A stretch of 64,000 bases of DNA from Alphaproteobacteria bacterium (GTDB lineage: Bacteria > Pseudomonadota > Alphaproteobacteria > SP197): positions 2,144,001 through 2,208,000 of the forward strand of contig OZ219747.1 of NCBI GenBank assembly GCA_964291265.2, written 5' to 3'. The position numbers were made by a program, and so were the translations under genes. This document shows, one piece after another, positions 1-64,000 of this stretch. Below the pieces are notes generated by a model. It had not been told where the DNA came from. It searched no databases and was given only the letters and a program-made list of their open reading frames with translations. Position 1 is the stretch's first letter, and every line of letters starts with the position of its first letter.

Positions 1-279
1 GGCGAGTTGTCAATGGCTGGTCCAACTACTTCGCCGTTCCGGGGTCGACCCGATGGCTGCGCACGTTCCGCCAAAGGCTGCAACGCCTATGGCTGCGAGC
101 GATCCGCCGCCGCTCCCAGCGCCACTGCTTTGACTGGAAGCGATTGGAGCGCATGACCGAGCTTCTTTGGCCGCGCGTCTCCATCCGCCACCCATGGCCG
201 GACCAGCGGTTTACCGTCAAGCACCCGAGGTAGGAGCCGGATGGATTAACGTCCATGTCCGGATCTGTGCGGGGGGTGC

Positions 280-470
280 GCAGCAATGCGCATCCCTACC
301 GCGACCCAGCTGGTCTCGTCGCCGTGGCGCACCGTCATCTGGTTCTGATGATCGAGGATGGCCTGAGCGAGAAGCGCGAACATCGGTTTCAGGAGATCGT
401 TCGGCTTCGAAGAGTGAACGTCTGCCGGACGGGCCGTCGGTCTGTGCAGCTTCCCGGGGAGTATCCCGGT
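280..470 (-). pseudogene. Probable IS66-family transposase remnant
   Basis: A minus-strand frame reads LLKPMFALLAQAILDHQNQMTVRHGDETSW, resembling the IS66 TnpC HADETxW region; short and broken, boundaries approximate. Confidence 0.35.
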
Positions 471-707
471 GTTTCTCCCCTGGCACGGCCTTCATCGTGT
501 CAGCGGGCAAATCCGCGTCCGGCGATCATCGGATGGGTGGGCAGACAACACGCTGACTGCCGAGTGTGCCGCCACGGCATGTCATCGCCGGTTTCGACTA
601 CTACCCGCTCTTCCCGTCGATTCAGCGGTTGCATTCCGCCTTTTCCTGTGTGCATCCCTGTCTTGGCTTGGGGAGGCGACTGAAGTCACGACAGGGGGAG
701 ATGCGCC

Positions 708-1505
708 ATGACACGAGGAAAGACCCTTCTTCGCCCGCTTGAACCGGCACAGCGCCTGGCGTCGGCGGACCGTGAGACGCTGGAGACAATCCAGGCCGCC
801 GTGGACGCGTGCCAGTCCCTCGTCAGCGAGCAGGGTGCGGCGTTGCAGAAGTCGATGGAGCAGCAACTCAAAGTCCTGAAGGCCCTGGTAGATGCTGTCA
901 GTTCCCTTGCGGAGCGGCTCAAGGAGCAAGACAGCAACGGTGCGGAGGGACACGCGGAGCTGATGAAGGCGGTGCGAAGCGTCCTTGCCGCCGTCGCCGG
1001 TCTTGCGGTGAGGCTCGACGAGGCCAACGTGAAGTCGGCAGCCGCCGTTCACGCCGACCTTGCCGCCCTGAACGACACGCTGAACAGGATCGCCGACACG
1101 CTCGCGGACCATGACCGTCGGCTCGCCGCTGCCGCGGATGCCGTCCCGGCGCTGTCGACTGCCGTCGAGACGTTGCGCGAGGAGACGAACGACGCCATGG
1201 CGGAGAGGAAGCAGGCGCAGGCCGGCGAGGCGCGGACGCTGGGCGACATTGCCAGTGGGACGGCCTCGCTCGGCCTTCGGTTCGGGCATATCGAGCAGGC
1301 GCTCAAGCGCTCCCGGCGCGATTTCTGGCTTACCGGCGTGGCTCTTCCCCTTCTCGTCGGCTGCGCGTTCTTCTTCGGCCTCATGACCGACTTCGTGGTG
1401 CGGTATCTCGAGGCTCCTCCTGCGGTCACGGCCATGCTGCCGGCGGCGGAGTTGCCGCCCTGGCCGCCGCCGGACCTGTCGCTGGAGATCGTGACGCCGG
1501 AGTGA
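708..1505 (+). CDS. Hypothetical coiled-coil protein with C-terminal hydrophobic helix, probable mobilisation accessory protein
   Basis: 265-aa ORF preceded by GGGGGAG; heptad-like Ala/Leu/Glu-rich body; hydrophobic segment FWLTGVALPLLVGCAFFFGLM; ends 6 nt before the relaxase start. Confidence 0.7.
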   Translation: MTRGKTLLRPLEPAQRLASADRETLETIQAAVDACQSLVSEQGAALQKSMEQQLKVLKALVDAVSSLAERLKEQDSNGAEGHAELMKAVRSVLAAVAGLAVRLDEANVKSAAAVHADLAALNDTLNRIADTLADHDRRLAAAADAVPALSTAVETLREETNDAMAERKQAQAGEARTLGDIASGTASLGLRFGHIEQALKRSRRDFWLTGVALPLLVGCAFFFGLMTDFVVRYLEAPPAVTAMLPAAELPPWPPPDLSLEIVTPE

Positions 1506-1511
1506 CGCTCC

Positions 1512-2120
1512 ATGGTGGCGACGGTTCACGAGCTTGCGTCCTCGGCGACCGCGGTTTCGTACTACGAGCAGGACGGGTACTACGCCCGCAACGATCCCGA
1601 GCACCGCAAGGCGAGCTTCTGGCATGGCCGTGCGGCGGGCGACCTTGGGTTGAGGGGCCACGTTGTGCCGTCGCGCTTCGAGTCGGTGCTGCAGGGCAAG
1701 GTGCCGAAGACGGACATCCGTCTGGGGAGGATCGTCGAGGGAGAGCGCCAGCACCGTCCGGGCTGGGACATCACGTTCTCGGCGCCGAAGTCGGTGTCTC
1801 TGGAAGCGCTGGTGATGGGGGACGTGCGTGTCATCCGGGCGCACGACGAGGCGGTTCGGGCGACCCTGGACTGGATCGAGCGGGACCTCTTGCAGACCCG
1901 GGGCTGGGATCCGGCGACGAAGCGCCGGCCGCGGGTGAAGGCGGACGGCATGGTGGTGGCGGGCTTTCGCCATCTCACAAGCCGTGATCTCGATCCCCAG
2001 CTTCACACGCACTGCGTTCTGGCGAACATGACGCGCTCGTCCGACGGCGCCTGGAAGAGCATCGAGCCGACATCCTTGCGGCGCAGCGAGAAGCTGATCG
2101 GAGCGCACTACCGCAACGAA
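1512..2120 (+). pseudogene. MOBF (TrwC/TraI-type) relaxase, N-terminal part, interrupted by IS21-type element
   Basis: Motifs YYEQDGYY, GWDITFSAPKSVS and HLTSRDLDPQLHTH; frame is broken at HYRNE by the insertion. Confidence 0.93.
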
Positions 2121-2187
2121 TGTTGATGGCTGCATAGAACGGCGGGATTTCGGCGATTTGCCGCGCTTTGTCAGGGTCGTGTTTCTT

Positions 2188-2280
2188 CCCTGTTGTTAGG
2201 TCCTATTGTCACGTCCTGTTGTCGTGGTTTGAGTGTTCGGCTGGTTGTCTCCCCGAGCGCCGCCGTCTTTTCCTATTGTC
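2188..2280 (+). repeat. Subterminal CCTRTTGT motifs (three at 13-bp spacing plus one more)
   Basis: cctgttgt 2189, cctattgt 2202, cctgttgt 2215, cctattgt 2272; inverted copy acaatagg at 7302-7309. Confidence 0.55.
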
Positions 2281-2598
2281 GTTTTGGTCCGGTTCGGGTT
2301 CCGTCGACCTCTGCTTCGGTCTTGGTGACGGTTGCCGGGAGGGTTCCGGTTCCGAGGCACTCGCGGGATCGTCTGTCTTCCCTGTGGGCGGGTCGCGTTG
2401 TCCGGTCCCGGGGCGGCGTTTTTGCCGCCGCCCCGGGTGGATGCTAGATCGGCATCAAGAGAAAGAGCGATGCGATGCCGGGCGGAGTTGTGACGCCCCC
2501 CGGCGCAGCACCCGGACGAGCCGGTCACGGGGGACCGAACTCCCGTGTATTGTCGAGCCATTTTGCGTCCGGGTCCACCCCCGCTCTCGAGACGGACG

Positions 2599-3075
2599 GT
2601 GTGCACGACAGGACGACTGTTCAACTGCAGGCGGTGTCAGCGGCAGGTTGTTCTCTGCCGGTCGTGTGACCGGGGGCATGTGTATTGCTCCAAGGAGTGC
2701 AGGGAGCGGTCCCGGATCGAGCGGCGCCGCGCGTCGCGTCGTCGCTACCAGAGCACGCTGAAGGGCCGTGAGACGGGCCGTCACCGCCAGCGGCGTTACC
2801 GGCTCCGCAAGGCGGAGGAGGCGCGTGCGTTGAAGGCCAGGGCGGCGATGGTTGCCGAGATCATGGACACGCAGACGTCTGCTGTGGTGCTGCTTGGCGA
2901 CGTTCCGGCGGTGTCTGGAGACGCCGGTTCTGAAGAAATCGTTACGGACCACCCTTCCCGACTGCTGCCGACCTCCCTACCTGCGGTTGTGAAGGCGCAA
3001 GAGCGACGCGAATCGCCGCTTCGGTGCGCCCGGTGCGGACGGGTCGTGACGCATGTGGTGCTGAGGGACCTGTGA
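2599..3075 (+). CDS. Cys-rich basic hypothetical protein (putative Zn-binding), first ORF of the IS21 element
   Basis: CxxC...CxxC...CxxxC cluster, an Arg-rich helix and C-terminal CARCG; GTG start at 2599 is inferred. Confidence 0.65.
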   Translation: MCTTGRLFNCRRCQRQVVLCRSCDRGHVYCSKECRERSRIERRRASRRRYQSTLKGRETGRHRQRRYRLRKAEEARALKARAAMVAEIMDTQTSAVVLLGDVPAVSGDAGSEEIVTDHPSRLLPTSLPAVVKAQERRESPLRCARCGRVVTHVVLRDL

Positions 3076-3107
3076 TGCGGCGTTGAGGAACCAAAGGGAG
3101 GGAGTTC

Positions 3108-4601
3108 ATGGCGATCGACGAGGACACGCGGGCGACGATCGTGCGGCTGTCGCGGGCCGAGGGCTGGGCTGTGGGGACGATTGCCCGGCATCTCGGCGTG
3201 CACCACGGCACGGTGACGCGGGCGCTCAAGGCGTCGGGGCAGGAGCGGCGGCCGCGGGCCAAGCTCATCGACCCCTTCGTTGCCTTCCTCGGGGAGCGTC
3301 TTGAGGCGTCGCCGGACCTTCCGGCCAGCACGCTCTGGCGACAGGTCGTGGCCCTGGGCTACCGCGGCGGCGAGGATCACTTCCGTCACGACCTGCGCCG
3401 CCTCGGGCTGAGGCCGGTGAAGAGGCCCGAGCCGTCACTGCGGCTGAGCTTCCTTCCGGGCGAGCAGGCGCAGGTTGACTGGGCCGAGTTCGGGAAGGTC
3501 CGCATCGGCCGGGCGGAGCGCAGGCTCATGGGGCTTCTCGTCACCCTCAGCTACTCGCGCCAGACTGTCCTGAGCCTGTTCCACGACGCGCGGATGGCCA
3601 GCTTCCTGCAAGGCCATGTCGAGGCTTTCGCGGCATTCGGGGGTGTGCCGCGGAGGCTTCTGTACGACAACCTGAAGAGTGCCGTGGTGACGCGCCGCGG
3701 CAAGGCGGTCACCTATCATCCGATGCTGCTCGGCCTCGCGGCCCACTATGCCTTCGAACCGAGCGCCGCCTGGCCCAGGAGCCCGCAGGAGAAGGGCCGC
3801 GTGGAACGCCGTGTGCGCTTCGCGCGCACCGGGTTCTTCGCCGGGCGCGACATCACGGTCCCGCTCGGCGAGCTCAACGCCGCAGTTCGGGAGTGGTGCT
3901 TCGGCGCCGCCGCGGAGCGGCCCTGGCCGGACGACGACAGTCTCCTGGTGCGGGACGCCTTCGCCCGGGAGAGGGAGCACCTGATCGTCCTTCCCGCCGA
4001 TCCCTTCCCGCATCACGAGGTCCGCCCGGTGCGCATCGACAAGACCTGCCACGCCCGCTTCGACACCAACGACTACAGCGTTCCGGGTAGCTTCTCCAAG
4101 GCCCTGCTGACGCTGGTCGCCGACCGCGACGAGGTTCGCATCCTCGACGGCGCCGACGAGGTCGCGCGCCACCGACGCTCCTACGACAGGAAGCAGGCCG
4201 TCACCGATCCGGAGCATGCCAGGGCGATCGCCGCGGGCAAGCGGCGGGCCCGCTCCATGAGCGTCCGCGACCGGGTCCTGCGCACCGTGCCGCGGGCCGA
4301 GGAGATGCTGGCGCGCGCCGGGACCAACGGGCGCAACGTGGCCTCCTGCGCCCGGATGCTGGAGACGCTTCTCAACGCGCACGGCGCCGACGCTCTCGAC
4401 CGGGCTGTCGCCACGGCGCTGGAGCGCGGCTCGTGCCACCCCGAAACCGTGCGCGTCATCATCGAGGAGCGCCGCCGGGAGCAGGGCCTGCCGCCCCTCA
4501 GCATCGCCGACGACGGCCGCGGCGGCCGTGGCACGACGCCGCGGGGGACCGCTCTCGACGCCTACGACAGGCCCGAAGCCAGCGCCAGGAACAAGACATG
4601 A
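3108..4601 (+). CDS. istA: IS21-family transposase IstA
   Basis: N-terminal HTH; PGEQAQVDW, LYDNLKSAV and EKGRVER motifs of the DDE core; GGGAGGGAG RBS. Confidence 0.95.
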   Translation: MAIDEDTRATIVRLSRAEGWAVGTIARHLGVHHGTVTRALKASGQERRPRAKLIDPFVAFLGERLEASPDLPASTLWRQVVALGYRGGEDHFRHDLRRLGLRPVKRPEPSLRLSFLPGEQAQVDWAEFGKVRIGRAERRLMGLLVTLSYSRQTVLSLFHDARMASFLQGHVEAFAAFGGVPRRLLYDNLKSAVVTRRGKAVTYHPMLLGLAAHYAFEPSAAWPRSPQEKGRVERRVRFARTGFFAGRDITVPLGELNAAVREWCFGAAAERPWPDDDSLLVRDAFAREREHLIVLPADPFPHHEVRPVRIDKTCHARFDTNDYSVPGSFSKALLTLVADRDEVRILDGADEVARHRRSYDRKQAVTDPEHARAIAAGKRRARSMSVRDRVLRTVPRAEEMLARAGTNGRNVASCARMLETLLNAHGADALDRAVATALERGSCHPETVRVIIEERRREQGLPPLSIADDGRGGRGTTPRGTALDAYDRPEASARNKT

Positions 4602-5299
4602 GCGAGCTCAGGGAGCGTGCCCGGGCGCTCGGCCTCCACGGGCTCGTCGAACGCTGGGACGAGGTCGCCGGGACCGCATGGATCGAGGAGGTGGTCAGCG
4701 GCGAGGAACAGGCCCGCAGGGCCCGCAGCCACGAGCGCCGCCGCGCCGCGGCGCGGCTGCCCGCCTTCAAGCCCCTGGCGGACTTCGACTGGACATGGCC
4801 GCGCGACATCAGCCGGGCCCATGTCGAAGCGCTCCTCGGCCTCGGCTTCGTCGACCGTGCGGACAACGCCGTGCTCGTCGGCGGGCAGGGCACCGGAAAG
4901 ACCATGATCGCTGCCAACGTGGCTCACCAGGCCCTGCTGCACGGCCACACCGTCCGCTTCGAGAAGGCGCCGGAACTGCTCGAGGCACTCGCCGAGACCG
5001 TCTCGCGCAGCGAGCTGCGCCGCCGCCTCGCGATCCTCGCCAGGCCCCGCCTGCTCGTCCTCGACGAAATCGGCTACGTGACCCTCGAAAGCCACCATGC
5101 CGACATCCTCTACGCCATCGTCTCGCGGCGCTATCAGCGCCGCTCGACCATGGTCACGACAAGCCTCGCCTTCGCCCAGTGGGACCGCGTCTTCCCCAGC
5201 GCCTCCGGCATCGCCGGCACCGTCGACCGGCTCATGCACGACGCAACCCTCATCTCCATCGACAGCGACTCCTGGCGGCTCAGGCGTGAAACCCGATAA
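4598..5299 (+). CDS. istB: IS21-family helper ATPase IstB
   Basis: ATGA overlap with istA; DFDW motif, Walker A GGQGTGKT, Walker B LLVLDEIGY, DRLMH...SWR. Confidence 0.95.
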   Translation: MSELRERARALGLHGLVERWDEVAGTAWIEEVVSGEEQARRARSHERRRAAARLPAFKPLADFDWTWPRDISRAHVEALLGLGFVDRADNAVLVGGQGTGKTMIAANVAHQALLHGHTVRFEKAPELLEALAETVSRSELRRRLAILARPRLLVLDEIGYVTLESHHADILYAIVSRRYQRRSTMVTTSLAFAQWDRVFPSASGIAGTVDRLMHDATLISIDSDSWRLRRETR

Positions 5300-6179
5300 A
5301 CCCCGCCGCGTCGACTTCGACGCCGTCAAGCGCATGCCGTTCGAACGCATCGCCGCCGACTGGGGATACGTCCGCGACGAACAGGCCTCGACACGCGCCA
5401 ACCCCGTCCTGTGCGCACCCGGCCTGCCGAAGCTCGTCACGAAGTGCCTCAACAACGGACACTGGGTCTACTTCAACACCCAGAACGATGAAGACAACGG
5501 AACCGTCATCGACTTCATGCTCAACCGCGGACTGGCCTTCGCCGACATCTGCACCCGCTTCACAGCACCCGACGCCGCGCCACGCGACTTCCGCAGCCTC
5601 TGGGCCGCGGCAACGCCCGATGCGGCCCCGGACTGGCTCACCGGGCGCGGCATCCTCCCGGAGACCCTCGACACCTGCCGCCCCCTGGTCCGCCGCGACC
5701 ACAACGGACGCGTCCTCTTCGCCCATCGCAACAGGAAGCGAAAGCTCACCGGCTTCGAGATCGGTCCCCCCGACGGACCGAAACGCTTCGCCACCGGTGG
5801 AACCCGAAGCCTGTTCGCCGTCCGCGCCGGAACCGCCGCGGACCTCGAGGCCCTCGTCATCACCGAAAGCGCCGTCGACGCCCTCAGCCTGGCCCAGATC
5901 GACCAATGTCCCCCCAGCCACGCCTTCCTCTCCACCGCCGGGGCACCCTCGCGAAGACAGCACGAACAGATCAGCCTCGCCGCAAGCAGCCTGCCCAACG
6001 TCAGGACCATCGTCCTCGCCCAGGACCACGACGAGGCCGGAGAGCGACAGGCCGAAACCCTGCGCAAAAAGATGAAGCTCCCCTCCCACGTCTCGTTCCA
6101 CAGACGCAGACCGCCGGAAAACGCCGACTGGAACGACGTCGTCAACGCCAGGACCAAAGAACCACAAGCGAGATCATGA
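5286..6179 (+). CDS. Toprim-domain (primase-like, DUF3991-type) protein
   Basis: Inferred GTG start overlapping the istB end; Toprim motifs VITESAVDALS, LAQDHDEAG and DWND; N-terminal DNGTVIDF and LxxRGI. Confidence 0.75.
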   Translation: MKPDKPRRVDFDAVKRMPFERIAADWGYVRDEQASTRANPVLCAPGLPKLVTKCLNNGHWVYFNTQNDEDNGTVIDFMLNRGLAFADICTRFTAPDAAPRDFRSLWAAATPDAAPDWLTGRGILPETLDTCRPLVRRDHNGRVLFAHRNRKRKLTGFEIGPPDGPKRFATGGTRSLFAVRAGTAADLEALVITESAVDALSLAQIDQCPPSHAFLSTAGAPSRRQHEQISLAASSLPNVRTIVLAQDHDEAGERQAETLRKKMKLPSHVSFHRRRPPENADWNDVVNARTKEPQARS

Positions 6180-6496
6180 CCACGTCCGTCACAAGGAGAC
6201 CACTCATGCCCCTCACGCCCGCCGAAAAGCAGCGGCGATACCGGGAACGGCGCAAGGCCGGCATCCCTCCCGTCCACACCCCAAAGCACCGTGACCGGCG
6301 CTCGCGACCGCAACGCTGGAACGACGCCGTGGCCGAACTGCGCGCCCTGCAGGACGAATGGCGTGACCACCTCGACAGCATCCCCGAAAGCCTCCGTGAC
6401 ACGCCTTACGGAGAACGCCTGCAGATCGTCGCCGATGCCGACATCGAGGCCCTCGAGGACATCGAACCGCCACGCGGCTACGGAAGGGATACGTGA
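6176..6496 (+). CDS. Small hypothetical protein (TPAEKQRRYRER...PPRGYGRD), last ORF of the element
   Basis: ATGA overlap with the Toprim gene; basic N-terminal helix and acidic C-terminus. Confidence 0.65.
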   Translation: MTTSVTRRPLMPLTPAEKQRRYRERRKAGIPPVHTPKHRDRRSRPQRWNDAVAELRALQDEWRDHLDSIPESLRDTPYGERLQIVADADIEALEDIEPPRGYGRDT

Positions 6497-7066
6497 TCCC
6501 GCAAGACCCTTGAACGCGGTCACGCGTTACCATCCAGGAATGAGAACGTCTCACCCCGACGCGCCGCTCAGCCTCCCCGGGAAACTCCCGGGCCGTCCAA
6601 ACGACACCGCATCACGAGACTGCCGCAGCCGCTGGCCGGACTGGCTTACAGGTCGCAGCATCCGCCCGAAAACACTCGACGCCTGCCGCACCCTGCAGGA
6701 CGAATGGCGTGACCGCCTCGACAGCATCCCCGAAACCCTCCGTGACACGCCTTACGGAGAACGCCTGCAGAGCGTCGCCGATGCCGACATCGAGGCTCTC
6801 GAGGACATCGAACCGCCACGCGGCTACGGAAGGGACACGTAATCTCGCAAGACCCTTGAACGCGGTCACGCGTTACCATCCAGGAATGAGAACGTCTCAC
6901 CCCGACGCGCCGCTCAGCCTCCCCGGGAAACACCCGGGCCGTCCAAACGACACCGCATCACGAGACTGCCGCAGCCGCTGAGCCGCAGCAACGCCCGATC
7001 CGCCGCCGGGCTGGCTCACAGGTCGCAGCATCCGCCCGAAAACACTCGACGCCTGCCGCACCCTGC
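6345..7066 (+). repeat. Tandem duplication, ~346-bp unit
   Basis: ccctgcaggacgaatggcgtgacc at 6345 and 6691; near-identical units, the second ~30 bp longer. Confidence 0.9.
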
Positions 7067-7280
7067 GCCGCCGCAACCGCAACGCACGCAGCCTCTTCGC
7101 CCAGCGCAACAGAAACCGTCAGCTCTCCAGCCTCGAGATCGTCCCGCCCGACGAACCACGACGAGGACGGAGAACGCCAGAACAAGACCCCGCGCAAAAG
7201 CCTGAAGCTCCCCTCCCACATCACGTTCCACAAACGCCGAACGCCAGAAAACGCCGACCGGAACGACATCGTCAACGTCA
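6948..7280 (+). pseudogene. Degenerate, internally deleted copy of the Toprim gene
   Basis: Aligns by eye to ~5570-5775 and then ~6025-6150; contains a TGG>TGA stop. Confidence 0.8.
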
Positions 7281-7446
7281 ATGCAAGACCAATGGGATCC
7301 AACAATAGGCAGAAAACAAAGACCGGGCGGACCTTCGTCCAATGCCGCACGTTCTCCTGTCGTGGTCACCCACTCACACGATCAGCGCCCAAAAGAGCGG
7401 TTCTCCGCCAATATCCCGCCGTTCTAAATCGCCGCCGACAAACGAA

Positions 7447-10400
7447 CTGGCGTCGCGCCTGGTGGCGCAGGGTTTCGCGGTGACGCCGCGGATGATCGGC
7501 CCGGTTCCGGGCTTCGAGCTGGCGGGCTACGACGGGGAGTTCCTGGACGCCTTCTCCGGGCGTCGCCGGGAGATCCTTGCCTACCTCGAGAAGCACGGGC
7601 TTCCGGCGACGCGTGAGGCGACGCAGAAGGCGACGCTCCACACGCGCCGCCGCAAGGTCGAGGCGGGCCTTGCCGAGCTGGTGCCGCAGTGGCGCGCCCG
7701 GGCGCGCGCCCTGGGCCTTGTGCGCGACGAGGCGGCGCTCAGGCCGCCGAGGCCGGTCGAACCGGAGACGGGCCGGGAGATGGCGCTGCCGGTGGCCCCG
7801 GAAGCGGGGCTGACGAAGAACGAACGCCGGCGGCGTCGTCGGTCGCCTGCAGCGCCGCACCTCGAGCCGGTGGCGGAGACCGCGGTGCGGCGGCGCCGGT
7901 TCCGCCCCTCGGCTCCGGCGGAACGCATCGCCGAGCCCGAGACGGGCGTCCTCGAGGCGGTGGCGCGGGCGGTGGCTCATGTCGAGGAGAGACGCACGGT
8001 GATCCCGGCTGGCGATATCCGGGCCCTGGTCCTGGGCCATGCGCCGGGACGCTACCGGCTGGAAGAGATCGACGCGGCGATCGAGCGCCTCGTCGCGGAA
8101 GGGGAGTTGCTGGAGACGGTCCTGCGGGGCTCGGACCGTTCCTTCGTCACCGACCGGGCGGTCAAGGCGGAACGGCGCATCCTGGAGGCGGTGAGGCAGG
8201 GCCGGACGTTGGCCGTCGCCCTGGTCCCGGAAGAGACGGTGACGGCCCGCCTTGCGGCGACGAGGCTGACCGCCGGGCAGGCGAACGCGGTGCGTCACGT
8301 CCTGGGGTCCGGCGATGTGGTGGTGGGCGTGCAGGGTCGGGCCGGCAGCGGCAAGACGACGATGCTGAAGGAGGTGGCGGGCCTCGTGGAGGGGCGCCCG
8401 CTCATCGCCCTTGCTCCCTCGGCCGCCGCGGCGCGGGTGCTGGAGAAGGGAGCCGGGGTCCCGACCCGCACCCTTCAGTGGTTCCTGGTGCGCTACGGCG
8501 ATCTCTCGGACCCCGACCGCCTGGAGCGGGCCCGCGAGGACATGGATGGCGGGGTGCTGGTGGTGGACGAGGCCTCGATGATCGGCACGGTGGCGATGGA
8601 GAGGCTGCTCGCCCTGGCCGGGACCCTTGGTATCGCTCGCGTGGTGCTCGTCGGCGACACGGCGCAGCTGAAGGCGGTGGACGCCGGCCAGCCCTTTGCC
8701 CTCATGCAGAAGCGCGGCATGGCGACGGCGGTGATGGACGAGGTGCTGCGCCAGGAGGATGCGGACCTGAAGGAGGCGGTGGTGCGGGCCCGCGAGGGCG
8801 AGGCCGGCGAGGCCATGACGCGGCTCGCCAACCGGGTGACGGAACACCGGGTGGAGGATCTCGGGGCAGAAGCGGCCCGGGCGTGGCTCGCCCTCGGGGC
8901 GGAGGACCGGGAGGCCTGCGCCGTCCTCGCCCCGACCCATGCCGTGCGCCGGGAGATCAACGCGGCCATCCGCGAGGGCCTGGCGCAGGAAGGCGTGCTG
9001 ACGGGAAGGACGCTCACCATCCAGCGCCTCGTCGACCGGCGCTACACCCGCATCGAGGCCTCGGTTCTCGCCAACTACGAACCGGGGGACACGGTGGTCT
9101 TCCACCGCGACGCCTATGGTTGCCGTGCCGACGATGTCTGCACCATCACCGGGGTCGGCGACGGCTGGGTCGTCCTCGACCATGCCGACGGCCGGGAACG
9201 ACGTTTCCGGCCCTCGGGCAACGCCGCCCGCAACCTCGGGGTGCACGAGACCGTGGAGATCGAGATCCGGGCCGGCGACCGGGTGCGCTGGACGCGCAAC
9301 CGCAAGGCCCGGCGGCGCACGCCGGCCCTGGTCAACGGCGAGGAAGCCCGCGTGCTGTCGATCGGGCCCGAGCGGGTGCGGCTGCTGGCGGACGACGGCA
9401 CGGAGTACTCCCTGGCCCGCAGCGATCCCCACCTGCGCCACCTCGACCATGCCTGGAGTTCCACGGTCCACGGCGCCCAGGGCAAGACGGCGAAGAAGGT
9501 CATCGCCGTCCTCGATGCCGGACACATGGCGAACCGGGAGATGTTCTATGTCGAGGTGAGCCGTGCCTCGCAGGGGTTCACCCTGTTGACGGACGACCGC
9601 GAGGCGCTGATCGAGTGTCTCGAGACCTCGCCCTACGTGCCCGACGCCGCGCTCGAGGCCCTGGGCGAGGATCTCGACGGCCCGATCGTCGATCCCGAGG
9701 CGTGGGCCGCCGTCGTGGCTGCCTGGGAAGAGGTGGAACGGGAGGCGTCGGGTTCGCCTCCCTCGTCGGTTCCGGCCTATGCCGGGGTGATGGCGCGCCT
9801 TGCCGCCTTCGCGGCGGTCGAGGACCTGCCGGCCGAGATGCGCGCCTTCGTCGATGAGCGCCTTGGAGCCCATGAAGCATCCCGTGCTGCGGAGCGCCAG
9901 GTGCGGGAGCTCATCGCCGGCCTGCAGGACCAGCCGCGGCGCTGGCCGGAACTGGCATGGGCGGCCCGGTCCACAGGCCACCCTGCAGGAGACGGCCCGG
10001 CCTGGCGGACGTGGCGCGATGCGGGAACGGCCCTTGTCGACAGCGCCCGGCGGCGGCTCGCCGGAGAGGAGGCGCCGGCGATTCCGGAGAGTGACCGCCG
10101 GCGCCTCGAGGCCGCGCTTGCCGGTGTGGAGAAGGTGCGGCTGAAGGACGATGCCGCGCGCTTTGCCCGCGACTGGCGGGCCCTGGTCGAACGGTCGCGG
10201 GAGAAGGCCGTGCCGGTCTCCCTCCTGGCGGACCATGCGGACCTCTCCCGCCGCGGCGCAGCCCTGGCGCGGTCCACGGGGCTGACGGCGGAGGAACGTC
10301 GTGCGGTGGAGGCCTGGCAGGCGCGCCATGCCACGGAGACCGCTCTCGTCGACGACTTCAGGTCGGCGCGTCAGAGAGCCGGCATGCTGGCGGCATGGTT

Positions 10401-13400
10401 CGCAGACCACGTGCCGCTCGATGGCGCGGGCGGGGTCGATCCCGAGGATGCCGATGTCACGCGGTGGCGGCGTGACGCGGAGGCTCACCTGCGGCATATG
10501 CGCTCGCTCCTTGACACGGACGGTCCTCATGGTCCGTACATCGCCGCCATGCCGGAGGAGCGCGACGGGATCGTGACGGCGGGCCGGGAGGTCGTCGAGA
10601 GACTGGAGGCGCTTGACCGCGCCACGCTGCTGTGGCGGGTCTGCGGGATCGCTGGCCGGGCCCGCCTCGAGGACCGCCTGCCCCTCGACCTCGCGGAATG
10701 GTTCGGCACGCTGGGCGAGATCCGCCGTGCCGTCGATGCCGCCGCACCCGGCGATCCGGTGGGCCGCCATCTGGAACGCTGGCTGGCAGACGACGGGCGC
10801 TGGCGCCGCGACCGCCACCGCGTGGCGGAAGTCGTCGGCCTGCTGAGGGACCTCGAACGCTCAAGGCCTCGCTACGCGGACCTCCGTGGCGACGCCCAGA
10901 ATCGCCGGGCGTGGCGCGACGGGGCCGAAGCCCTGGACGGCGCCCTCGAGACCGTGGTCGCCCTTGCCGACCACGAGCGCAGAGCCCACCTCGCGGCCTG
11001 CGGCATGACGGCGCAGGCCTTCGCTTCCCTGGTCGGCGCCGTGCCCCTGTGGCGCGCCACCGACGCGGCCCTCGCCGGCCTCGACGACTGGTCGGGGCGG
11101 GCCGCCGAGGTGCTGCGCGAGGGCGGCGAGGGTCCGACCATCGCGCAGGAGGATGTCGAACGGGCTTACGCCCTGATCGAGGAGGGCAGGAAGCTTGTGG
11201 AGGAATGGGCCGCCCATCCCTCTCGCACGGGCGACATGGCGGGCGCCCGGGACGCCGTCGACAGCGTCGTCAGGCAGCTCGAGGCAGCCCGGTTGACGGC
11301 CGCATGTCAGGCGTTCGCCGCCCTCACCTGGTCCGTCAGCCGGGCCCATGAGGAAGGCGGCGTGCACCCCCTCGATGCGGCGGACTACCCCCGGCTCCTG
11401 GCGGCTCTGGAGGATCTCGCCGGACGCGAGGGCACGCCGCAGGCAACGCGCGACCTGATGGTCGACTGGCGGGACGCCGACGGCAGGTGGAGGCAGGAAC
11501 GCCGCGAGACCGAAGCCACCGTCGCCAGGGCCCGGGTCCTGGCGAAGACGGGGCCGGCGCCTGCGGCGGCGGACCATCCCGATGCGGACCATCCCGATGC
11601 CCAGGCCTGGCGCACCGAGGCGGCGGCAATGCTGACGGCTGCCCGGGCGATGTTGGCCGACAGGTCGCTGAAGGCCCGCCACCTCGATGCACTCGCCGAC
11701 GCCCGCCACGGCCTCGCTGCGGCAACGGCAACCATCGAGACGACCCTTGGAGCCCTGGACCGCGCCGCACTTCTGCAGCGGGTGAAGGAGATCGAGGACC
11801 GCGCCGAGGCCGCCGGGCGGCTCCCATGCGACCTCGCTGACTGGCCCGGCCTTCTCGAGGAGGTCTCCGCGGCGGTGGCCGACGGCGCACCGGCGGCTGG
11901 AACCGTGCGCGCGCTTGCCCGCCGGCTCGATGACGACAGGCGCTGGCGCCGTGACCGCGCCCGTCTCGCCAAAGCCCTTGCCCGCCTCGCGGAGGTCGAG
12001 ACGAACCGGCCCACGTTCGGCGGCTCAGGCGACGACCGTGCGGCCTGGCGCGCCGCGGCCCCGGCGGCGGCAGAGGAAGCCGGGGCGGCGATGGACGCCA
12101 TCCCCGAAGGCGAGCGCACCGCGCAGCTTCGCGCCCTCGGAACATCCCCCGATGCCTTCCGGCAACGCCTTGCCTCGGTGCCCTCCTGGATGGCGACGGA
12201 CGCCGCCCTCGATGTTCTCGCGGACTGGCGCCGCCGCGCCGGCCGCCTGGTGGGCGAGGCGGCGGAACCGGGTGATCCCCGCTGGCGCCGCGACGCCACG
12301 GCGCTCCTGGCCGAGGGACGCGCACTTCCCGGCGCGTGGAAGGCCGGCGGCCTGCCGGCTCGCGACATGGCGGGCGCCCGGGACGCCGTCGACAGCGTCG
12401 TCAGGCAGCTCGAGGCAGCCCGGTTGACGGCCGCATGCCAGGCGTTCGCCGCCCTCACCTGGTCCGTCAACCGGGCCCGCGAGGAAGGCGGCGTGCACCC
12501 CCTCGATGCGGCGGACTATCCCCGGCTCCTGGCGGCCCTGGATGATCTCGCCGAACACGAGGGCACGCCGCAGGCAACGCGCGACCTGATGGTCGACTGG
12601 CGGGACGCCGACGGCAGGTGGAGGGCGGAACGCCGCGAGACCGAAGCCACCGTCGCCAGGGCCCGGGTCCTGGCGAAGGCGGGGCCGGCGCCTGCGGCGG
12701 CGGACCATCCCGATGCCCGGGCCTGGCGCACCGAGGCGGCGGCATTGCTGACGGCCGCCCGGGCGATGCTGGCCGACAGGTCGCTGAAGGCCCGCCACCT
12801 CGATGCCCTCGCCGACGCCCGTCACGGCCTCGCTGCGGCAGCGGCAACCATCGAGACGACCTTCAGAGCCCTGGACCGCGCCGCACTTCTGCAGCGGGTG
12901 AAGGAGATCGAGGACCGTGCCGAGGCCGCCGGACGCCTGCCATGCGACCTCGCTGACTGGCCCGGCCTTCTCGAGGAGGTCTCCGCGGCGGTGGCCGACG
13001 GCGCGACGGCGGATGGAACCGTGCGCACGCTTGTCCGCCGGCTCGATGACGACAGGCGCTGGCGCCGTGACCGCGGCCGTCTCGCCAAAGCCCTTGCCCG
13101 CCTCGCGGAGGCCGAGGCGAACCGGCCCACGTTCGGCGGCTCAGGCGACGACCGTGTGGTCTGGCGCGCCGTGGCCCCGGCGGCGGCAGAGGAAGCCCGT
13201 GCGGCGATGGACGCCATCCCCGAAGGCGAGCGCACCGCGCAGCTTCGCGCCCTCGGAACATCCCCCGATGCCTTCCAGCAACGCCTTGCCTCGGTGCCCT
13301 CCTGGATGGCGACGGACGCCGCCCTCGATGTTCTCGCGGACTGGCGCCGCCGCGCCGGCCGCCTGGGCGAGGCGGCGGAACCGGGCGATGCCCTCTGGCG

Positions 13401-14721
13401 CCGCGACGCCGCGGCGCTCCTGGCCGAAGGTCGTGCACTCCCCGGCGCGTGGAAGGCCGGCGGCCTGCCGGCCCGCGACATGGCGGGCGCCGGGGATGTC
13501 GTCAAGACCGAGGCCGAGCGCATCGACGCCATGCTCCTCGGCGACAGCCTGCGGGCTCTCGTGCGCCGGGCAGACGCCATCAATGGGGAGGTGCGGGACC
13601 ATCATCGCCATCCCCTCGATTCGCCCCACATGGCGCCCCTGCGCGAGGCGCTGCGGCAGCTCCGGGACGATCCGCGCCTTACCGCGGAGGACCGGACCAC
13701 CGTCGGCGCGTGGCGCGAGACGCTCGATGGCTGGGACGGCGAACGCCAGCGGGTTCATGAGCTCGTCGCGGAGGCCCTGGCTCTCCAACCCGGCCTCCAG
13801 GGAAGCGCAGCGCTGTCCGACGCCTGGCGCCGCCGTGCCCGGATGCTGCTGGAGGCCGTGGAGGCAGGGTCGCTGAACCAGGAGGCCCACATCCGCGCCG
13901 CGGGCGCTTCGCCCCGGCGCCTCGCCTACATCGTGGCGGCACTCCCGGAACGCCTGGCCCAGGACGATGCGGTGCGCGAGGAGGCAGGCCGGACCCGCCA
14001 CCTCCTCGAGGTCCGCACCGCCATGCGGCAGCTGCGGGAGGCGCCGTTCGACGTCTCCCGCAGCGTCCGCTGGGACGGGACCGAGCCCCTGCTCCGCGGC
14101 GACCGGCTCAGCTGGGTCGACGCAGAGGGCCGCCACGACGCGGTTGTCGAGATGGTCAGCCACGTCACCGGCCCCGACGTCATCGATCGCCTGCGCATCC
14201 GTCCCGTCGGCGGCACAGAGACCCGCAGTCTCCACGCCGAGACGCTCCGCCCCCTTGCCGACAACGTCACCTGCCGGCGCCTCCTGTGGCCCGACGAGAC
14301 GCTGCGCCAGCGGGAACGCGACCGGCAGTATCCCGCCCGCAACGACGCCTTCCCCTTCGCCTGCGAGGAGAGGGTGCTACCGGGCGACAGGATACGCTGG
14401 ACCATGGTGCGGCATGCCGGCCCGGTCCAGCCCCCGCTCGAGGGCGACACCGCGCAGGTCGAGGCGATCGTCGAGGCCGTCGAGGCCGGCGTCAACGACG
14501 TGGTGGGAGACGGGGTGACGCTCCGCGTGGTCCGCTCCTGGGGGATGCAGGGAGCGCCTGCAGCCGGTTCGACGATCCGCCAGGACATGCGCTCCCTCTT
14601 CACGCGCGGATGCGTACGCGCGCCCTGGGATGACGAGACGGCGCGGGAGAGGCGCATGGCCGAGACGCTCCGGGAGATCGAGGCCCGCAGGCGTGGACGG
14701 TCCCGCGGCCTGTCGATGTAG
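7447..14721 (+). pseudogene. MOBF relaxase continuation: RecD-like SF1 helicase plus very long repeat-containing C-terminal extension
   Basis: FSGRRREI, GRAGSGKTT, VVDEASM, LVGDTAQL, STVHGAQG and YVEVSR motifs; ends RGRSRGLSM; open frame throughout. Confidence 0.9.
11231..13490 (+). repeat. Intragenic tandem repeats of 1,131 and 1,113 bp (~375 aa)
   Basis: gcgacatggcgggcgcc at 11231, 12362 and 13475; the two full units are near-identical; a diverged unit precedes them (~10150-11230). Confidence 0.93.
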
Positions 14722-14758
14722 GCGCCAGGCTCATGCTCCCCCGATGATCCCCTGCCGT

Positions 14759-15235
14759 TCAGGAAAAGAGATCCGGCTGGACCGTATCCGCGGCCCGCGG
14801 GCGCTCCGTCGTCGTTCTCCTGACGGAGGCCATGACGGCGGCCGCCTGCTCCTCGCCGAGGATCGAGGCCAGCTCGGCCTGGAGATCCTCCTCCCGGCCG
14901 CGGGCGATCATGTCCTTCGCCCACAGGTTGAACATCACCGCGACCCGCGCCTGGATGTCGGCCATCAGCGACGATGTGTCCTCATCGCCCTGCAGCAGCG
15001 AGAGCATCTCCCGGTGAAGCTCCAGGAGCTCCCGCTGCTGAACCCCGGCCAGCACCAGCGGCGGTCCCCTGTCGCCCTCGGCCCCGTCCCGGGCCGCCAG
15101 GCCCACGAGATAGCGGGCGATCGAGAGCCCGCGGCCTGCCGCTTGCGACCTCACCATCTCCCACTCGGCGTCCGTCGCCGAGACCGTCAGGTGCTTCGAC
15201 GGCGGCTTCTTCCGGCGACGCCGCCGCGGCCTCAT
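14759..15235 (-). CDS. Ribbon-helix-helix (MobC/NikA-like) protein 3
   Basis: LTVSATDAEWEMVRSQAAGRGLSIARYL pattern; ATGA-coupled to the upstream gene. Confidence 0.7.
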   Translation of the reverse strand: MRPRRRRRKKPPSKHLTVSATDAEWEMVRSQAAGRGLSIARYLVGLAARDGAEGDRGPPLVLAGVQQRELLELHREMLSLLQGDEDTSSLMADIQARVAVMFNLWAKDMIARGREEDLQAELASILGEEQAAAVMASVRRTTTERPRAADTVQPDLFS

Positions 15236-15525
15236 CGCCATCGGCTCATCACCGCCACCGCCGCAAGGAGGGTCAGGCCCTCCGTGCCGGGAAGCTCCCG
15301 GCGCAGGGCGCTTGCCACCTCCTGCAGGGTCCTCGTGCCCTCGAGGAACTCACGCTGATCCTCCGGCGACAGCACCAGGGGATGGATCTGCGGATCGTCG
15401 TCGCGGGCAAGGTCAAGCAGGTAGCCCGACACCGTCTTGCCGGCGGCCTTCGCCTTCCCGCGGATCATCTCCTGTTCCTCGGGCGGACAGTGCACGGAAC
15501 GCTGGCGCTTCAGCTGGCGCGTCAT
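15232..15525 (-). CDS. Ribbon-helix-helix (MobC/NikA-like) protein 2
   Basis: RSVHCPPEEQEMIRGKAKAAGKTVSGYL pattern; ATGA overlaps at both ends. Confidence 0.7.
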   Translation of the reverse strand: MTRQLKRQRSVHCPPEEQEMIRGKAKAAGKTVSGYLLDLARDDDPQIHPLVLSPEDQREFLEGTRTLQEVASALRRELPGTEGLTLLAAVAVMSRWR

Positions 15526-15860
15526 CCCCCGTCTCCCGCCGCCTTCCAGCGGTTGGCCGCTCCCGGATCGGTCAGGCGCGCCAGGACGCCCTCGCTCTCC
15601 AGCCAGGCGTTGACCGCCTCTCCGGCCTCCTCCCAGGCCTCCCCGGAGCCAGCCTCGCGCAGGCGCCGCTCTTCCAGGCGGGCCATGACGAGCACCTCCC
15701 GCACGGCCCGCCGCAGCACCTCCACCGGCAAGGCATCCGGCAACAGGGTGCGCTGCACGATGAAGCGGGAGAGCTCCATGCCGGCCGCACGGGCCGCCCG
15801 GGTGATGCGTTCCCACTCGGCGTCCGTCGCCATGACGGCGTGCTGGCGGCGGTCGGTCAT
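15522..15860 (-). CDS. Ribbon-helix-helix (MobC/NikA-like) protein 1
   Basis: HAVMATDAEWERITRAARAAGMELSRFI pattern. Confidence 0.7.
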   Translation of the reverse strand: MTDRRQHAVMATDAEWERITRAARAAGMELSRFIVQRTLLPDALPVEVLRRAVREVLVMARLEERRLREAGSGEAWEEAGEAVNAWLESEGVLARLTDPGAANRWKAAGDGG

Positions 15861-16222
15861 GGCGCCGTGACCAGCGTTGACTGGGGAAACACATGCGCCG
15901 GATGAGGGCCGATCAGAGATGTCATTGTCCTGTGCTCATCCTGCATGGCGATATCGAAGCCCCTTCTTGTGTTGTTCTTGTGGCGCGCTGATATGTTTCT
16001 GTTGCGTCATCCTGGACGGCCGTGAGGGATCTGGCAAGCGGACAGTCGTGGCCGTTCTACTTCCCTGGGTGCAACAATTTAACGACATCGGAACGACACC
16101 GCGTTGTTCCGGCGCGATCGAAAATTCCCTTGCACTGTCCCGTAACCTGTTGTAGAAGGGCCGGGAAGTGAGAGATGACGTTTGGTTGCCGTTGGCCGGT
16201 TGGTGTCGTTACCGACGGTTCT

Positions 16223-18588
16223 TGTGCTTACACCATAGCCGTGGGGTGATCCAATATGACATGATGCCTATATTGGAGCAGTCCAGGCCATGAACACGCT
16301 CGCAATGCACCCTCCCGAAGCCGTCCAGATCGGAACCTCGTGCTTCTCCCTTGCCGACCTCGACGGACAGACCGTCTACTTCTCGAACATGGAGCCCTTC
16401 GACTGCCACGACGAGGGCGACCGGCCGGCCATGCTGCTGCGGATCGTCAGGTTCGCCAGGCACGGCGTTCCTCAAGGAGACCTGCAGGCGGCCTTCGACG
16501 TGAGCCGCGCGACCGTGCAGCGGGCGGTGAGGAAGCTCCGGGACGAGGGCGAAGCGAGCTTCTACGAGCCACGCAAGGGCCGTGGTCTCAGCGTGATCAC
16601 AGGCGAGACGGCAGCCGCGGCGAACCGTCTCCTGGCCGAGGGCATGAACGCCGCGGCACTGGCCCGGGAACTGGGGATCGCGAGATCGACGGCGTACTAC
16701 AACCTCAGCAACGGCTTCATCGGCGGCGGAGAGCGGCCGCAGGCGGCGCAAGTCGACGAGGCCACGCGATGCCCGGACGATCTTCTCGGCCGCGGCGAAC
16801 GGGACCGTCGCGACAGGGTCGCGCCGATGGGGCGCGGCGCGCGCGACAGCGCCGGGCGCGTCGCGGCCTCGACGGGAGCCATGAATGAAGCGCCGCCGCG
16901 CTTCGACGAGCCACTCTCGGCGGTCGCCGGCGGCGGCGTCCTGGCGGCGCTGCCGGCGCTGCTGAAGGAGGGTCTCCTGGAGCACGCGGACAGGTTCCTG
17001 TCGCTGCCGAAAGGGTACTATGGGCTGACGAGCGTGCTTCTCATGCTCGCCTTCCTGTTCATGGCCCGGATCCGCAACCCCGAGGCGCTGCGCCACGAGG
17101 CGCCCGGAGAACGGGGCGCGGTCCTGGGGCTCGACCGCTGCCCGGAGGTCAAGACGCTGCGGCGCAAGATCAGGGCGCTGGCGAGCGACCCGCAGCGGGT
17201 CCGGGACTGGCAGGACGCGCTGGCGAAGGACTGGATCGCGGGCGCGCCGGATGTCTGCGCGACACTGTCGGTGGACGGGCACGTGAAGGTATATTCGGGC
17301 CGCAAGGGTCGCCTGCCGAAGCACTTCGTGTCACGTCAGAAGCTCTGTCTGCCGGCCTCGACAGGCTATTGGGTCAACGCGCTCGGCGGCCGGCCGCTCC
17401 TGTGCCTGCACAAGGACCTCGACCCGACCATGACGCACGCGCTGGAGCACGACATCCTGCCCGCGCTGGAGCGGCTCGGCCTGCCGGGGCCGGAGGCGCT
17501 GAACCTCGCCAGGGGAGAGGCGGTCGCGCCGGGGCTGACGCTGGTGTTCGACCGCGAGGGCTGGAGCCCGGCGCTGTTCGCCCGCCTCGCCCGGCGCGGG
17601 GTGGCGGTGATCACCTGGCACAAGGGGTTCCGGAGCGATCCCTGGCCACAGGGAGAGTTCCGCACGGTCCGGGCGCCGCTCCACTCACCAGGTGGCGTCC
17701 GCACCGCCGAGGTGCGGCTCGCACAGAGACGGATCACGCTGTCCGGCGGACCGCAGGTGCGCCAGATCCGGCGTCTTCTGGACAGCGGCCGGCAGGTGCC
17801 GCTGATTACCACGGACATGCACACGCCCATGGAGCGGGTCGCCGGCGCGCTGTTCTCGCGCTGGTCCCAGGAGAACTTCTTCAAGTACATGCGCCAGGAG
17901 TTCGGCCTCGACGCGCTGGCCGTGCACGGCCTTGTCGAGCAGGACCCCGAAGCGCGCGTCGTCCATCCGCACTGGCGCCGCTGCGACCGCCGCATCCGCC
18001 AGCTGCGCCAGAAGCTCGGCACACTGCGCAACCGCGTCGCCGACCTGCTCAAGGGCGCCCCGTCCGACACCGCCATCACGGCCGCCGCAACGCTGCAGGA
18101 CAAGATCGTGACGCTCGACGCCGAGCACGAGGCGCTCAAGGTCCGGCGTTCAGAAATCCCGAAACATGTCACCGTGGCCGAGCTCGACGAGAACGACAGG
18201 CTCGACGCCCTGCCCTCCAGCGAGAGGCTGCTGCTCGACATCGTTCGCATGATCGCCTACCGCGCCGAAACCCGGATGATGGCCGCCGTCGCCCAGGCCC
18301 AGGGCGCAAAGCAGCGCCCGCGACGCCCTCTCGCCGAACTGTTCCAGTCGGACGCCGACATCATCCCCGATCAGGAAAACCGCGTCCTGCGGGTGCGCTT
18401 CCTCGGCACCGCCAGCAACGCGCGCGACGCCGACATCGCCGGACTGCTCGATGAACTCAACCAGACACGCACGATCTTCCCAGGAACCGACCTGCGCATG
18501 ATCTACGACATGCCAGACAACCCACCCAAACTCGGCCCAGAAGCATCAAACTGATTGGACAAATTCATAGCCGAGGTCAGGACGTCTG
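16223..18588 (+). mobile_element. IS element copy 1 (754-aa transposase), left IR missing
   Basis: Near-identical to the element at 50633-55434; right IR GAGGTCAGGACGTCTG at 18573-18588; homology begins only at ~16223. Confidence 0.85.
16290..18554 (+). CDS. Large DDE-type transposase (family not confidently assigned)
   Basis: Two N-terminal HTHs; VDGHVKVY, LVFDREG and RWSQENFFK motifs; multicopy and IR-flanked. Confidence 0.82.
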   Translation: MNTLAMHPPEAVQIGTSCFSLADLDGQTVYFSNMEPFDCHDEGDRPAMLLRIVRFARHGVPQGDLQAAFDVSRATVQRAVRKLRDEGEASFYEPRKGRGLSVITGETAAAANRLLAEGMNAAALARELGIARSTAYYNLSNGFIGGGERPQAAQVDEATRCPDDLLGRGERDRRDRVAPMGRGARDSAGRVAASTGAMNEAPPRFDEPLSAVAGGGVLAALPALLKEGLLEHADRFLSLPKGYYGLTSVLLMLAFLFMARIRNPEALRHEAPGERGAVLGLDRCPEVKTLRRKIRALASDPQRVRDWQDALAKDWIAGAPDVCATLSVDGHVKVYSGRKGRLPKHFVSRQKLCLPASTGYWVNALGGRPLLCLHKDLDPTMTHALEHDILPALERLGLPGPEALNLARGEAVAPGLTLVFDREGWSPALFARLARRGVAVITWHKGFRSDPWPQGEFRTVRAPLHSPGGVRTAEVRLAQRRITLSGGPQVRQIRRLLDSGRQVPLITTDMHTPMERVAGALFSRWSQENFFKYMRQEFGLDALAVHGLVEQDPEARVVHPHWRRCDRRIRQLRQKLGTLRNRVADLLKGAPSDTAITAAATLQDKIVTLDAEHEALKVRRSEIPKHVTVAELDENDRLDALPSSERLLLDIVRMIAYRAETRMMAAVAQAQGAKQRPRRPLAELFQSDADIIPDQENRVLRVRFLGTASNARDADIAGLLDELNQTRTIFPGTDLRMIYDMPDNPPKLGPEASN

Positions 18589-18836
18589 AAGGTTGCCCCG
18601 GCATGCGCCGTACGTCCTTCCCCAGGTTGTCTCGGACGCCCCGCACACCTTCACTGACGACAGTTGCAACTCGCCAGCCGTCCGCTCACCGTCGATCAGC
18701 GCGATCCTCTTCGCGCACGGACGTAGTGTTCCAGGACACCATTCTCGGGAGTCTGATCGGCCAGGATCAGGTCGCGTCGCAGTTCAAGGACGCCGACGAT
18801 GAACGTGTCTGAGGATACCCGGCGCCTGGCAGAGGA

Positions 18837-18881
18837 AGCGGTTCTCCGCCAATATCCCGCCGTTCTGAATCGCCGCCGACA
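18837..18881 (+). repeat. Orphan copy of the IS21 element right end
   Basis: 45 bp matching 7396-7440 with one mismatch, ending GCCGACA. Confidence 0.92.
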
Positions 18882-19131
18882 TCAAGCACATAATGCTTCC
18901 GTACATGGGTACATTGTGAAGCCCGACAAATCCAACAAGCGACGCAAGATCAATGAATTGCCGCGGCTGTCAGCTGGAACGTTCGGAACTTCGGGTCAGT
19001 GACGGCCGGAGCGCCGTGACTGACCAGAGTCTTGTCGGACTGCTTGCACCCCGGGAATCAACACCACGGCTCGCCCCCAAAGCCCGGACAAACGAATTCT
19101 CGCCACGACACCACCTGCAACTCCGAAAGCC

Positions 19132-19281
19132 TCACAGCGCACCTGCCTCGTGGTTGACCGGATGATGCCGGTCGCCGTCAGCACAGACAAGCTGACCGTC
19201 CTTGAGGTGAACGCGTGTGCCGCAGTGGCAGGCACACATGCAGCAGGTGGTGGTGACGATATCGTCGACCGTCACCGGCAT
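19132..19281 (-). pseudogene. Molybdopterin oxidoreductase N-terminal fragment (SoeA-like Fe-S motif)
   Basis: TTTCCMCACHCGTRVHLKDG...DRHHPVN matches the TCxxCxxxC...HPVN motif; truncated after ~50 codons. Confidence 0.7.
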
Positions 19282-19377
19282 GCAGCCGATGCGCTGCTCA
19301 ATTCCGGCGGCCGGTCTACGCCACGGATTTCTGCGACATGGGCTCATCTTCAGGCATGGAGCCGGATGCACGTGTCA

Positions 19378-21048
19378 TCAAGGACGGGCCTGGACATGGG
19401 GATAGTCCACTGCGGCCCGTTCCGGGGTGGTCAGTCCTTCGGCAAGGTCATGCCTGATCGCTTCGACGGGGCGGTCGCCGGGCCGGCCGTAGCCGCCGCC
19501 ACCGCCGGTGTGAATGGCGAGAACATCCCCCTTGCGCAAGGTCATCCCGGCCTTGGATCTGACCGGTATGACCTCTCCGTCGCGCAGTACGTGGCACGAG
19601 CCGGGGACACCGTCTCCACCACCATGGAGTCCTGCAGGAGCGATGCGGAACCGATCAGCATAGATGGCAAAGATCACGTCGTCGCGGATGATCTCGTAGG
19701 CGCGGGTAAATCCCAGTCCGCCCCGGCAGCGGCCGGCGCCCCCTGAGTCGGAAAGCAGCGTGTAGTCGATGACCCGGAAGTAGTCGTATTCCATGTCCAG
19801 GGCCTCGACGGGCGCGTTGGAACAGTTCGACAGGGGACTGTCGATGGCGTCGCACCCGTCGGCTTCCGAAGACGCTCCGTAACCGCCGCCGAAGATCTCC
19901 ACGTACACCTTGTAACCGCTATCCGTGGGACGGGAGAGAGCGAAGACGGCGGTGGTGTCGAACCCGCAGGCGATCACGCGGTCGGGGGCGGCCGAAGCCA
20001 GGGCCTTCATCACCGCATTGAAGACGCGATAGGCTGGTTCCATGCGCGCCCTCACGGGTGCAGGAGGCTTCGGATTGAGCAGGGACCCGTAGGGGGCGGT
20101 GATGTTGAAAGGCCTCTTCACTCCTTCGTTGAAGGGGACATCGGCGCTTGTCAGCACCGATTTGACACAGGCCAGCGCAGCCGAGACCGTGGAGGAAAAG
20201 GGACAGTTGAGGTTGCGCCCCACCTGGGGCGCCGTGCCTTCGAAGGAGATGTCGAGACGATCGCCCTCGATGGTCACCTGGGCCTTGACCGGCAACGGAC
20301 GGTCGTCGATGCCGTCGTCATCCACTGCATCTTCGCCCTCGTAGGTGCCGTTGGGGATGGTGGCGATCGATGCCCGGACCCGGCGTTCCGAGTAGTCAAG
20401 CAGTTCTGCCATGGCCTGGGTGACCGCCTCCGGGCCGAACTTCGTGGTCAGTTCCTTCAGGCGCAAGCCACCAATGGCGTTGGCGGCAAACTGTGCATTG
20501 AAATCTCCGATGGTGAGCTGGGGTACGCGGATGTTTGCCGCCACGAGGCGCTCGAAGCAGCCGCCGTTCCAGTCGCGTTCCAGATTGTAGCACGAGGGAG
20601 GGATCTGCAGACCTTCCTGATAGATGTCCGAGGCATCGGCGTTCAGTCCCGGGGCGCCACCGCCCAGATCGAGATGGTGTGCCACCGAGGCGCCAAAGCC
20701 GATGATCCGGTTCTCGAAGAAGATGGGCGAAAAGATGAAGACATCGGGAAGGTGCTGACCGCCGTTGAAGGGATCATTAGTGATGTAGAAGTCCCCCGGC
20801 TCCAGGGAATCGACCGGGTGTGTCTCGGCGCAAGGAACGAAGGTCATCTTCATCGGACCGAGTTGCATGGGGATGAGTTCGGCCTGTGCGACGACATTTC
20901 CGTGCCGGTCGAGCAACGCGGCCGAGGCGTCCTGCGCTTCCCTGACAATCGTCGAGTAGGCGCTGCGAATGAGTTTGGCGCCCATCTCCCTTGCCGCCGC
21001 GATGATACCCTGGCTGATGACCGCATAGTCCACAGGATCGAGTGACAT
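19378..21048 (-). CDS. Hydantoinase B / 5-oxoprolinase beta subunit family protein
   Basis: RSAYSTIVRE, NDPFNGGQHLPD, HHLDLGG, DSGGAGRCRGG and TGGGGGYG motifs. Confidence 0.92.
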   Translation of the reverse strand: MSLDPVDYAVISQGIIAAAREMGAKLIRSAYSTIVREAQDASAALLDRHGNVVAQAELIPMQLGPMKMTFVPCAETHPVDSLEPGDFYITNDPFNGGQHLPDVFIFSPIFFENRIIGFGASVAHHLDLGGGAPGLNADASDIYQEGLQIPPSCYNLERDWNGGCFERLVAANIRVPQLTIGDFNAQFAANAIGGLRLKELTTKFGPEAVTQAMAELLDYSERRVRASIATIPNGTYEGEDAVDDDGIDDRPLPVKAQVTIEGDRLDISFEGTAPQVGRNLNCPFSSTVSAALACVKSVLTSADVPFNEGVKRPFNITAPYGSLLNPKPPAPVRARMEPAYRVFNAVMKALASAAPDRVIACGFDTTAVFALSRPTDSGYKVYVEIFGGGYGASSEADGCDAIDSPLSNCSNAPVEALDMEYDYFRVIDYTLLSDSGGAGRCRGGLGFTRAYEIIRDDVIFAIYADRFRIAPAGLHGGGDGVPGSCHVLRDGEVIPVRSKAGMTLRKGDVLAIHTGGGGGYGRPGDRPVEAIRHDLAEGLTTPERAAVDYPHVQARP

Positions 21049-21108
21049 AACTCTCATCTCCCTTCCACAGCCGTACCATGCCAAGCGTGATGGCACCATG
21101 CTCGGTGG

Positions 21109-22510
21109 TCACTGACATACCCTTCTGCGACATCGTCGTCGATCAGGACCTGATCCCGCTCGTCCGGGGCACTGTAACCGGCGCCGACACCGGTACGTAT
21201 GGTCACGATGTGTATGGTCACGATGTCGCCGATTTCGAGCGGCATCATTCCCTTGCTCGCCACGTCGGTGATCCTGCCGTCGTGTTCGACTCAGCATGAT
21301 GTCCGCCTCCCATCGTGGCCGCCGAAGAGGTCGGCCGGCGCCAAGCGGAACCAGTCGGCATAGAGGGTCAGAGCGCAGCCCGGTTCGAGAACCTCTTACA
21401 CCCGGTCCTCCCCAAGCCGCCCCGCCGCTGTCGACGCGCAGGGTGCAGGCGGAAGAAGAAGTACTCGAGATCCAGAGCCTCGAACCGGTGTATTGGTGCA
21501 TTGGTGCAGTTGGCCAGGGGGCTGGCAAGTGCGCTCTCACCGGCTTTGTACGCCGAGGCGCCGGAGCCGCTGCCGAGCTCCTCCGTGACAACCTGGCAGT
21601 GCCGGCCGTCGAAGCGCGTCGGTGAGCGCCGGTGGTGTCGTAACCGCGGGCGGTGACACGCTCCGGAACGGCGCTGACAAGAGCCTTCATGACGGCATTG
21701 CTGCCCTGTGACAGGTTTCCCATGCGGGCATGAACCGGCGTCGGGCATTGTGGGTTGAGCAGGCAGGGATAGGGCATGCGGAGCGTCACGGGCTGTGTCA
21801 TGTCTTGATTGAAGGAGGCATCGGGGCTGGCGAGTGTCGCCTTGATCGCTGCATAGGTGGCCGATGCGGTCGAGGAAAGGGGGCTGTTGAGGTTGCAGAC
21901 CAACTTCACCCGCGGTTCCGGCAAAGTAGCCTCGATCCGGTCTTCGTCGATGTGATGGCCACGCGCACGGGTCGTGGCTGGTCGTGGACGCCGTCGTCAT
22001 CGACCGCATCCGCTCCGTGCCACGCGCCCTCGGGGACGCCCGCGATCTCCCTTCTCATGCGCCGCTCGGAACAGGCGATGAGCTCTGCCATCGCTTCGCC
22101 GGCCCGGTCCAATCCGTGTCTGGTGGACAGGTGCGCACGAGGTGTTCTGCACCCAGGGCGTTGTTGGCGGCGAGCTGCGCATTGACATCACCGGTGGTGG
22201 GCCGGGGCGCGCGGATGTTGGCAGCGACAAGGCGCTGCAGCGGTCCGCCATGCCAGTGGCGCCTATCGAGGCCAGCACGAGGGCGGCAGGCGCAGACCTT
22301 GATTGTTTCCGCCATCGAGTCGGGGTGCATGGGCAACATACCGGCCTCGGCGACGTTTCGTCCTGCGGGATCGAGCAGCGCGGCAGAGGCATCGGCCGCC
22401 TCGCGGGCGACAGTGAAACTAGGGCCGAGCGCACGAGCTTCGAGCCCGTTTCATGTGCCGCGGCGATGATATCCCGGTTGATGACCGCCTGATCGATGAC
22501 ATCGAGCATC
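21109..22510 (-). pseudogene. Decayed hydantoinase B paralog
   Basis: Fragments LDVIDQAVINRDIIAAAHETGSKLVRSA, GADAVDDDGV, NLNSPLSST and SPLANCTNAP in shifting frames, colinear with the intact neighbour; 15-bp tandem duplication near 21197. Confidence 0.85.
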
Positions 22511-22715
22511 AAGGAGAACGCCTCCGCCATGCCGCTCATCCATAACCATGTTCTCACGTTCGTGCCGGGATGTCTCGCGCGGGCGGTCGATATACGTGTT
22601 TTTCGGGAATGCCGCCACCTGCTATCATGGACCGTGACGGGGCGGACGCGGCGTACATCCTCACAACGCCAACCGCCTTGCGTGATTGGGCGCCGTCGAC
22701 GCACCGGGGGGATCC

Positions 22716-23978
22716 ATGGGTGAACGCGGTCATGTGACGGTCATCGGGGCAGGTGTCGTGGGCGTGGCGACGGCTCTTTGCCTTGTCCGTGACGGATTTG
22801 ACGTGAGCGTGATCGATCGCGACGGACCCGGCGAGAACTGCTCCTTCGGCAACGCCGGCATGATCTGCGATACCAGTTCGGCCCTGCCCCTGCCGTCATC
22901 GAGCGTCATCCGGGAACTGCCCCGAATGCTGATGGATCGCAAGAGCAGTCTTCACATCCGCTGGAGCTACCTGCCAGCGCTGATGCCCTGGCTCCTCGTG
23001 TTCATGAAGAGCGCCGGGGCCGGCCAACGGCTTCACAATGGCCGAACCTTCCATGCCCTGCTCGAAGGCGCCGTTGAATCCTGGGAGCGGCTTGTCGACG
23101 GAACAAAAGGAGCGGCGCTGATCCGCAAGCGCGGACTCGCCATCGTCTACGAAACCGAACGCGGCTTTACGTCGGCGGCTGCGGATCGCGCCATCCTGCG
23201 GGAGCTCGGCGCCACGTTCACTGAGCTCGATGGCGTCGAAATGCGCCAGAGCGAGCCACAGATATCCGATGTCGTGGCAGCCGCAGCCTTTATTCCCGGC
23301 GTCAATCACACGGTCAATCCCTACCGTCTCACGTGCGCGGTTGCCGACAGCGTGGTGGCCGCCGGAGGAGTGGTCGAGACGGCGACGGTGACGGGGATCG
23401 AGGTGAGCGACGGCAGGGTGCGGACACTGCAGACCACTGCTGGGAACAGGAAGGTGGATCGTCTGGTGGTGTCCGCAGGAGCGTGGTCGGGGCGTCTGGC
23501 AAAGATGCTCGGGTTCCGTGTCCTGCTCGATACCGAGCGGGGGTATCATACCGTTTTTCACGGTACCGACAGCGGGCTGCGCCTGCCTCTCATTCATGGA
23601 GAACAGGGTTTCGGCATGAACCAGATGGACGAGGGGCTTCGTATCGCCGGAAGTGTCGAGATGGCGGGTATCGATGCCCCCGCAAACTACGCGCGCGCCG
23701 ACATCCTGGTCGAAAGGGGACGCGGTCTGTTGCGCAACTTCAGGCCTGATCCTTCGGCGAAGATCACCCGATGGATGGGTCGCCGGCCCACTTTGCCCGA
23801 TTACCTCCCCGCGCTCGGCAAGGTCGACGGCCTGATGAACACGTGGTTCAACTTTGGGCACCAGCATCTGGGCCTGACCCTGGCGGCGCGCAGCGGCGAG
23901 GTGATGGCGAATCTTGTGGCGGGCCGTGATCCCGGCCTTGACCTTGGCGCATTCAGACCGGATCGTTTCCACGGGTAA
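22716..23978 (+). CDS. FAD-dependent D-amino acid dehydrogenase (DadA-like)
   Basis: VIGAGVVG, SFGNAG, ERGYH, WMGRRPTLPD and GHQHLGLT motifs. Confidence 0.9.
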   Translation: MGERGHVTVIGAGVVGVATALCLVRDGFDVSVIDRDGPGENCSFGNAGMICDTSSALPLPSSSVIRELPRMLMDRKSSLHIRWSYLPALMPWLLVFMKSAGAGQRLHNGRTFHALLEGAVESWERLVDGTKGAALIRKRGLAIVYETERGFTSAAADRAILRELGATFTELDGVEMRQSEPQISDVVAAAAFIPGVNHTVNPYRLTCAVADSVVAAGGVVETATVTGIEVSDGRVRTLQTTAGNRKVDRLVVSAGAWSGRLAKMLGFRVLLDTERGYHTVFHGTDSGLRLPLIHGEQGFGMNQMDEGLRIAGSVEMAGIDAPANYARADILVERGRGLLRNFRPDPSAKITRWMGRRPTLPDYLPALGKVDGLMNTWFNFGHQHLGLTLAARSGEVMANLVAGRDPGLDLGAFRPDRFHG

Positions 23979-23997
23979 TGGATGGAGACCGGGTGCC

Positions 23998-24498
23998 ATG
24001 AGCCGTGCCTTTGTCCGGGAGACGGACGCCGACAGCGTCGTCGACGCCCTCCCCGAACTTCCCCAGGAGCCGATTCCCAACTATGTCACGCCGGAAGGCA
24101 TGGTCATGCTTGAGGACTGGCTTGACCGGCTGCGCCAGGAACGCGATGCGCTGGAGGTTGATCAGACCAGCATGATCGGGCGCAACCAGTTGGCTCATGT
24201 CAGACGCGATCTGCGCTATGTGGAAGGACGCATCGACCACGCTGTGGTGGTGGATCCGGCCGCACAACCTGCCAGCAAGGTGGCGTTTGGCGCCCGGGTT
24301 GACGTGCTGGACGAAGACGGGGAGCACCGCACCTGGCGCATCGTCGGTGAGAACCAGGCGGACATCGGCAAGAGCATGGTGAGTTGGGTCTCACCCCTGG
24401 CACGCGCGCTCATCGGCGCCGAAGTGGGCGACACCGTCATCTGGCGGCGCCCTGCGGGCGACCTCGAACTCGAGATCACCTCCATCAGCTTCGTGTAG
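23998..24498 (+). CDS. GreA/GreB family transcription elongation factor
   Basis: MSRAFVRE, NYVTPEG, VAFGARV, IVGE and SWVSPLARALIG motifs. Confidence 0.9.
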   Translation: MSRAFVRETDADSVVDALPELPQEPIPNYVTPEGMVMLEDWLDRLRQERDALEVDQTSMIGRNQLAHVRRDLRYVEGRIDHAVVVDPAAQPASKVAFGARVDVLDEDGEHRTWRIVGENQADIGKSMVSWVSPLARALIGAEVGDTVIWRRPAGDLELEITSISFV

Positions 24499-24619
24499 CT
24501 GACTCGCGCCGGATTTCTGCATTTCCGTGTGTGTTCCGCAGCACCATCCGACAGCGGTCCCTCACCACGCGCGGTCGGCCGTCTGAAGCACATCGAGTCA
24601 GCCCGGCACCTCGCGCTGC

Positions 24620-26062
24620 CGCATGACCCGAAACACCCGTCTTCCGTTGGCGGAGCCGCGGCGGTCAGCGGCCCGAACCATGGGCGGCGCTGTGACGGGG
24701 GGAGTTCGCATGGCCGCGCTCAACACCTTCGAGAGGTCCGTCGCGCCCGCCGCTGTGACCGAAGCGATCTCCGGCGGGGACCTGCGCCGTCATCCGCGAC
24801 ATGCTCGATGCCGACAGCCTGGCCCTCCTGCGCCGGGCGCTCGGCAGCTTCCGCGGTCCGGGCGCGGTGGAGATGTTCAGGGACCGGTTCGTCCGGGGAT
24901 GCCTCGACAACGGCTACGACGGCGCGTTCGCCGAAAGCTGCTTCCGGCAGCTCCAAGGCTTCTTCGGATACGGCTTCCCGGAAAACCACGCGGCGAGCTT
25001 CGCGCTGCTCGTCTACGCGTCGGCCTGGCTCAAGCGCAATCATCCGGAAGCCTTTGCTTGTGCGTTGCTGAACGCCCTGCCCATGGGGTTCTACGCGCCG
25101 GCGCAGATCGTGCGCGACGCTCGGAAGCACGGCGTCGACGTCCGCCCGGTCTGCATCGAGCGGAGCTACTGGGACCACGTGCTCGAACCCTCGGCGGACG
25201 GCGGCCTTGCGGTACGTCTCGGCTTCCGCCAGATCAAGGCTTCCGCGAGGAGGACGGGCTCCGGCTCGCCGCCGCCCGCGGCAACGGATACCGCTCGGTC
25301 GACGCGGTGTGGCGTCGGGCCGGCCTCGCCGGGGCGGACGCATTCGCGGAGCACGGACTTGGCCGCAGGGACGCGCTGTGGGCGGTCAAGGGGCTGGTGC
25401 AGAGCGTCCGCTGCCGCTGTTCGAGCAGACCGGAGAGGGCCTGCCGGAGGTCCCGACCCGCTGCCGCCAATGTCCGCGTGGCAGGAAGTGTTCGAGGATC
25501 ACGTCTCGATGCGCCTCAGCCTGCAGGAGCACCCCGTGTCGCTGCTCGCGCCCGCACTCGGCCGGGTTATCGACGCGGCGGAAATCCGCAATACGCCCGA
25601 CGGGGTGTGGGTGACGGTGGCTGGCCTCGTCATGACCCGGCAGCGCCCCAGCACCGCGAGCGAGGTGGTATTCATCACTCACGAAGACCAGACCACCCCG
25701 GCGTCGCCAGCATCGTCTGGTCGAAGACATTCGAGAAGCACCAGCGGCAAGTCATGGCCGGGCGGTTACTCCGCATCCGCGGCAGGCTCCAGCGCGAAGG
25801 GATCGTCGCCCACGAGGTCTCATCAAGGATAGGGGACCTGTCCGTTCTGCTCGCCCCCCTCGGCGGTCCGCCATCCGGCGCCGCCGGTATCCGCCTCTTC
25901 CGGGCGCCGACGACATCGGACGGCCTGCCTCCGGCGGCGAGAACCTGCGCCCGCGGTCGGAAGCAGTCACGTTGGCGCTGCAACGCGCCGGCCGGGCTGC
26001 CGGCGCAACTGCATCCTCGCGAACAAGAGAAGGCGCCGTTCGGCAGCCGCGATTTCCGTTGA
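24620..26062 (+). pseudogene. dnaE2: Error-prone DNA polymerase DnaE2, 3' remnant with frameshifts
   Basis: GYGFPENHAASFALLVYASAWLK, LLNALPMGFYAPAQIVRDARKHG, RQRPSTA and terminal SRDFR across several frames; N-terminus absent. Confidence 0.9.
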
Positions 26063-26365
26063 CCGGGGATGTGGCGGCCGCAGCGGCTGCCGGGGCCCGA
26101 CAACACCCGGCGCCGGTGTGCATGCGGGCCTGGAGGTCAACCCGACAGGGCCGCAGCGATCGTTGCGGTCGGCATGACCATGCGGTGGGGACCCGCGTCA
26201 TGCCCGACGGGTCGAGGATCGGCAAGGCCGTGCTGTGGTGGCTGGGGGATTGACGCGGCGGAACCGACGGTCGAGGAATGCTGGTCTCCGGCGGGCGGCG
26301 TCGTGGGCACCGGTCCGATTGATACCGCTCCTGGCAGGGCGCGAGGAAAGCGAGATGGGTTCGAC

Positions 26366-27229
26366 ATGTTGCACATTGCGGGAATGCCGCCCGTCTACGA
26401 CCGCTGGCTGAATGGCGTGATGCCGGCCCGGGCCGGTCTGAAGGCGGATCGAATCACTGTGCTGCGCGTCATGCCGGCCTGGGAGGGCGGGGCGCTCCGC
26501 CTGGTGTTCGATCTGACGGGCGCCGACATCGCCTGCTCGCCGACGGTGCAGAACGCGTTCGTGCTGATGCGCGCCGCCGGGGAGGTGGACGGGCTGGAAC
26601 TGACCGCCCGGGGCCACCTGAGGCTGGAGACCGTGTCGGCCATGCGCGAGGCGATGGACTGGCCCGGCTGCCTGTTCGAGGAGAGATTGCGCGCCGGCAA
26701 GCGGCTGGGGGAAGGCCACGTCGAGGAACTGCGGTTGCTCCGGGAGCTGCTGACGATGGACAGCCTGCTGATCCGAAAGCACGGCAGACTCAGGGTCGGG
26801 GCGGACGGGCGCCGTGTGCTCAAGGGCGCGCGGGAGCGCGTTCAACGGGACTTCTTCCGTTCCGGCACTGCTTCTGGGAAGTGAGCCCGAGCCTGTTCGG
26901 TGAGCCCGAATGCGGATATTGGCCCCAGCCGCAGTTCGGGCCGGCGCTGTGGGTTCTTTCAACGATCGGGGGCCGCTGGCAGAACACGGCGACGCTGATG
27001 CGTCTCAGCGTGCTGCCGGACGGCGGTGCTGCGCAATCCGGACAGGGCGCCGCCGGTGTTGTTGGTGCTGCGCCTGCTGCAGCCGCTGCGCTGGTTCGGA
27101 TTGGTCGAATGCCGCGGTGAGGATGCGACGCTGACGGACCACGGCGAGTGGCGCAAGACACCGATGTTCGACCGGTTCGTGCAGTTCGATCCCGACCCGT
27201 TTGGAATCGGCAAGGTCACCGTGCACTGA
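26366..27229 (+). pseudogene. Frameshifted hypothetical gene
   Basis: Coding-like segments continue across three frames (LELTARGHL...; WPQPQFGPALWVLS; LLQPLRWFGLVE...KTPMFDRFVQF). Confidence 0.5.
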
Positions 27230-27630
27230 CACGGGCGGCGATACGGGGAAGACCGGCCTGCACGATCCGGCGGGCTGCCCCTGCCAGCGAAGCCAGGGCA
27301 ACATGAAAGCCGCCAGGCTCGGCGAACAGGTCGATGAAGCGAAGGAGGCTCATGTTCATTCAGCCCTTGTGCGGCCGTCCGTCACAGGTCCGCTTCGCAG
27401 ACGGCAGCCCGGGGCCAATCAGCACCACCGGTACTCGCGCCGGATTGCCGAGCGCCGCCAGTGCCGCAGTGCACTGACATACGGCTCCCGAGCCCTTTCC
27501 ACCCTCACCGAAGCTTGCCGATCAGGGGGAGAATCGAGCGCTTGCAACAGCTGCCGGCACGGAATAAACTGTCGGCTCGTCATGCCTTCATGCCCTGCCA
27601 TGGAGGCCCATCCATCGAGGAGCGAGCGCG

Positions 27631-30111
27631 ATGACACAGCATGTTTCCCGAACCGGCGGCGCCGGCGACGACACCCTGACGGGCGGCATCGGCGACGATA
27701 CGCTGATCGGTGGCCTCGGAGACGACATCCTGACCGGCGGCGCCGGGGACGACACGCTGACGGGCGGAACCGCAAGCCCGGGTACCGACGCGAGCTTTCT
27801 CGACATGAACCCCGGCAGTTCGGACGATGACACGCTGGACGGCGGTGCGGGCGACGACACGCTGGACGGCGGCGCGGGCGCCGACACGCTCACCGGCGGC
27901 GCCGGGGACGACACGCTCTATGGCGGCAACGGTGACGACACGCTCGACGGGGGTGACGGCATCGACAGCCTGTTCGGCGGTCAGGGCGACGACCGGCTGA
28001 CGGGCGGCCGAGGCAACGACTACCTCTATGGTGGCCTGGGGGCCGATGTCTTCGCCTTCGCGGTGGGGGACGGGGCCGACACCATGACCGGTTTCGAGTC
28101 CGGCGACATCATCGAGATCGCCGGCGTGTCCGGCGGCCTCGGGGACCTGGTGATCGAGCAGGACGGCTCCAATACCGTCATCCGCTACGGTGATGGCGAC
28201 AAGATCACGCTGGAGAACGTGACGGCGTCCTCCCTGGGCGCGGACGACTTCCGGTTTCCGGATGCCGGGACCGCACCGCCGGAGGCTGGCGGCGAGGAGG
28301 CTGTCTCGCCGGACGCCCTGGCACAGGGTGCACCGCCGGAGGGCACGTCCGGCGACGCCTCGAGCGGCGGGCCTGCTGGCGGCGAGGTGCTGAAGGGCGG
28401 CAAGGGCGCCGACACGCTGACCGGCGGTGATGGCGACGACACCCTGCGTGGCTACAGGGGCGCCGACACGCTGACCGGTGGGGCCGGCGACGACCTCCTC
28501 TATGGCGGCCTGGGCGCCGACACGCTGACCGGCGGGGCTGGCGACGACACCCTGGGGGGCGGCAAGGGCAATGACACGCTGATGGGCGGAGCTGGCGACG
28601 ACACCCTGCGCGGCGCCAGGGGCGCCGACATGCTGACCGGCGGGGCCGGCGACGACACGCTGGCCGGTGGCAAGGGCGCCGACACCTTCGTGTTCGCGGC
28701 GGGAGACGGCGATGACACGATTACCGACTTCGGGGGTGGCGACAGGATTCGCCTGGATGGCGTATCCGGCGGGTTCACGGCGCTGGTCATCGAACAGGAC
28801 GGCGCCGATGCCGTCATTCGCTACGGTGATGGTGGCGACACGATCAGGCTGTCGGGCGTCTCGGCGGGCGGCCTGGACGCGGACGACTTCATCCTGCCTG
28901 CCGGCGGTGAAACGGGCGTGTACGGTGCCAGTACGAGCGACGACGACAACGACGGCGGCAATCCCCTCGACAACGGGAACGACGGCGGCAATCCCCTCGA
29001 TGGCGGGAACGATGGAAACGATGCGGATGATGGGGACGACGAGGACACGATCCCGGGCACCTCGGGCGATGGGACGATCGATGTCGAGAACACTGGGGAC
29101 GGCGGCGACGACGGCGGCGACTCGGATGCCGGCGGAGACGACGAGGACGAGGACGATGACGACAGCTGCAATGGCCCGGGCGAGCTTCCTCGCATCGTCG
29201 GTTCGGGTCAGACCGGATACAGCATACTCCATGGCACCGAGGACTCGGAGTTCATCTACGGCGGTGCCGGATGGGTCTGGAACACGATCTACGGCCACGG
29301 CGGTCATGACACGATAGCAGGCGGCTACGGAAGCGATGTGCTGGTTGGCGGCAAGGGCAACGACTGGCTTCGCGGTGACTGGGGGGGGTGGGTCTACGGC
29401 GACACCTACATTTTCAATCCGGGCGACGGTTTCGACTACCTGTTCGAGCTGAGAAAGGAGGACACGATCGAGTTTCACTTCGGCGATCAAGACATGGGTC
29501 CCTTCCAGTTCGTCGATCACCAGGCGCGCTACTCCATGGATGCGGTCATCGTTTACGGCGATGGTGGCACGTCGGACGGCACCATCCTCTCGCACACCGG
29601 CTTCGCCTGCGTGCTGCAGGTGGACGGCGGCGCGGGCGGCGGAACCGTCCGGATCGGCGACATGTCGCTGGCCCAGCTCAAGGCCTCCGGGATCGGCTTC
29701 ACCGTCCGGGGCGGTAACGGCGACAATACGCTCCACGGCGCCTTCGGCCGGGACATCCTCCAGGGCCTCGGGGGCGACGACACGCTCCACGGCTACGATC
29801 GGGACGACCGGCTTTCGGGGGGGACGGGCGACGACACGCTGATCGGGGGCAAAGGCAACGACCTGCTCCACGGCGGCGCCGGCGCCGACCGTTTCGTCTT
29901 CGACAGCGAGTCCGGGACCGACCGCATCCTGGACTTCGAGGACGGCACCGACATCTTGGTCATCCGTGGGAATCTCCAATTCTCCGATCTCGACATCAAG
30001 CAGAGCGGACGCAACGCCGTGATCGGCGATCCCGACAACACATTCTCGATCGTGGTCGAGAACATTCAGGCGTCGCAGCTGACCGAGACCGATTTCGACT
30101 TCACGGGCTGA
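27631..30111 (+). CDS. RTX / hemolysin-type calcium-binding repeat protein (likely type I secreted)
   Basis: Many GGxGxDxL nonapeptides, repeated GADxFxF...DxIxDF modules, Asp-rich linker, C-terminal DFDF. Confidence 0.92.
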   Translation: MTQHVSRTGGAGDDTLTGGIGDDTLIGGLGDDILTGGAGDDTLTGGTASPGTDASFLDMNPGSSDDDTLDGGAGDDTLDGGAGADTLTGGAGDDTLYGGNGDDTLDGGDGIDSLFGGQGDDRLTGGRGNDYLYGGLGADVFAFAVGDGADTMTGFESGDIIEIAGVSGGLGDLVIEQDGSNTVIRYGDGDKITLENVTASSLGADDFRFPDAGTAPPEAGGEEAVSPDALAQGAPPEGTSGDASSGGPAGGEVLKGGKGADTLTGGDGDDTLRGYRGADTLTGGAGDDLLYGGLGADTLTGGAGDDTLGGGKGNDTLMGGAGDDTLRGARGADMLTGGAGDDTLAGGKGADTFVFAAGDGDDTITDFGGGDRIRLDGVSGGFTALVIEQDGADAVIRYGDGGDTIRLSGVSAGGLDADDFILPAGGETGVYGASTSDDDNDGGNPLDNGNDGGNPLDGGNDGNDADDGDDEDTIPGTSGDGTIDVENTGDGGDDGGDSDAGGDDEDEDDDDSCNGPGELPRIVGSGQTGYSILHGTEDSEFIYGGAGWVWNTIYGHGGHDTIAGGYGSDVLVGGKGNDWLRGDWGGWVYGDTYIFNPGDGFDYLFELRKEDTIEFHFGDQDMGPFQFVDHQARYSMDAVIVYGDGGTSDGTILSHTGFACVLQVDGGAGGGTVRIGDMSLAQLKASGIGFTVRGGNGDNTLHGAFGRDILQGLGGDDTLHGYDRDDRLSGGTGDDTLIGGKGNDLLHGGAGADRFVFDSESGTDRILDFEDGTDILVIRGNLQFSDLDIKQSGRNAVIGDPDNTFSIVVENIQASQLTETDFDFTG

Positions 30112-30218
30112 TCTTTCCGGATAACCGTGCTTGGTGGCGTCCTCACCCGTGGTTCCGTGCGCCACCCCGCCGACCGCGACGGCGGCACACGCTGATTGTT
30201 CGCGCTATGGTCGGGCGC

Positions 30219-30830
30219 ATGGACGACCCTGTTTCGATTCCCAGCGCGCTTTCCTCGCCACAAGGCATGGCGAAGTTGTCGCGGATTCTGGCGCAGCCGG
30301 AGGTCTCACGTGCCGAGATCGGCCGCAGGGTATGCGACGCTTTCGGCTTTGTTGACTTTCGCGGGCGACCGCAGGTCACGAGTTGCCTTTGTTGCCCTTC
30401 GCCGTCTTGAGCGGGCGGGCAGGATCGTTCTTCCTTCGCCCCGCCGTGGCGGCGGCCGGGGTGCCGTGGCTCGCAGGGAGGTGGCGGTTGCCGAGCCTGT
30501 GGGCCTTCCGGCGAGCGCCGGTGCGGCCTGAGGGCCTTGAGCTTGTCCGGGTCGAGGGATCGGAGCTTCGGCTGATCTTCAACGAGCTGATGGCGTCGGA
30601 GCATCCGCGCAGCGCCCGTCTTCACGTCGGCCGTCAGCTGCGCTACCTGATAGGATCGTCGCATGGCTGGCTCGGCGGGTTCCTGTTTGCTCCGGCGACG
30701 CGGGTCCTGGCGGCGCGGGATGCCTGGCTTGGCTGGGACGATGCGAGCCGCGAGCGGCATCTCGACGAGGTGATCGGTCTGGCGCGATTCCTGATTCTTC
30801 CATCCGTTTGCGTACGTTATCTTGCGTCGC
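30219..30830 (+). pseudogene. DruA/DUF4338-like fragment (probable IS4-type transposase N-terminus)
   Basis: FNELMASEHP...GRQLRYLIGS...ARDAWLGW...RFLILPSVCVRYLAS parallels the N-terminus of the 51723-54014 protein; frameshifted. Confidence 0.75.
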
Positions 30831-30845
30831 TCTCTCTCCTGCTTG

Positions 30846-31144
30846 ACAAACGCCGCCATCGCCATCGTGCGCTGCGGCGGACATTTCGACTACATGCCCG
30901 AAGCCAACCGGCACGACGCCGCCCGCGCCCAGGACGCACTCGACGCTATCCTCATCCCGCCCGGCGGATGAACCTTCGCTCCTGACCCCGCGCCACAAGC
31001 CGGGAACGCGCCGCCTGACGGCGCAACAGGACAGCTCTGTTCGCACACTCGAAAAAACGTGCCTGGTGAGCCCTGATGCATCAGCGGTGGCCACTGAAGC
31101 CAGCCCACAGTGAACCCGGGCGCCTCAACCATGCCAGGCCCCTG
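30846..31144 (+). pseudogene. Possible ISAs1-type transposase tail and right end
   Basis: NAAIAIVRCGGHFDYMPEANRHDAARAQDALDAIL-stop followed by a CCCTG end motif; recognised from memory only. Confidence 0.4.
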
Positions 31145-31277
31145 TCACATCAACAATCCACAGGACTGACAAAAGAATGGTCCTGGCGTGATGCGGTTGA
31201 CGGGCCAGGGCCAAGTCGGCTAGTCTGTATGGGACGTGCATGGAGGGGCGGGGCCCCTCAGCCTGGGGGCAAGACCC

Positions 31278-31403
31278 ATGAAGATTGTCAATTCCCTGCG
31301 CTCGATGAAGAAGCGCCACGCGAAGTGCCGCACCGTGCGACGCAAGGGGCGTGTCTACGTCATCAACAAGCAGAACCCCAGGTTCAAGGCACGCCAGGGT
31401 TGA
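31278..31403 (+). CDS. rpmJ: 50S ribosomal protein L36 (type B); absent from the ORF track because it is under 60 aa
   Basis: [41 protein letters not shown]. Confidence 0.97.
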
Positions 31404-31446
31404 ATCACCAGGGCCGGGCGGTTGCCGGAGTTCACGGACACCTGAC

Positions 31447-32940
31447 ATGACGATCGCCATGCCGCAGCCCGACCCGGGGGTTCTTGCGGCCCGCGGCAGG
31501 CTGATTGGCGAACTCGGAGCCATTGTTGCGCCCGACAACCTGGTGACCGACGAGGCCGGTCTGAAGACCTACGAGTGCGATGGTCTGTCCGCCTACAGGG
31601 AACTGCCCCTCGCTGTTGTCCTGCCGGAAACCACCGGTGAGGTGGCGCGCATACTCGACCTGTGCCGGCGCCACGGCGTCAAGGTGGTGCCCCGTGGTTC
31701 GGGAACGGGTCTTTCCGGTGGTGCCCTGCCGCTGAAGGACGGAGTTCTCCTGGGCCTCGGCAAGTTCAACCGCGTTCTCGATATCGACTATGCCAATCGC
31801 TGCGTGACCGTGCAGCCGGGTGTGACCAACCTCGCCATCTCGCAGGCAGTGGACCATCGCGGCTTCCACTATGCGCCTGATCCGTCGAGTCAGCTCGCCT
31901 GTTCGATCGGCGGCAATGTCGCCGAGAACTCCGGCGGAGTCCATTGTCTCAAGTACGGCGTGACGACCAATAATCTTCTCGGTCTCGAGATCGTGCTGAT
32001 GTCGGGTAAGATCGTCAGGATTGGCGGCAAGTACATGGACAGCGACGGCTACGACCTGCTCGGCATCGTCACCGGATCGGAAGGGTTGCTCGGCGTCATC
32101 ACCGAAGTGACCGTGCGTATCCTCCCCAAGCCCGCCTCGGTGAGTACCCTTCTGATCGGCTTCGACGAACTCGTTGCGGCGGGGGATTGCGTGGCCCGCA
32201 TCATCGCAACGGGAATCATTCCCGCAGGTCTCGAAATGATGGACAGGGCCGCGGTCCATGCGACCGAGGAATTCTGCAAGGCAGGGTATCCCCTTGACGT
32301 CGAGGCCCTGCTGATCTGCGAACTCGACGGTCCCGGACCGGAGGTCGCTGAACTGGCTGGCAGGGTCGAGGAGATCGCAGGAGATCTCGGGGCGTCGACC
32401 ATCAGGAGGGCGGCGAGCGAGGAGGAAAGGGAGCGCTTCTGGCTGGGCCGCAAGTCGGCCTTTCCGGCGGTCGGCCGGCTCTCACCCGATTACTACTGCA
32501 TCGACGGCACCATCCCGCGGCGGCGTCTGGCGGAGGTCCTGACACGCATGGAGGATCTGTCCGCACGCCATGGCCTGGGGGTGGTCAATGTCTTTCACGC
32601 TGGCGACGGCAACCTTCATCCCCTGATCATGTACGACATCGACAAGCCGGGCGATCTGGAGAAAGCGGAGGCTCTCGCCCGGGACATTCTCACCCTGTGC
32701 GTCGAACTCGGTGGTGTCCTGAGCGGAGAGCACGGGATCGGGGTCGAGAAGCGGGATCTCATGGGGACCATGTTCTCGGACGAGGAGTTGAAACAGCAGC
32801 AGAGGGTGAAATGCGCCTTTGATCCCGAGGGCCTGCTCAATCCGGGGAAGGTGTTTCCCGTTCTCCACCGGTGCGCCGAACTTGGACACATGCATGTGCA
32901 CAGGGGCCAGGTGCCCTTTCCCGATCTTCCCCGGTTCTGA
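31447..32940 (+). CDS. glcD: Glycolate oxidase FAD-linked subunit
   Basis: PRGSGTGLSGGA, PDPSS, GSEGLLG, HAGDGNLHP and GEHGIGVEK motifs; followed by glcE and glcF. Confidence 0.93.
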   Translation: MTIAMPQPDPGVLAARGRLIGELGAIVAPDNLVTDEAGLKTYECDGLSAYRELPLAVVLPETTGEVARILDLCRRHGVKVVPRGSGTGLSGGALPLKDGVLLGLGKFNRVLDIDYANRCVTVQPGVTNLAISQAVDHRGFHYAPDPSSQLACSIGGNVAENSGGVHCLKYGVTTNNLLGLEIVLMSGKIVRIGGKYMDSDGYDLLGIVTGSEGLLGVITEVTVRILPKPASVSTLLIGFDELVAAGDCVARIIATGIIPAGLEMMDRAAVHATEEFCKAGYPLDVEALLICELDGPGPEVAELAGRVEEIAGDLGASTIRRAASEEERERFWLGRKSAFPAVGRLSPDYYCIDGTIPRRRLAEVLTRMEDLSARHGLGVVNVFHAGDGNLHPLIMYDIDKPGDLEKAEALARDILTLCVELGGVLSGEHGIGVEKRDLMGTMFSDEELKQQQRVKCAFDPEGLLNPGKVFPVLHRCAELGHMHVHRGQVPFPDLPRF

Positions 32941-32945
32941 CCTCC

Positions 32946-34163
32946 ATGACCGGGAAGACCTTTCGCCCGGTGGACGAGAAGGAACTCGCCGGCCTCGTGG
33001 TCTGGGCTGCTGCCGACGGTGTATCTCTGGAGATCATCGGCAACGGGAGCAAGCGGGGACTGGGTCACGCAATTTCCGCGGATCACGTGGTCGACATGTC
33101 GCAGCGTACCGGAATTGTCGACTACGAGCCGGCCGAATTGGTACTCACCGTGGAAGCCGGAACGACTCTCGCCTCAATCGAGACACGTCTCGGGGCGGCG
33201 AACCAGCAGATGGCATTCGAACCTCCGGACTACGGTCCCCTGCTGGGTCGGTCGGCCGCCACGGCGACCATCGGCGGAACCATGGCCGGCAACCTCTCCG
33301 GGCCGCGGCGCGTCAGCGCTGGAGCGGCGCGCGATCATGCGCTGGGCGCGGAGGCGGTGACCGGCCGGGGGGAGGTGATCAGGACCGGCGGCCGCGTGGT
33401 GAAGAACGTGACCGGCTATGACATCACCAGGTTGCTGTGTGGATCCTGGGGCACGCTGGCGGTCATCACCCGGCTCTCGCTCAAGGTGCTGCCGGCGCCG
33501 GAGAAGACACGCACTCTCCTCGTGACAGGTCTCGCGCCGCCGGCCGGCTGTCGGGTCATGGGCGAGGTTCTCGCTTCACCGCACGGCGTGTCGGCGGCGG
33601 CCTGGCTGCCGGCCGTCATGGCATCGAGGTCAGCCGTCGACTGCGTGTCATCGTCTGGCACCTCGGTCACGGCGGTCCGGATCGAGGGACCCTCCGCCTC
33701 GGTGCTTGTCCGCCATGACAGCCTGCGGTCCATGCTTGCCGCGCAAGGCCCGGTGGAGGAACTTCATGGCCGCAGTTCCGGAGCGTTCTGGAAGGAAGTG
33801 CGTGACGTGGCAACCTTCGTGTCACCGAACACAGCCGTCATGCGCCTGTCGGTACCGCCAGCCTCGGGAGACGCGGCCTGTGAGCGAATCACGGCATCGG
33901 GCGGAGAGGCCTTTCTCGACTGGGGCGGCGGGCTCGTCTGGTGTGCGTTCACGCCATCGCCGGAGACGGCCGCGACCATCAGGAACATCGCGACGGACCT
34001 TGACGGTCACGCGACGCTGATACGGGCGGAAGAGGAACTCAAGGCCGCGGTGCCCGTCTTCCATCCCCAGCCGGCCGAACGGCGCGACCTCACGCTGCGA
34101 ATCCGTGAAGGATTCGATCCCTGCGGCATCCTCAATCCCGGTCGCATGGCCATGGTGGACTGA
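32946..34163 (+). CDS. glcE: Glycolate oxidase FAD-binding subunit
   Basis: YEPAELV, FEPP, GGRVVKNVTGYD and FDPCGILNPGR motifs. Confidence 0.92.
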   Translation: MTGKTFRPVDEKELAGLVVWAAADGVSLEIIGNGSKRGLGHAISADHVVDMSQRTGIVDYEPAELVLTVEAGTTLASIETRLGAANQQMAFEPPDYGPLLGRSAATATIGGTMAGNLSGPRRVSAGAARDHALGAEAVTGRGEVIRTGGRVVKNVTGYDITRLLCGSWGTLAVITRLSLKVLPAPEKTRTLLVTGLAPPAGCRVMGEVLASPHGVSAAAWLPAVMASRSAVDCVSSSGTSVTAVRIEGPSASVLVRHDSLRSMLAAQGPVEELHGRSSGAFWKEVRDVATFVSPNTAVMRLSVPPASGDAACERITASGGEAFLDWGGGLVWCAFTPSPETAATIRNIATDLDGHATLIRAEEELKAAVPVFHPQPAERRDLTLRIREGFDPCGILNPGRMAMVD

Positions 34164-34167
34164 AGCC

Positions 34168-35439
34168 ATGCACACGGCGATCGATCTTGCGGCCCTGGCG
34201 AATCCGCAGGTGCGGGAGGCGGAACGCATTCTCAAGACCTGCGTGCATTGCGGGATGTGTCTGGCAACCTGCCCGACCTATCTCCTGCTGGGTGACGAGC
34301 GTGACAGTCCGCGAGGCCGCATCTATCTCATCAAGGGCATGCTGGAGAGCGCGGAGCCTCCGCAAGATACCACGGTCCGCCACATCGACCGCTGCCTGAC
34401 CTGCCTTTCCTGCATGACGACATGTCCGTCGGGGGTGAATTACAGGCACCTTGCGGACCATGCGCGCAGCCATATCGAGACGACCCATCGCCGCAGGCCT
34501 CTCGACAGGTCGGTGCGGCGCCTGCTGGCGTGGGTTCTTCCGTCTCCGCGGCGGTTCCGCCTGGCGCTCGTCGGCGCTCTCCTCGTGCGGCCTGTGGCAG
34601 GGATGTTGCCCCCATTGGTTCGCCGCATGGTGAGAATGGCGCCTGGTTCGTTGCCTTCGCCTTCGTGGAGCGATGTCCCGGCAGTCCATCGCGCCCTCGG
34701 CCAGCGCCGGATGAGGGTCGCCCTCCACACGGGGTGCGCGCAGCAGGTCCTGGCACCGCGCGTCAACGAGGCGACGGTCCGGCTGCTCACTCGTCTTGGT
34801 TGCGAGGTGGTGGTGTCGCCGGGGAGCGGTTGCTGCGGTGCGCTCGGCCACCACCTGGGCCATGTCGAGGATGCGAGGACGGCGGCGCGGCGCAACATTG
34901 CCGCGTGGGAATCCTCAGGCCCCCTTGATGCCGTGGTGAGCAACGCCTCGGGTTGCGGCAGCCAGCTCAAGGACTATGGCGGTCTTCTGGCCGACAATCC
35001 GGAATGGGCCGAACGTGCCCGTGCCCTGGCCTCCAGGGTTGTCGATGTCACGGAAGTCATCGAACCACTGCTCAAGCCATCGCAGCCGCCATCGCAGGCA
35101 CCCGGGATCGCGTGTCATGTTCCCTGTTCCCTTCAGCACGGCCAGAAAATTGGCGACCTTCCTCACCGATTGCTGAAGCGCTGCGGTTTTGTCGTGAAGG
35201 ACATTGGCGAGGGGCACATCTGTTGCGGGTCGGCCGGTACCTACAACCTGCTGCAGGACGGTCTGTCACGCCGTCTCCTGGAGCGAAAGTGCGGGCACGT
35301 TGCCGCCATGGACGCCGATGTCGTGGCCACCGGCAACATCGGCTGCATGGTGCAGCTTGCCCGGGGCACACCATTGCCGGTGCTGCACACGGTGGAGCTT
35401 CTCGACTGGGCTACCGGTGGACCGCCCCCGCCATCATGA
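34168..35439 (+). CDS. glcF: Glycolate oxidase iron-sulfur subunit
   Basis: CVHCGMCLATCPTY, CLTCLSCMTTCPSGV, two CCG motifs, NIGC. Confidence 0.93.
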   Translation: MHTAIDLAALANPQVREAERILKTCVHCGMCLATCPTYLLLGDERDSPRGRIYLIKGMLESAEPPQDTTVRHIDRCLTCLSCMTTCPSGVNYRHLADHARSHIETTHRRRPLDRSVRRLLAWVLPSPRRFRLALVGALLVRPVAGMLPPLVRRMVRMAPGSLPSPSWSDVPAVHRALGQRRMRVALHTGCAQQVLAPRVNEATVRLLTRLGCEVVVSPGSGCCGALGHHLGHVEDARTAARRNIAAWESSGPLDAVVSNASGCGSQLKDYGGLLADNPEWAERARALASRVVDVTEVIEPLLKPSQPPSQAPGIACHVPCSLQHGQKIGDLPHRLLKRCGFVVKDIGEGHICCGSAGTYNLLQDGLSRRLLERKCGHVAAMDADVVATGNIGCMVQLARGTPLPVLHTVELLDWATGGPPPPS

Positions 35440-35999
35440 GGACCATGTTCCGACTGATATCCGGCCTCATCGTTGCCGGACTTCTTCTTCAGGCCACGCC
35501 GCTCGGCGCGGCGCAGGACGATCCGCGACTCGATACGCTGTTCCGGCAGCTTCATGAAACGATCGATGATCGCCTGGCGCTGCGGCTCCAGCAGGAAATC
35601 TGGAGGGTATGGCTGCACTCGGACGATTCGGGACTCGAAGCCCTGATGCGGGGCGGCAGGGTACTCATGCAGCGCGGTGACCACGCCGGAGCGGTCACCG
35701 TGTTCAGTCGGCTGATCGAGCTGGCACCGGACTTTGCCGAGGCATGGAACAGGCGGGCGACGGCCCTTTACCTGATGGAGCGTTTCGATGACTCCATCGC
35801 AGACTGCATGCGGGTTCTTGAGCTCGAGCCCCGGCACTTCGGCGCCCTCTCCGGGCTCGGACTGATCCATGTGGCGCTCGGCAAGCCTGACGTCGCGCTC
35901 TACTGGTACAGGGAGGCCCTGAAGCAGAATCCTCACATGCCGGCGGTCAGGGAACGGGTGGAGGATCTCGCCGACGAGGTCGAGGGCGAACCCGTCTGA
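35436..35999 (+). CDS. TPR-repeat protein with signal peptide
   Basis: Hydrophobic N-terminus; PDFAEAWNRRAT and EPRHFGALSGLG. Confidence 0.88.
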   Translation: MRTMFRLISGLIVAGLLLQATPLGAAQDDPRLDTLFRQLHETIDDRLALRLQQEIWRVWLHSDDSGLEALMRGGRVLMQRGDHAGAVTVFSRLIELAPDFAEAWNRRATALYLMERFDDSIADCMRVLELEPRHFGALSGLGLIHVALGKPDVALYWYREALKQNPHMPAVRERVEDLADEVEGEPV

Positions 36000-36015
36000 C
36001 GCCTTCCGATTCCGC

Positions 36016-36525
36016 TCAACCGCGATCCAGGAGACCCTCGTGGCGCAGCAGCCATTCCTTGCGGCTGATGCCGCCGCCGTAACCGGTCAGCGTGCCGTTC
36101 GCGCCGATCACGCGATGGCAGGGATGGACGATGGCAATCGGGTTGCGACCGTTGGCCTGCCCCACGGCCCGTCTGGCACTGGGATTGCCGACTCTCGTCG
36201 CCAGTTCGCCGTAGCTGATGGTCGCGCCACAGGGAATCGTGCGCAGGCACTGCCAGACGGACTCCTGGAACGGGGTTCCCTTTGGCCGTGTGGGAATGTC
36301 CTCGATGGCATCGAGTTGACCGCCAAGATAGGCGGCAAGCCTGTCGGCGATGCCTGAAGGATCCGATGCCGAGCGTCGAATCCCTTCCGGGTACTGCCTG
36401 GCGATCAGGTCGTGGAACCGGCCTTCATCATCCATGAAGTCGAGGACTTCCAACGCTTCGGTGGCAATGAGCATGCCGATGGGGCCGATCGGGCTCGCGA
36501 GTTCAGTCGTGTAGGGTTCGGACAT
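36016..36525 (-). CDS. ogt: Methylated-DNA--protein-cysteine methyltransferase
   Basis: GTPFQ, RAVGQAN and active-site PCHRV. Confidence 0.93.
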   Translation of the reverse strand: MSEPYTTELASPIGPIGMLIATEALEVLDFMDDEGRFHDLIARQYPEGIRRSASDPSGIADRLAAYLGGQLDAIEDIPTRPKGTPFQESVWQCLRTIPCGATISYGELATRVGNPSARRAVGQANGRNPIAIVHPCHRVIGANGTLTGYGGGISRKEWLLRHEGLLDRG

Positions 36526-36674
36526 GGTTGTCACCTTCAGAAATCCGGGATCATCCTACACGCTGGGGCCCGGCCCGACGACAGGCCGGTTGTGGAGGGA
36601 TTCAGAGCGCCAACACCTCTGGAATGAGGGGGCGTGATAGGGTACCTGTCGACTGCGTCAAATCGGGGATCACC

Positions 36675-36869
36675 ATGAGCGTCGAACCGCCTGAAGTCGT
36701 CGAAACCGACTCCCCGAAGGTCTGGTGCGATGGCGGCGGGGTTCTGGGACACCCGCGTGTCTACTATGACCTCAGCGCCCACGGCGCCGTCGACTGCGGC
36801 TACTGCGACAGACGATTCGTCTGGCTGGGATACAAGGGCGCGCAGGGGCGCTCCGGGTCCCGCGAATGA
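36675..36869 (+). CDS. zf-CHCC-type zinc-finger protein
   Basis: CDGGG.LGHPRVY...CGYCDRRF. Confidence 0.88.
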   Translation: MSVEPPEVVETDSPKVWCDGGGVLGHPRVYYDLSAHGAVDCGYCDRRFVWLGYKGAQGRSGSRE

Positions 36870-36903
36870 CACCGCGCCGCAGCACGGGGCCGGGGTAAGC
36901 GCC

Positions 36904-39606
36904 ATGGCGCCGTGTCGACACGTGTTCCTGATCGATGCCTCGGGGTTCATTTTCCGTGCTTTCCACGCCCTGCCGGACATGCACCGGTCGGACGGAACAC
37001 CGGTCAACGCGGTCAGGGGGTTCTGCAACATGATCATGAAGGTGATCGGCGAAACCGACGCCGATCACATCGCCTGCGTCTTCGACTACAGTTCCCGGAG
37101 TTTTCGCAACGACATCTACGATCTCTACAAGGCCCATCGCCCGGAGACACCCGAAGATCTGGTACCCCAGTTTCCGCTGATCAGGGAGGCAGCAAGGGCT
37201 TTCAATCTGCAGGTGGTGGAGATGGAAGGCTACGAGGCCGACGACATCATCGCCACCTACGCCCGCATGGCCAGCGAGGCCGGCGCGAGGACCACCATCG
37301 TGTCGTCGGACAAGGATCTCATGCAGCTGGTTTCGGACCAGGTGACCATGCAGGACGGGATGAAGGACCGGGTCGTCGGCGCAGCGGAGGTGGTGGAGAA
37401 GTTCGGTGTGCCTCCCGGCAAGGTGGTCGACGTTCAGGCGCTGGCCGGCGATTCGACGGACAACGTGCCGGGCGTGCCCGGGATCGGACCCAAGACCGCC
37501 GCGTTGCTCATCAACGAATACGGCGACCTCGAGACCCTTCTGCAGCGGGCACACGAAATCAGGCAGCCCAGGCGGCGCGAGAATCTGCTGGCACACGCCG
37601 ATGATGCGCGGATGTCGCTCAGACTCGTGACACTCGATCGCCACGTACCCGATTTGACGCCGCTTGAGGGACTCGCCCGGCAGGAACCCGATGCCGACAG
37701 TCTCATCGGGTTCCTGCAGTCCCAGGACTTCCGGACTCTCATCGGCAGGGCCGAGGCCTGGGTGGGCCAGAGGGCAGGGGCCGGCGCCACCATGGCTGCG
37801 GACACCATTGCCTACGATCTGATCCAGGATCTGGAGGATCTCGAGCGCTGGGTGGCCGAAGCGACGCGCCGCGGCTTCGTGGCCATCGATACGGAAACCA
37901 CGGGTCTCGATGCCATGACCGCCGACCTCGTCGGCATCTCTCTTTCCATGCATCCCGGCACCGGGTGCTACATTCCGCTGGCCCACAGGTCCCCCGGGCT
38001 GATGCACGAGACACCACGGCAGCTGGCGGTCGGGACGGTGTGCGAGGTGCTGGCGCCGTTGCTGGCCGACCCTGCGGTGCTCAAGGTTGGACACAACATC
38101 AAGTACGACTGCCACATGCTTGCCCGCACCGGCATGCCGGTCCATCCGGTGGACGACACCATGCTCCTGTCATGGTGCCTGGACGCCGGCAGGTGGCGCC
38201 ATTCCATCGACGCCCTCGCCGCGGAGCATTGCGGCCGCCAGGTGACCTCATTCAAGGAGGTGGCCGGCCGGGGCAAGTCCCAGGTGACCTTCGATCTGGT
38301 TCCCCTGGACCGGGCCCGCGACTATGCGGCAGAGGACGCCGACGTGACGCTGGACCTTTGGCATCGGCTCAGGCCGCGCCTCGTTCCGGAACGCATCGCG
38401 AGGGTCTACGAGACCATCGAAAGGCCGCTGATTCCGGTCCTCGCCGCCATGGAGCGAGCCGGAATCAAGGTGGACCGGGAGCAACTCGAACGGCTCTCGG
38501 GCGAATTCGGACGGCGCATCCGGGACCTGGAAGACGGGATCCACGCCCTGGCCGGGAGGCCCTTCACCATCGGTTCGCCGAAGCAGCTTGGCGAGGTCCT
38601 GTTCGACGAGATGGGACTGGATGACGAAAGAAAGCGTTCGACGGGCGCTGACGTTCTCGAGGGTCTTGCCGCCCAGGGTCACGAACTGCCCGCCCGGGTG
38701 CTCGAATGGCGCCAGCTGTCGAAACTCAAGAGCACCTACACCGATGCCCTCGTCGAGCAGATCGATCCCGCCACCGGGCGGGTCCACACATCGTTTTCCA
38801 TGACGTCCGCGCCGACCGGGCGTCTCGCCTCCACGGATCCCAATCTCCAGAACATTCCGATCCGCACCGAGGAGGGGCGCCGCATCCGCAGCGCCTTTGT
38901 CGGTGAACCGGGTCATCTCCTGATGTCGGCGGACTATTCCCAGATCGAGTTGCGCCTGCTGGCTCACATCGCCGACATCGCATCGCTCAAGCAGGCCTTC
39001 CACGACGGCATCGACATTCACGCGATGACTGCAAGCGAGGTGTTCGATGTTCCCCTGGAGACGATGGACCCGCTCACAAGGCGCAAGGCCAAGGCCATCA
39101 ACTTCGGCATCATCTACGGTATCAGCGCCTTCGGGCTGGCCCGCCAGCTCTCCATCGACCGCGATGAGGCGAGGGACTACATCGACGCCTATTTCGAGCG
39201 CTTTCCCGGCATCCGCGGTTACATGGACCGCAGCGTTGCCGAAGCCCGCGAGACGGGCCATGTGACGACGCTGTTCGGCAGAAAGTGCCATCTTCCCGAG
39301 ATCAGGAGTTCAAAGGGTCACATCCGCGCCTACAACGAGCGGGCGGCGATCAATGCGCCGCTCCAAGGGTCGGCTGCCGACGTCATCAAGCGCGCCATGC
39401 TGCGCATTCCTGGCGCCCTGGAAACGGGGTGTCTCAAGGGGCGCATGCTCCTGCAGGTGCACGACGAACTGCTCTTCGAGGTGCCCGAAGACGAGGCCGA
39501 TGAGACGGCGCAATGCATCCGTGGAATCATGGAGGACGCCGCTCACCTCGATGTGCCTCTGACAGTGGATGTCGGCATGGGCGCCGACTGGAACGCCGCA
39601 CACTGA
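36904..39606 (+). CDS. polA: DNA polymerase I
   Basis: 5'-3' exonuclease (EADD, GDSTDNVPG), 3'-5' exonuclease (DTET, YAAEDA), polymerase motifs DYSQIELR, KAINFGIIYG and QVHDE. Confidence 0.97.
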   Translation: MAPCRHVFLIDASGFIFRAFHALPDMHRSDGTPVNAVRGFCNMIMKVIGETDADHIACVFDYSSRSFRNDIYDLYKAHRPETPEDLVPQFPLIREAARAFNLQVVEMEGYEADDIIATYARMASEAGARTTIVSSDKDLMQLVSDQVTMQDGMKDRVVGAAEVVEKFGVPPGKVVDVQALAGDSTDNVPGVPGIGPKTAALLINEYGDLETLLQRAHEIRQPRRRENLLAHADDARMSLRLVTLDRHVPDLTPLEGLARQEPDADSLIGFLQSQDFRTLIGRAEAWVGQRAGAGATMAADTIAYDLIQDLEDLERWVAEATRRGFVAIDTETTGLDAMTADLVGISLSMHPGTGCYIPLAHRSPGLMHETPRQLAVGTVCEVLAPLLADPAVLKVGHNIKYDCHMLARTGMPVHPVDDTMLLSWCLDAGRWRHSIDALAAEHCGRQVTSFKEVAGRGKSQVTFDLVPLDRARDYAAEDADVTLDLWHRLRPRLVPERIARVYETIERPLIPVLAAMERAGIKVDREQLERLSGEFGRRIRDLEDGIHALAGRPFTIGSPKQLGEVLFDEMGLDDERKRSTGADVLEGLAAQGHELPARVLEWRQLSKLKSTYTDALVEQIDPATGRVHTSFSMTSAPTGRLASTDPNLQNIPIRTEEGRRIRSAFVGEPGHLLMSADYSQIELRLLAHIADIASLKQAFHDGIDIHAMTASEVFDVPLETMDPLTRRKAKAINFGIIYGISAFGLARQLSIDRDEARDYIDAYFERFPGIRGYMDRSVAEARETGHVTTLFGRKCHLPEIRSSKGHIRAYNERAAINAPLQGSAADVIKRAMLRIPGALETGCLKGRMLLQVHDELLFEVPEDEADETAQCIRGIMEDAAHLDVPLTVDVGMGADWNAAH

Positions 39607-39723
39607 GGGCCGTTTCGACATCCCGCACGCACCATGGGGGTCTTGGAGTTTGAATCACAAGTCCAGGCATCCTGACCTGATCTCCCGAGGAGGCAGGTCT
39701 GACACCGCGTGATCAAGGCATCA

Positions 39724-40377
39724 TCAATCCAAAGCCTCATCCACAAGAACGCCGTCATCATATTGATTGTAGAGCGTAGTGCCGTCGGCGTGGCGAACGA
39801 CCCATTTGCCGTGCCGCTCGCCGTCGACATAGGAGCCTTCATGGACGGATCCGTCAGCCGCGCGAACGACCCAGTGACCGTGCTGTTTGCCATCGACATA
39901 AAGGCCTTCCCCGACGGATCCGTCACCCGCGCGAATGACCCATTGGCCGTGCTGATCGCCGTCGACATAAGGGCCTCCCCCGACGCCGCCGTCAGTTGCG
40001 CGAATGACCCATTGGCCGTGCCGCTTGCCCTCGACATATGAGCCTCCCATGACGCGGTCGTCATTCTGGAGGACCCATTGACCGTGCCGCTTGCCCCGTA
40101 CCAGCGTGCCCGTGGCCTGGTCGGAACCGTCGGCGGACTCCCGCCCCAAGGTTCCCGGCCCAACGGCGAGGCCGTCCTGGCATTCGCCGAACCAGGTCAC
40201 CGTGTCAGTGGGATCGTAGTAGTGATTGAAAACATAGCAGTCGGGTCGGTCGGCGAGTTCAATCCAGCATTCGGCGCCCTCGCTCATCCCGGCGCATTTC
40301 GGGTTCGGCGCCTCGGCGCCGGCCGACGCGAGCGGGGCGAGGAGAAGCATGAGGAAGGTCGCCCTGAAGCGCAGCAT
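39724..40377 (-). CDS. Secreted protein with Cys-containing N-domain and 23-aa MORN-like repeats
   Basis: Signal peptide; repeats GxYVDGKxHGxWVxRxxDG at ~69-bp period (~39790-40110). Confidence 0.85.
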   Translation of the reverse strand: MLRFRATFLMLLLAPLASAGAEAPNPKCAGMSEGAECWIELADRPDCYVFNHYYDPTDTVTWFGECQDGLAVGPGTLGRESADGSDQATGTLVRGKRHGQWVLQNDDRVMGGSYVEGKRHGQWVIRATDGGVGGGPYVDGDQHGQWVIRAGDGSVGEGLYVDGKQHGHWVVRAADGSVHEGSYVDGERHGKWVVRHADGTTLYNQYDDGVLVDEALD

Positions 40378-40679
40378 ATGTGATTCTCCGTTCAACCGTT
40401 CGGTCGGGCACGAACAAGTCGTCCGCTGAGGAGTACGACCTGCGGCAGGCCGGAACCACCTCGTCGAGGCTGTTCATGCTGCAGTCGTCGGTGCTGTGCA
40501 GGCGTCGCAGTTCCCGGGCCTGCCGGTCCGACAGCTTCTCAAGCATCCCAGGTGCTGGAAGGCGCCCGGGCGTGACCGGACGACACCGGGGTGCGGACCA
40601 GGGTTCATCGGGTTCGCCAGTCGTGTGCTGGGGCTGAGGATGGCGGATTCCTGATCAGCGCGAAGGGTGGTTCCGTCTA

Positions 40680-42317
40680 TTATGGCTGTCGAGGTCCGGC
40701 GCTGCGGACTGCAGCGTCGACGGAGGCGGCGAACGTGGCGAACTGGTGCGTGAAGCGGTTGCAGAGGTCCCTCGCCGTGCCGTCGTGGGCCTCCTTGTCG
40801 TCCCAGGTCCGTCGCGGGTCGAGCAGGTCTTGCGGAACGCTCGGGCAGGTGGTCGGCACCTCGAAGCCGAAGTGGGGGTCCTTGCGGAAGGAGGCCTGTT
40901 TCAGGGAACCGTCGAGTGCGGCGTTCAGCATGGCCCGCGTGTGAACGAGAGGGATGCGGCGCCCGGTGCCGAAGCGGCCTCCCGTCCAGCCGGTGTTGAT
41001 CAACCAGCAGTTGACCTCTTGCCGGCGGAGCCTGTCAGCGAGCAGGCGAGCGTAGACCTCGGGGTGGCGGGGCATGAAGGGCGCCCCGAAACAGGGCGAG
41101 AAGGTCGCTTCGGGATCCTTGCCGACGTCCTGTTCGGTACCCGCGACCTTCGACGTGTAGCCGCACAGGAAATGATAGGTGGCCTGTTCCGCGGTCAGCT
41201 TGGCCACGGGCGGCATGACACCGAATGCATCGGCGGTCAGCAGGATGATGCTGGAAGGATGACCGGCCTGTCCGGTCGTCGAGGCGCCCTCGATGAAATC
41301 CAGGGGATAGGAGGCGCGCGTGTTCTCCGTCAAGCGGCTGTCGTCGAAGTCGATCTCGCGGGTGGTGTCGTCCATGACGACATTCTCCAGCACGGCGCCG
41401 AACCGTCTCGCGGCGGTGTGGATCTCGGGTTCCGTCTCCCGGGAAAGGCGGATCGTCTTGGCATAGCATCCGCCCTCGAAGTTGAAGAGTCCGCTGTCAC
41501 TCCAGCCGTGTTCGTCATCGCCCACGAGACGGCGTTCCGGATCCGCGGAGAGTGTGGTCTTGCCGGTTCCCGAAAGACCGAAGAAGACCGCCGCATCCCC
41601 GCTGCGGCCCACGTTGACGGAACAGTGCATGGGAAGCACGCCTTCTGGGGGGAGAAGGTAGTTGAGGACGGTGAAGACGGACTTCTTGATCTCTCCTGCA
41701 TAGGCCGTGCCCGCGATGAGCGCCAGTCTTGCCGCGAAGTCGATGGCGATCACCGTTGCCGAACGGCATCCGTCGATCCGCGGGTCAGCCTGGAATCCGG
41801 GAGCCTGAATGACGGTGAACTGCGGTTCAAAGCGGTGAAGGGCGGCCGGGGGCGGGGTGATCAGCATGTGGCGGGAAAACAGGCTGTGCCATGCGTGCTC
41901 CGTCACCACGCGAACGTTGAGGCGGTAGTCGGGGTCGGCGCCGGCGTGGAGATCCTGCACGAACGTCTGCCGGGTGCGGAGGTAGTCGAGAATGCGCTGC
42001 CTCAGGGTGCCGAACCGGGCACGTGACAGCGGTGCGTTGAAGGAACCCCAGTTGACCGTGTCACGGGTTTCATCGTCCTCGACGATGAACTTGTCCCTGG
42101 CCGAGCGCCCCGTGTGGGCTCCCGTCAGCACCACAAGGGCACCGCCTTCGGCGATCGATGCCTCGCGCCCGGCAATGGCCCGCTGGTAGAGTTCCGCGGT
42201 TCCGGCGTTGCTCCGGGTCCGGAGCAACGCGTGATCGGCGCCGATGGCACCCGCCAGTCGATTCATCCATCGTTCGCCTGTCTCGTCCTTCCATTCAAGG
42301 ACGAGGCTGCGTTCCAT
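40680..42317 (-). CDS. pckA: Phosphoenolpyruvate carboxykinase (ATP)
   Basis: [35 protein letters not shown] and NFEGGCYAK motifs; start uncertain. Confidence 0.95.
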
Positions 42318-42430
42318 GGCAAGGGGCACCGGCAAGATACCTGTGAACAGCGTGGCCGCATGAATGACACATTTGTACCACGTCACTTGTGGCATGATTG
42401 TGCCCTTGGAGAGGGCCGGAGAACGGGATC

Positions 42431-43141
42431 ATGGACGGAAAGACGATCGTCATCGTGGATGACCGGAAAAGCATCCTCGCGGCGTATGGTGAGCTGTTTC
42501 GCAACGAGGGCTACAATGTCCATTGTTATTCCAGCGGCGTGGATCTGATCAACCGGCTGGCGACGCTGGAAGTCGACCTCGTCCTCCTCGACATCGATCT
42601 GGGTCCCGGTCTTGCCGGCTGGCAGGTGCAGGATGTTCTGGCCCGCGAACACCCCGGACTGCGCGTCATCTTCATGACGGCTGTCGCTCTTGACGATGCC
42701 GATGAGGCGCGCGGACTGGAGGCGGGCGCCGCCGACTACGTCCGGAAGGGGAGCGATCCCCGGATCCTGCTTGCACGGGTCCGACGGGAGCTTTCAGACC
42801 GCGGGGGAACGGCGGTACCGGAGACCGGCGACGGCAGGATCATGGCAGGCGACCTCGTCCTCGACGCGTTGTGCCTGTCATGTTCCTGGAAGGGCCGGGA
42901 GGTTCCGCTCACGGTCTCGGAATTCCGCATTCTCCATGAGATGGCCGGATCGCCTGGCCGTGTGAAGTCCCGTGACACGCTTCTTGCGGCGGCAGGGAAC
43001 GAGGAGGATGCGGCTACCGAGCGGGCGGCGGACAGCCACATCAAGCGCATACGTCGCAAGCTTCGCGGTGTCGATGCCGCTTTCGCCGGAATCAGGACTC
43101 ACAGCGGCGCCGGCTATTCCTGGCGTTGTGACGGCCCATGA
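42431..43141 (+). CDS. chvI: OmpR-family response regulator, ChvI-like
   Basis: Receiver DD/D/T/K residues; LTVSEF...PGRVKSR...DSHIKRIRRK; divergent from pckA. Confidence 0.78.
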   Translation: MDGKTIVIVDDRKSILAAYGELFRNEGYNVHCYSSGVDLINRLATLEVDLVLLDIDLGPGLAGWQVQDVLAREHPGLRVIFMTAVALDDADEARGLEAGAADYVRKGSDPRILLARVRRELSDRGGTAVPETGDGRIMAGDLVLDALCLSCSWKGREVPLTVSEFRILHEMAGSPGRVKSRDTLLAAAGNEEDAATERAADSHIKRIRRKLRGVDAAFAGIRTHSGAGYSWRCDGP

Positions 43142-44864
43142 GACCAGGGAAGGAAGAGGCTTCCCCGGAATGCTCGTCCGGAAGATTCTTGCCATCAATC
43201 TCGTGCCGCTCGCTCTCTTCCTGGTGGCTCTCTATCTGATTCACGACATCAGGCCCAACCTCGTCATGGCGAAGGTGGAGTCTCTCTCCGCACGTGGCCG
43301 CCTGATTGCCCTTTCCATAGAGAACTCCGCCGTTATGGAGGATCTTGAAACCATCAATCCGGCACGGCTCGACATACCCGACCGGGTGGGGTTCTTTCCC
43401 GCCTCCCAGCTGGGTTACGCCTGGCCCCCGGCCGGCCTGTCGCCCCTCGAGGCAAGAAGGCGGCTGGTTCGCAGCTGGACGGAACATCTCGGCACCCTGA
43501 CGCCTGCAGCAGACCTTGACATCCGGCTTGTCGATCCCCTGACAGGAGAGGATCTCGTCGGTGATTCCCGGGAGTCGGTCGAGATCGAGGCCATGGCTGA
43601 GGGCGGGACATGGCAGATGCCGTCATGGCGCGCCATTCTCGATGACTGGTTCGTGTTCTCAGGAGAGCAATCCGCCGTGGCGGTGGAAGGGTCGGAGGGC
43701 CTTGTCGGCGAAGCGGCGCGGGGCAATGCCTCATGGACGGTTGTCGGGGGAGGCACGAACGACATGGAGTTCGTGGTGGCCGTTCCGGTGAGAAAGAAGC
43801 TCTACCGGACCGTCGTCGGAGTGCTCGTCCTCTCCGCGAAGCCCAGTGATGACGAACTCGACCTGTTGCGCCGTCAGGAAGTGATCATGCTGATGGCGCT
43901 CGTCGCCTTCGCGCTGACGGCCGGACTGTCCGTCTGGCTTGCCCGTGTCATCACCCGGCCCCTGGTGGAACTCGCCGATGCGGCCACGGACGTGCGCCGG
44001 GGCCGCAAGGGGTCACGGGACATTCCCGATCATCGCGCCGGAGACGACGAGATCGGCAGGCTCGCGGAAGCGCTCATCATGATGACGGGATCGCTCGAAC
44101 GGCGAGTCGAGGATGGAAAGGAGATAGCACGCAATTCCGCCCACGAGATACGCAACGCCGTGACCGGAATGGGCGGTGCGCTCATGATCCTGGGGAACAA
44201 CGACGCGGCGGCGAAGGAGAAGATGGTCGCACTGGCGCTGGCGGAAGCCGGACGCCTCGAACGGCTGGCTGATGACATGCAGGACCTCTCCAGGCTCGAT
44301 GACCTGCTGGTGCGGACTCCGACGACGCTTGTCGATGTCGCCCGCCTGCTCAACCTGCACGCGGACCCCGACGTGTGGCTGGAGCGCCACGGCGTCACCG
44401 TGAGGCACGGTCCGGGGCTTGTCGAAGCGGCGAAAGGACGCTGCTGCCTGGTGGACGGCCTGGAAGACCGCCTGGTTCAGGTGGTGCTCAACCTGCTCAC
44501 CAACGCCGTTTCATTCAGCCCGCCAGGCGGTGTCATTACGGTAGATTGTTGCCGGAGAGGAGGGTGGGTCACTCTCTCCGTCACCGACCGGGGGCCGGGT
44601 ATTCCGCAAGGGACCGAAGAGAGGATCTTTGCCTGGCTGGAGCAGTGCCGGGATCCGGCGGCGGATGACGACCACTCGGGCATCGGCCTGACGATTTCGC
44701 GCCAGATCGTCCATGCCTTCGGCGGCGAGATCTGCGCCCGCAATGTCGGTCACGACCCCGATCATCCCGAGGGTGCGTGCTTCACGGTCCGGCTGCCTGC
44801 GGCATCGAGGCGGCGGAGGTGGTTGCGCGATGCCCTGGGGCTTCCGGGAGACCGGGGCGTCTGA
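43128..44864 (+). CDS. chvG: Sensor histidine kinase, ChvG-like (diverged)
   Basis: Two TM segments, HAMP (DEIGRL), H-box AHEIRN, NAVSFSP, DRGPGI, HSGIGLTISRQIV; start uncertain (43128 or 43170). Confidence 0.72.
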   Translation: MTAHETREGRGFPGMLVRKILAINLVPLALFLVALYLIHDIRPNLVMAKVESLSARGRLIALSIENSAVMEDLETINPARLDIPDRVGFFPASQLGYAWPPAGLSPLEARRRLVRSWTEHLGTLTPAADLDIRLVDPLTGEDLVGDSRESVEIEAMAEGGTWQMPSWRAILDDWFVFSGEQSAVAVEGSEGLVGEAARGNASWTVVGGGTNDMEFVVAVPVRKKLYRTVVGVLVLSAKPSDDELDLLRRQEVIMLMALVAFALTAGLSVWLARVITRPLVELADAATDVRRGRKGSRDIPDHRAGDDEIGRLAEALIMMTGSLERRVEDGKEIARNSAHEIRNAVTGMGGALMILGNNDAAAKEKMVALALAEAGRLERLADDMQDLSRLDDLLVRTPTTLVDVARLLNLHADPDVWLERHGVTVRHGPGLVEAAKGRCCLVDGLEDRLVQVVLNLLTNAVSFSPPGGVITVDCCRRGGWVTLSVTDRGPGIPQGTEERIFAWLEQCRDPAADDDHSGIGLTISRQIVHAFGGEICARNVGHDPDHPEGACFTVRLPAASRRRRWLRDALGLPGDRGV

Positions 44865-44966
44865 CTTCAGGCGATGCCGTACCGGTTCGTCCTGGCTTCG
44901 AAGGCCCACGGCGGCCGTCCGCTAGGCTCGAAACTGCCTCGGTGCGTTTCGTCGTCGGCGCGCGCC

Positions 44967-45839
44967 TCAGCCCGATGCCAGGTAGGAGTCGATCCACGGC
45001 GAACGGGTTCCGTCCGCGGTCCAGAGGATCGGAAAGTAGTTGTCGTCCATGACGGGGTTGTCGTCAAGGCGCATGTAGCGGCCATACATCGGGCCCGTGC
45101 CGTGCGCGATGTTGCGGGGAACGAAACAGGCCGCGGACGACAGGCAGTGGACGACAAGAGAGCGCCTCGCGGTGCCGCCGTGATTGGCGTTGGAACCGTG
45201 CCAGGTGTTGCCGTGATGAAAGGACCCGCCACCCTTCTTCACGACGACGGGAACCACGTCCGGCTCGTCGATACCCTGGGCCGCCGCCGCTTCCCGCATC
45301 TCCTTCATGTAGTCTTCCGGTCCGTGAAACTGCTCGATGGGTGCCGCAAGCAACCACCTGTGGGAACCTCTGACCAGCTCCATGGTTCCGGCATCGGCCG
45401 AGGTGTCATCGAGAGCGATCCAGCAGCTGATCATTTCGCTGGGGTCGATCCAGTCGAGATAGGCACTGTCCTGATGCATGCCCAGGGGACGGGTGCCGAC
45501 AGGCTTCCACAGGACGTTGTCGACCTTGACACGGGCTCCGGGCCATCCTCCTAGCGTGGCGCAGGCCCGACCGATATCCTCCCTCAGGACCGTTTCGGCG
45601 ACCGTCCTGTCACCCTTCCAGCCGTTGCAGATCTGGCGTGTCAGGCTCGGGTCGCTGACACCTTCCTGCCAGTTGACCTCGTCCGGGCGGATGCCGGTCT
45701 CGAATTCTCCGCGGAACATCCTCTCGTAACGTGCCTTGATCCTCTCGGCGGTTTCGTCGTCGATCAGGTTGTCGACAAGGACGAATCCGTCGCGATGGAA
45801 GGTCTCGATTTCGCGATCCGTCAGTTCGAATGTGCTCAT
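44967..45839 (-). CDS. Phytanoyl-CoA dioxygenase (PhyH) family 2OG-Fe(II) oxygenase
   Basis: FHRDGF, HQD, WIALDD and HGSNAN...RR motifs; ATGA-coupled to the GS-like gene. Confidence 0.92.
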   Translation of the reverse strand: MSTFELTDREIETFHRDGFVLVDNLIDDETAERIKARYERMFRGEFETGIRPDEVNWQEGVSDPSLTRQICNGWKGDRTVAETVLREDIGRACATLGGWPGARVKVDNVLWKPVGTRPLGMHQDSAYLDWIDPSEMISCWIALDDTSADAGTMELVRGSHRWLLAAPIEQFHGPEDYMKEMREAAAAQGIDEPDVVPVVVKKGGGSFHHGNTWHGSNANHGGTARRSLVVHCLSSAACFVPRNIAHGTGPMYGRYMRLDDNPVMDDNYFPILWTADGTRSPWIDSYLASG

Positions 45840-47311
45840 GGCAGGCAGTCCAGGTAGGTGTTCATGTCCCAGTCGCTGACTTCGGCATTGAACCGGTCCC
45901 ACTCGTCGCGCTTGTATTCATCATAGATCTCGTAGAGCCGTCCGGGAAGCGCGGAGCGCACCACCTCATCGGCCGCGAGCGCGTCCAGTGCTTCACCGAA
46001 GTAGCGCGGCAGGCGCTGAACGATCTTTCCGGCCTCCATGGCCTCGTAGATGTTGCGCTGCTCGGGTTCGCCGGGATCGAGCTGGCGGGTGATGCCGTCA
46101 TCCATCGCCTTCAGAAGGGCCGCAGCCATGAGATAGGGGTTGACCATGGAATCGACTGCCCTGTACTCGAACCGGCCCGGAGCCGACACCCTGAGCGCCG
46201 TTGTCCGGTTCTGATAGCCCCAGTCGGCGTAGATGGGCGCCCACAGACCGAGATCGAGCATGCGCCGGTAGGAGTTGACGGTGGAGGAGCCGATGGCCGT
46301 GAGCGCGGGAAGGTGTTCCATGACGCCGCCGATGGCATGAAGGCCGAGGGGGCCCGGCATCCAGTCGTTCGGGTCGTCGATGAAGACATTGGTGCCCCCC
46401 TTGCGGTGCATGTAGACGTCGTCGACACCGGGCCGCGGATCGCCGACATGGCAGACCATGGAGTCGTCGCCCCCTCTCCACAGGGACATGTTGTGATGGC
46501 ACCCGTTCCCTGACACGCCCATGGACGGTTTTGACATGAAACAGGCGATGAGACCTTCTTCGCGGGCGACCTGGGCGCAGATCTGTCGGTAGGTTGTCAG
46601 CCGGTCGCAGGTTCTCAAGGCGTCGTCGAACATGAAGTTGACTTCGAGCTGGCCCGGCGCGTCCTCGTGATCACCCTGAATCATGTCGAGACCCATCGCC
46701 TGACCATACGAGATGATCCTGGCGTAGACGCGCGACAGTTCCTCGAACTGGTCGATGTGGTAGGCGAGTGGCTTGGTCGGCCCGCCGTCGGGCCGGCCGT
46801 CTTCACCGCGCCTGAGCCAGGCCATTTCCGGTTCACAGCCATGCCGAAGGTGGAGTCCGTCATGGTCGGCCATGAACTGCTGGTGGACGCGCCGCAGGTT
46901 GCCGCGGCAGTCTTCCTCCATGAAGGCTCCCGGATTGTCTCTCTCCTCGCGGGCATGGAACACCGTGCAGTAGACGCGCGCGGCTTCCCTGTTCCACGGC
47001 AACTGGCAGAACGTTTCGGGATCTGGGATCGCCAGCAGTTCATGGGCATTGGCGGGAAATCCGAGGAGGTTTCCCGAGCGGTCGGGGAGGACATTGGTAA
47101 GACCGCCGTACCACGTCTGGATTCCCCTGGCCGCCATGGATTCCCAGTGCGGCGACGGCACGGCCTTGCCCATGATGCGCCCGGTGATCGAGATGTACTG
47201 ATAGTAGATGTAGCGCACATCCATTGCGTCGATCTTGGCCCGCACCTCCCGGATTCGCTCGTCGCGTCCAGTGGCCCCGACATGGCGTTCAATGTCCGTG
47301 GTCATCTCCAT
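45836..47311 (-). CDS. Glutamine synthetase family protein (likely gamma-glutamyl-amine ligase)
   Basis: GCEPE, DHEDAPGQLE, FMSKP...GNGCHHN, NSYRR, NRT and FEYRAVD...NPYL motifs. Confidence 0.9.
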   Translation of the reverse strand: MEMTTDIERHVGATGRDERIREVRAKIDAMDVRYIYYQYISITGRIMGKAVPSPHWESMAARGIQTWYGGLTNVLPDRSGNLLGFPANAHELLAIPDPETFCQLPWNREAARVYCTVFHAREERDNPGAFMEEDCRGNLRRVHQQFMADHDGLHLRHGCEPEMAWLRRGEDGRPDGGPTKPLAYHIDQFEELSRVYARIISYGQAMGLDMIQGDHEDAPGQLEVNFMFDDALRTCDRLTTYRQICAQVAREEGLIACFMSKPSMGVSGNGCHHNMSLWRGGDDSMVCHVGDPRPGVDDVYMHRKGGTNVFIDDPNDWMPGPLGLHAIGGVMEHLPALTAIGSSTVNSYRRMLDLGLWAPIYADWGYQNRTTALRVSAPGRFEYRAVDSMVNPYLMAAALLKAMDDGITRQLDPGEPEQRNIYEAMEAGKIVQRLPRYFGEALDALAADEVVRSALPGRLYEIYDEYKRDEWDRFNAEVSDWDMNTYLDCLP

Positions 47312-47524
47312 CGTTCCCCATCACTCATGACGGCTGGCTCCGTGACTTCCCCGCACCTATGGCGCTGATCAACTGATACAAGGCACTTCATTCCTCTCAT
47401 TTCTGCAAGGCCGGAAGAAAAGGCGATGCCTTCCTTTCCCCAGGGCCGCAGAACACCGGAGGACACACGGCCACACTACATATCGTCTGGAACCGGGTCG
47501 ATACGCTCAAGCGGGGGAAGGTCA

Positions 47525-47905
47525 TCCCTGGACGTGCGCGATACCGAACCGAAGGGCCTTGGCATCCGCATCATGCCCTCGGGCGCCAGGCGCCACGTCA
47601 TTCACTCCCGGCAACAAGGGCCGGAGAACCTGGATGCCCTTCGCCGATGCCGGCCCGTGACCGTGGCGCAGGCGTGTCAACGGCTGGCGGCGTACAGGAA
47701 TGGAGACCCTGCGGACCCCGGGGTCGGGAAGGAAGCACTCCTCGAGACCGCCGCACGGGAAGTCCTTGTCCACTGCGAACGGCACCGGAAATCCGGCACC
47801 TTCAAGGCCAGGCAAATCCTGCCCTTCTTCGCCGGCCGCATGATCAGCGCCATCACAAGTCAGGGCATTGCAGCATGGTTCCGGTCTCTCCGCGCAACGC
47901 CGCCG
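47525..47905 (+). pseudogene. Tyrosine integrase remnant (arm-binding N-terminus)
   Basis: RDTEPKGLGIRIMPSG...; ILPFFAGRMISAIT...IAAWF; no catalytic domain seen. Confidence 0.55.
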
Positions 47906-48023
47906 GCGGCAAGAGGACAGACCGGCAGCCACGCCCATCAAGGCTCGCCGATCAGGGGGGGCAACCCGCCGGGCCCGGCAAGGACAGTGCGCAACTCGTT
48001 CCGGCTGTGGAGACGACTTCACC

Positions 48024-48055
48024 TTGCAGCTGGATGGAAAGTGCATAGGATATCC
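48024..48055 (+). promoter_or_regulatory. Possible TA promoter with palindromic operator
   Basis: TTGCAG-N16-TAGGAT overlapping the GGATATCC palindrome, ~30 bp before the antitoxin start. Confidence 0.3.
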
Positions 48056-48086
48056 GCAAGAACCTGTCTATTGCCGGAGTCTATCC

Positions 48087-48317
48087 ATGCGGATCTCGAA
48101 ATGGGGCAACAGCCTGGCGGTGCGGCTGCCCAAAGCACTGGTGAACGATCTGGACCTGAAGGCAGGCGATTGTGTGGAGATTGTGTCCGCTGATCGTGCA
48201 CGCCTCGCGATTGCCAGGGACGAAAGCAGCCTGCGCGCCATAGAACGGATGCGCGCTCGCGCCCTGCCCATCCCTGCCGACTACGCCTTCGACCGGGACG
48301 AGGCCAATGCCCGATGA
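48087..48317 (+). CDS. AbrB/MazE-type antitoxin
   Basis: MRISKWGNSLAVRLPK; C-terminal FDRDEANAR; ATGA overlap with the toxin. Confidence 0.93.
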   Translation: MRISKWGNSLAVRLPKALVNDLDLKAGDCVEIVSADRARLAIARDESSLRAIERMRARALPIPADYAFDRDEANAR

Positions 48318-48715
48318 CGACATTCTTCGACACCAACGTTCTTGTCTATGCTCAGGGACCGGGCGCAAAGGGCGACGCTGCGCGCCGGGCGCTCATCGAT
48401 GGCGGCGTCATCAGTGTGCAGGTGCTGAACGAGTTCACCAACGTCTTGTGGCGGAAATTCCGGCTGGATTGGGAAAGCGTTGCAGAGGCGGTCGCGGATG
48501 TGCGCGAGTTGTTCGAGTCGATTCGACCTCTCGGTATCGAGACGCATGAAGCCGCCGTTGCACTGGCCGCGGCGCACGGCTTCAGCTTCTACGACTCGCT
48601 GATCGTCGCCTCGGCCCTGCAGGCAGGGTGCGAAACGCTCTTCACGGAAGACTTCCAGGACGGCCGTCGGGTCGACAGTCTCCTTATCGTCAATCCGTTT
48701 GCCCAGGTGGCATGA
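48314..48715 (+). CDS. PIN-domain (VapC-like) toxin
   Basis: FFDTNVLVY, SVQVLNE, SFYDSLI and LFTED motifs. Confidence 0.93.
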   Translation: MTTFFDTNVLVYAQGPGAKGDAARRALIDGGVISVQVLNEFTNVLWRKFRLDWESVAEAVADVRELFESIRPLGIETHEAAVALAAAHGFSFYDSLIVASALQAGCETLFTEDFQDGRRVDSLLIVNPFAQVA

Positions 48716-48880
48716 CCCCTCAGTTCATCCTCGCCCCCGCCCGAACCCTGCAGCGTCGATCCCCGGATGCGATGACCGACAGGGCCGGAAAGGGAGCCGG
48801 CGGACCTCGTTCTAATCCCTGGACACCGCAACGGCTCCGGGTTCGGCCGGTCCGACATCCAGGGGCGCTGCCAGCAGGTT

Positions 48881-49146
48881 GAGACGTCCTGACCTCGTGA
48901 GCTGACTTGATCAGTCCGTCCCCACTTTTTCCCAGCACAATGAACGATTTGCCTGGTGTTGTGCTTGACAGCACAGTCGTGTTGCGGTCCAATACAATAT
49001 AATGCTGGTTATGGGATGATCCCGGCCTTGGACACGCTCGCGATGCACCCGCCTGAAGCCCTCCTGATCAGAACCGCGTGCTTCTCCCTTGCCGACATAG
49101 ACGGACCGATCGTCTCCTTCTCGAACTTGGTGCCCTTCGACTGCCA
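48881..49146 (+). mobile_element. Diverged left-end remnant (copy 3) of the 754-aa IS
   Basis: gAGACGTCCTGACCTC IR plus degenerate DTLAMHPPEA...PFDC coding start. Confidence 0.85.
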
Positions 49147-50006
49147 GACAACGCACGCAAACTCCGCCCAGAAGCATCACTCTGATTTGGAAACATCGAA
49201 GCCGATGTCAGGACATCTGAGGTTGAGAAGAACGCTGTGCCGTTGTTGTGCGCACCCGGCGACCACTCGAGAGCTGCGGCAGATGGATCAGGTCGTGAAC
49301 CGCAAGCGCCTAGGTGAACCGCCAGTCGACCCGCGCCGCCGTGTCTTCACCCGGCCGATGGTATCATCGCTCCGTTTGAGGCGGATCCGGCTCGCCTGGC
49401 AGGCCTTGCTCGCCGAAGTTCGAGCGTCGGCCCGCGGGGCTGCGCGCCACATGCGCCTTGGCGCCGAAGGCCCTGCAGGTCCTTACTGACGACCTCCGCC
49501 GTGTCATGGGCTCTGTCCGCTCAGGCGCTTCATCAGCGCACCGTCCCCCGGATGACTCTCGATACAGACAGGGTGCGGTGGCATCAACGCAATCAACGCC
49601 TGGCTCGGATCCGTCGTCGCCTTCGACCTCTCCTCACATGCGAGAAGGCAACTTGCAGGCTCACGCGCCTGTGCTGTCAAGCTTCCAAGGGATCAACAAC
49701 CCGCCGAACCCAGGACGGCGCCACCGCGACCAATGCCAGCACATAACTCGGATGTGGCGGCATACCCGGGCAGTGACGAATGAATGACCATCCATGATCT
49801 CGTGGAATGTCTGCGCATACCGCCTGCGGAGCCAGATATCGGCCCGATACCCATGTCGTTGTGGTCGCTCTCGTCCTTCGATGAGCCCGGCATGTCCCCG
49901 GATGTCACAATCCGTCGAGGAAATCCTGATCAAGACAACGGGGATACGAGAGACCATTGAACGTGTTGCGGTTGACAGGAGTGGCAAGACACAGCCCCTG
50001 ATCCTG

Positions 50007-50630
50007 CTACACGACCTCGAGGTAGCGTTCCCGCTCACTGGCGCTGACATGGCGGCGCATGCGCGCATCCTCGTGGAAACGCGTTGCCACGAAATGATCG
50101 ATGAAGGTGTCGCCGAAGAGACTGCGCGCCGCATGGCTCGCATGGAGGCGTTCCGCAGCCTCGGCGAGGCTGCGCGCAAGACGCGGAACGCCGCCTGGCG
50201 TGTCATCGGGTCCGCCCTCCGTGATGGGCATCGGCAGGGCCATGTCCCTCTCGATACCGTGAAGTGCCGCGCCAAGGGTCGCCGCAATGGCAAGGTAGGG
50301 GTTGGTGTCGGCGCCCGGAAGACGGAATTCGATGCGCGCCCGATCTGCCGGTGCGGGCACGGCCCGCACCGCCGCGGCATAGTTCTCGACAGCCCAGGTC
50401 GCCGTCTTCGGCGCCCAGTTTCCAGGCGCCAGGCGGCGGTATGCGTTGACGGTATGGGCCACCAGGGCGGTGAGGTCGCCGGTGAGTCCCACCACGCCGG
50501 CGACGGCCTGGCGCATGGTCGTGCTCATGGCATCCCTTGCTCCGGCGTCGTGGAACAGGGGCTGGCCGGTGGCGCTGTCGGCGAGCGAGAGGTGAACGTG
50601 TCCCGAGAGTCCGGGATGGAAGGCGCCAAA
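50007..50630 (-). pseudogene. Glutamine synthetase family gene, C-terminal part (IS-interrupted)
   Basis: GAFHPGLSGHVHLSL, NAYRRLAPGNWAP and RIEFRLPGADTNPYL; joins the 55435-56142 part in frame. Confidence 0.9.
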
Positions 50631-51697
50631 CTCAGACGTCCTGACCTCAGTGAGTTGACTTGATCAGTCCGGCCCTCTTTTTTCCAACACAATGAACGCT
50701 TTTCCCAGTTTTTTGCTTGACACCATAGCCGTGGGGCGATCCAATATGATATGACGCCTATATTGGAGCATTCCAGGCCATGAACACGCTCGCAATGCAC
50801 CCTGCCGAAGCCGTCCAGATCGGAACCTCGTGCTTCTCCCTTGCCGACCTCGACGGACAGACCGTCTACTTCTCGAACATGGAGCCCTTCGACTGCCACG
50901 ACGAGGGCGACCGGCCGGCCATGCTGCTGCGGATCGCGAGGTTCGCCAGGCACGGCGTTCCTCAAAGAGACCTGCAGGCGGCCTTCGACGTGAGCCGCGC
51001 GACCGTGCAGCGGGCGGTGAGGAAGCTCCGGGACAGGGGTGAAGCGAGCTTCTACGAGCCACGCAAGGGCCGTGGTCTCAGCGTGATCACAGGCGAGACG
51101 GCAGCCGCGGCGAACCGTCTCCTGGCCGAGGGCATGAACGCCGCGGCACTGGCCCGGGAACTGGGGATCGCGAGATCGACGGCGTACTACAACCTCAGCA
51201 ACGGCTTCATCGGCGGCGGAGAGCGGCCGCAGGCGGCGCAAGTCGACGAGGCCACGCGATGCCCGGACGATCTTCTCGGCCGAGGCGAGCGGGACCGTCG
51301 CGACAGGGTCGCGCCGATGGGGCGCGGCGCGCGCGACAGCGCCGGGCGCGTCGCGGCTTCGACGGGAGCCATGAGCGAAGCGCCTCCGCACTTCGACGAG
51401 CCGCTCTCGGCGGTCGCCGGCGGCGGCGTCCTGGCGGCGCTGCCGGCGCTGCTGAAGGAGGGTCTCCTGGAGCACGCGGACAGGTTCCTGTCGCTGCCGA
51501 AAGGGTACTACGGGCTGACGAGCGTGCTTCTCATGCTCGCCTTCCTGTTCATGGCCCGGATCCGCAACCCCGAGGCGCTGCGCCACGAGGCGCCCGGGGA
51601 ACGGGGCGCGGTCCTGGGGCTCGACCGCTGCCCGGAGGTCAAGACGCTGCGGCGCAAGATCAGGGCGCTCGCGAGCGACCCGCAGCGGGTCCGGGAC

Positions 51698-54044
51698 CTT
51701 TCAAAGGATCGGACTTGTATAGGTGATTCGTTTCGTGCATGCTGCGGGCATGCAGGTTGGTCTCCGCCATTTCGATTCGCAGACGCTTGACTGGTTTGCC
51801 GGCGCGTTGCGCTCCGCCGACGCCACCCGTCACGGTCTGGCACGCGAGCTTTGCGAGCGCACCGGTTGGCGCAACGCGCTCGGCCGTCCGTGCCTGTCGG
51901 CGGCGGCGAAGGTGCTGCCGGCGCTCGCCGAGCGCGTGGGGTTCGAGCTTCCGCCGCCGCGGAGCGTGCCTGATCCGACCGTCGTGCCCGCCGTCCCGGC
52001 CGGTGAGGTCCCCGACACCAAGCTGGTCTGCCTGCTGGAGGATCTCGGCCCGGTCTCGCTCGAACCGGTGGGCGACGCCGACGATCGCCGTCTCTGGGAG
52101 GCGATGATGGCGACGCACCACCCGCTGGGATGGACGCGCTCGCCCGGCGGCCAGGTGCGCTACTGGATCCGCTCGCAGCGCCACGGCACCCTCGGCGGGA
52201 TCGGCTTCGGGTCCGCGACCTGGCAGCTGCGGGCGCGGGATGAGTGGATCGCATGGTCCGCCGACGCCCGTGCCGCCAACATCGAGCGTGTGATCTGCCA
52301 TCATCGGTTTCTCCTGCTTCCCGGCGTTCGGGTCTACGGACTGGCCTCCCGGGTCCTGCGCATGGCGGCGGAGCGCATCGCCGACGACTGGGAGGCCCGC
52401 TATGCGGTGCGCCCGGTGGCGGCCTACACTCATGTCGGTGCGGAGCACAGCGGCTATTGCTACCACTGCGCCGGCTGGACCGTGGCCGGGCGGACCAGCG
52501 GGCGCCGCGGCGAGGTTGGCACGGTGCGGGTCCTGGCCCTGGAGAGCGGCTGGCGGACGGTGCTCCACGGGACACAGCGCCGTCCACTCGGCGCCCTGGC
52601 GGGCGTCTATGACGGCACTGACGCGGACTGGGCGGAGCGGGAGTACGGGCGCACGCGCCATACCGACGGTCGGGTGCGACGACGCATCGTTGACATGGGC
52701 CGGGCCTGGATGAAGAACATGGGGGAGGACCTGCCGATCATCTTTCCCGAGAAGGCGGAGCAGAAGGCCGCTTATCGGTTGCTGTCGAACCCGAGGGTAT
52801 CCATGGAGCACGTTCTGGAAGCGCATGTTGAGGCGACCGTGGAGCGTTGTCGGACAGAGCCTCTTGTCCTTGCGATACAGGACACGACGGCGATCAACTA
52901 CAGCGGCCTGGAGGCCACGAAGGGTCTGGACAAGCTCGGCGGCGGTGGCAAGGGGAGCGTCGGCATCCTCGCCCACGCCGGTCTGGCGGTGACATCGGAG
53001 GGCCGGCCGCTGGGCCTGTTCACGATGGATGCGGCCTTCCGGCAGGAGCCTGGGGAGGACAGTCAGCGCTGGGTCACCGGGCTCGAGCGGGCCCGGGAGC
53101 TCGCGGCGGCCTGCCCGGACACGCGTGTGGTCTCGGTCTGCGACCGCGAGGGCGACTTCCGGGAACTGCTCGCCCATGCCGCGGACGCCGGGGCCGCGCT
53201 GCTGGTGCGTGCGAGCCGTTCGGCGAAACAGCGCGTGCGGACGCCCGACGGCAAAGAGACGTGCCTGTGGAAGCATGTCGCGGCCCGGCCGCTGGTCGCG
53301 GTGACGGAGCTGACGATCCCGGCCGCTGGCGGCCCGCGCGCCCGCAAGGAGCGCGTCGCCCGTCTCGAGATCCGCACGGCACAGGTCGAGGTGGCGCCGC
53401 CGCAAAAGGAGCGCGACGCGGAGCCTGTGTCCATGTTCGCGGTCTCGGCCAGCGAGGCCGGAACCGATGACGGCGACGAGGCCCTGCACTGGCTGCTGCT
53501 GACCACCGAGCGCCCGGCACCAGGGGAGGCCGAGGCCGTGCACGCGGCGACCGTCCTGGGCTGGTACCGGACGCGATGGAGCATCGAGACCTGGTTCCGC
53601 ACGCTGAAGACCGGGACCCGGATCAAGGACCGCCGGCTCGACAGGGCCGACGACCTGAAGACGTGCCTTGCCTTCGACGCCGTCACCGCCGTCCATGTTG
53701 CCGACCTGACCGTGCTTGCGCGCGAGCGTCCCTTGACCCCGGCGAGCGAGGTGTTTGCCGAGGAGGACATCGACCTGCTCGGCACGCTGCTGGAATCCCA
53801 GGGTCACCGGGAGGTCCGGGCGATGGGCGATGTCCGTGCCGTCGTCATCGGCCTTGGGCGCCTTGTCGGGTGGCATCCCACGCCGCGCCAGACGCTCCCG
53901 GGAGCGAAGAAGCTCTGGCAGGGTCTCGAAAGGCTGAACTGGGCGATCCAGGTGCGTGACGCACTTGGCGCAAGAAGGCGGCGCGAAGCACTCGGTGAGA
54001 GAAGGCGGGAGTAACATCCCTATACACGCGTGGGTGGTTGAAAG
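51698..54044 (+). mobile_element. IS4-family (IS50/Tn5-like) element, 2,347 bp
   Basis: Ends CTTTCAA...TTGAAAG with internal TGTATAGG/CCTATACA; 9-bp direct repeat GTCCGGGAC at 51689-51697 and 54045-54053. Confidence 0.92.
51723..54014 (+). CDS. IS4/IS50-type transposase with N-terminal DruA/DUF4338-like domain
   Basis: C-terminal part has WAEREY, AAYRLLSN, IQDTT, CDREGD, WLLLTT and YRTRWSIETWFRTLK; N-terminal part has HHPLG...VRY...ARDEWIAW...RFLLLP...LAS...YHCAGW..GRTSGR. Confidence 0.88.
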   Translation: MIRFVHAAGMQVGLRHFDSQTLDWFAGALRSADATRHGLARELCERTGWRNALGRPCLSAAAKVLPALAERVGFELPPPRSVPDPTVVPAVPAGEVPDTKLVCLLEDLGPVSLEPVGDADDRRLWEAMMATHHPLGWTRSPGGQVRYWIRSQRHGTLGGIGFGSATWQLRARDEWIAWSADARAANIERVICHHRFLLLPGVRVYGLASRVLRMAAERIADDWEARYAVRPVAAYTHVGAEHSGYCYHCAGWTVAGRTSGRRGEVGTVRVLALESGWRTVLHGTQRRPLGALAGVYDGTDADWAEREYGRTRHTDGRVRRRIVDMGRAWMKNMGEDLPIIFPEKAEQKAAYRLLSNPRVSMEHVLEAHVEATVERCRTEPLVLAIQDTTAINYSGLEATKGLDKLGGGGKGSVGILAHAGLAVTSEGRPLGLFTMDAAFRQEPGEDSQRWVTGLERARELAAACPDTRVVSVCDREGDFRELLAHAADAGAALLVRASRSAKQRVRTPDGKETCLWKHVAARPLVAVTELTIPAAGGPRARKERVARLEIRTAQVEVAPPQKERDAEPVSMFAVSASEAGTDDGDEALHWLLLTTERPAPGEAEAVHAATVLGWYRTRWSIETWFRTLKTGTRIKDRRLDRADDLKTCLAFDAVTAVHVADLTVLARERPLTPASEVFAEEDIDLLGTLLESQGHREVRAMGDVRAVVIGLGRLVGWHPTPRQTLPGAKKLWQGLERLNWAIQVRDALGARRRREALGERRRE

Positions 54045-55434
54045 GTCCGGGACTGGCAGGACGCGCTGGCGAAGGACTGGATCGCGGAGGCGCCGGATGT
54101 CTGCGCGACACTGTCGGTGGACGGGCACGTGAAGGTATATTCGGGCCGCAAGGGTCGCCTGCCGAAGCACTTCGTGTCACGTCAGAAGCTCTGTCTGCCG
54201 GCCTCGACAGGCTATTGGGTCAACGCGCTCGGCGGCCGGCCGCTCCTGTGCCTGCACAAGGACCTCGATCCGACCATGACGCACGCGCTGGAGCACGACA
54301 TCCTGCCCGCGCTGGAGCGGCTCGGCCTGCCGGGGCCGGACGCGCCGGACCTCGCCAGGGGAGAGGCGGTCGCGCCGGGGCTGACGCTGGTGTTCGACCG
54401 CGAGGGCTGGAGCCCGGCGCTGTTCGCCCGCCTCGCTCGGCGCGGGGTGGCGGTGATCACCTGGCACAAGGGGTTCCGGAGCGGTCCCTGGCCACAGGGA
54501 GAGTTCCGCACGGTCCGGGTGCCGCTCCACTCACCAGGTGGCGTCCGCACCGCCGAGGTGCGGCTCGCACAGAGACGGATCACGCTGTCCGGCGGGCCGC
54601 AGGTGCGCCAGATCCGGCGTCTTCTGGACAGCGGCCGGCAGGTGCCGCTGATCACCACGGACATGCACACGCCCATGGAGCGGGTCGCCGGCGCGCTGTT
54701 CTCGCGCTGGTCCCAGGAGAACTTCTTCAAGTCCATGCGCCAGGAGTTCGGCATCGACGCGCTGGCCGTGCACGGCCTTGTCGAGCAGGACCCCGAAGCG
54801 CGCGTCGTCCATCCGCACTGGCGCCGCTGCGACCGCCGCATCCGCCAGCTGCGCCAGAAGCTCGGCACACTGCGCAACCGCGTCGCCGACCTGCTCAAGG
54901 GCGCCCCGTCCGACACCGCCATCACGGCCGCCGCAACGCTGCAGGACAAGATCGTGACGCTCGACGCCGAGCACGAGGCGCTCAAGGTCCGGCGTGCAGA
55001 AATCCCGAAACATGTCACCGTGGCCGAGCTCGACGAGAACGACAGGCTCGACGCCCTGCCCTCCAGCGAGAGGCTGCTGCTCGACATCGTTCGCATGATC
55101 GCCTACCGCGCCGAAACCCGGATGATGGCCGCCGTCGCCCAGGCCCAGGGCGCAAAGCAGCGCCCGCGACGCCCTCTCGCCGAACTGTTCCAGTCGGACG
55201 CCGACATCATCCCCGATCAGGAAAACCGCGTCCTGCGGGTGCGCTTCCTCGGCACCGCCAGCAACGCGCGCGACGCCGACATCGCCGGACTGCTCGACGC
55301 ACTCAACCAGACGCGCACGACCTTCCCAGGAACCGACCTGCGCATGATCTACGAACTGCCAGACAACCCACCCAAACTCGGCCCAGAAGCATCAAACTGA
55401 TTGGACAAATTCATAGCCGAGGTCAGGACGTCTG

Positions 55435-56142
55435 AAGCTGGGCCATGAAACTCGCTGTCATGCCCTGGCGCCGCGCATGGGCCTTGGTCAGGGTCTTGAA
55501 GAGGACGGCATCGTCGGCGGCCTTCAAGGGGGCGCCTGCTTCGAGAGTCGCTTCGAAACAGCCGGGACCGAGTTCGAGCCCCAGGCTGAAGAGATCGATG
55601 CCTGCCGCGCAGACCCGCCCTTCGAGAGACGTCACGTAGTCGCCGTGGATGGTCGCCGACTGGCTGCCCCAGCAGCGGTTGTCGGCTGCGAAGAGTTCGA
55701 TTCCGTCGCCGAACCCGTTCGCGCGCAGGGATTCAGCCGTCTCCGTGAGGACGTGGAACTCGAACTCCATGGCCGCACGAACGGCGTATCCCGCATCGCC
55801 CGCGCGGGCGACCTGGTCGGCGAGCACCTGACGCGGACTCAAGGCACGGGACGGGCCGTCATAGTCGGCGAAGACGATGAACGAATCCTTCTCGAACGGC
55901 CAGTCGCGTACGCTCGTCCAGTCGAGGACGACAGGCTCGCCCACGAACGGTGGCGTGCCGGTCACTTCTTCGGCGATGTCCCACTTGTGGAGTACGTTGA
56001 CGAAGGTCCCGGATGCAGCAAACGTCGTTGCGATGTCGTCAAGCCTGAGGCGTCGACCCCGCAGGCTGCCATCGAGATCGGGAATGACGACATGACCGAT
56101 ACGCTTGCCTGCCTCGCGCAGCCGCGAAAGAACATCGTTCAC
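55435..56142 (-). pseudogene. Glutamine synthetase family gene, N-terminal part (IS-interrupted)
   Basis: DLDGSLRGRR, AMEFEF, ELGPGCFE, AADDAVLFK and TASFMAQL, then the IS; start inferred. Confidence 0.9.
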
Positions 56143-56155
56143 TGACGATGGATGT

Positions 56156-56992
56156 TCAGCACCCGAGAGCACGGGCGTGGTGTTCAAAGTGATCGGCGAG
56201 AAAACTCTGGATGAACCAGTAGCTGTGGTCGTAGCCCTCGCGCATGTTGAGCGTCAGCGGTTGTCCGGTATCCTTGCAGGCGGCGGCCAGGGCGTCGGGA
56301 AGCAGGTTGGGAAGGAACTCGTCCTCGGTCCCCTGGTCGGCGAGGATCGGCGTCGTGCGGTGACCGGAGCGGATCAGATCGACGACATCGTAGCGCCGCC
56401 AGGTCTCCCGGTCATCGCCGAGGTAACGCTGCAAGGCGTCGCTCCCCATCTGGCAGCCCATGAGGGAATTCATCGGCGCCAGTGCCGAAACCGAACGGAA
56501 CATGCCGGGATTCTTGAGGGCAAGGGACAGTGCGCCATGGCCGCCCATGGAGTGCCCGAAGATGCTCATCCTCTGCGGGTCGCCGGGAAAGGCATCGGCG
56601 ATGACACCGGGAAGCTCTCGGATGATGTAGCTCTCCATGCGGTAGTGCCGGGACCAGGGTTCGACGGTCGCATCAAGGTAGAATCCCGCTCCCGTTCCGA
56701 AGGCCCAGTCGTCGTCTTCGCCTTCGATGCCGGTGTCGCGCGGGCTGGTATCGGGGGCCACCACGAGAAACCCGGCATCTGCTGCCAGGCGCTGGGCGCC
56801 GGCCTTGATGGTGAAGTTCTCGTCCGTGCAGGTCAGGCCCGACAGCCACAGGAGGATCGGCGCCCTTTCCTGCGACGCTGCCGCCGGCGTGAACACGGAA
56901 AATGCCATGGGAAGGCCGATTTCACGTGAGGCGTGCCGGTAGAACCCCTGCATGCCGCCGTGACACCGGCTGAGCGAGACGGTTTCCACCAT
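56156..56992 (-). CDS. fghA: S-formylglutathione hydrolase
   Basis: WLSGLTC, PDTSPR, GAGFY, GHSMGGHG and GYDHSY motifs. Confidence 0.96.
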   Translation of the reverse strand: MVETVSLSRCHGGMQGFYRHASREIGLPMAFSVFTPAAASQERAPILLWLSGLTCTDENFTIKAGAQRLAADAGFLVVAPDTSPRDTGIEGEDDDWAFGTGAGFYLDATVEPWSRHYRMESYIIRELPGVIADAFPGDPQRMSIFGHSMGGHGALSLALKNPGMFRSVSALAPMNSLMGCQMGSDALQRYLGDDRETWRRYDVVDLIRSGHRTTPILADQGTEDEFLPNLLPDALAAACKDTGQPLTLNMREGYDHSYWFIQSFLADHFEHHARALGC

Positions 56993-56995
56993 GGG

Positions 56996-58105
56996 TCAGT
57001 AGATCACGACGCTGCGGATTGACTCACCCTCGTGCATCAGGTGGAAGGCGTCGTTGATACCCTCGAGTGGCATGGTGTGGGTGATCATGTCGTCGATGTT
57101 GATCTTTCCGTCCATGTACCAGTCGACAATTCTCGGCACGTCCGTGCGTCCCTTGGCGCCGCCGAAGGCCGTGCCCCGCCAGACCCGGCCGGTCACCAGC
57201 TGGAACGGACGGGTGGAGATCTCGGCCCCGGCAGGCGCCACACCGATGATGATGGATTCGCCCCACCCCTTGTGGGCGCATTCCAGCGCCTGACGCATGG
57301 TGGTGACATTGCCGATGCACTCGAAACTGTAGTCGGCGCCCCCTCTGGTCAGGTTCACGAGCCAGGGAACGAGGTCACCCTCGACCTCCTTCGGGTTGAC
57401 GAAGTGGGTCATGCCAAACGCCTTGCCGAGATCCTCACGTGCCGGGTTGATGTCGACGCCAACGATCATGTCAGCGCCGACGAGACGCAGGCCCTGGATG
57501 ACATTGAGGCCGATTCCGCCGAGACCGAACACCACGCAGTTGCTGCCCGGCTCCACCTTGGCAGTGTTGATGACGGCGCCGATGCCGGTGGTCACACCGC
57601 AGCCGATGTAGCAGATCTTGTCGAAGGGGGCGTCCTCGCGGACCTTGGCGACAGCGATCTCGGGAACCACCGTGTGGTTCGAGAACGTCGACGTGCCCAT
57701 GTAATGGAAGATCCTCTCCCCGCCGATCGAGAACCGGCTGGTGCCGTCCGGCATGACGCCCTGTCCCTGCGTCACCCTGATGGCCTGGCAGAGGTTCGTC
57801 TTGCCCGAGGTGCAGTACTCGCACTGCCTGCATTCCGGCGTATAGAGCGGGATGACATGATCGCCCTTCCTGAGACTCGAGACCCCCGGGCCGACATCGA
57901 CGACAACGCCGGCCCCCTCGTGACCGAGTATGGCCGGAAAGATGCCTTCGGGATCGGCTCCCGACAGGGTGAAGGCGTCGGTATGGCAGATGCCGGTTGC
58001 CTTGACCTCGACAAGAACCTCGCCTTCGCGGGGCCCTTCGAGGTCCACTTCCTCGATCGTGAGCGGCGCATCCGCCTTGTGGGCAACAGCAGCGCGGGTT
58101 TTCAT
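56996..58105 (-). CDS. frmA: S-(hydroxymethyl)glutathione dehydrogenase / class III alcohol dehydrogenase
   Basis: GICHTD, GHEG, Zn Cys cluster, ISTRPFQLVTGRVWRGTAFGG. Confidence 0.96.
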   Translation of the reverse strand: MKTRAAVAHKADAPLTIEEVDLEGPREGEVLVEVKATGICHTDAFTLSGADPEGIFPAILGHEGAGVVVDVGPGVSSLRKGDHVIPLYTPECRQCEYCTSGKTNLCQAIRVTQGQGVMPDGTSRFSIGGERIFHYMGTSTFSNHTVVPEIAVAKVREDAPFDKICYIGCGVTTGIGAVINTAKVEPGSNCVVFGLGGIGLNVIQGLRLVGADMIVGVDINPAREDLGKAFGMTHFVNPKEVEGDLVPWLVNLTRGGADYSFECIGNVTTMRQALECAHKGWGESIIIGVAPAGAEISTRPFQLVTGRVWRGTAFGGAKGRTDVPRIVDWYMDGKINIDDMITHTMPLEGINDAFHLMHEGESIRSVVIY

Positions 58106-58198
58106 GGCATCCTCCCGGTATCGTTGAACCGGATCATGGTGGCGGTGCGCCGGGGACAATGCAAGACGTGGATTCCATGAAGGAAGCCCGCTGCGTCC

Positions 58199-58921
58199 TT
58201 ACTCGGCCAGAAGGTCCGGCAGGTCCGCCACGCTGTCGATGATGACATCGAACCAGGGCTCGAGCTGGTCCCGGGTGGCGCTTCCGGTCAACACGCCGAT
58301 GGCGGCGCCCAGTCCGGCGGCGCGGGCCATTCCGGCATCGGCCGCGGCATCGCCGATCATCGCCACCTCCCAGGGATCGAGCCCGGTGTGCCGGCAGAAT
58401 GCCTCGCCCATGCCAGGACCTGGCTTGCCGCCGAATCCTCCGTCGGAACCGCACACGAAGGTGAGGTGGTCGCGGATTCCCAACTGCCGCACGGCAAGCT
58501 CCGCCAGTTCCGTGTCATCGTTCGTGGCCATACCGAGGCGGTAGCCGACCCTTGCGAGATGGTCGAAGAGGGCGGGCATGTCCGCCGTCGCCACCAGCCC
58601 GTCCAGAGATGTCTCGCGGAAGACCCCGAAGAGCAGGCCTTCGAGGTCGGGAGGCGCGGTCTCCGCGAGGATGGCGTTCCAGCACCGGACGATGTCCTGA
58701 TTGGTGCCACTGGCCAGCATGGAATCGACCTCGAAGATGCCGAGGGACCGGTCGTATCCGGCTTCACGGAGCAGGTGATCGGCGATGTCGGGCTGCCCGG
58801 CGGCTCCGGCGACGCGCGATGCCGCTTCGCAGAACGCCGGAATCCAGGTCTCGTTGAAGGCCACAAGGGTGCCATCCTTGTCGAAGAGGAGGCCCCTGAT
58901 GGCGCGTTTCCCGTCTTTCAT
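58199..58921 (-). CDS. HAD-family hydrolase (phosphatase-like)
   Basis: FDKDGTL, ATND, KP and IGDAAAD motifs. Confidence 0.9.
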   Translation of the reverse strand: MKDGKRAIRGLLFDKDGTLVAFNETWIPAFCEAASRVAGAAGQPDIADHLLREAGYDRSLGIFEVDSMLASGTNQDIVRCWNAILAETAPPDLEGLLFGVFRETSLDGLVATADMPALFDHLARVGYRLGMATNDDTELAELAVRQLGIRDHLTFVCGSDGGFGGKPGPGMGEAFCRHTGLDPWEVAMIGDAAADAGMARAAGLGAAIGVLTGSATRDQLEPWFDVIIDSVADLPDLLAE

Positions 58922-59766
58922 GGCGCCGCCAGCCGGCGGCGTCGCCACGCGATCTCGCGGTTCCACAGCGTTTCGTCAGGGGCGCGTCGGCGGCGCACCA
59001 GGCACCAGGCAAGGGACACGGCTAGGGCGACGCGAATCCAGTCCGCCAGGGCCCTCGACTCGCCTTCCATGCTGGTTGCCGCAAGGAGAATCCGGCGTTC
59101 TTGCCCCTCGAGACCGGCCTCCGACGCGAAGTAGGCCGGATCCCACAGCGGGTGGCAGAGAGCCGCATACTCCCAGTCCAGGAAGGTGACGCTGGTTCCG
59201 TCATCGATGATGTTCGCGGCGACGGGATCGACATGGGAAGCGACCGGCGTGGCGTCCGCGGGATGGCAGACATGCCTCAGGGCGTCCACGACGGCCCAGC
59301 CGGCGCCGAAGGTGTCCGGCGCTTCGGGCGAGGTGCACCCCGCGTCGTCAAGATAGGTCTCCAGCTTCTCCCAGGGATCCATCACGCCGGTGAACCCGGT
59401 GGCCTGTCTGAGCTTCCGGAAGGCGCGGCCCAACCTCTGCAGGACAGGTGCGGCGAAGGGGCGTTCCATGGCGTCCAGAAGCCGACCATCCGCGAAACGA
59501 TAGAGAATCAGCCCTCTGCCGGGATCGGCCGCCAGGATGTGTGGCGCGACGCCGAGGGAAGACGCCACCCTCATGTGGTCGCACTCCCGCGAACGGTCGA
59601 CGATGTCCGCGTTCCCGCTCCCGGCAAGACGCAGGACGACATCGTCTCCTGCAAGGAGGAGACGCACGGCCCGGTTCGCGCTTCCGCGATATGTGTCCGT
59701 GATCTGCAGATCGCGCGGATCGCGACCGAGATGTTCGAGGGCACGGGCGATCTCCGGATGGGTCAT
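58918..59766 (-). CDS. Choline/ethanolamine kinase-like phosphotransferase
   Basis: VLRLAG...VDRSRE, SHVDPVAANI and LDWEYA; ATGA-coupled to the HAD gene. Confidence 0.82.
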   Translation of the reverse strand: MTHPEIARALEHLGRDPRDLQITDTYRGSANRAVRLLLAGDDVVLRLAGSGNADIVDRSRECDHMRVASSLGVAPHILAADPGRGLILYRFADGRLLDAMERPFAAPVLQRLGRAFRKLRQATGFTGVMDPWEKLETYLDDAGCTSPEAPDTFGAGWAVVDALRHVCHPADATPVASHVDPVAANIIDDGTSVTFLDWEYAALCHPLWDPAYFASEAGLEGQERRILLAATSMEGESRALADWIRVALAVSLAWCLVRRRRAPDETLWNREIAWRRRRLAAP

Positions 59767-59814
59767 GGCGGCGCACCTTGCCCCGAGGCGCCGCGACTGG
59801 CAAGACTGCCGGTC

Positions 59815-60405
59815 ATGGCCGACAGTCTTGCCATCCTGCTGGAGGAAATCCGCGCCTGTCGCATGTGTGCCGGGGACCTTCCCTGCGGCCCGCGGCCTGT
59901 CATCAGAGCCGAATCGGGCGCCCGGCTGCTGATCATCGGACAGGCGCCAGGCTCCCGTGTCCATGCCAGCGGCATTCCCTGGGATGATGCCAGCGGTGAC
60001 CGTCTGAGAACGTGGATGGCCATCGACAGGACCGTCTTCTACGACACCCGGCGCATTGCCATCATGCCCATGGGCTTCTGCTATCCCGGCAGGGACAGGA
60101 ATGGCGGCGACCGGCCGCCGCGCCCGGAGTGCGCACCCTTGTGGCATGAACGGGTCCTGAAGCGCCTGCCGTCAGTCGAACTCACCCTGCTGGTTGGACG
60201 CTACGCCCAGGCGCGCTATCTGCCGCCGGCAGGGCGCATGACCATGACGGAAACCGTGGCGGCGTGGCGCGTCCACCTGCCTTCCGTTCTTACCCTGCCT
60301 CATCCCTCATGGCGCAACACGGCCTGGCTGCGGCGCCATCCCTGGTTTGCCACGGATGTCCTTCCCGAACTCCGCCGACGGACGGCCGCATTGACCGGTT
60401 CCTGA
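59815..60405 (+). CDS. Uracil-DNA glycosylase superfamily protein
   Basis: CRMC, IIGQAPG, WDDASGDRLR, FCYPG and LPHPSWRN motifs. Confidence 0.92.
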   Translation: MADSLAILLEEIRACRMCAGDLPCGPRPVIRAESGARLLIIGQAPGSRVHASGIPWDDASGDRLRTWMAIDRTVFYDTRRIAIMPMGFCYPGRDRNGGDRPPRPECAPLWHERVLKRLPSVELTLLVGRYAQARYLPPAGRMTMTETVAAWRVHLPSVLTLPHPSWRNTAWLRRHPWFATDVLPELRRRTAALTGS

Positions 60406-60421
60406 TCCCCTTGCCGCGGCC

Positions 60422-61057
60422 TCAGGGCAGGAGACTGCCTAGAGCGTAGACTCCGAAGGCAAGGACGACGAGGCCGGAACCGGCGTTGAGCCAGGCCAGT
60501 CCCTTGCCCGTGAAACTGGACCGCATCCACGCACTGATCGTGGCGAGGGTGAACCACCAGGCCGCAGCGCCGGTCAGCACGCCGGAGATGACCACCCAGG
60601 AATCGATGAGACCGTCGATGGCCTCCAGAGCGTGAATGGCCGCAAACAGGGAAACGAAGGCGATGAAGGTGATCGGATTGAAGAGAGTCACCGCAAGGGC
60701 GGTGGCAAAGGCATGCATCAGGGTCTCGTGACCGGTGGCGTGGGCGCGGGAAAGTGTCGCCTGCGAGAGGGTTTTCGACTTCAACACGGCGTGGCTGCCC
60801 AGAACCACCAGAATTCCGCCGCCCAGACCCTGGATGATCATGCGATTCTCGGACAGGAATGTCTCGACGGCGCCGACCGAGAGGACGGCGAGAGCCCCGA
60901 AAACGGTGTCAGCCAGCGTCGCCCCCAGCCCGGTGGCGTAACCGGTGAGGCGGCCGTCAAGCAGGGTCCTCTGGATGCACAGCACGGCAACCGGTCCGAC
61001 GGGAGCGGCGACGAGGAACCCCACGACCATGCCGGTGACGAGGAGCTGGATGTCCAT
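60422..61057 (-). CDS. LysE family translocator
   Basis: AAPVGPVAVLCIQRTL, GLGATLAD and TLFNP; multiple TM segments. Confidence 0.9.
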   Translation of the reverse strand: MDIQLLVTGMVVGFLVAAPVGPVAVLCIQRTLLDGRLTGYATGLGATLADTVFGALAVLSVGAVETFLSENRMIIQGLGGGILVVLGSHAVLKSKTLSQATLSRAHATGHETLMHAFATALAVTLFNPITFIAFVSLFAAIHALEAIDGLIDSWVVISGVLTGAAAWWFTLATISAWMRSSFTGKGLAWLNAGSGLVVLAFGVYALGSLLP

Positions 61058-61063
61058 GGCCGA

Positions 61064-62443
61064 TCAGGCGAAGGGCTTGACGTCGCGCAGTGACACGACG
61101 CGAAAGCGCCAGGCGAGGAGGATGGTGGCGAGTGCGATGCCTCCCACGATCCCCCACATGAGACCCGGAACACCAAGTTCGAGGTGATGGCCGAGGAACC
61201 AGGCCAGGGGAAGCATGACCCCCCAGAACGACATCAGTCCCAGCCAGGTGGCCGGCCAGACATCGGCAGCACCTCTCAGGGCACCGACCAACACGGCCTG
61301 CAAGCCATCGAAGGCGATGAGAAGGGCAGCAACGAAGAGGCCGGTGACGATGATCGCGATGATGACGGGGTCTTCCGTATAGATCGCCGCCAGGGTTTCG
61401 GGGATGAGGGCGACAATGGCCGCCAATGGCAGCATGAGAAGGAAAATCAGGCCGGTTCCCACCCATCCGGCCGTCGCCATGGCGGCCCTGTCGCGCCGCC
61501 CCACGGCATTGCCGACACGGACCGCGGTGGCGGTCGACATGCCTATGGCCATCATGAAGCAGAAGGCGTTGACATTCATGGCAGCCTGGAAGGCCGCCAC
61601 CTGGGGGGCGCCGAGATGGCCGGCCATCATGGTGACAAACATGAAGGCTGAGGTCTCGAAGGCATAGGAGAGACCCATGGGCGTTCCGAGGCGCAGGAAC
61701 CGCCGCTCCAGGCGGCCAAAGCGCCGCAGCGGCCGGAAGAGACCGTAGGCATGCTTGTCGGCCATCAGCAGGATGTAGATGACAATGCAGCCGAACATCA
61801 GCCAGCGCGTGAGGCTCGTGGCCAGAACCGCGCCGGATGCCCCTCCGGCCTCGAAACCGAGGTTGCCGTAGATCAGAACCCAGTTGAGGAGGATGTTGGC
61901 GCCGTTGGCGATGATCATGACGATCATGCCCGGCTTGGTGCGGCCAATTCCCTCGAGAAACATCGAGCACGAGGTGAAGAGGAACACGCCAGGCATGCCC
62001 CAGGCGTACATGGCCATGACGTCGCCGCCGCCCCGCGCCAGATCGGCCTCCTGACCGAAGAGCCACAGGATGAATTCCCCGTTGAAGAGGAGGACGGCCC
62101 AGATGAGCCCCAGCGTCATCCCGTTGAGCATGGCCGTCCACAGGATGTTGCCGCAGTCCTCCCGGCGTCCCGCGCCGTCGGCCTGGGCCACCAGAATGAC
62201 GCATCCGGCCAGCAGACCGAAACCGATCACCATCATGGTGATGTGGGGGGCAAAGCCGATGGCAAGATAGGCCAGTTCGTTGCCGCCGGCGCGTCCCGTC
62301 ATGATGGTGTCCGCCGTCATCATGAGCAGCATGCCGCAGCGCATGATGATCACCGGGACCCCGAGTTTCAGGGTGCGGACGACATGGTCGGCGACGCTCT
62401 GTGGCGGTGGTCCCAGGGACGCCCGGGAGGAAGATGATGCCAT
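61064..62443 (-). CDS. MATE family efflux transporter
   Basis: DTIMTG, NILLNWVLIYG, VRVGNAVG and DGLQ...GALRG; multiple TM segments; start uncertain. Confidence 0.92.
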   Translation of the reverse strand: MASSSSRASLGPPPQSVADHVVRTLKLGVPVIIMRCGMLLMMTADTIMTGRAGGNELAYLAIGFAPHITMMVIGFGLLAGCVILVAQADGAGRREDCGNILWTAMLNGMTLGLIWAVLLFNGEFILWLFGQEADLARGGGDVMAMYAWGMPGVFLFTSCSMFLEGIGRTKPGMIVMIIANGANILLNWVLIYGNLGFEAGGASGAVLATSLTRWLMFGCIVIYILLMADKHAYGLFRPLRRFGRLERRFLRLGTPMGLSYAFETSAFMFVTMMAGHLGAPQVAAFQAAMNVNAFCFMMAIGMSTATAVRVGNAVGRRDRAAMATAGWVGTGLIFLLMLPLAAIVALIPETLAAIYTEDPVIIAIIVTGLFVAALLIAFDGLQAVLVGALRGAADVWPATWLGLMSFWGVMLPLAWFLGHHLELGVPGLMWGIVGGIALATILLAWRFRVVSLRDVKPFA

Positions 62444-62725
62444 CAATCGCGTTCCGACACCGATGCCCGACGATGATACGTGGAGCATGCGCCGGCGTCG
62501 CGATCAACGGCAGTCCGGCGCGGCGCCGTCCCCGGCACAAGATGGTGCAGCCGTCCCCGTCTGTCAAAGAACCGCCGGTGTCCGGTCCGGAGCGGACCGA
62601 CCGGCGCGCCGGACCCGCATCCTCCCCTCGCCCCTGGCCCGGCCGAATCGGAGCGGGTGCTTGTGTGGCGCTGAAGCGGCAGGGGCCATAGACTCCCCCT
62701 GCAGCCGACCACCCGAGGAGATGTC

Positions 62726-63751
62726 ATGTCCGTCTATGCAACCGGTATCACGACCGACATCGAGCTTGACCGTCCCGGCAAGCAGACGGGGCGCCTTCAC
62801 CTGCCTCACTCGGTCACGCGATCGGCCTACGGCGTCATTCCGGTTCCGGTTGCCGTGATCGCCGGTGGCGAGGGACCGACGGTACTGCTCATGGCGGGCA
62901 ATCACGGTGACGAGTACGAAGGACAGGTCGCGCTCGGCAACCTGATCCGGACCATGGATGCCGGGGAAGTCAGGGGACGCCTCATCGTACTTCCCTCGGT
63001 CAACCTGCCGGCCGCCCGCAGCGGGGTCAGGGTCTCGCCCCTCGATGGCGCCAACCTCAACCGGACCTTCCCACCCAGGCCCGAGCTTGGGCCCACCCAC
63101 GAGATCGCGGCCTATCTCGAGAATGCCCTGATGCCGATGGCGGACGTGTTTGTGGATCTCCATTCCGGTGGGGCATCGCTTGCCTACCTGCCCTTCGTCG
63201 CCACCTCCCTCGTCGGTGATGATGAGACGGACCGCAGAGCGTTGCGGTTGATGCGCGCCTTCGGTGGACCTTATGGCCAGATCTGGCATGCGGGGGAGGG
63301 ATCGCGGACAGCATCGGGCGCCGCCGTCCGCCACGGGTGCATCGACATCGGCGGCGAGTTCGGAGGGTCGGGAGTGGTTGATCCGGATCACCTGCGCCTG
63401 GTGGAGCGCGGGATCCGCAACCTGCTTGCGGCGATCGGGGTCTTGTCCGCTCACGATGGTGAAACGGCGTCCGGCATGCGGTTGATGACGAGCGGTCCGC
63501 CGGACCTCTATTCCTTCGCACCCGATTACGGGGTGTTCGTTCCCGATGTGCGGTTGGGGGACGAGGTTGACGCAGGCGACCCTGTCGGCACGATCCACAA
63601 CCTCGAGCATCCGGAACGCGAACCACAGCGGGTCCGCTTCCGGGCGCCAGGCCTGGTCATCTGCCTGAGGGCCATCGGCCGCGTCGAACCGGGAGATTGC
63701 CTTGCTCATCAGGCCGTCGATCTCGAGTTGCCGGAATCCCTGTTGTCGTGA
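62726..63751 (+). CDS. Succinylglutamate desuccinylase/aspartoacylase family deacylase (DoeB-like)
   Basis: GNHGDEYEG, NLNRTFP and DLHSGG motifs. Confidence 0.9.
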   Translation: MSVYATGITTDIELDRPGKQTGRLHLPHSVTRSAYGVIPVPVAVIAGGEGPTVLLMAGNHGDEYEGQVALGNLIRTMDAGEVRGRLIVLPSVNLPAARSGVRVSPLDGANLNRTFPPRPELGPTHEIAAYLENALMPMADVFVDLHSGGASLAYLPFVATSLVGDDETDRRALRLMRAFGGPYGQIWHAGEGSRTASGAAVRHGCIDIGGEFGGSGVVDPDHLRLVERGIRNLLAAIGVLSAHDGETASGMRLMTSGPPDLYSFAPDYGVFVPDVRLGDEVDAGDPVGTIHNLEHPEREPQRVRFRAPGLVICLRAIGRVEPGDCLAHQAVDLELPESLLS

Positions 63752-63811
63752 ACCGGCTTCGGGTTGACTGCCGTACCCCGGACAACAGGAGGGTCAGGTC
63801 AGTCCCACGCT

Positions 63812-64000
63812 GGATTCCGTCCACCACCGCACCGAACCCCGGGTCCGCGCCCACGTCTTCCTGTGCATGCTCGCCACTTGCATCGAGTGGCACATGCGCT
63901 GAGAAACCGAAGCCCATGCTGTTCGACGATGAGGATGCCGAAGGCGCCGAGGCCCGGCGGCCGTTCGTCGTGAGGCCGGCAGAAGTCTCGGCAATTGCCC
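63812..64000 (+). pseudogene. IS1634-type transposase C-terminal fragment
   Basis: VHHRTEPRVRAHVFLCMLATCIEWHMR-stop, then KPMLFDDED; runs off the window. Confidence 0.65.

Follow-up and report, generated by a model that had tools for sequence, protein, structure and literature searches.

In insertion sequences of the IS21 family, IstA cuts and joins the element ends and IstB captures the target. Canonical members such as IS21 and IS5376 consist of two genes, istA (DDE transposase) and istB (AAA+ ATPase), in one operon between TGT..ACA inverted repeats, and mostly produce 5-bp target duplications, as described in PMC10122671 and PMC11208146. Canonical IS21 is reported to need no proteins other than IstA and IstB for integration in vitro (PMC10122671), the family appears among those listed with circular intermediates (10.1101/2023.06.07.543989), a copy-out/paste-in route has been proposed for it (PMC11208146), and the circle of that route is described as a product of replication (PMC7780238). 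The replication of branched intermediates in replicative insertion sequences is usually ascribed to host machinery that is not further specified, and for IS21 the way in which the donor is processed has so far only been proposed. Here, we analyzed a 64,000-nucleotide stretch of an alphaproteobacterial genome (the window) that carries an IS21-family element. Whereas canonical IS21 has two genes, the clade of this element always has two more, a Cys-rich gene 5' of istA and, behind an istB of reduced length, a primase-like gene. As relatives share these four core genes, the element is an IS21 variant rather than a canonical member, and the papers searched contain no description of a primase-carrying IS21 of this kind.

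The element spans positions 2121-7440 (+ strand, 5,320 bp), starting with TGT at 2121 and ending with ACA at 7440. It is flanked by matching target duplications, AACGAA, at 2115-2120 and 7441-7446 (both + strand), and contigs bridge the insertion point of an empty site with a single AACGAA in 3/3 runs of one study. The interrupted target, outside the element, is a MOBF (TrwC-type) relaxase/helicase gene, split into a 5' part (1512-2120, + strand) and a 3' part (7447-14721, + strand) that are in frame with each other. The source genome contains 30 full-length copies with 98-100% identity, together ~160 kb (3%) of the genome; since these copies are near-identical and the empty site is bridged by contigs, the element at 2121-7440 is not a chance arrangement. 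It was recently active. The initial annotation described a 5.3-kb element with inverted repeats and an exact 6-bp duplication, which is correct for the window copy, but 6 bp is not the usual size: the duplication measures 5 bp in 21 of the 30 copies, 6 bp in four and 7 bp in one, and four copies have none. The left terminal inverted repeat (2121-2169, + strand) begins with TGT and the right one (7392-7440, - strand) ends with ACA on the + strand; their arms at 2135-2169 and 7392-7426 are 77% complementary, and the region has no longer inverted pair. A 9-mer scan for IstA-binding repeats (L1/L2, R1/R2) returned only the motif common to both ends and, beyond it, a single weak match. Junctions of right and left ends, as expected of circles or tandems, numbered zero in the genome, and none was listed from three contig sets (contigs drop rare forms). 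No sigma-70 promoter-like site was found for the element, and terminators were not in excess. Insertion orientation showed no bias relative to local GC skew, and insertions showed no replichore bias (14/29).

All five co-oriented open reading frames of the initial annotation exist, and the core gene order is orf1-istA-istB-primase gene. The core gene orf1 (2545-3075, + strand; start codon uncertain) encodes a Cys-rich putative zinc-finger protein. It is followed by istA (3108-4601, + strand), an IS21 DDE transposase gene (NF033546, 222.8 bits, cut-off 160; D124, D187, E233), and istB (4598-5299, + strand), which encodes a 233-aa AAA+ helper ATPase (PF01695, E 3.6e-50, 171 bits, cut-off 24; NF038214, 191 bits, just below the cut-off of 200) that is ~20 aa shorter than its counterparts in sister IS21s. 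The fourth gene (5286-6179, + strand) encodes a 297-aa DUF3991/Toprim protein, a predicted DnaG/T7-type primase. The last four genes had been read as linked by overlapping start and stop codons; a clear ATGA overlap is confined to istA/istB, istB and the Toprim gene overlap by 14 nt (GTG at 5286, TAA at 5297-5299), and coupling of orf5 (6206-6496, + strand), whose small basic product belongs to an unnamed family, is doubtful. Its start is more likely ATG 6206 than the alternative at 6176, because AAGGAG precedes the former and homologue alignments begin there, and the coupling hinges on this start. Nor is orf5 part of the core of the unit; in relatives it is an optional passenger. Downstream lie decayed partial repeats (6635-7280, + strand) of orf5 (at 6687-6980) and the primase gene (at 6948-7280). 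Atlas searches with orf1 and orf5 returned unnamed clusters only. We had also considered orf1 as a trans-acting source of the zinc domain missing from the primase and rejected this, because primase-less sister elements carry orf1 homologues too.

Related loci numbered 61, drawn from 18 genomes of uncultured alphaproteobacteria, and in 58 of them the Toprim gene follows istB. It is present in all 37 fetched loci with an IstB at least 63% identical, so that the closest istAB homologues do carry it. It lies within the element ends in 8/8 genomes with comparable copies (elements of 4.05-4.73 kb), and it is intact in 29 of the 30 copies of the source genome; fragments and frameshifts of the gene occur among copies and loci. 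Primase-bearing elements form one clade in both the IstA and IstB trees (support 100/100), are common to distant alphaproteobacterial lineages, and keep the gene even where IstA is only 49% identical. Primase distances follow IstA distances (Mantel, rho 0.89, from an input in which two primase rows read past stops and four orf1 rows were mis-framed). In a codon model of 12 elements (L075 left out as a near-copy of L072; 11 rows for orf1), omega was 0.111 for the primase gene, 0.134 for istA, 0.085 for istB and 0.35 for orf1, and a model with omega=1 for the primase gene was 465 log units worse. The primase gene is thus under purifying selection comparable with that on istA and istB, which speaks for its usefulness to the element or the host and is not proof of a role in transposition. 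These results bear out the earlier claim of an IS21 subgroup whose Toprim gene moves with it as a unit, and the gene co-diverges with istAB.

All five sister elements inspected lack the primase gene. These four-gene relatives (L117-L121), on plasmids of Mesorhizobium, Aromatoleum, Alicycliphilus, Burkholderia thailandensis and Methylotuvimicrobium, resemble the window element in having an orf1 homologue, istA (42-46%), istB (43-50%), TGT..ACA ends and a fourth gene that overlaps the istB stop, but they are ~3.4 kb long and their fourth gene encodes a 63-73-aa protein instead of a primase. Since IstA and IstB suffice in vitro and 5/5 sisters do without it, the primase gene is not generally required for IS21 transposition. 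Wide genome searches scored few candidates per genome, and their negatives apply to the genomes searched: an IstB search of 400 class-level genomes matched two, both of the sister type, and a search of 400 phylum-level genomes did not find the second-clade primase. A clade-A profile matched three of another 300 genomes, all from one family (one match beside an istB fragment, one a fragment and one distant). Among the JGI metagenome matches listed, at least seven distant loci (28-36%) lack istAB, and none of 21 pattern matches on viral contigs was confirmed.

The initial annotation suggested that the element may encode a priming or nicking activity of its own. Profile and model evidence agree with the former, and the fold disfavors the latter. 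The protein matches Toprim_2 (E 3.5e-13) and, under its cut-off, DUF3991 (E 5.6e-4), nests among annotated DUF3991-and-TOPRIM members in a tree, and has all Toprim acidic residues (E194, D198, D247, D249 and D281). Its model comprises a ZBD-like domain (about residues 1-95) and an RNA-polymerase domain, and matches T7 gp4 primase (Z 14.5, rmsd 3.5, 180 aligned); the N-terminal basic subdomain of the polymerase domain is present, with ~180 residues aligning with the T7 gp4 and DnaG cores. In a T7 primase profile match (E 6e-7), E194/D198/D247/D249 correspond to T7 E157/D161/D207/D209, R121 to R84 and K/R166 to K128. In this sequence-profile alignment, a Glu stands opposite the essential T7 K122 in 41 of 48 clade proteins; the plasmid DUF3991/Toprim family shares this Glu. 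Among the same 48 proteins, E194 is retained in 45, D247 in 42, D249 in 43 and D281 in 41 (misses are mostly fragments), and D198 is Asn in 19; the second-clade equivalents of the acidic residues are kept in 118-120 of 120 proteins. Basic surface residues R148, R152, R167 and R174 are strongly conserved. The N-terminal domain resembles the ZBD in fold (Z 6.1, rmsd 3.4, 80 aligned), its four best structural matches all being primase ZBDs, and Foldseek gave no match for this domain at E 0.001 or better. Because it has no conserved Cys and hence lacks the zinc ligands of DnaG-type primases, we class the protein as primase-like and not as DnaG. Topoisomerase and RNase M5 Toprim domains align over ~90-110 residues only, the ABC-ATPase domain of OLD/Gabija-type nucleases is absent from the 297-aa protein, and the sole PADLOC match is a DnaG-like model. 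Together, these observations support a predicted protein that is primase-like rather than nuclease-like; the literature searched reports no measured activity for any DUF3991 protein.

Plasmids are the source of the gene. Four of the ten plasmid homologues inspected form the C-terminal portion of a long mobilisation protein (two annotated as MobV) and the other six stand alone, four of them adjoining T4SS or mob genes; none has an adjacent transposase. The primase gene derives from the plasmid-mobilisation DUF3991/Toprim pool by a capture that is old and has been retained. We rejected a one-off capture of a relaxase tail, the best matches being IS-borne. Three further transposase+AAA-ATPase backbones carry the same primase family between their ends, and one of them has an AAA_25 helicase as well. 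In three backbones, the primase gene comes immediately behind the ATPase gene, a place that a shared 70-90-aa gene takes in primase-less relatives; in the classical-IS21 backbone it is convergent and outside the operon. The hypothesis that all transposon-borne copies go back to one origin was rejected (AU p 2e-5), and this plasmid-derived family was captured by transposons at least twice. It is possible, if on balance doubtful, that these are convergently evolved self-priming transposons, in which at least four DDE-transposase + AAA-ATPase backbones domesticated plasmid primases (one with a RepA/AAA_25 helicase) for host-primosome-independent replication of their own transposition. Of the four backbones concerned, two are IS21 lineages and two are IS481/TnsB-like.

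We tentatively propose, with a confidence just short of even, that the domesticated primase primes the replication step of transposition. The fourth gene of this IS21 subgroup, drawn from plasmid mobilisation regions, would then be the element's own primase. In the proposed copy-out route, an intermediate bridged by a single strand is replicated to give a double-stranded circle. For this step, the element-encoded enzyme would synthesize an RNA primer on the element strand that is single-stranded or, alternatively, at the strand-transfer fork. Such priming would make the element independent of the host primosome and raise its transposition rate or host range. Relaxase-linked primases are described as converting transferred ssDNA to double-stranded DNA independently of the host (PMC5714925). 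The enzyme would probably act on DNA structure and not via one partner protein, because the same family serves unrelated transposases. Points against a priming role in transposition are the Glu at K122, the frequent Asn at D198 and the lack of Cys in the ZBD-like domain, and the convergent orientation in the classical-IS21 backbone also counts against it, passengers often being so placed.

That orientation would fit an active primase working outside transposition, which retains its ancestral plasmid job of priming the complementary strand of conjugatively transferred, element-bearing DNA and is selected as a passenger that aids spread to new hosts. We consider this somewhat unlikely: the plasmid homologues are mobilisation-protein tails (4/10) or stand-alone proteins (6/10, four near T4SS or mob genes), clade elements are common to distant alphaproteobacterial lineages, and the window copy lies inside a relaxase gene, but no primase of the transposon-borne clades was found on 72,556 plasmids (best matches ~30-36%), there is no sign of co-transfer of the primase protein, and the post-ATPase slot is used in three backbones and taken by the 70-90-aa gene in primase-less relatives. 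The protein might instead be a non- or weakly catalytic accessory that binds DNA in single-stranded or forked form and either brings in the host replisome, protects an intermediate or steers target choice, with which the Glu at the K122 equivalent, the variable D198, the absent zinc ligands and the conserved basic surface agree. However, E194, D247, D249 and D281 are mostly kept in both clades, the Glu is common to the plasmid family, and insertions lack replichore bias (14/29), and we regard an accessory role as unlikely.

Toprim folds are found in nucleases, according to PMC8649781, and 26 of the 30 copies are simple insertions with duplications, as would be expected if the protein nicked the non-transferred strand in a TnsA/Tn7-like manner and the element were a cut-and-paste transposon. 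Copy-out/paste-in gives simple insertions too, however, the model fits primases over both subdomains and the ZBD but topoisomerase and RNase M5 over ~90-110 residues only, and the OLD-type ATPase domain is lacking, making nicking very improbable. Hardly credible is a neutral one-off capture hitch-hiking with a successful element: the plasmid origin would suit it, as would the fragmented, frameshifted and decayed repeat copies of the gene that occur, but the selection test largely refutes it (omega 0.11). Retention across elements whose IstA proteins are only 49% identical also speaks against it, and so do the independent captures, of which there were at least two.

The primase-bearing clade and its primase-less sisters form a natural plus/minus pair in which the replication step is directly testable. 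Should priming in transposition prove correct, it would be the first function for the DUF3991/Toprim family, and the boundary between insertion sequences and self-replicating elements would become less sharp if unrelated transposase+ATPase systems had captured the family repeatedly, in one case together with a helicase. Plasmid DUF3991-and-TOPRIM proteins, stand-alone or fused to MobV/MOBP, share the domain pair and motifs at 26-38% identity; unlike the relaxase-fused relatives, the present protein stands alone inside a transposon. With DnaG-type primases (T7 gp4, bacterial DnaG) it shares the ZBD-like and RNA-polymerase domains and the Toprim acidic residues, but it has no zinc ligands and no helicase or helicase-binding domain, and carries Glu at T7 K122. 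In Mu, priming by the host primosome is similarly tied to replicative transposition intermediates, and IS911 replication reportedly uses the host primosome in a DnaG-dependent manner. The IEE PrimPol-helicase of E. coli O157 is likewise described as linking priming to such intermediates (10.1101/2023.06.07.543989), but IEE is a trans-acting, AEP-family enzyme that promotes excision, whereas the present Toprim enzyme is encoded inside the element itself.

The longest inverted pair of the region forms the arms of an IS21-family element at window 2121-7440, which starts with TGT, ends with ACA and has AACGAA on both flanks, in agreement with the ~5.3-kb transposon with inverted repeats and a 6-bp target duplication proposed in the initial annotation. 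The element splits a MOBF relaxase gene; the gene's two parts share one reading frame, 2,627 codons in all. Contigs bridged the empty target site in three out of three runs of one study, one of which may be the source sample. The same genome (G000) contains 30 full copies with 98-100% identity and 23 partial matches. Target duplications of 5 bp (n=21), 6 bp (n=4), or 7 bp (n=1) flank 26 full copies and are absent from four; istA, istB, and the Cys-rich orf1 are each intact in all 30, the Toprim gene (5286-6179) in 29, and orf5 in 27. The element was recently active and, as the initial annotation had claimed, moves as a single unit.

Five of the 30 full copies are nested in another copy (G000:C2 301618, 4059791, 4066882, 4147072, and 4238189) against a genome share of 4% (crude p=0.007), a pattern that speaks against target immunity or in favour of local hopping. 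At G000:C2:4237410-4258495, two copies seem to have acted as a composite transposon and carried along the ~5 kb of DNA between them, because their outer ends have a common 5-bp duplication (CGTGC). A lone right end of the element, without a matching left end, lies at window 18852-18881, and ~15 further lone ends occur elsewhere in the genome. In several genomes, the element and its relatives are located in or beside MOBF relaxase genes (window 1512-14721; loci L033 and L041). Window stretches 7400-12400, 12400-16200, 16200-18600, 27600-29100, 30200-30800, and 50600-55400 are repeated 2-8 times in the genome and are likely other mobile elements.

The Toprim gene belongs to the core of this IS21 lineage. 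A protein search returned 48 close relatives, mostly 51-80% identical and a few of them partial, and below a gap a more distant set (~30-38% identical). Among species-representative genomes, 18 from uncultured Alphaproteobacteria carry the gene at a total of 61 loci, with the end of istB directly upstream in 58; the remaining three are gene fragments. Conversely, when loci were selected by an IstB identity of 63% or more, the gene or its 5' part lay downstream of istB in each of the 37 that were fetched (all 8 such matches outside the genome itself in one search, plus 29 of 30 loci fetched from 57 matches), so the closest istAB homologues do not lack it. The suggested synteny within inverted repeats was found in 8 out of 8 genomes with comparable copies, as a shared 4.05-4.73-kb unit with TGT..ACA ends enclosing orf1, istA, istB, and the Toprim gene. 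In the IstA and IstB trees, the 13 sampled primase-bearing elements form one clade against six sister elements (100/100 in both); in the primase tree, which is weakly resolved elsewhere, three of the same well-supported subgroups reappear. This clade acquired the gene a single time and has retained it under selection that matches in strength that acting on the transposase (codon-model omega 0.111, compared to 0.134 for istA, 0.085 for istB, and 0.346 for orf1), and fixing its omega at 1 was 465 log units worse. By contrast with these core genes, orf5 is a passenger, since it occurs in only one other of the compared clade elements and also adjoins other elements. At G000:C2:3026000-3040000 (L177), an IS110-like transposase gene is followed by orf5 homologues (79%) in four copies, with an ORF for a group II intron-type reverse transcriptase nearby (names assigned by eye).

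Plasmid homologues of the Toprim protein are 26-38% identical; of ten inspected, four form the C-terminal ends of long mobilisation proteins, six are stand-alone proteins, and none of the ten has a transposase beside it. The family also occurs inside three further transposon types in these genomes. Backbone B (4.0-4.2 kb, TGT..ACA ends) consists of a Cys-rich gene, a TnsB-like DDE transposase, an ExeA-like AAA ATPase, and the primase-like gene, with 15 full primase matches in G005, and is also present in G431 and G437. Loci L035, L036, L178, and L179 (G005), L245-L247, L259, and L260 carry elements of this type. Backbone C (5.16 kb, ends TAAGCG..CGCTCA) lies at G000:C2:47062-52222 (L175) and five more places, four of the six copies being whole with 5-bp duplications, and also in G430 (L257 and L258); it encodes a Cys-rich protein, an IS481-like DDE transposase, an AAA_22 ATPase, an AAA_25 helicase, and a DUF3991/Toprim protein in this order, and thus carries a helicase-primase pair. 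Backbone D is a distant (~30% identity), classical two-gene IS21 of 3.4-3.5 kb in G430, G431, and G437, with a convergent primase-like gene inside its ends (L242-L244, L248-L250, L253, and L254); in one more IS21 locus, on a short contig, the gene is co-oriented. An orf5 homologue is present in some related loci (L202, L256, and L193). In a 54-row primase tree, the window clade is nested among plasmid and context-less proteins, and B, C, and D mix with one another in a separate clade close to MobV tails. A single grouping of all transposon-borne copies was rejected (AU test, p=2e-5, for a constraint set after the tree had been seen and including two context-less rows). Transposons have captured this primase family repeatedly.

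The HMM and structural analyses proposed for 5286-6179 point to a primase. Pfam finds Toprim_2 and a weak DUF3991, and the predicted structure (pLDDT 86.5) best matches a T7 gp4 primase fragment (Foldseek E 2e-7; Z 14.5, rmsd 3.5, 180 aligned), followed by DnaG and Twinkle. Topoisomerases, RecR, and RNase M5 match the model in its Toprim part only, which makes a nuclease very unlikely. T7 gp4 was also the sole match of a profile search against solved structures (E 6e-7), its E157/D161/D207/D209 aligning with E194/D198/D247/D249, R84 with R121, and K128 with K/R166. When the N-terminal 95 residues were folded alone, the four top-ranking structural matches were all zinc-binding domains of primases, with modest Z scores (6.1, 5.8, 4.7, and 4.1); Foldseek gave no match for this domain, and it has no conserved Cys. 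T7 gp4 has K122, termed essential in PMC9198812, whereas 41 of the 48 clade proteins have Glu at the aligned position, and D198 is Asn in 19. These substitutions count against intact catalysis and thereby favour a non-catalytic accessory role, which we consider unlikely; Glu at the K122 position is common to the plasmid family too. Because the fold matches T7 gp4 and DnaG, yet K122 is replaced and conserved Cys are lacking, the protein is built like a compact DnaG-type primase without being a DnaG, its activity being a prediction.

Host DnaG is needed by IS911. For IS21, the literature describes IstA and IstB as enough for integration in vitro (PMC10122671) and proposes a copy-out/paste-in pathway (PMC11208146; 10.1101/2023.06.07.543989). 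It is replication that turns the figure-eight into a circle (PMC7780238). Relaxase-linked primases convert transferred ssDNA to double-stranded DNA without the recipient's machinery (PMC5714925). We tentatively suggest, at somewhat less than an even chance, that the element's own enzyme would prime the single-stranded element strand in the replication step of this pathway. No circle junctions were seen in the genome or in contigs of the three runs, data that could easily miss them. An active passenger that aids conjugative spread is a somewhat unlikely alternative. Neutral cargo is highly improbable given the purifying selection on the gene.

The window element is a genuine member of the IS21 family that carries a conserved, non-canonical gene resembling that of a primase. 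We found no description of an IS21 with a Toprim/primase gene in the literature searched (subscription journals, supplements, ISfinder, and TnPedia aside), and the accessible text of PMC10293859 and PMC8649781 does not mention one. The closest relatives on plasmids of cultured bacteria have IstA 42-47% identical. On Paraburkholderia and Cupriavidus plasmids, backbone C has relatives that lack the primase and have a 71-90-aa gene after the ATPase; the Cupriavidus gene (L285:6752-7024, in an IS481-like/AAA element) shares 65% identity with the fourth gene of a sister IS21 (L118:7233-7445). The small gene is an unnamed accessory gene common to unrelated transposase systems; the position behind the ATPase is thus a swappable accessory slot, holding either the small gene or a primase. 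All five inspected plasmid sister IS21s (L117-L121, ~3.4 kb) carry orf1, istA, istB, and a 63-73-aa fourth gene without a primase, whereas the window clade carries the primase-like gene instead.
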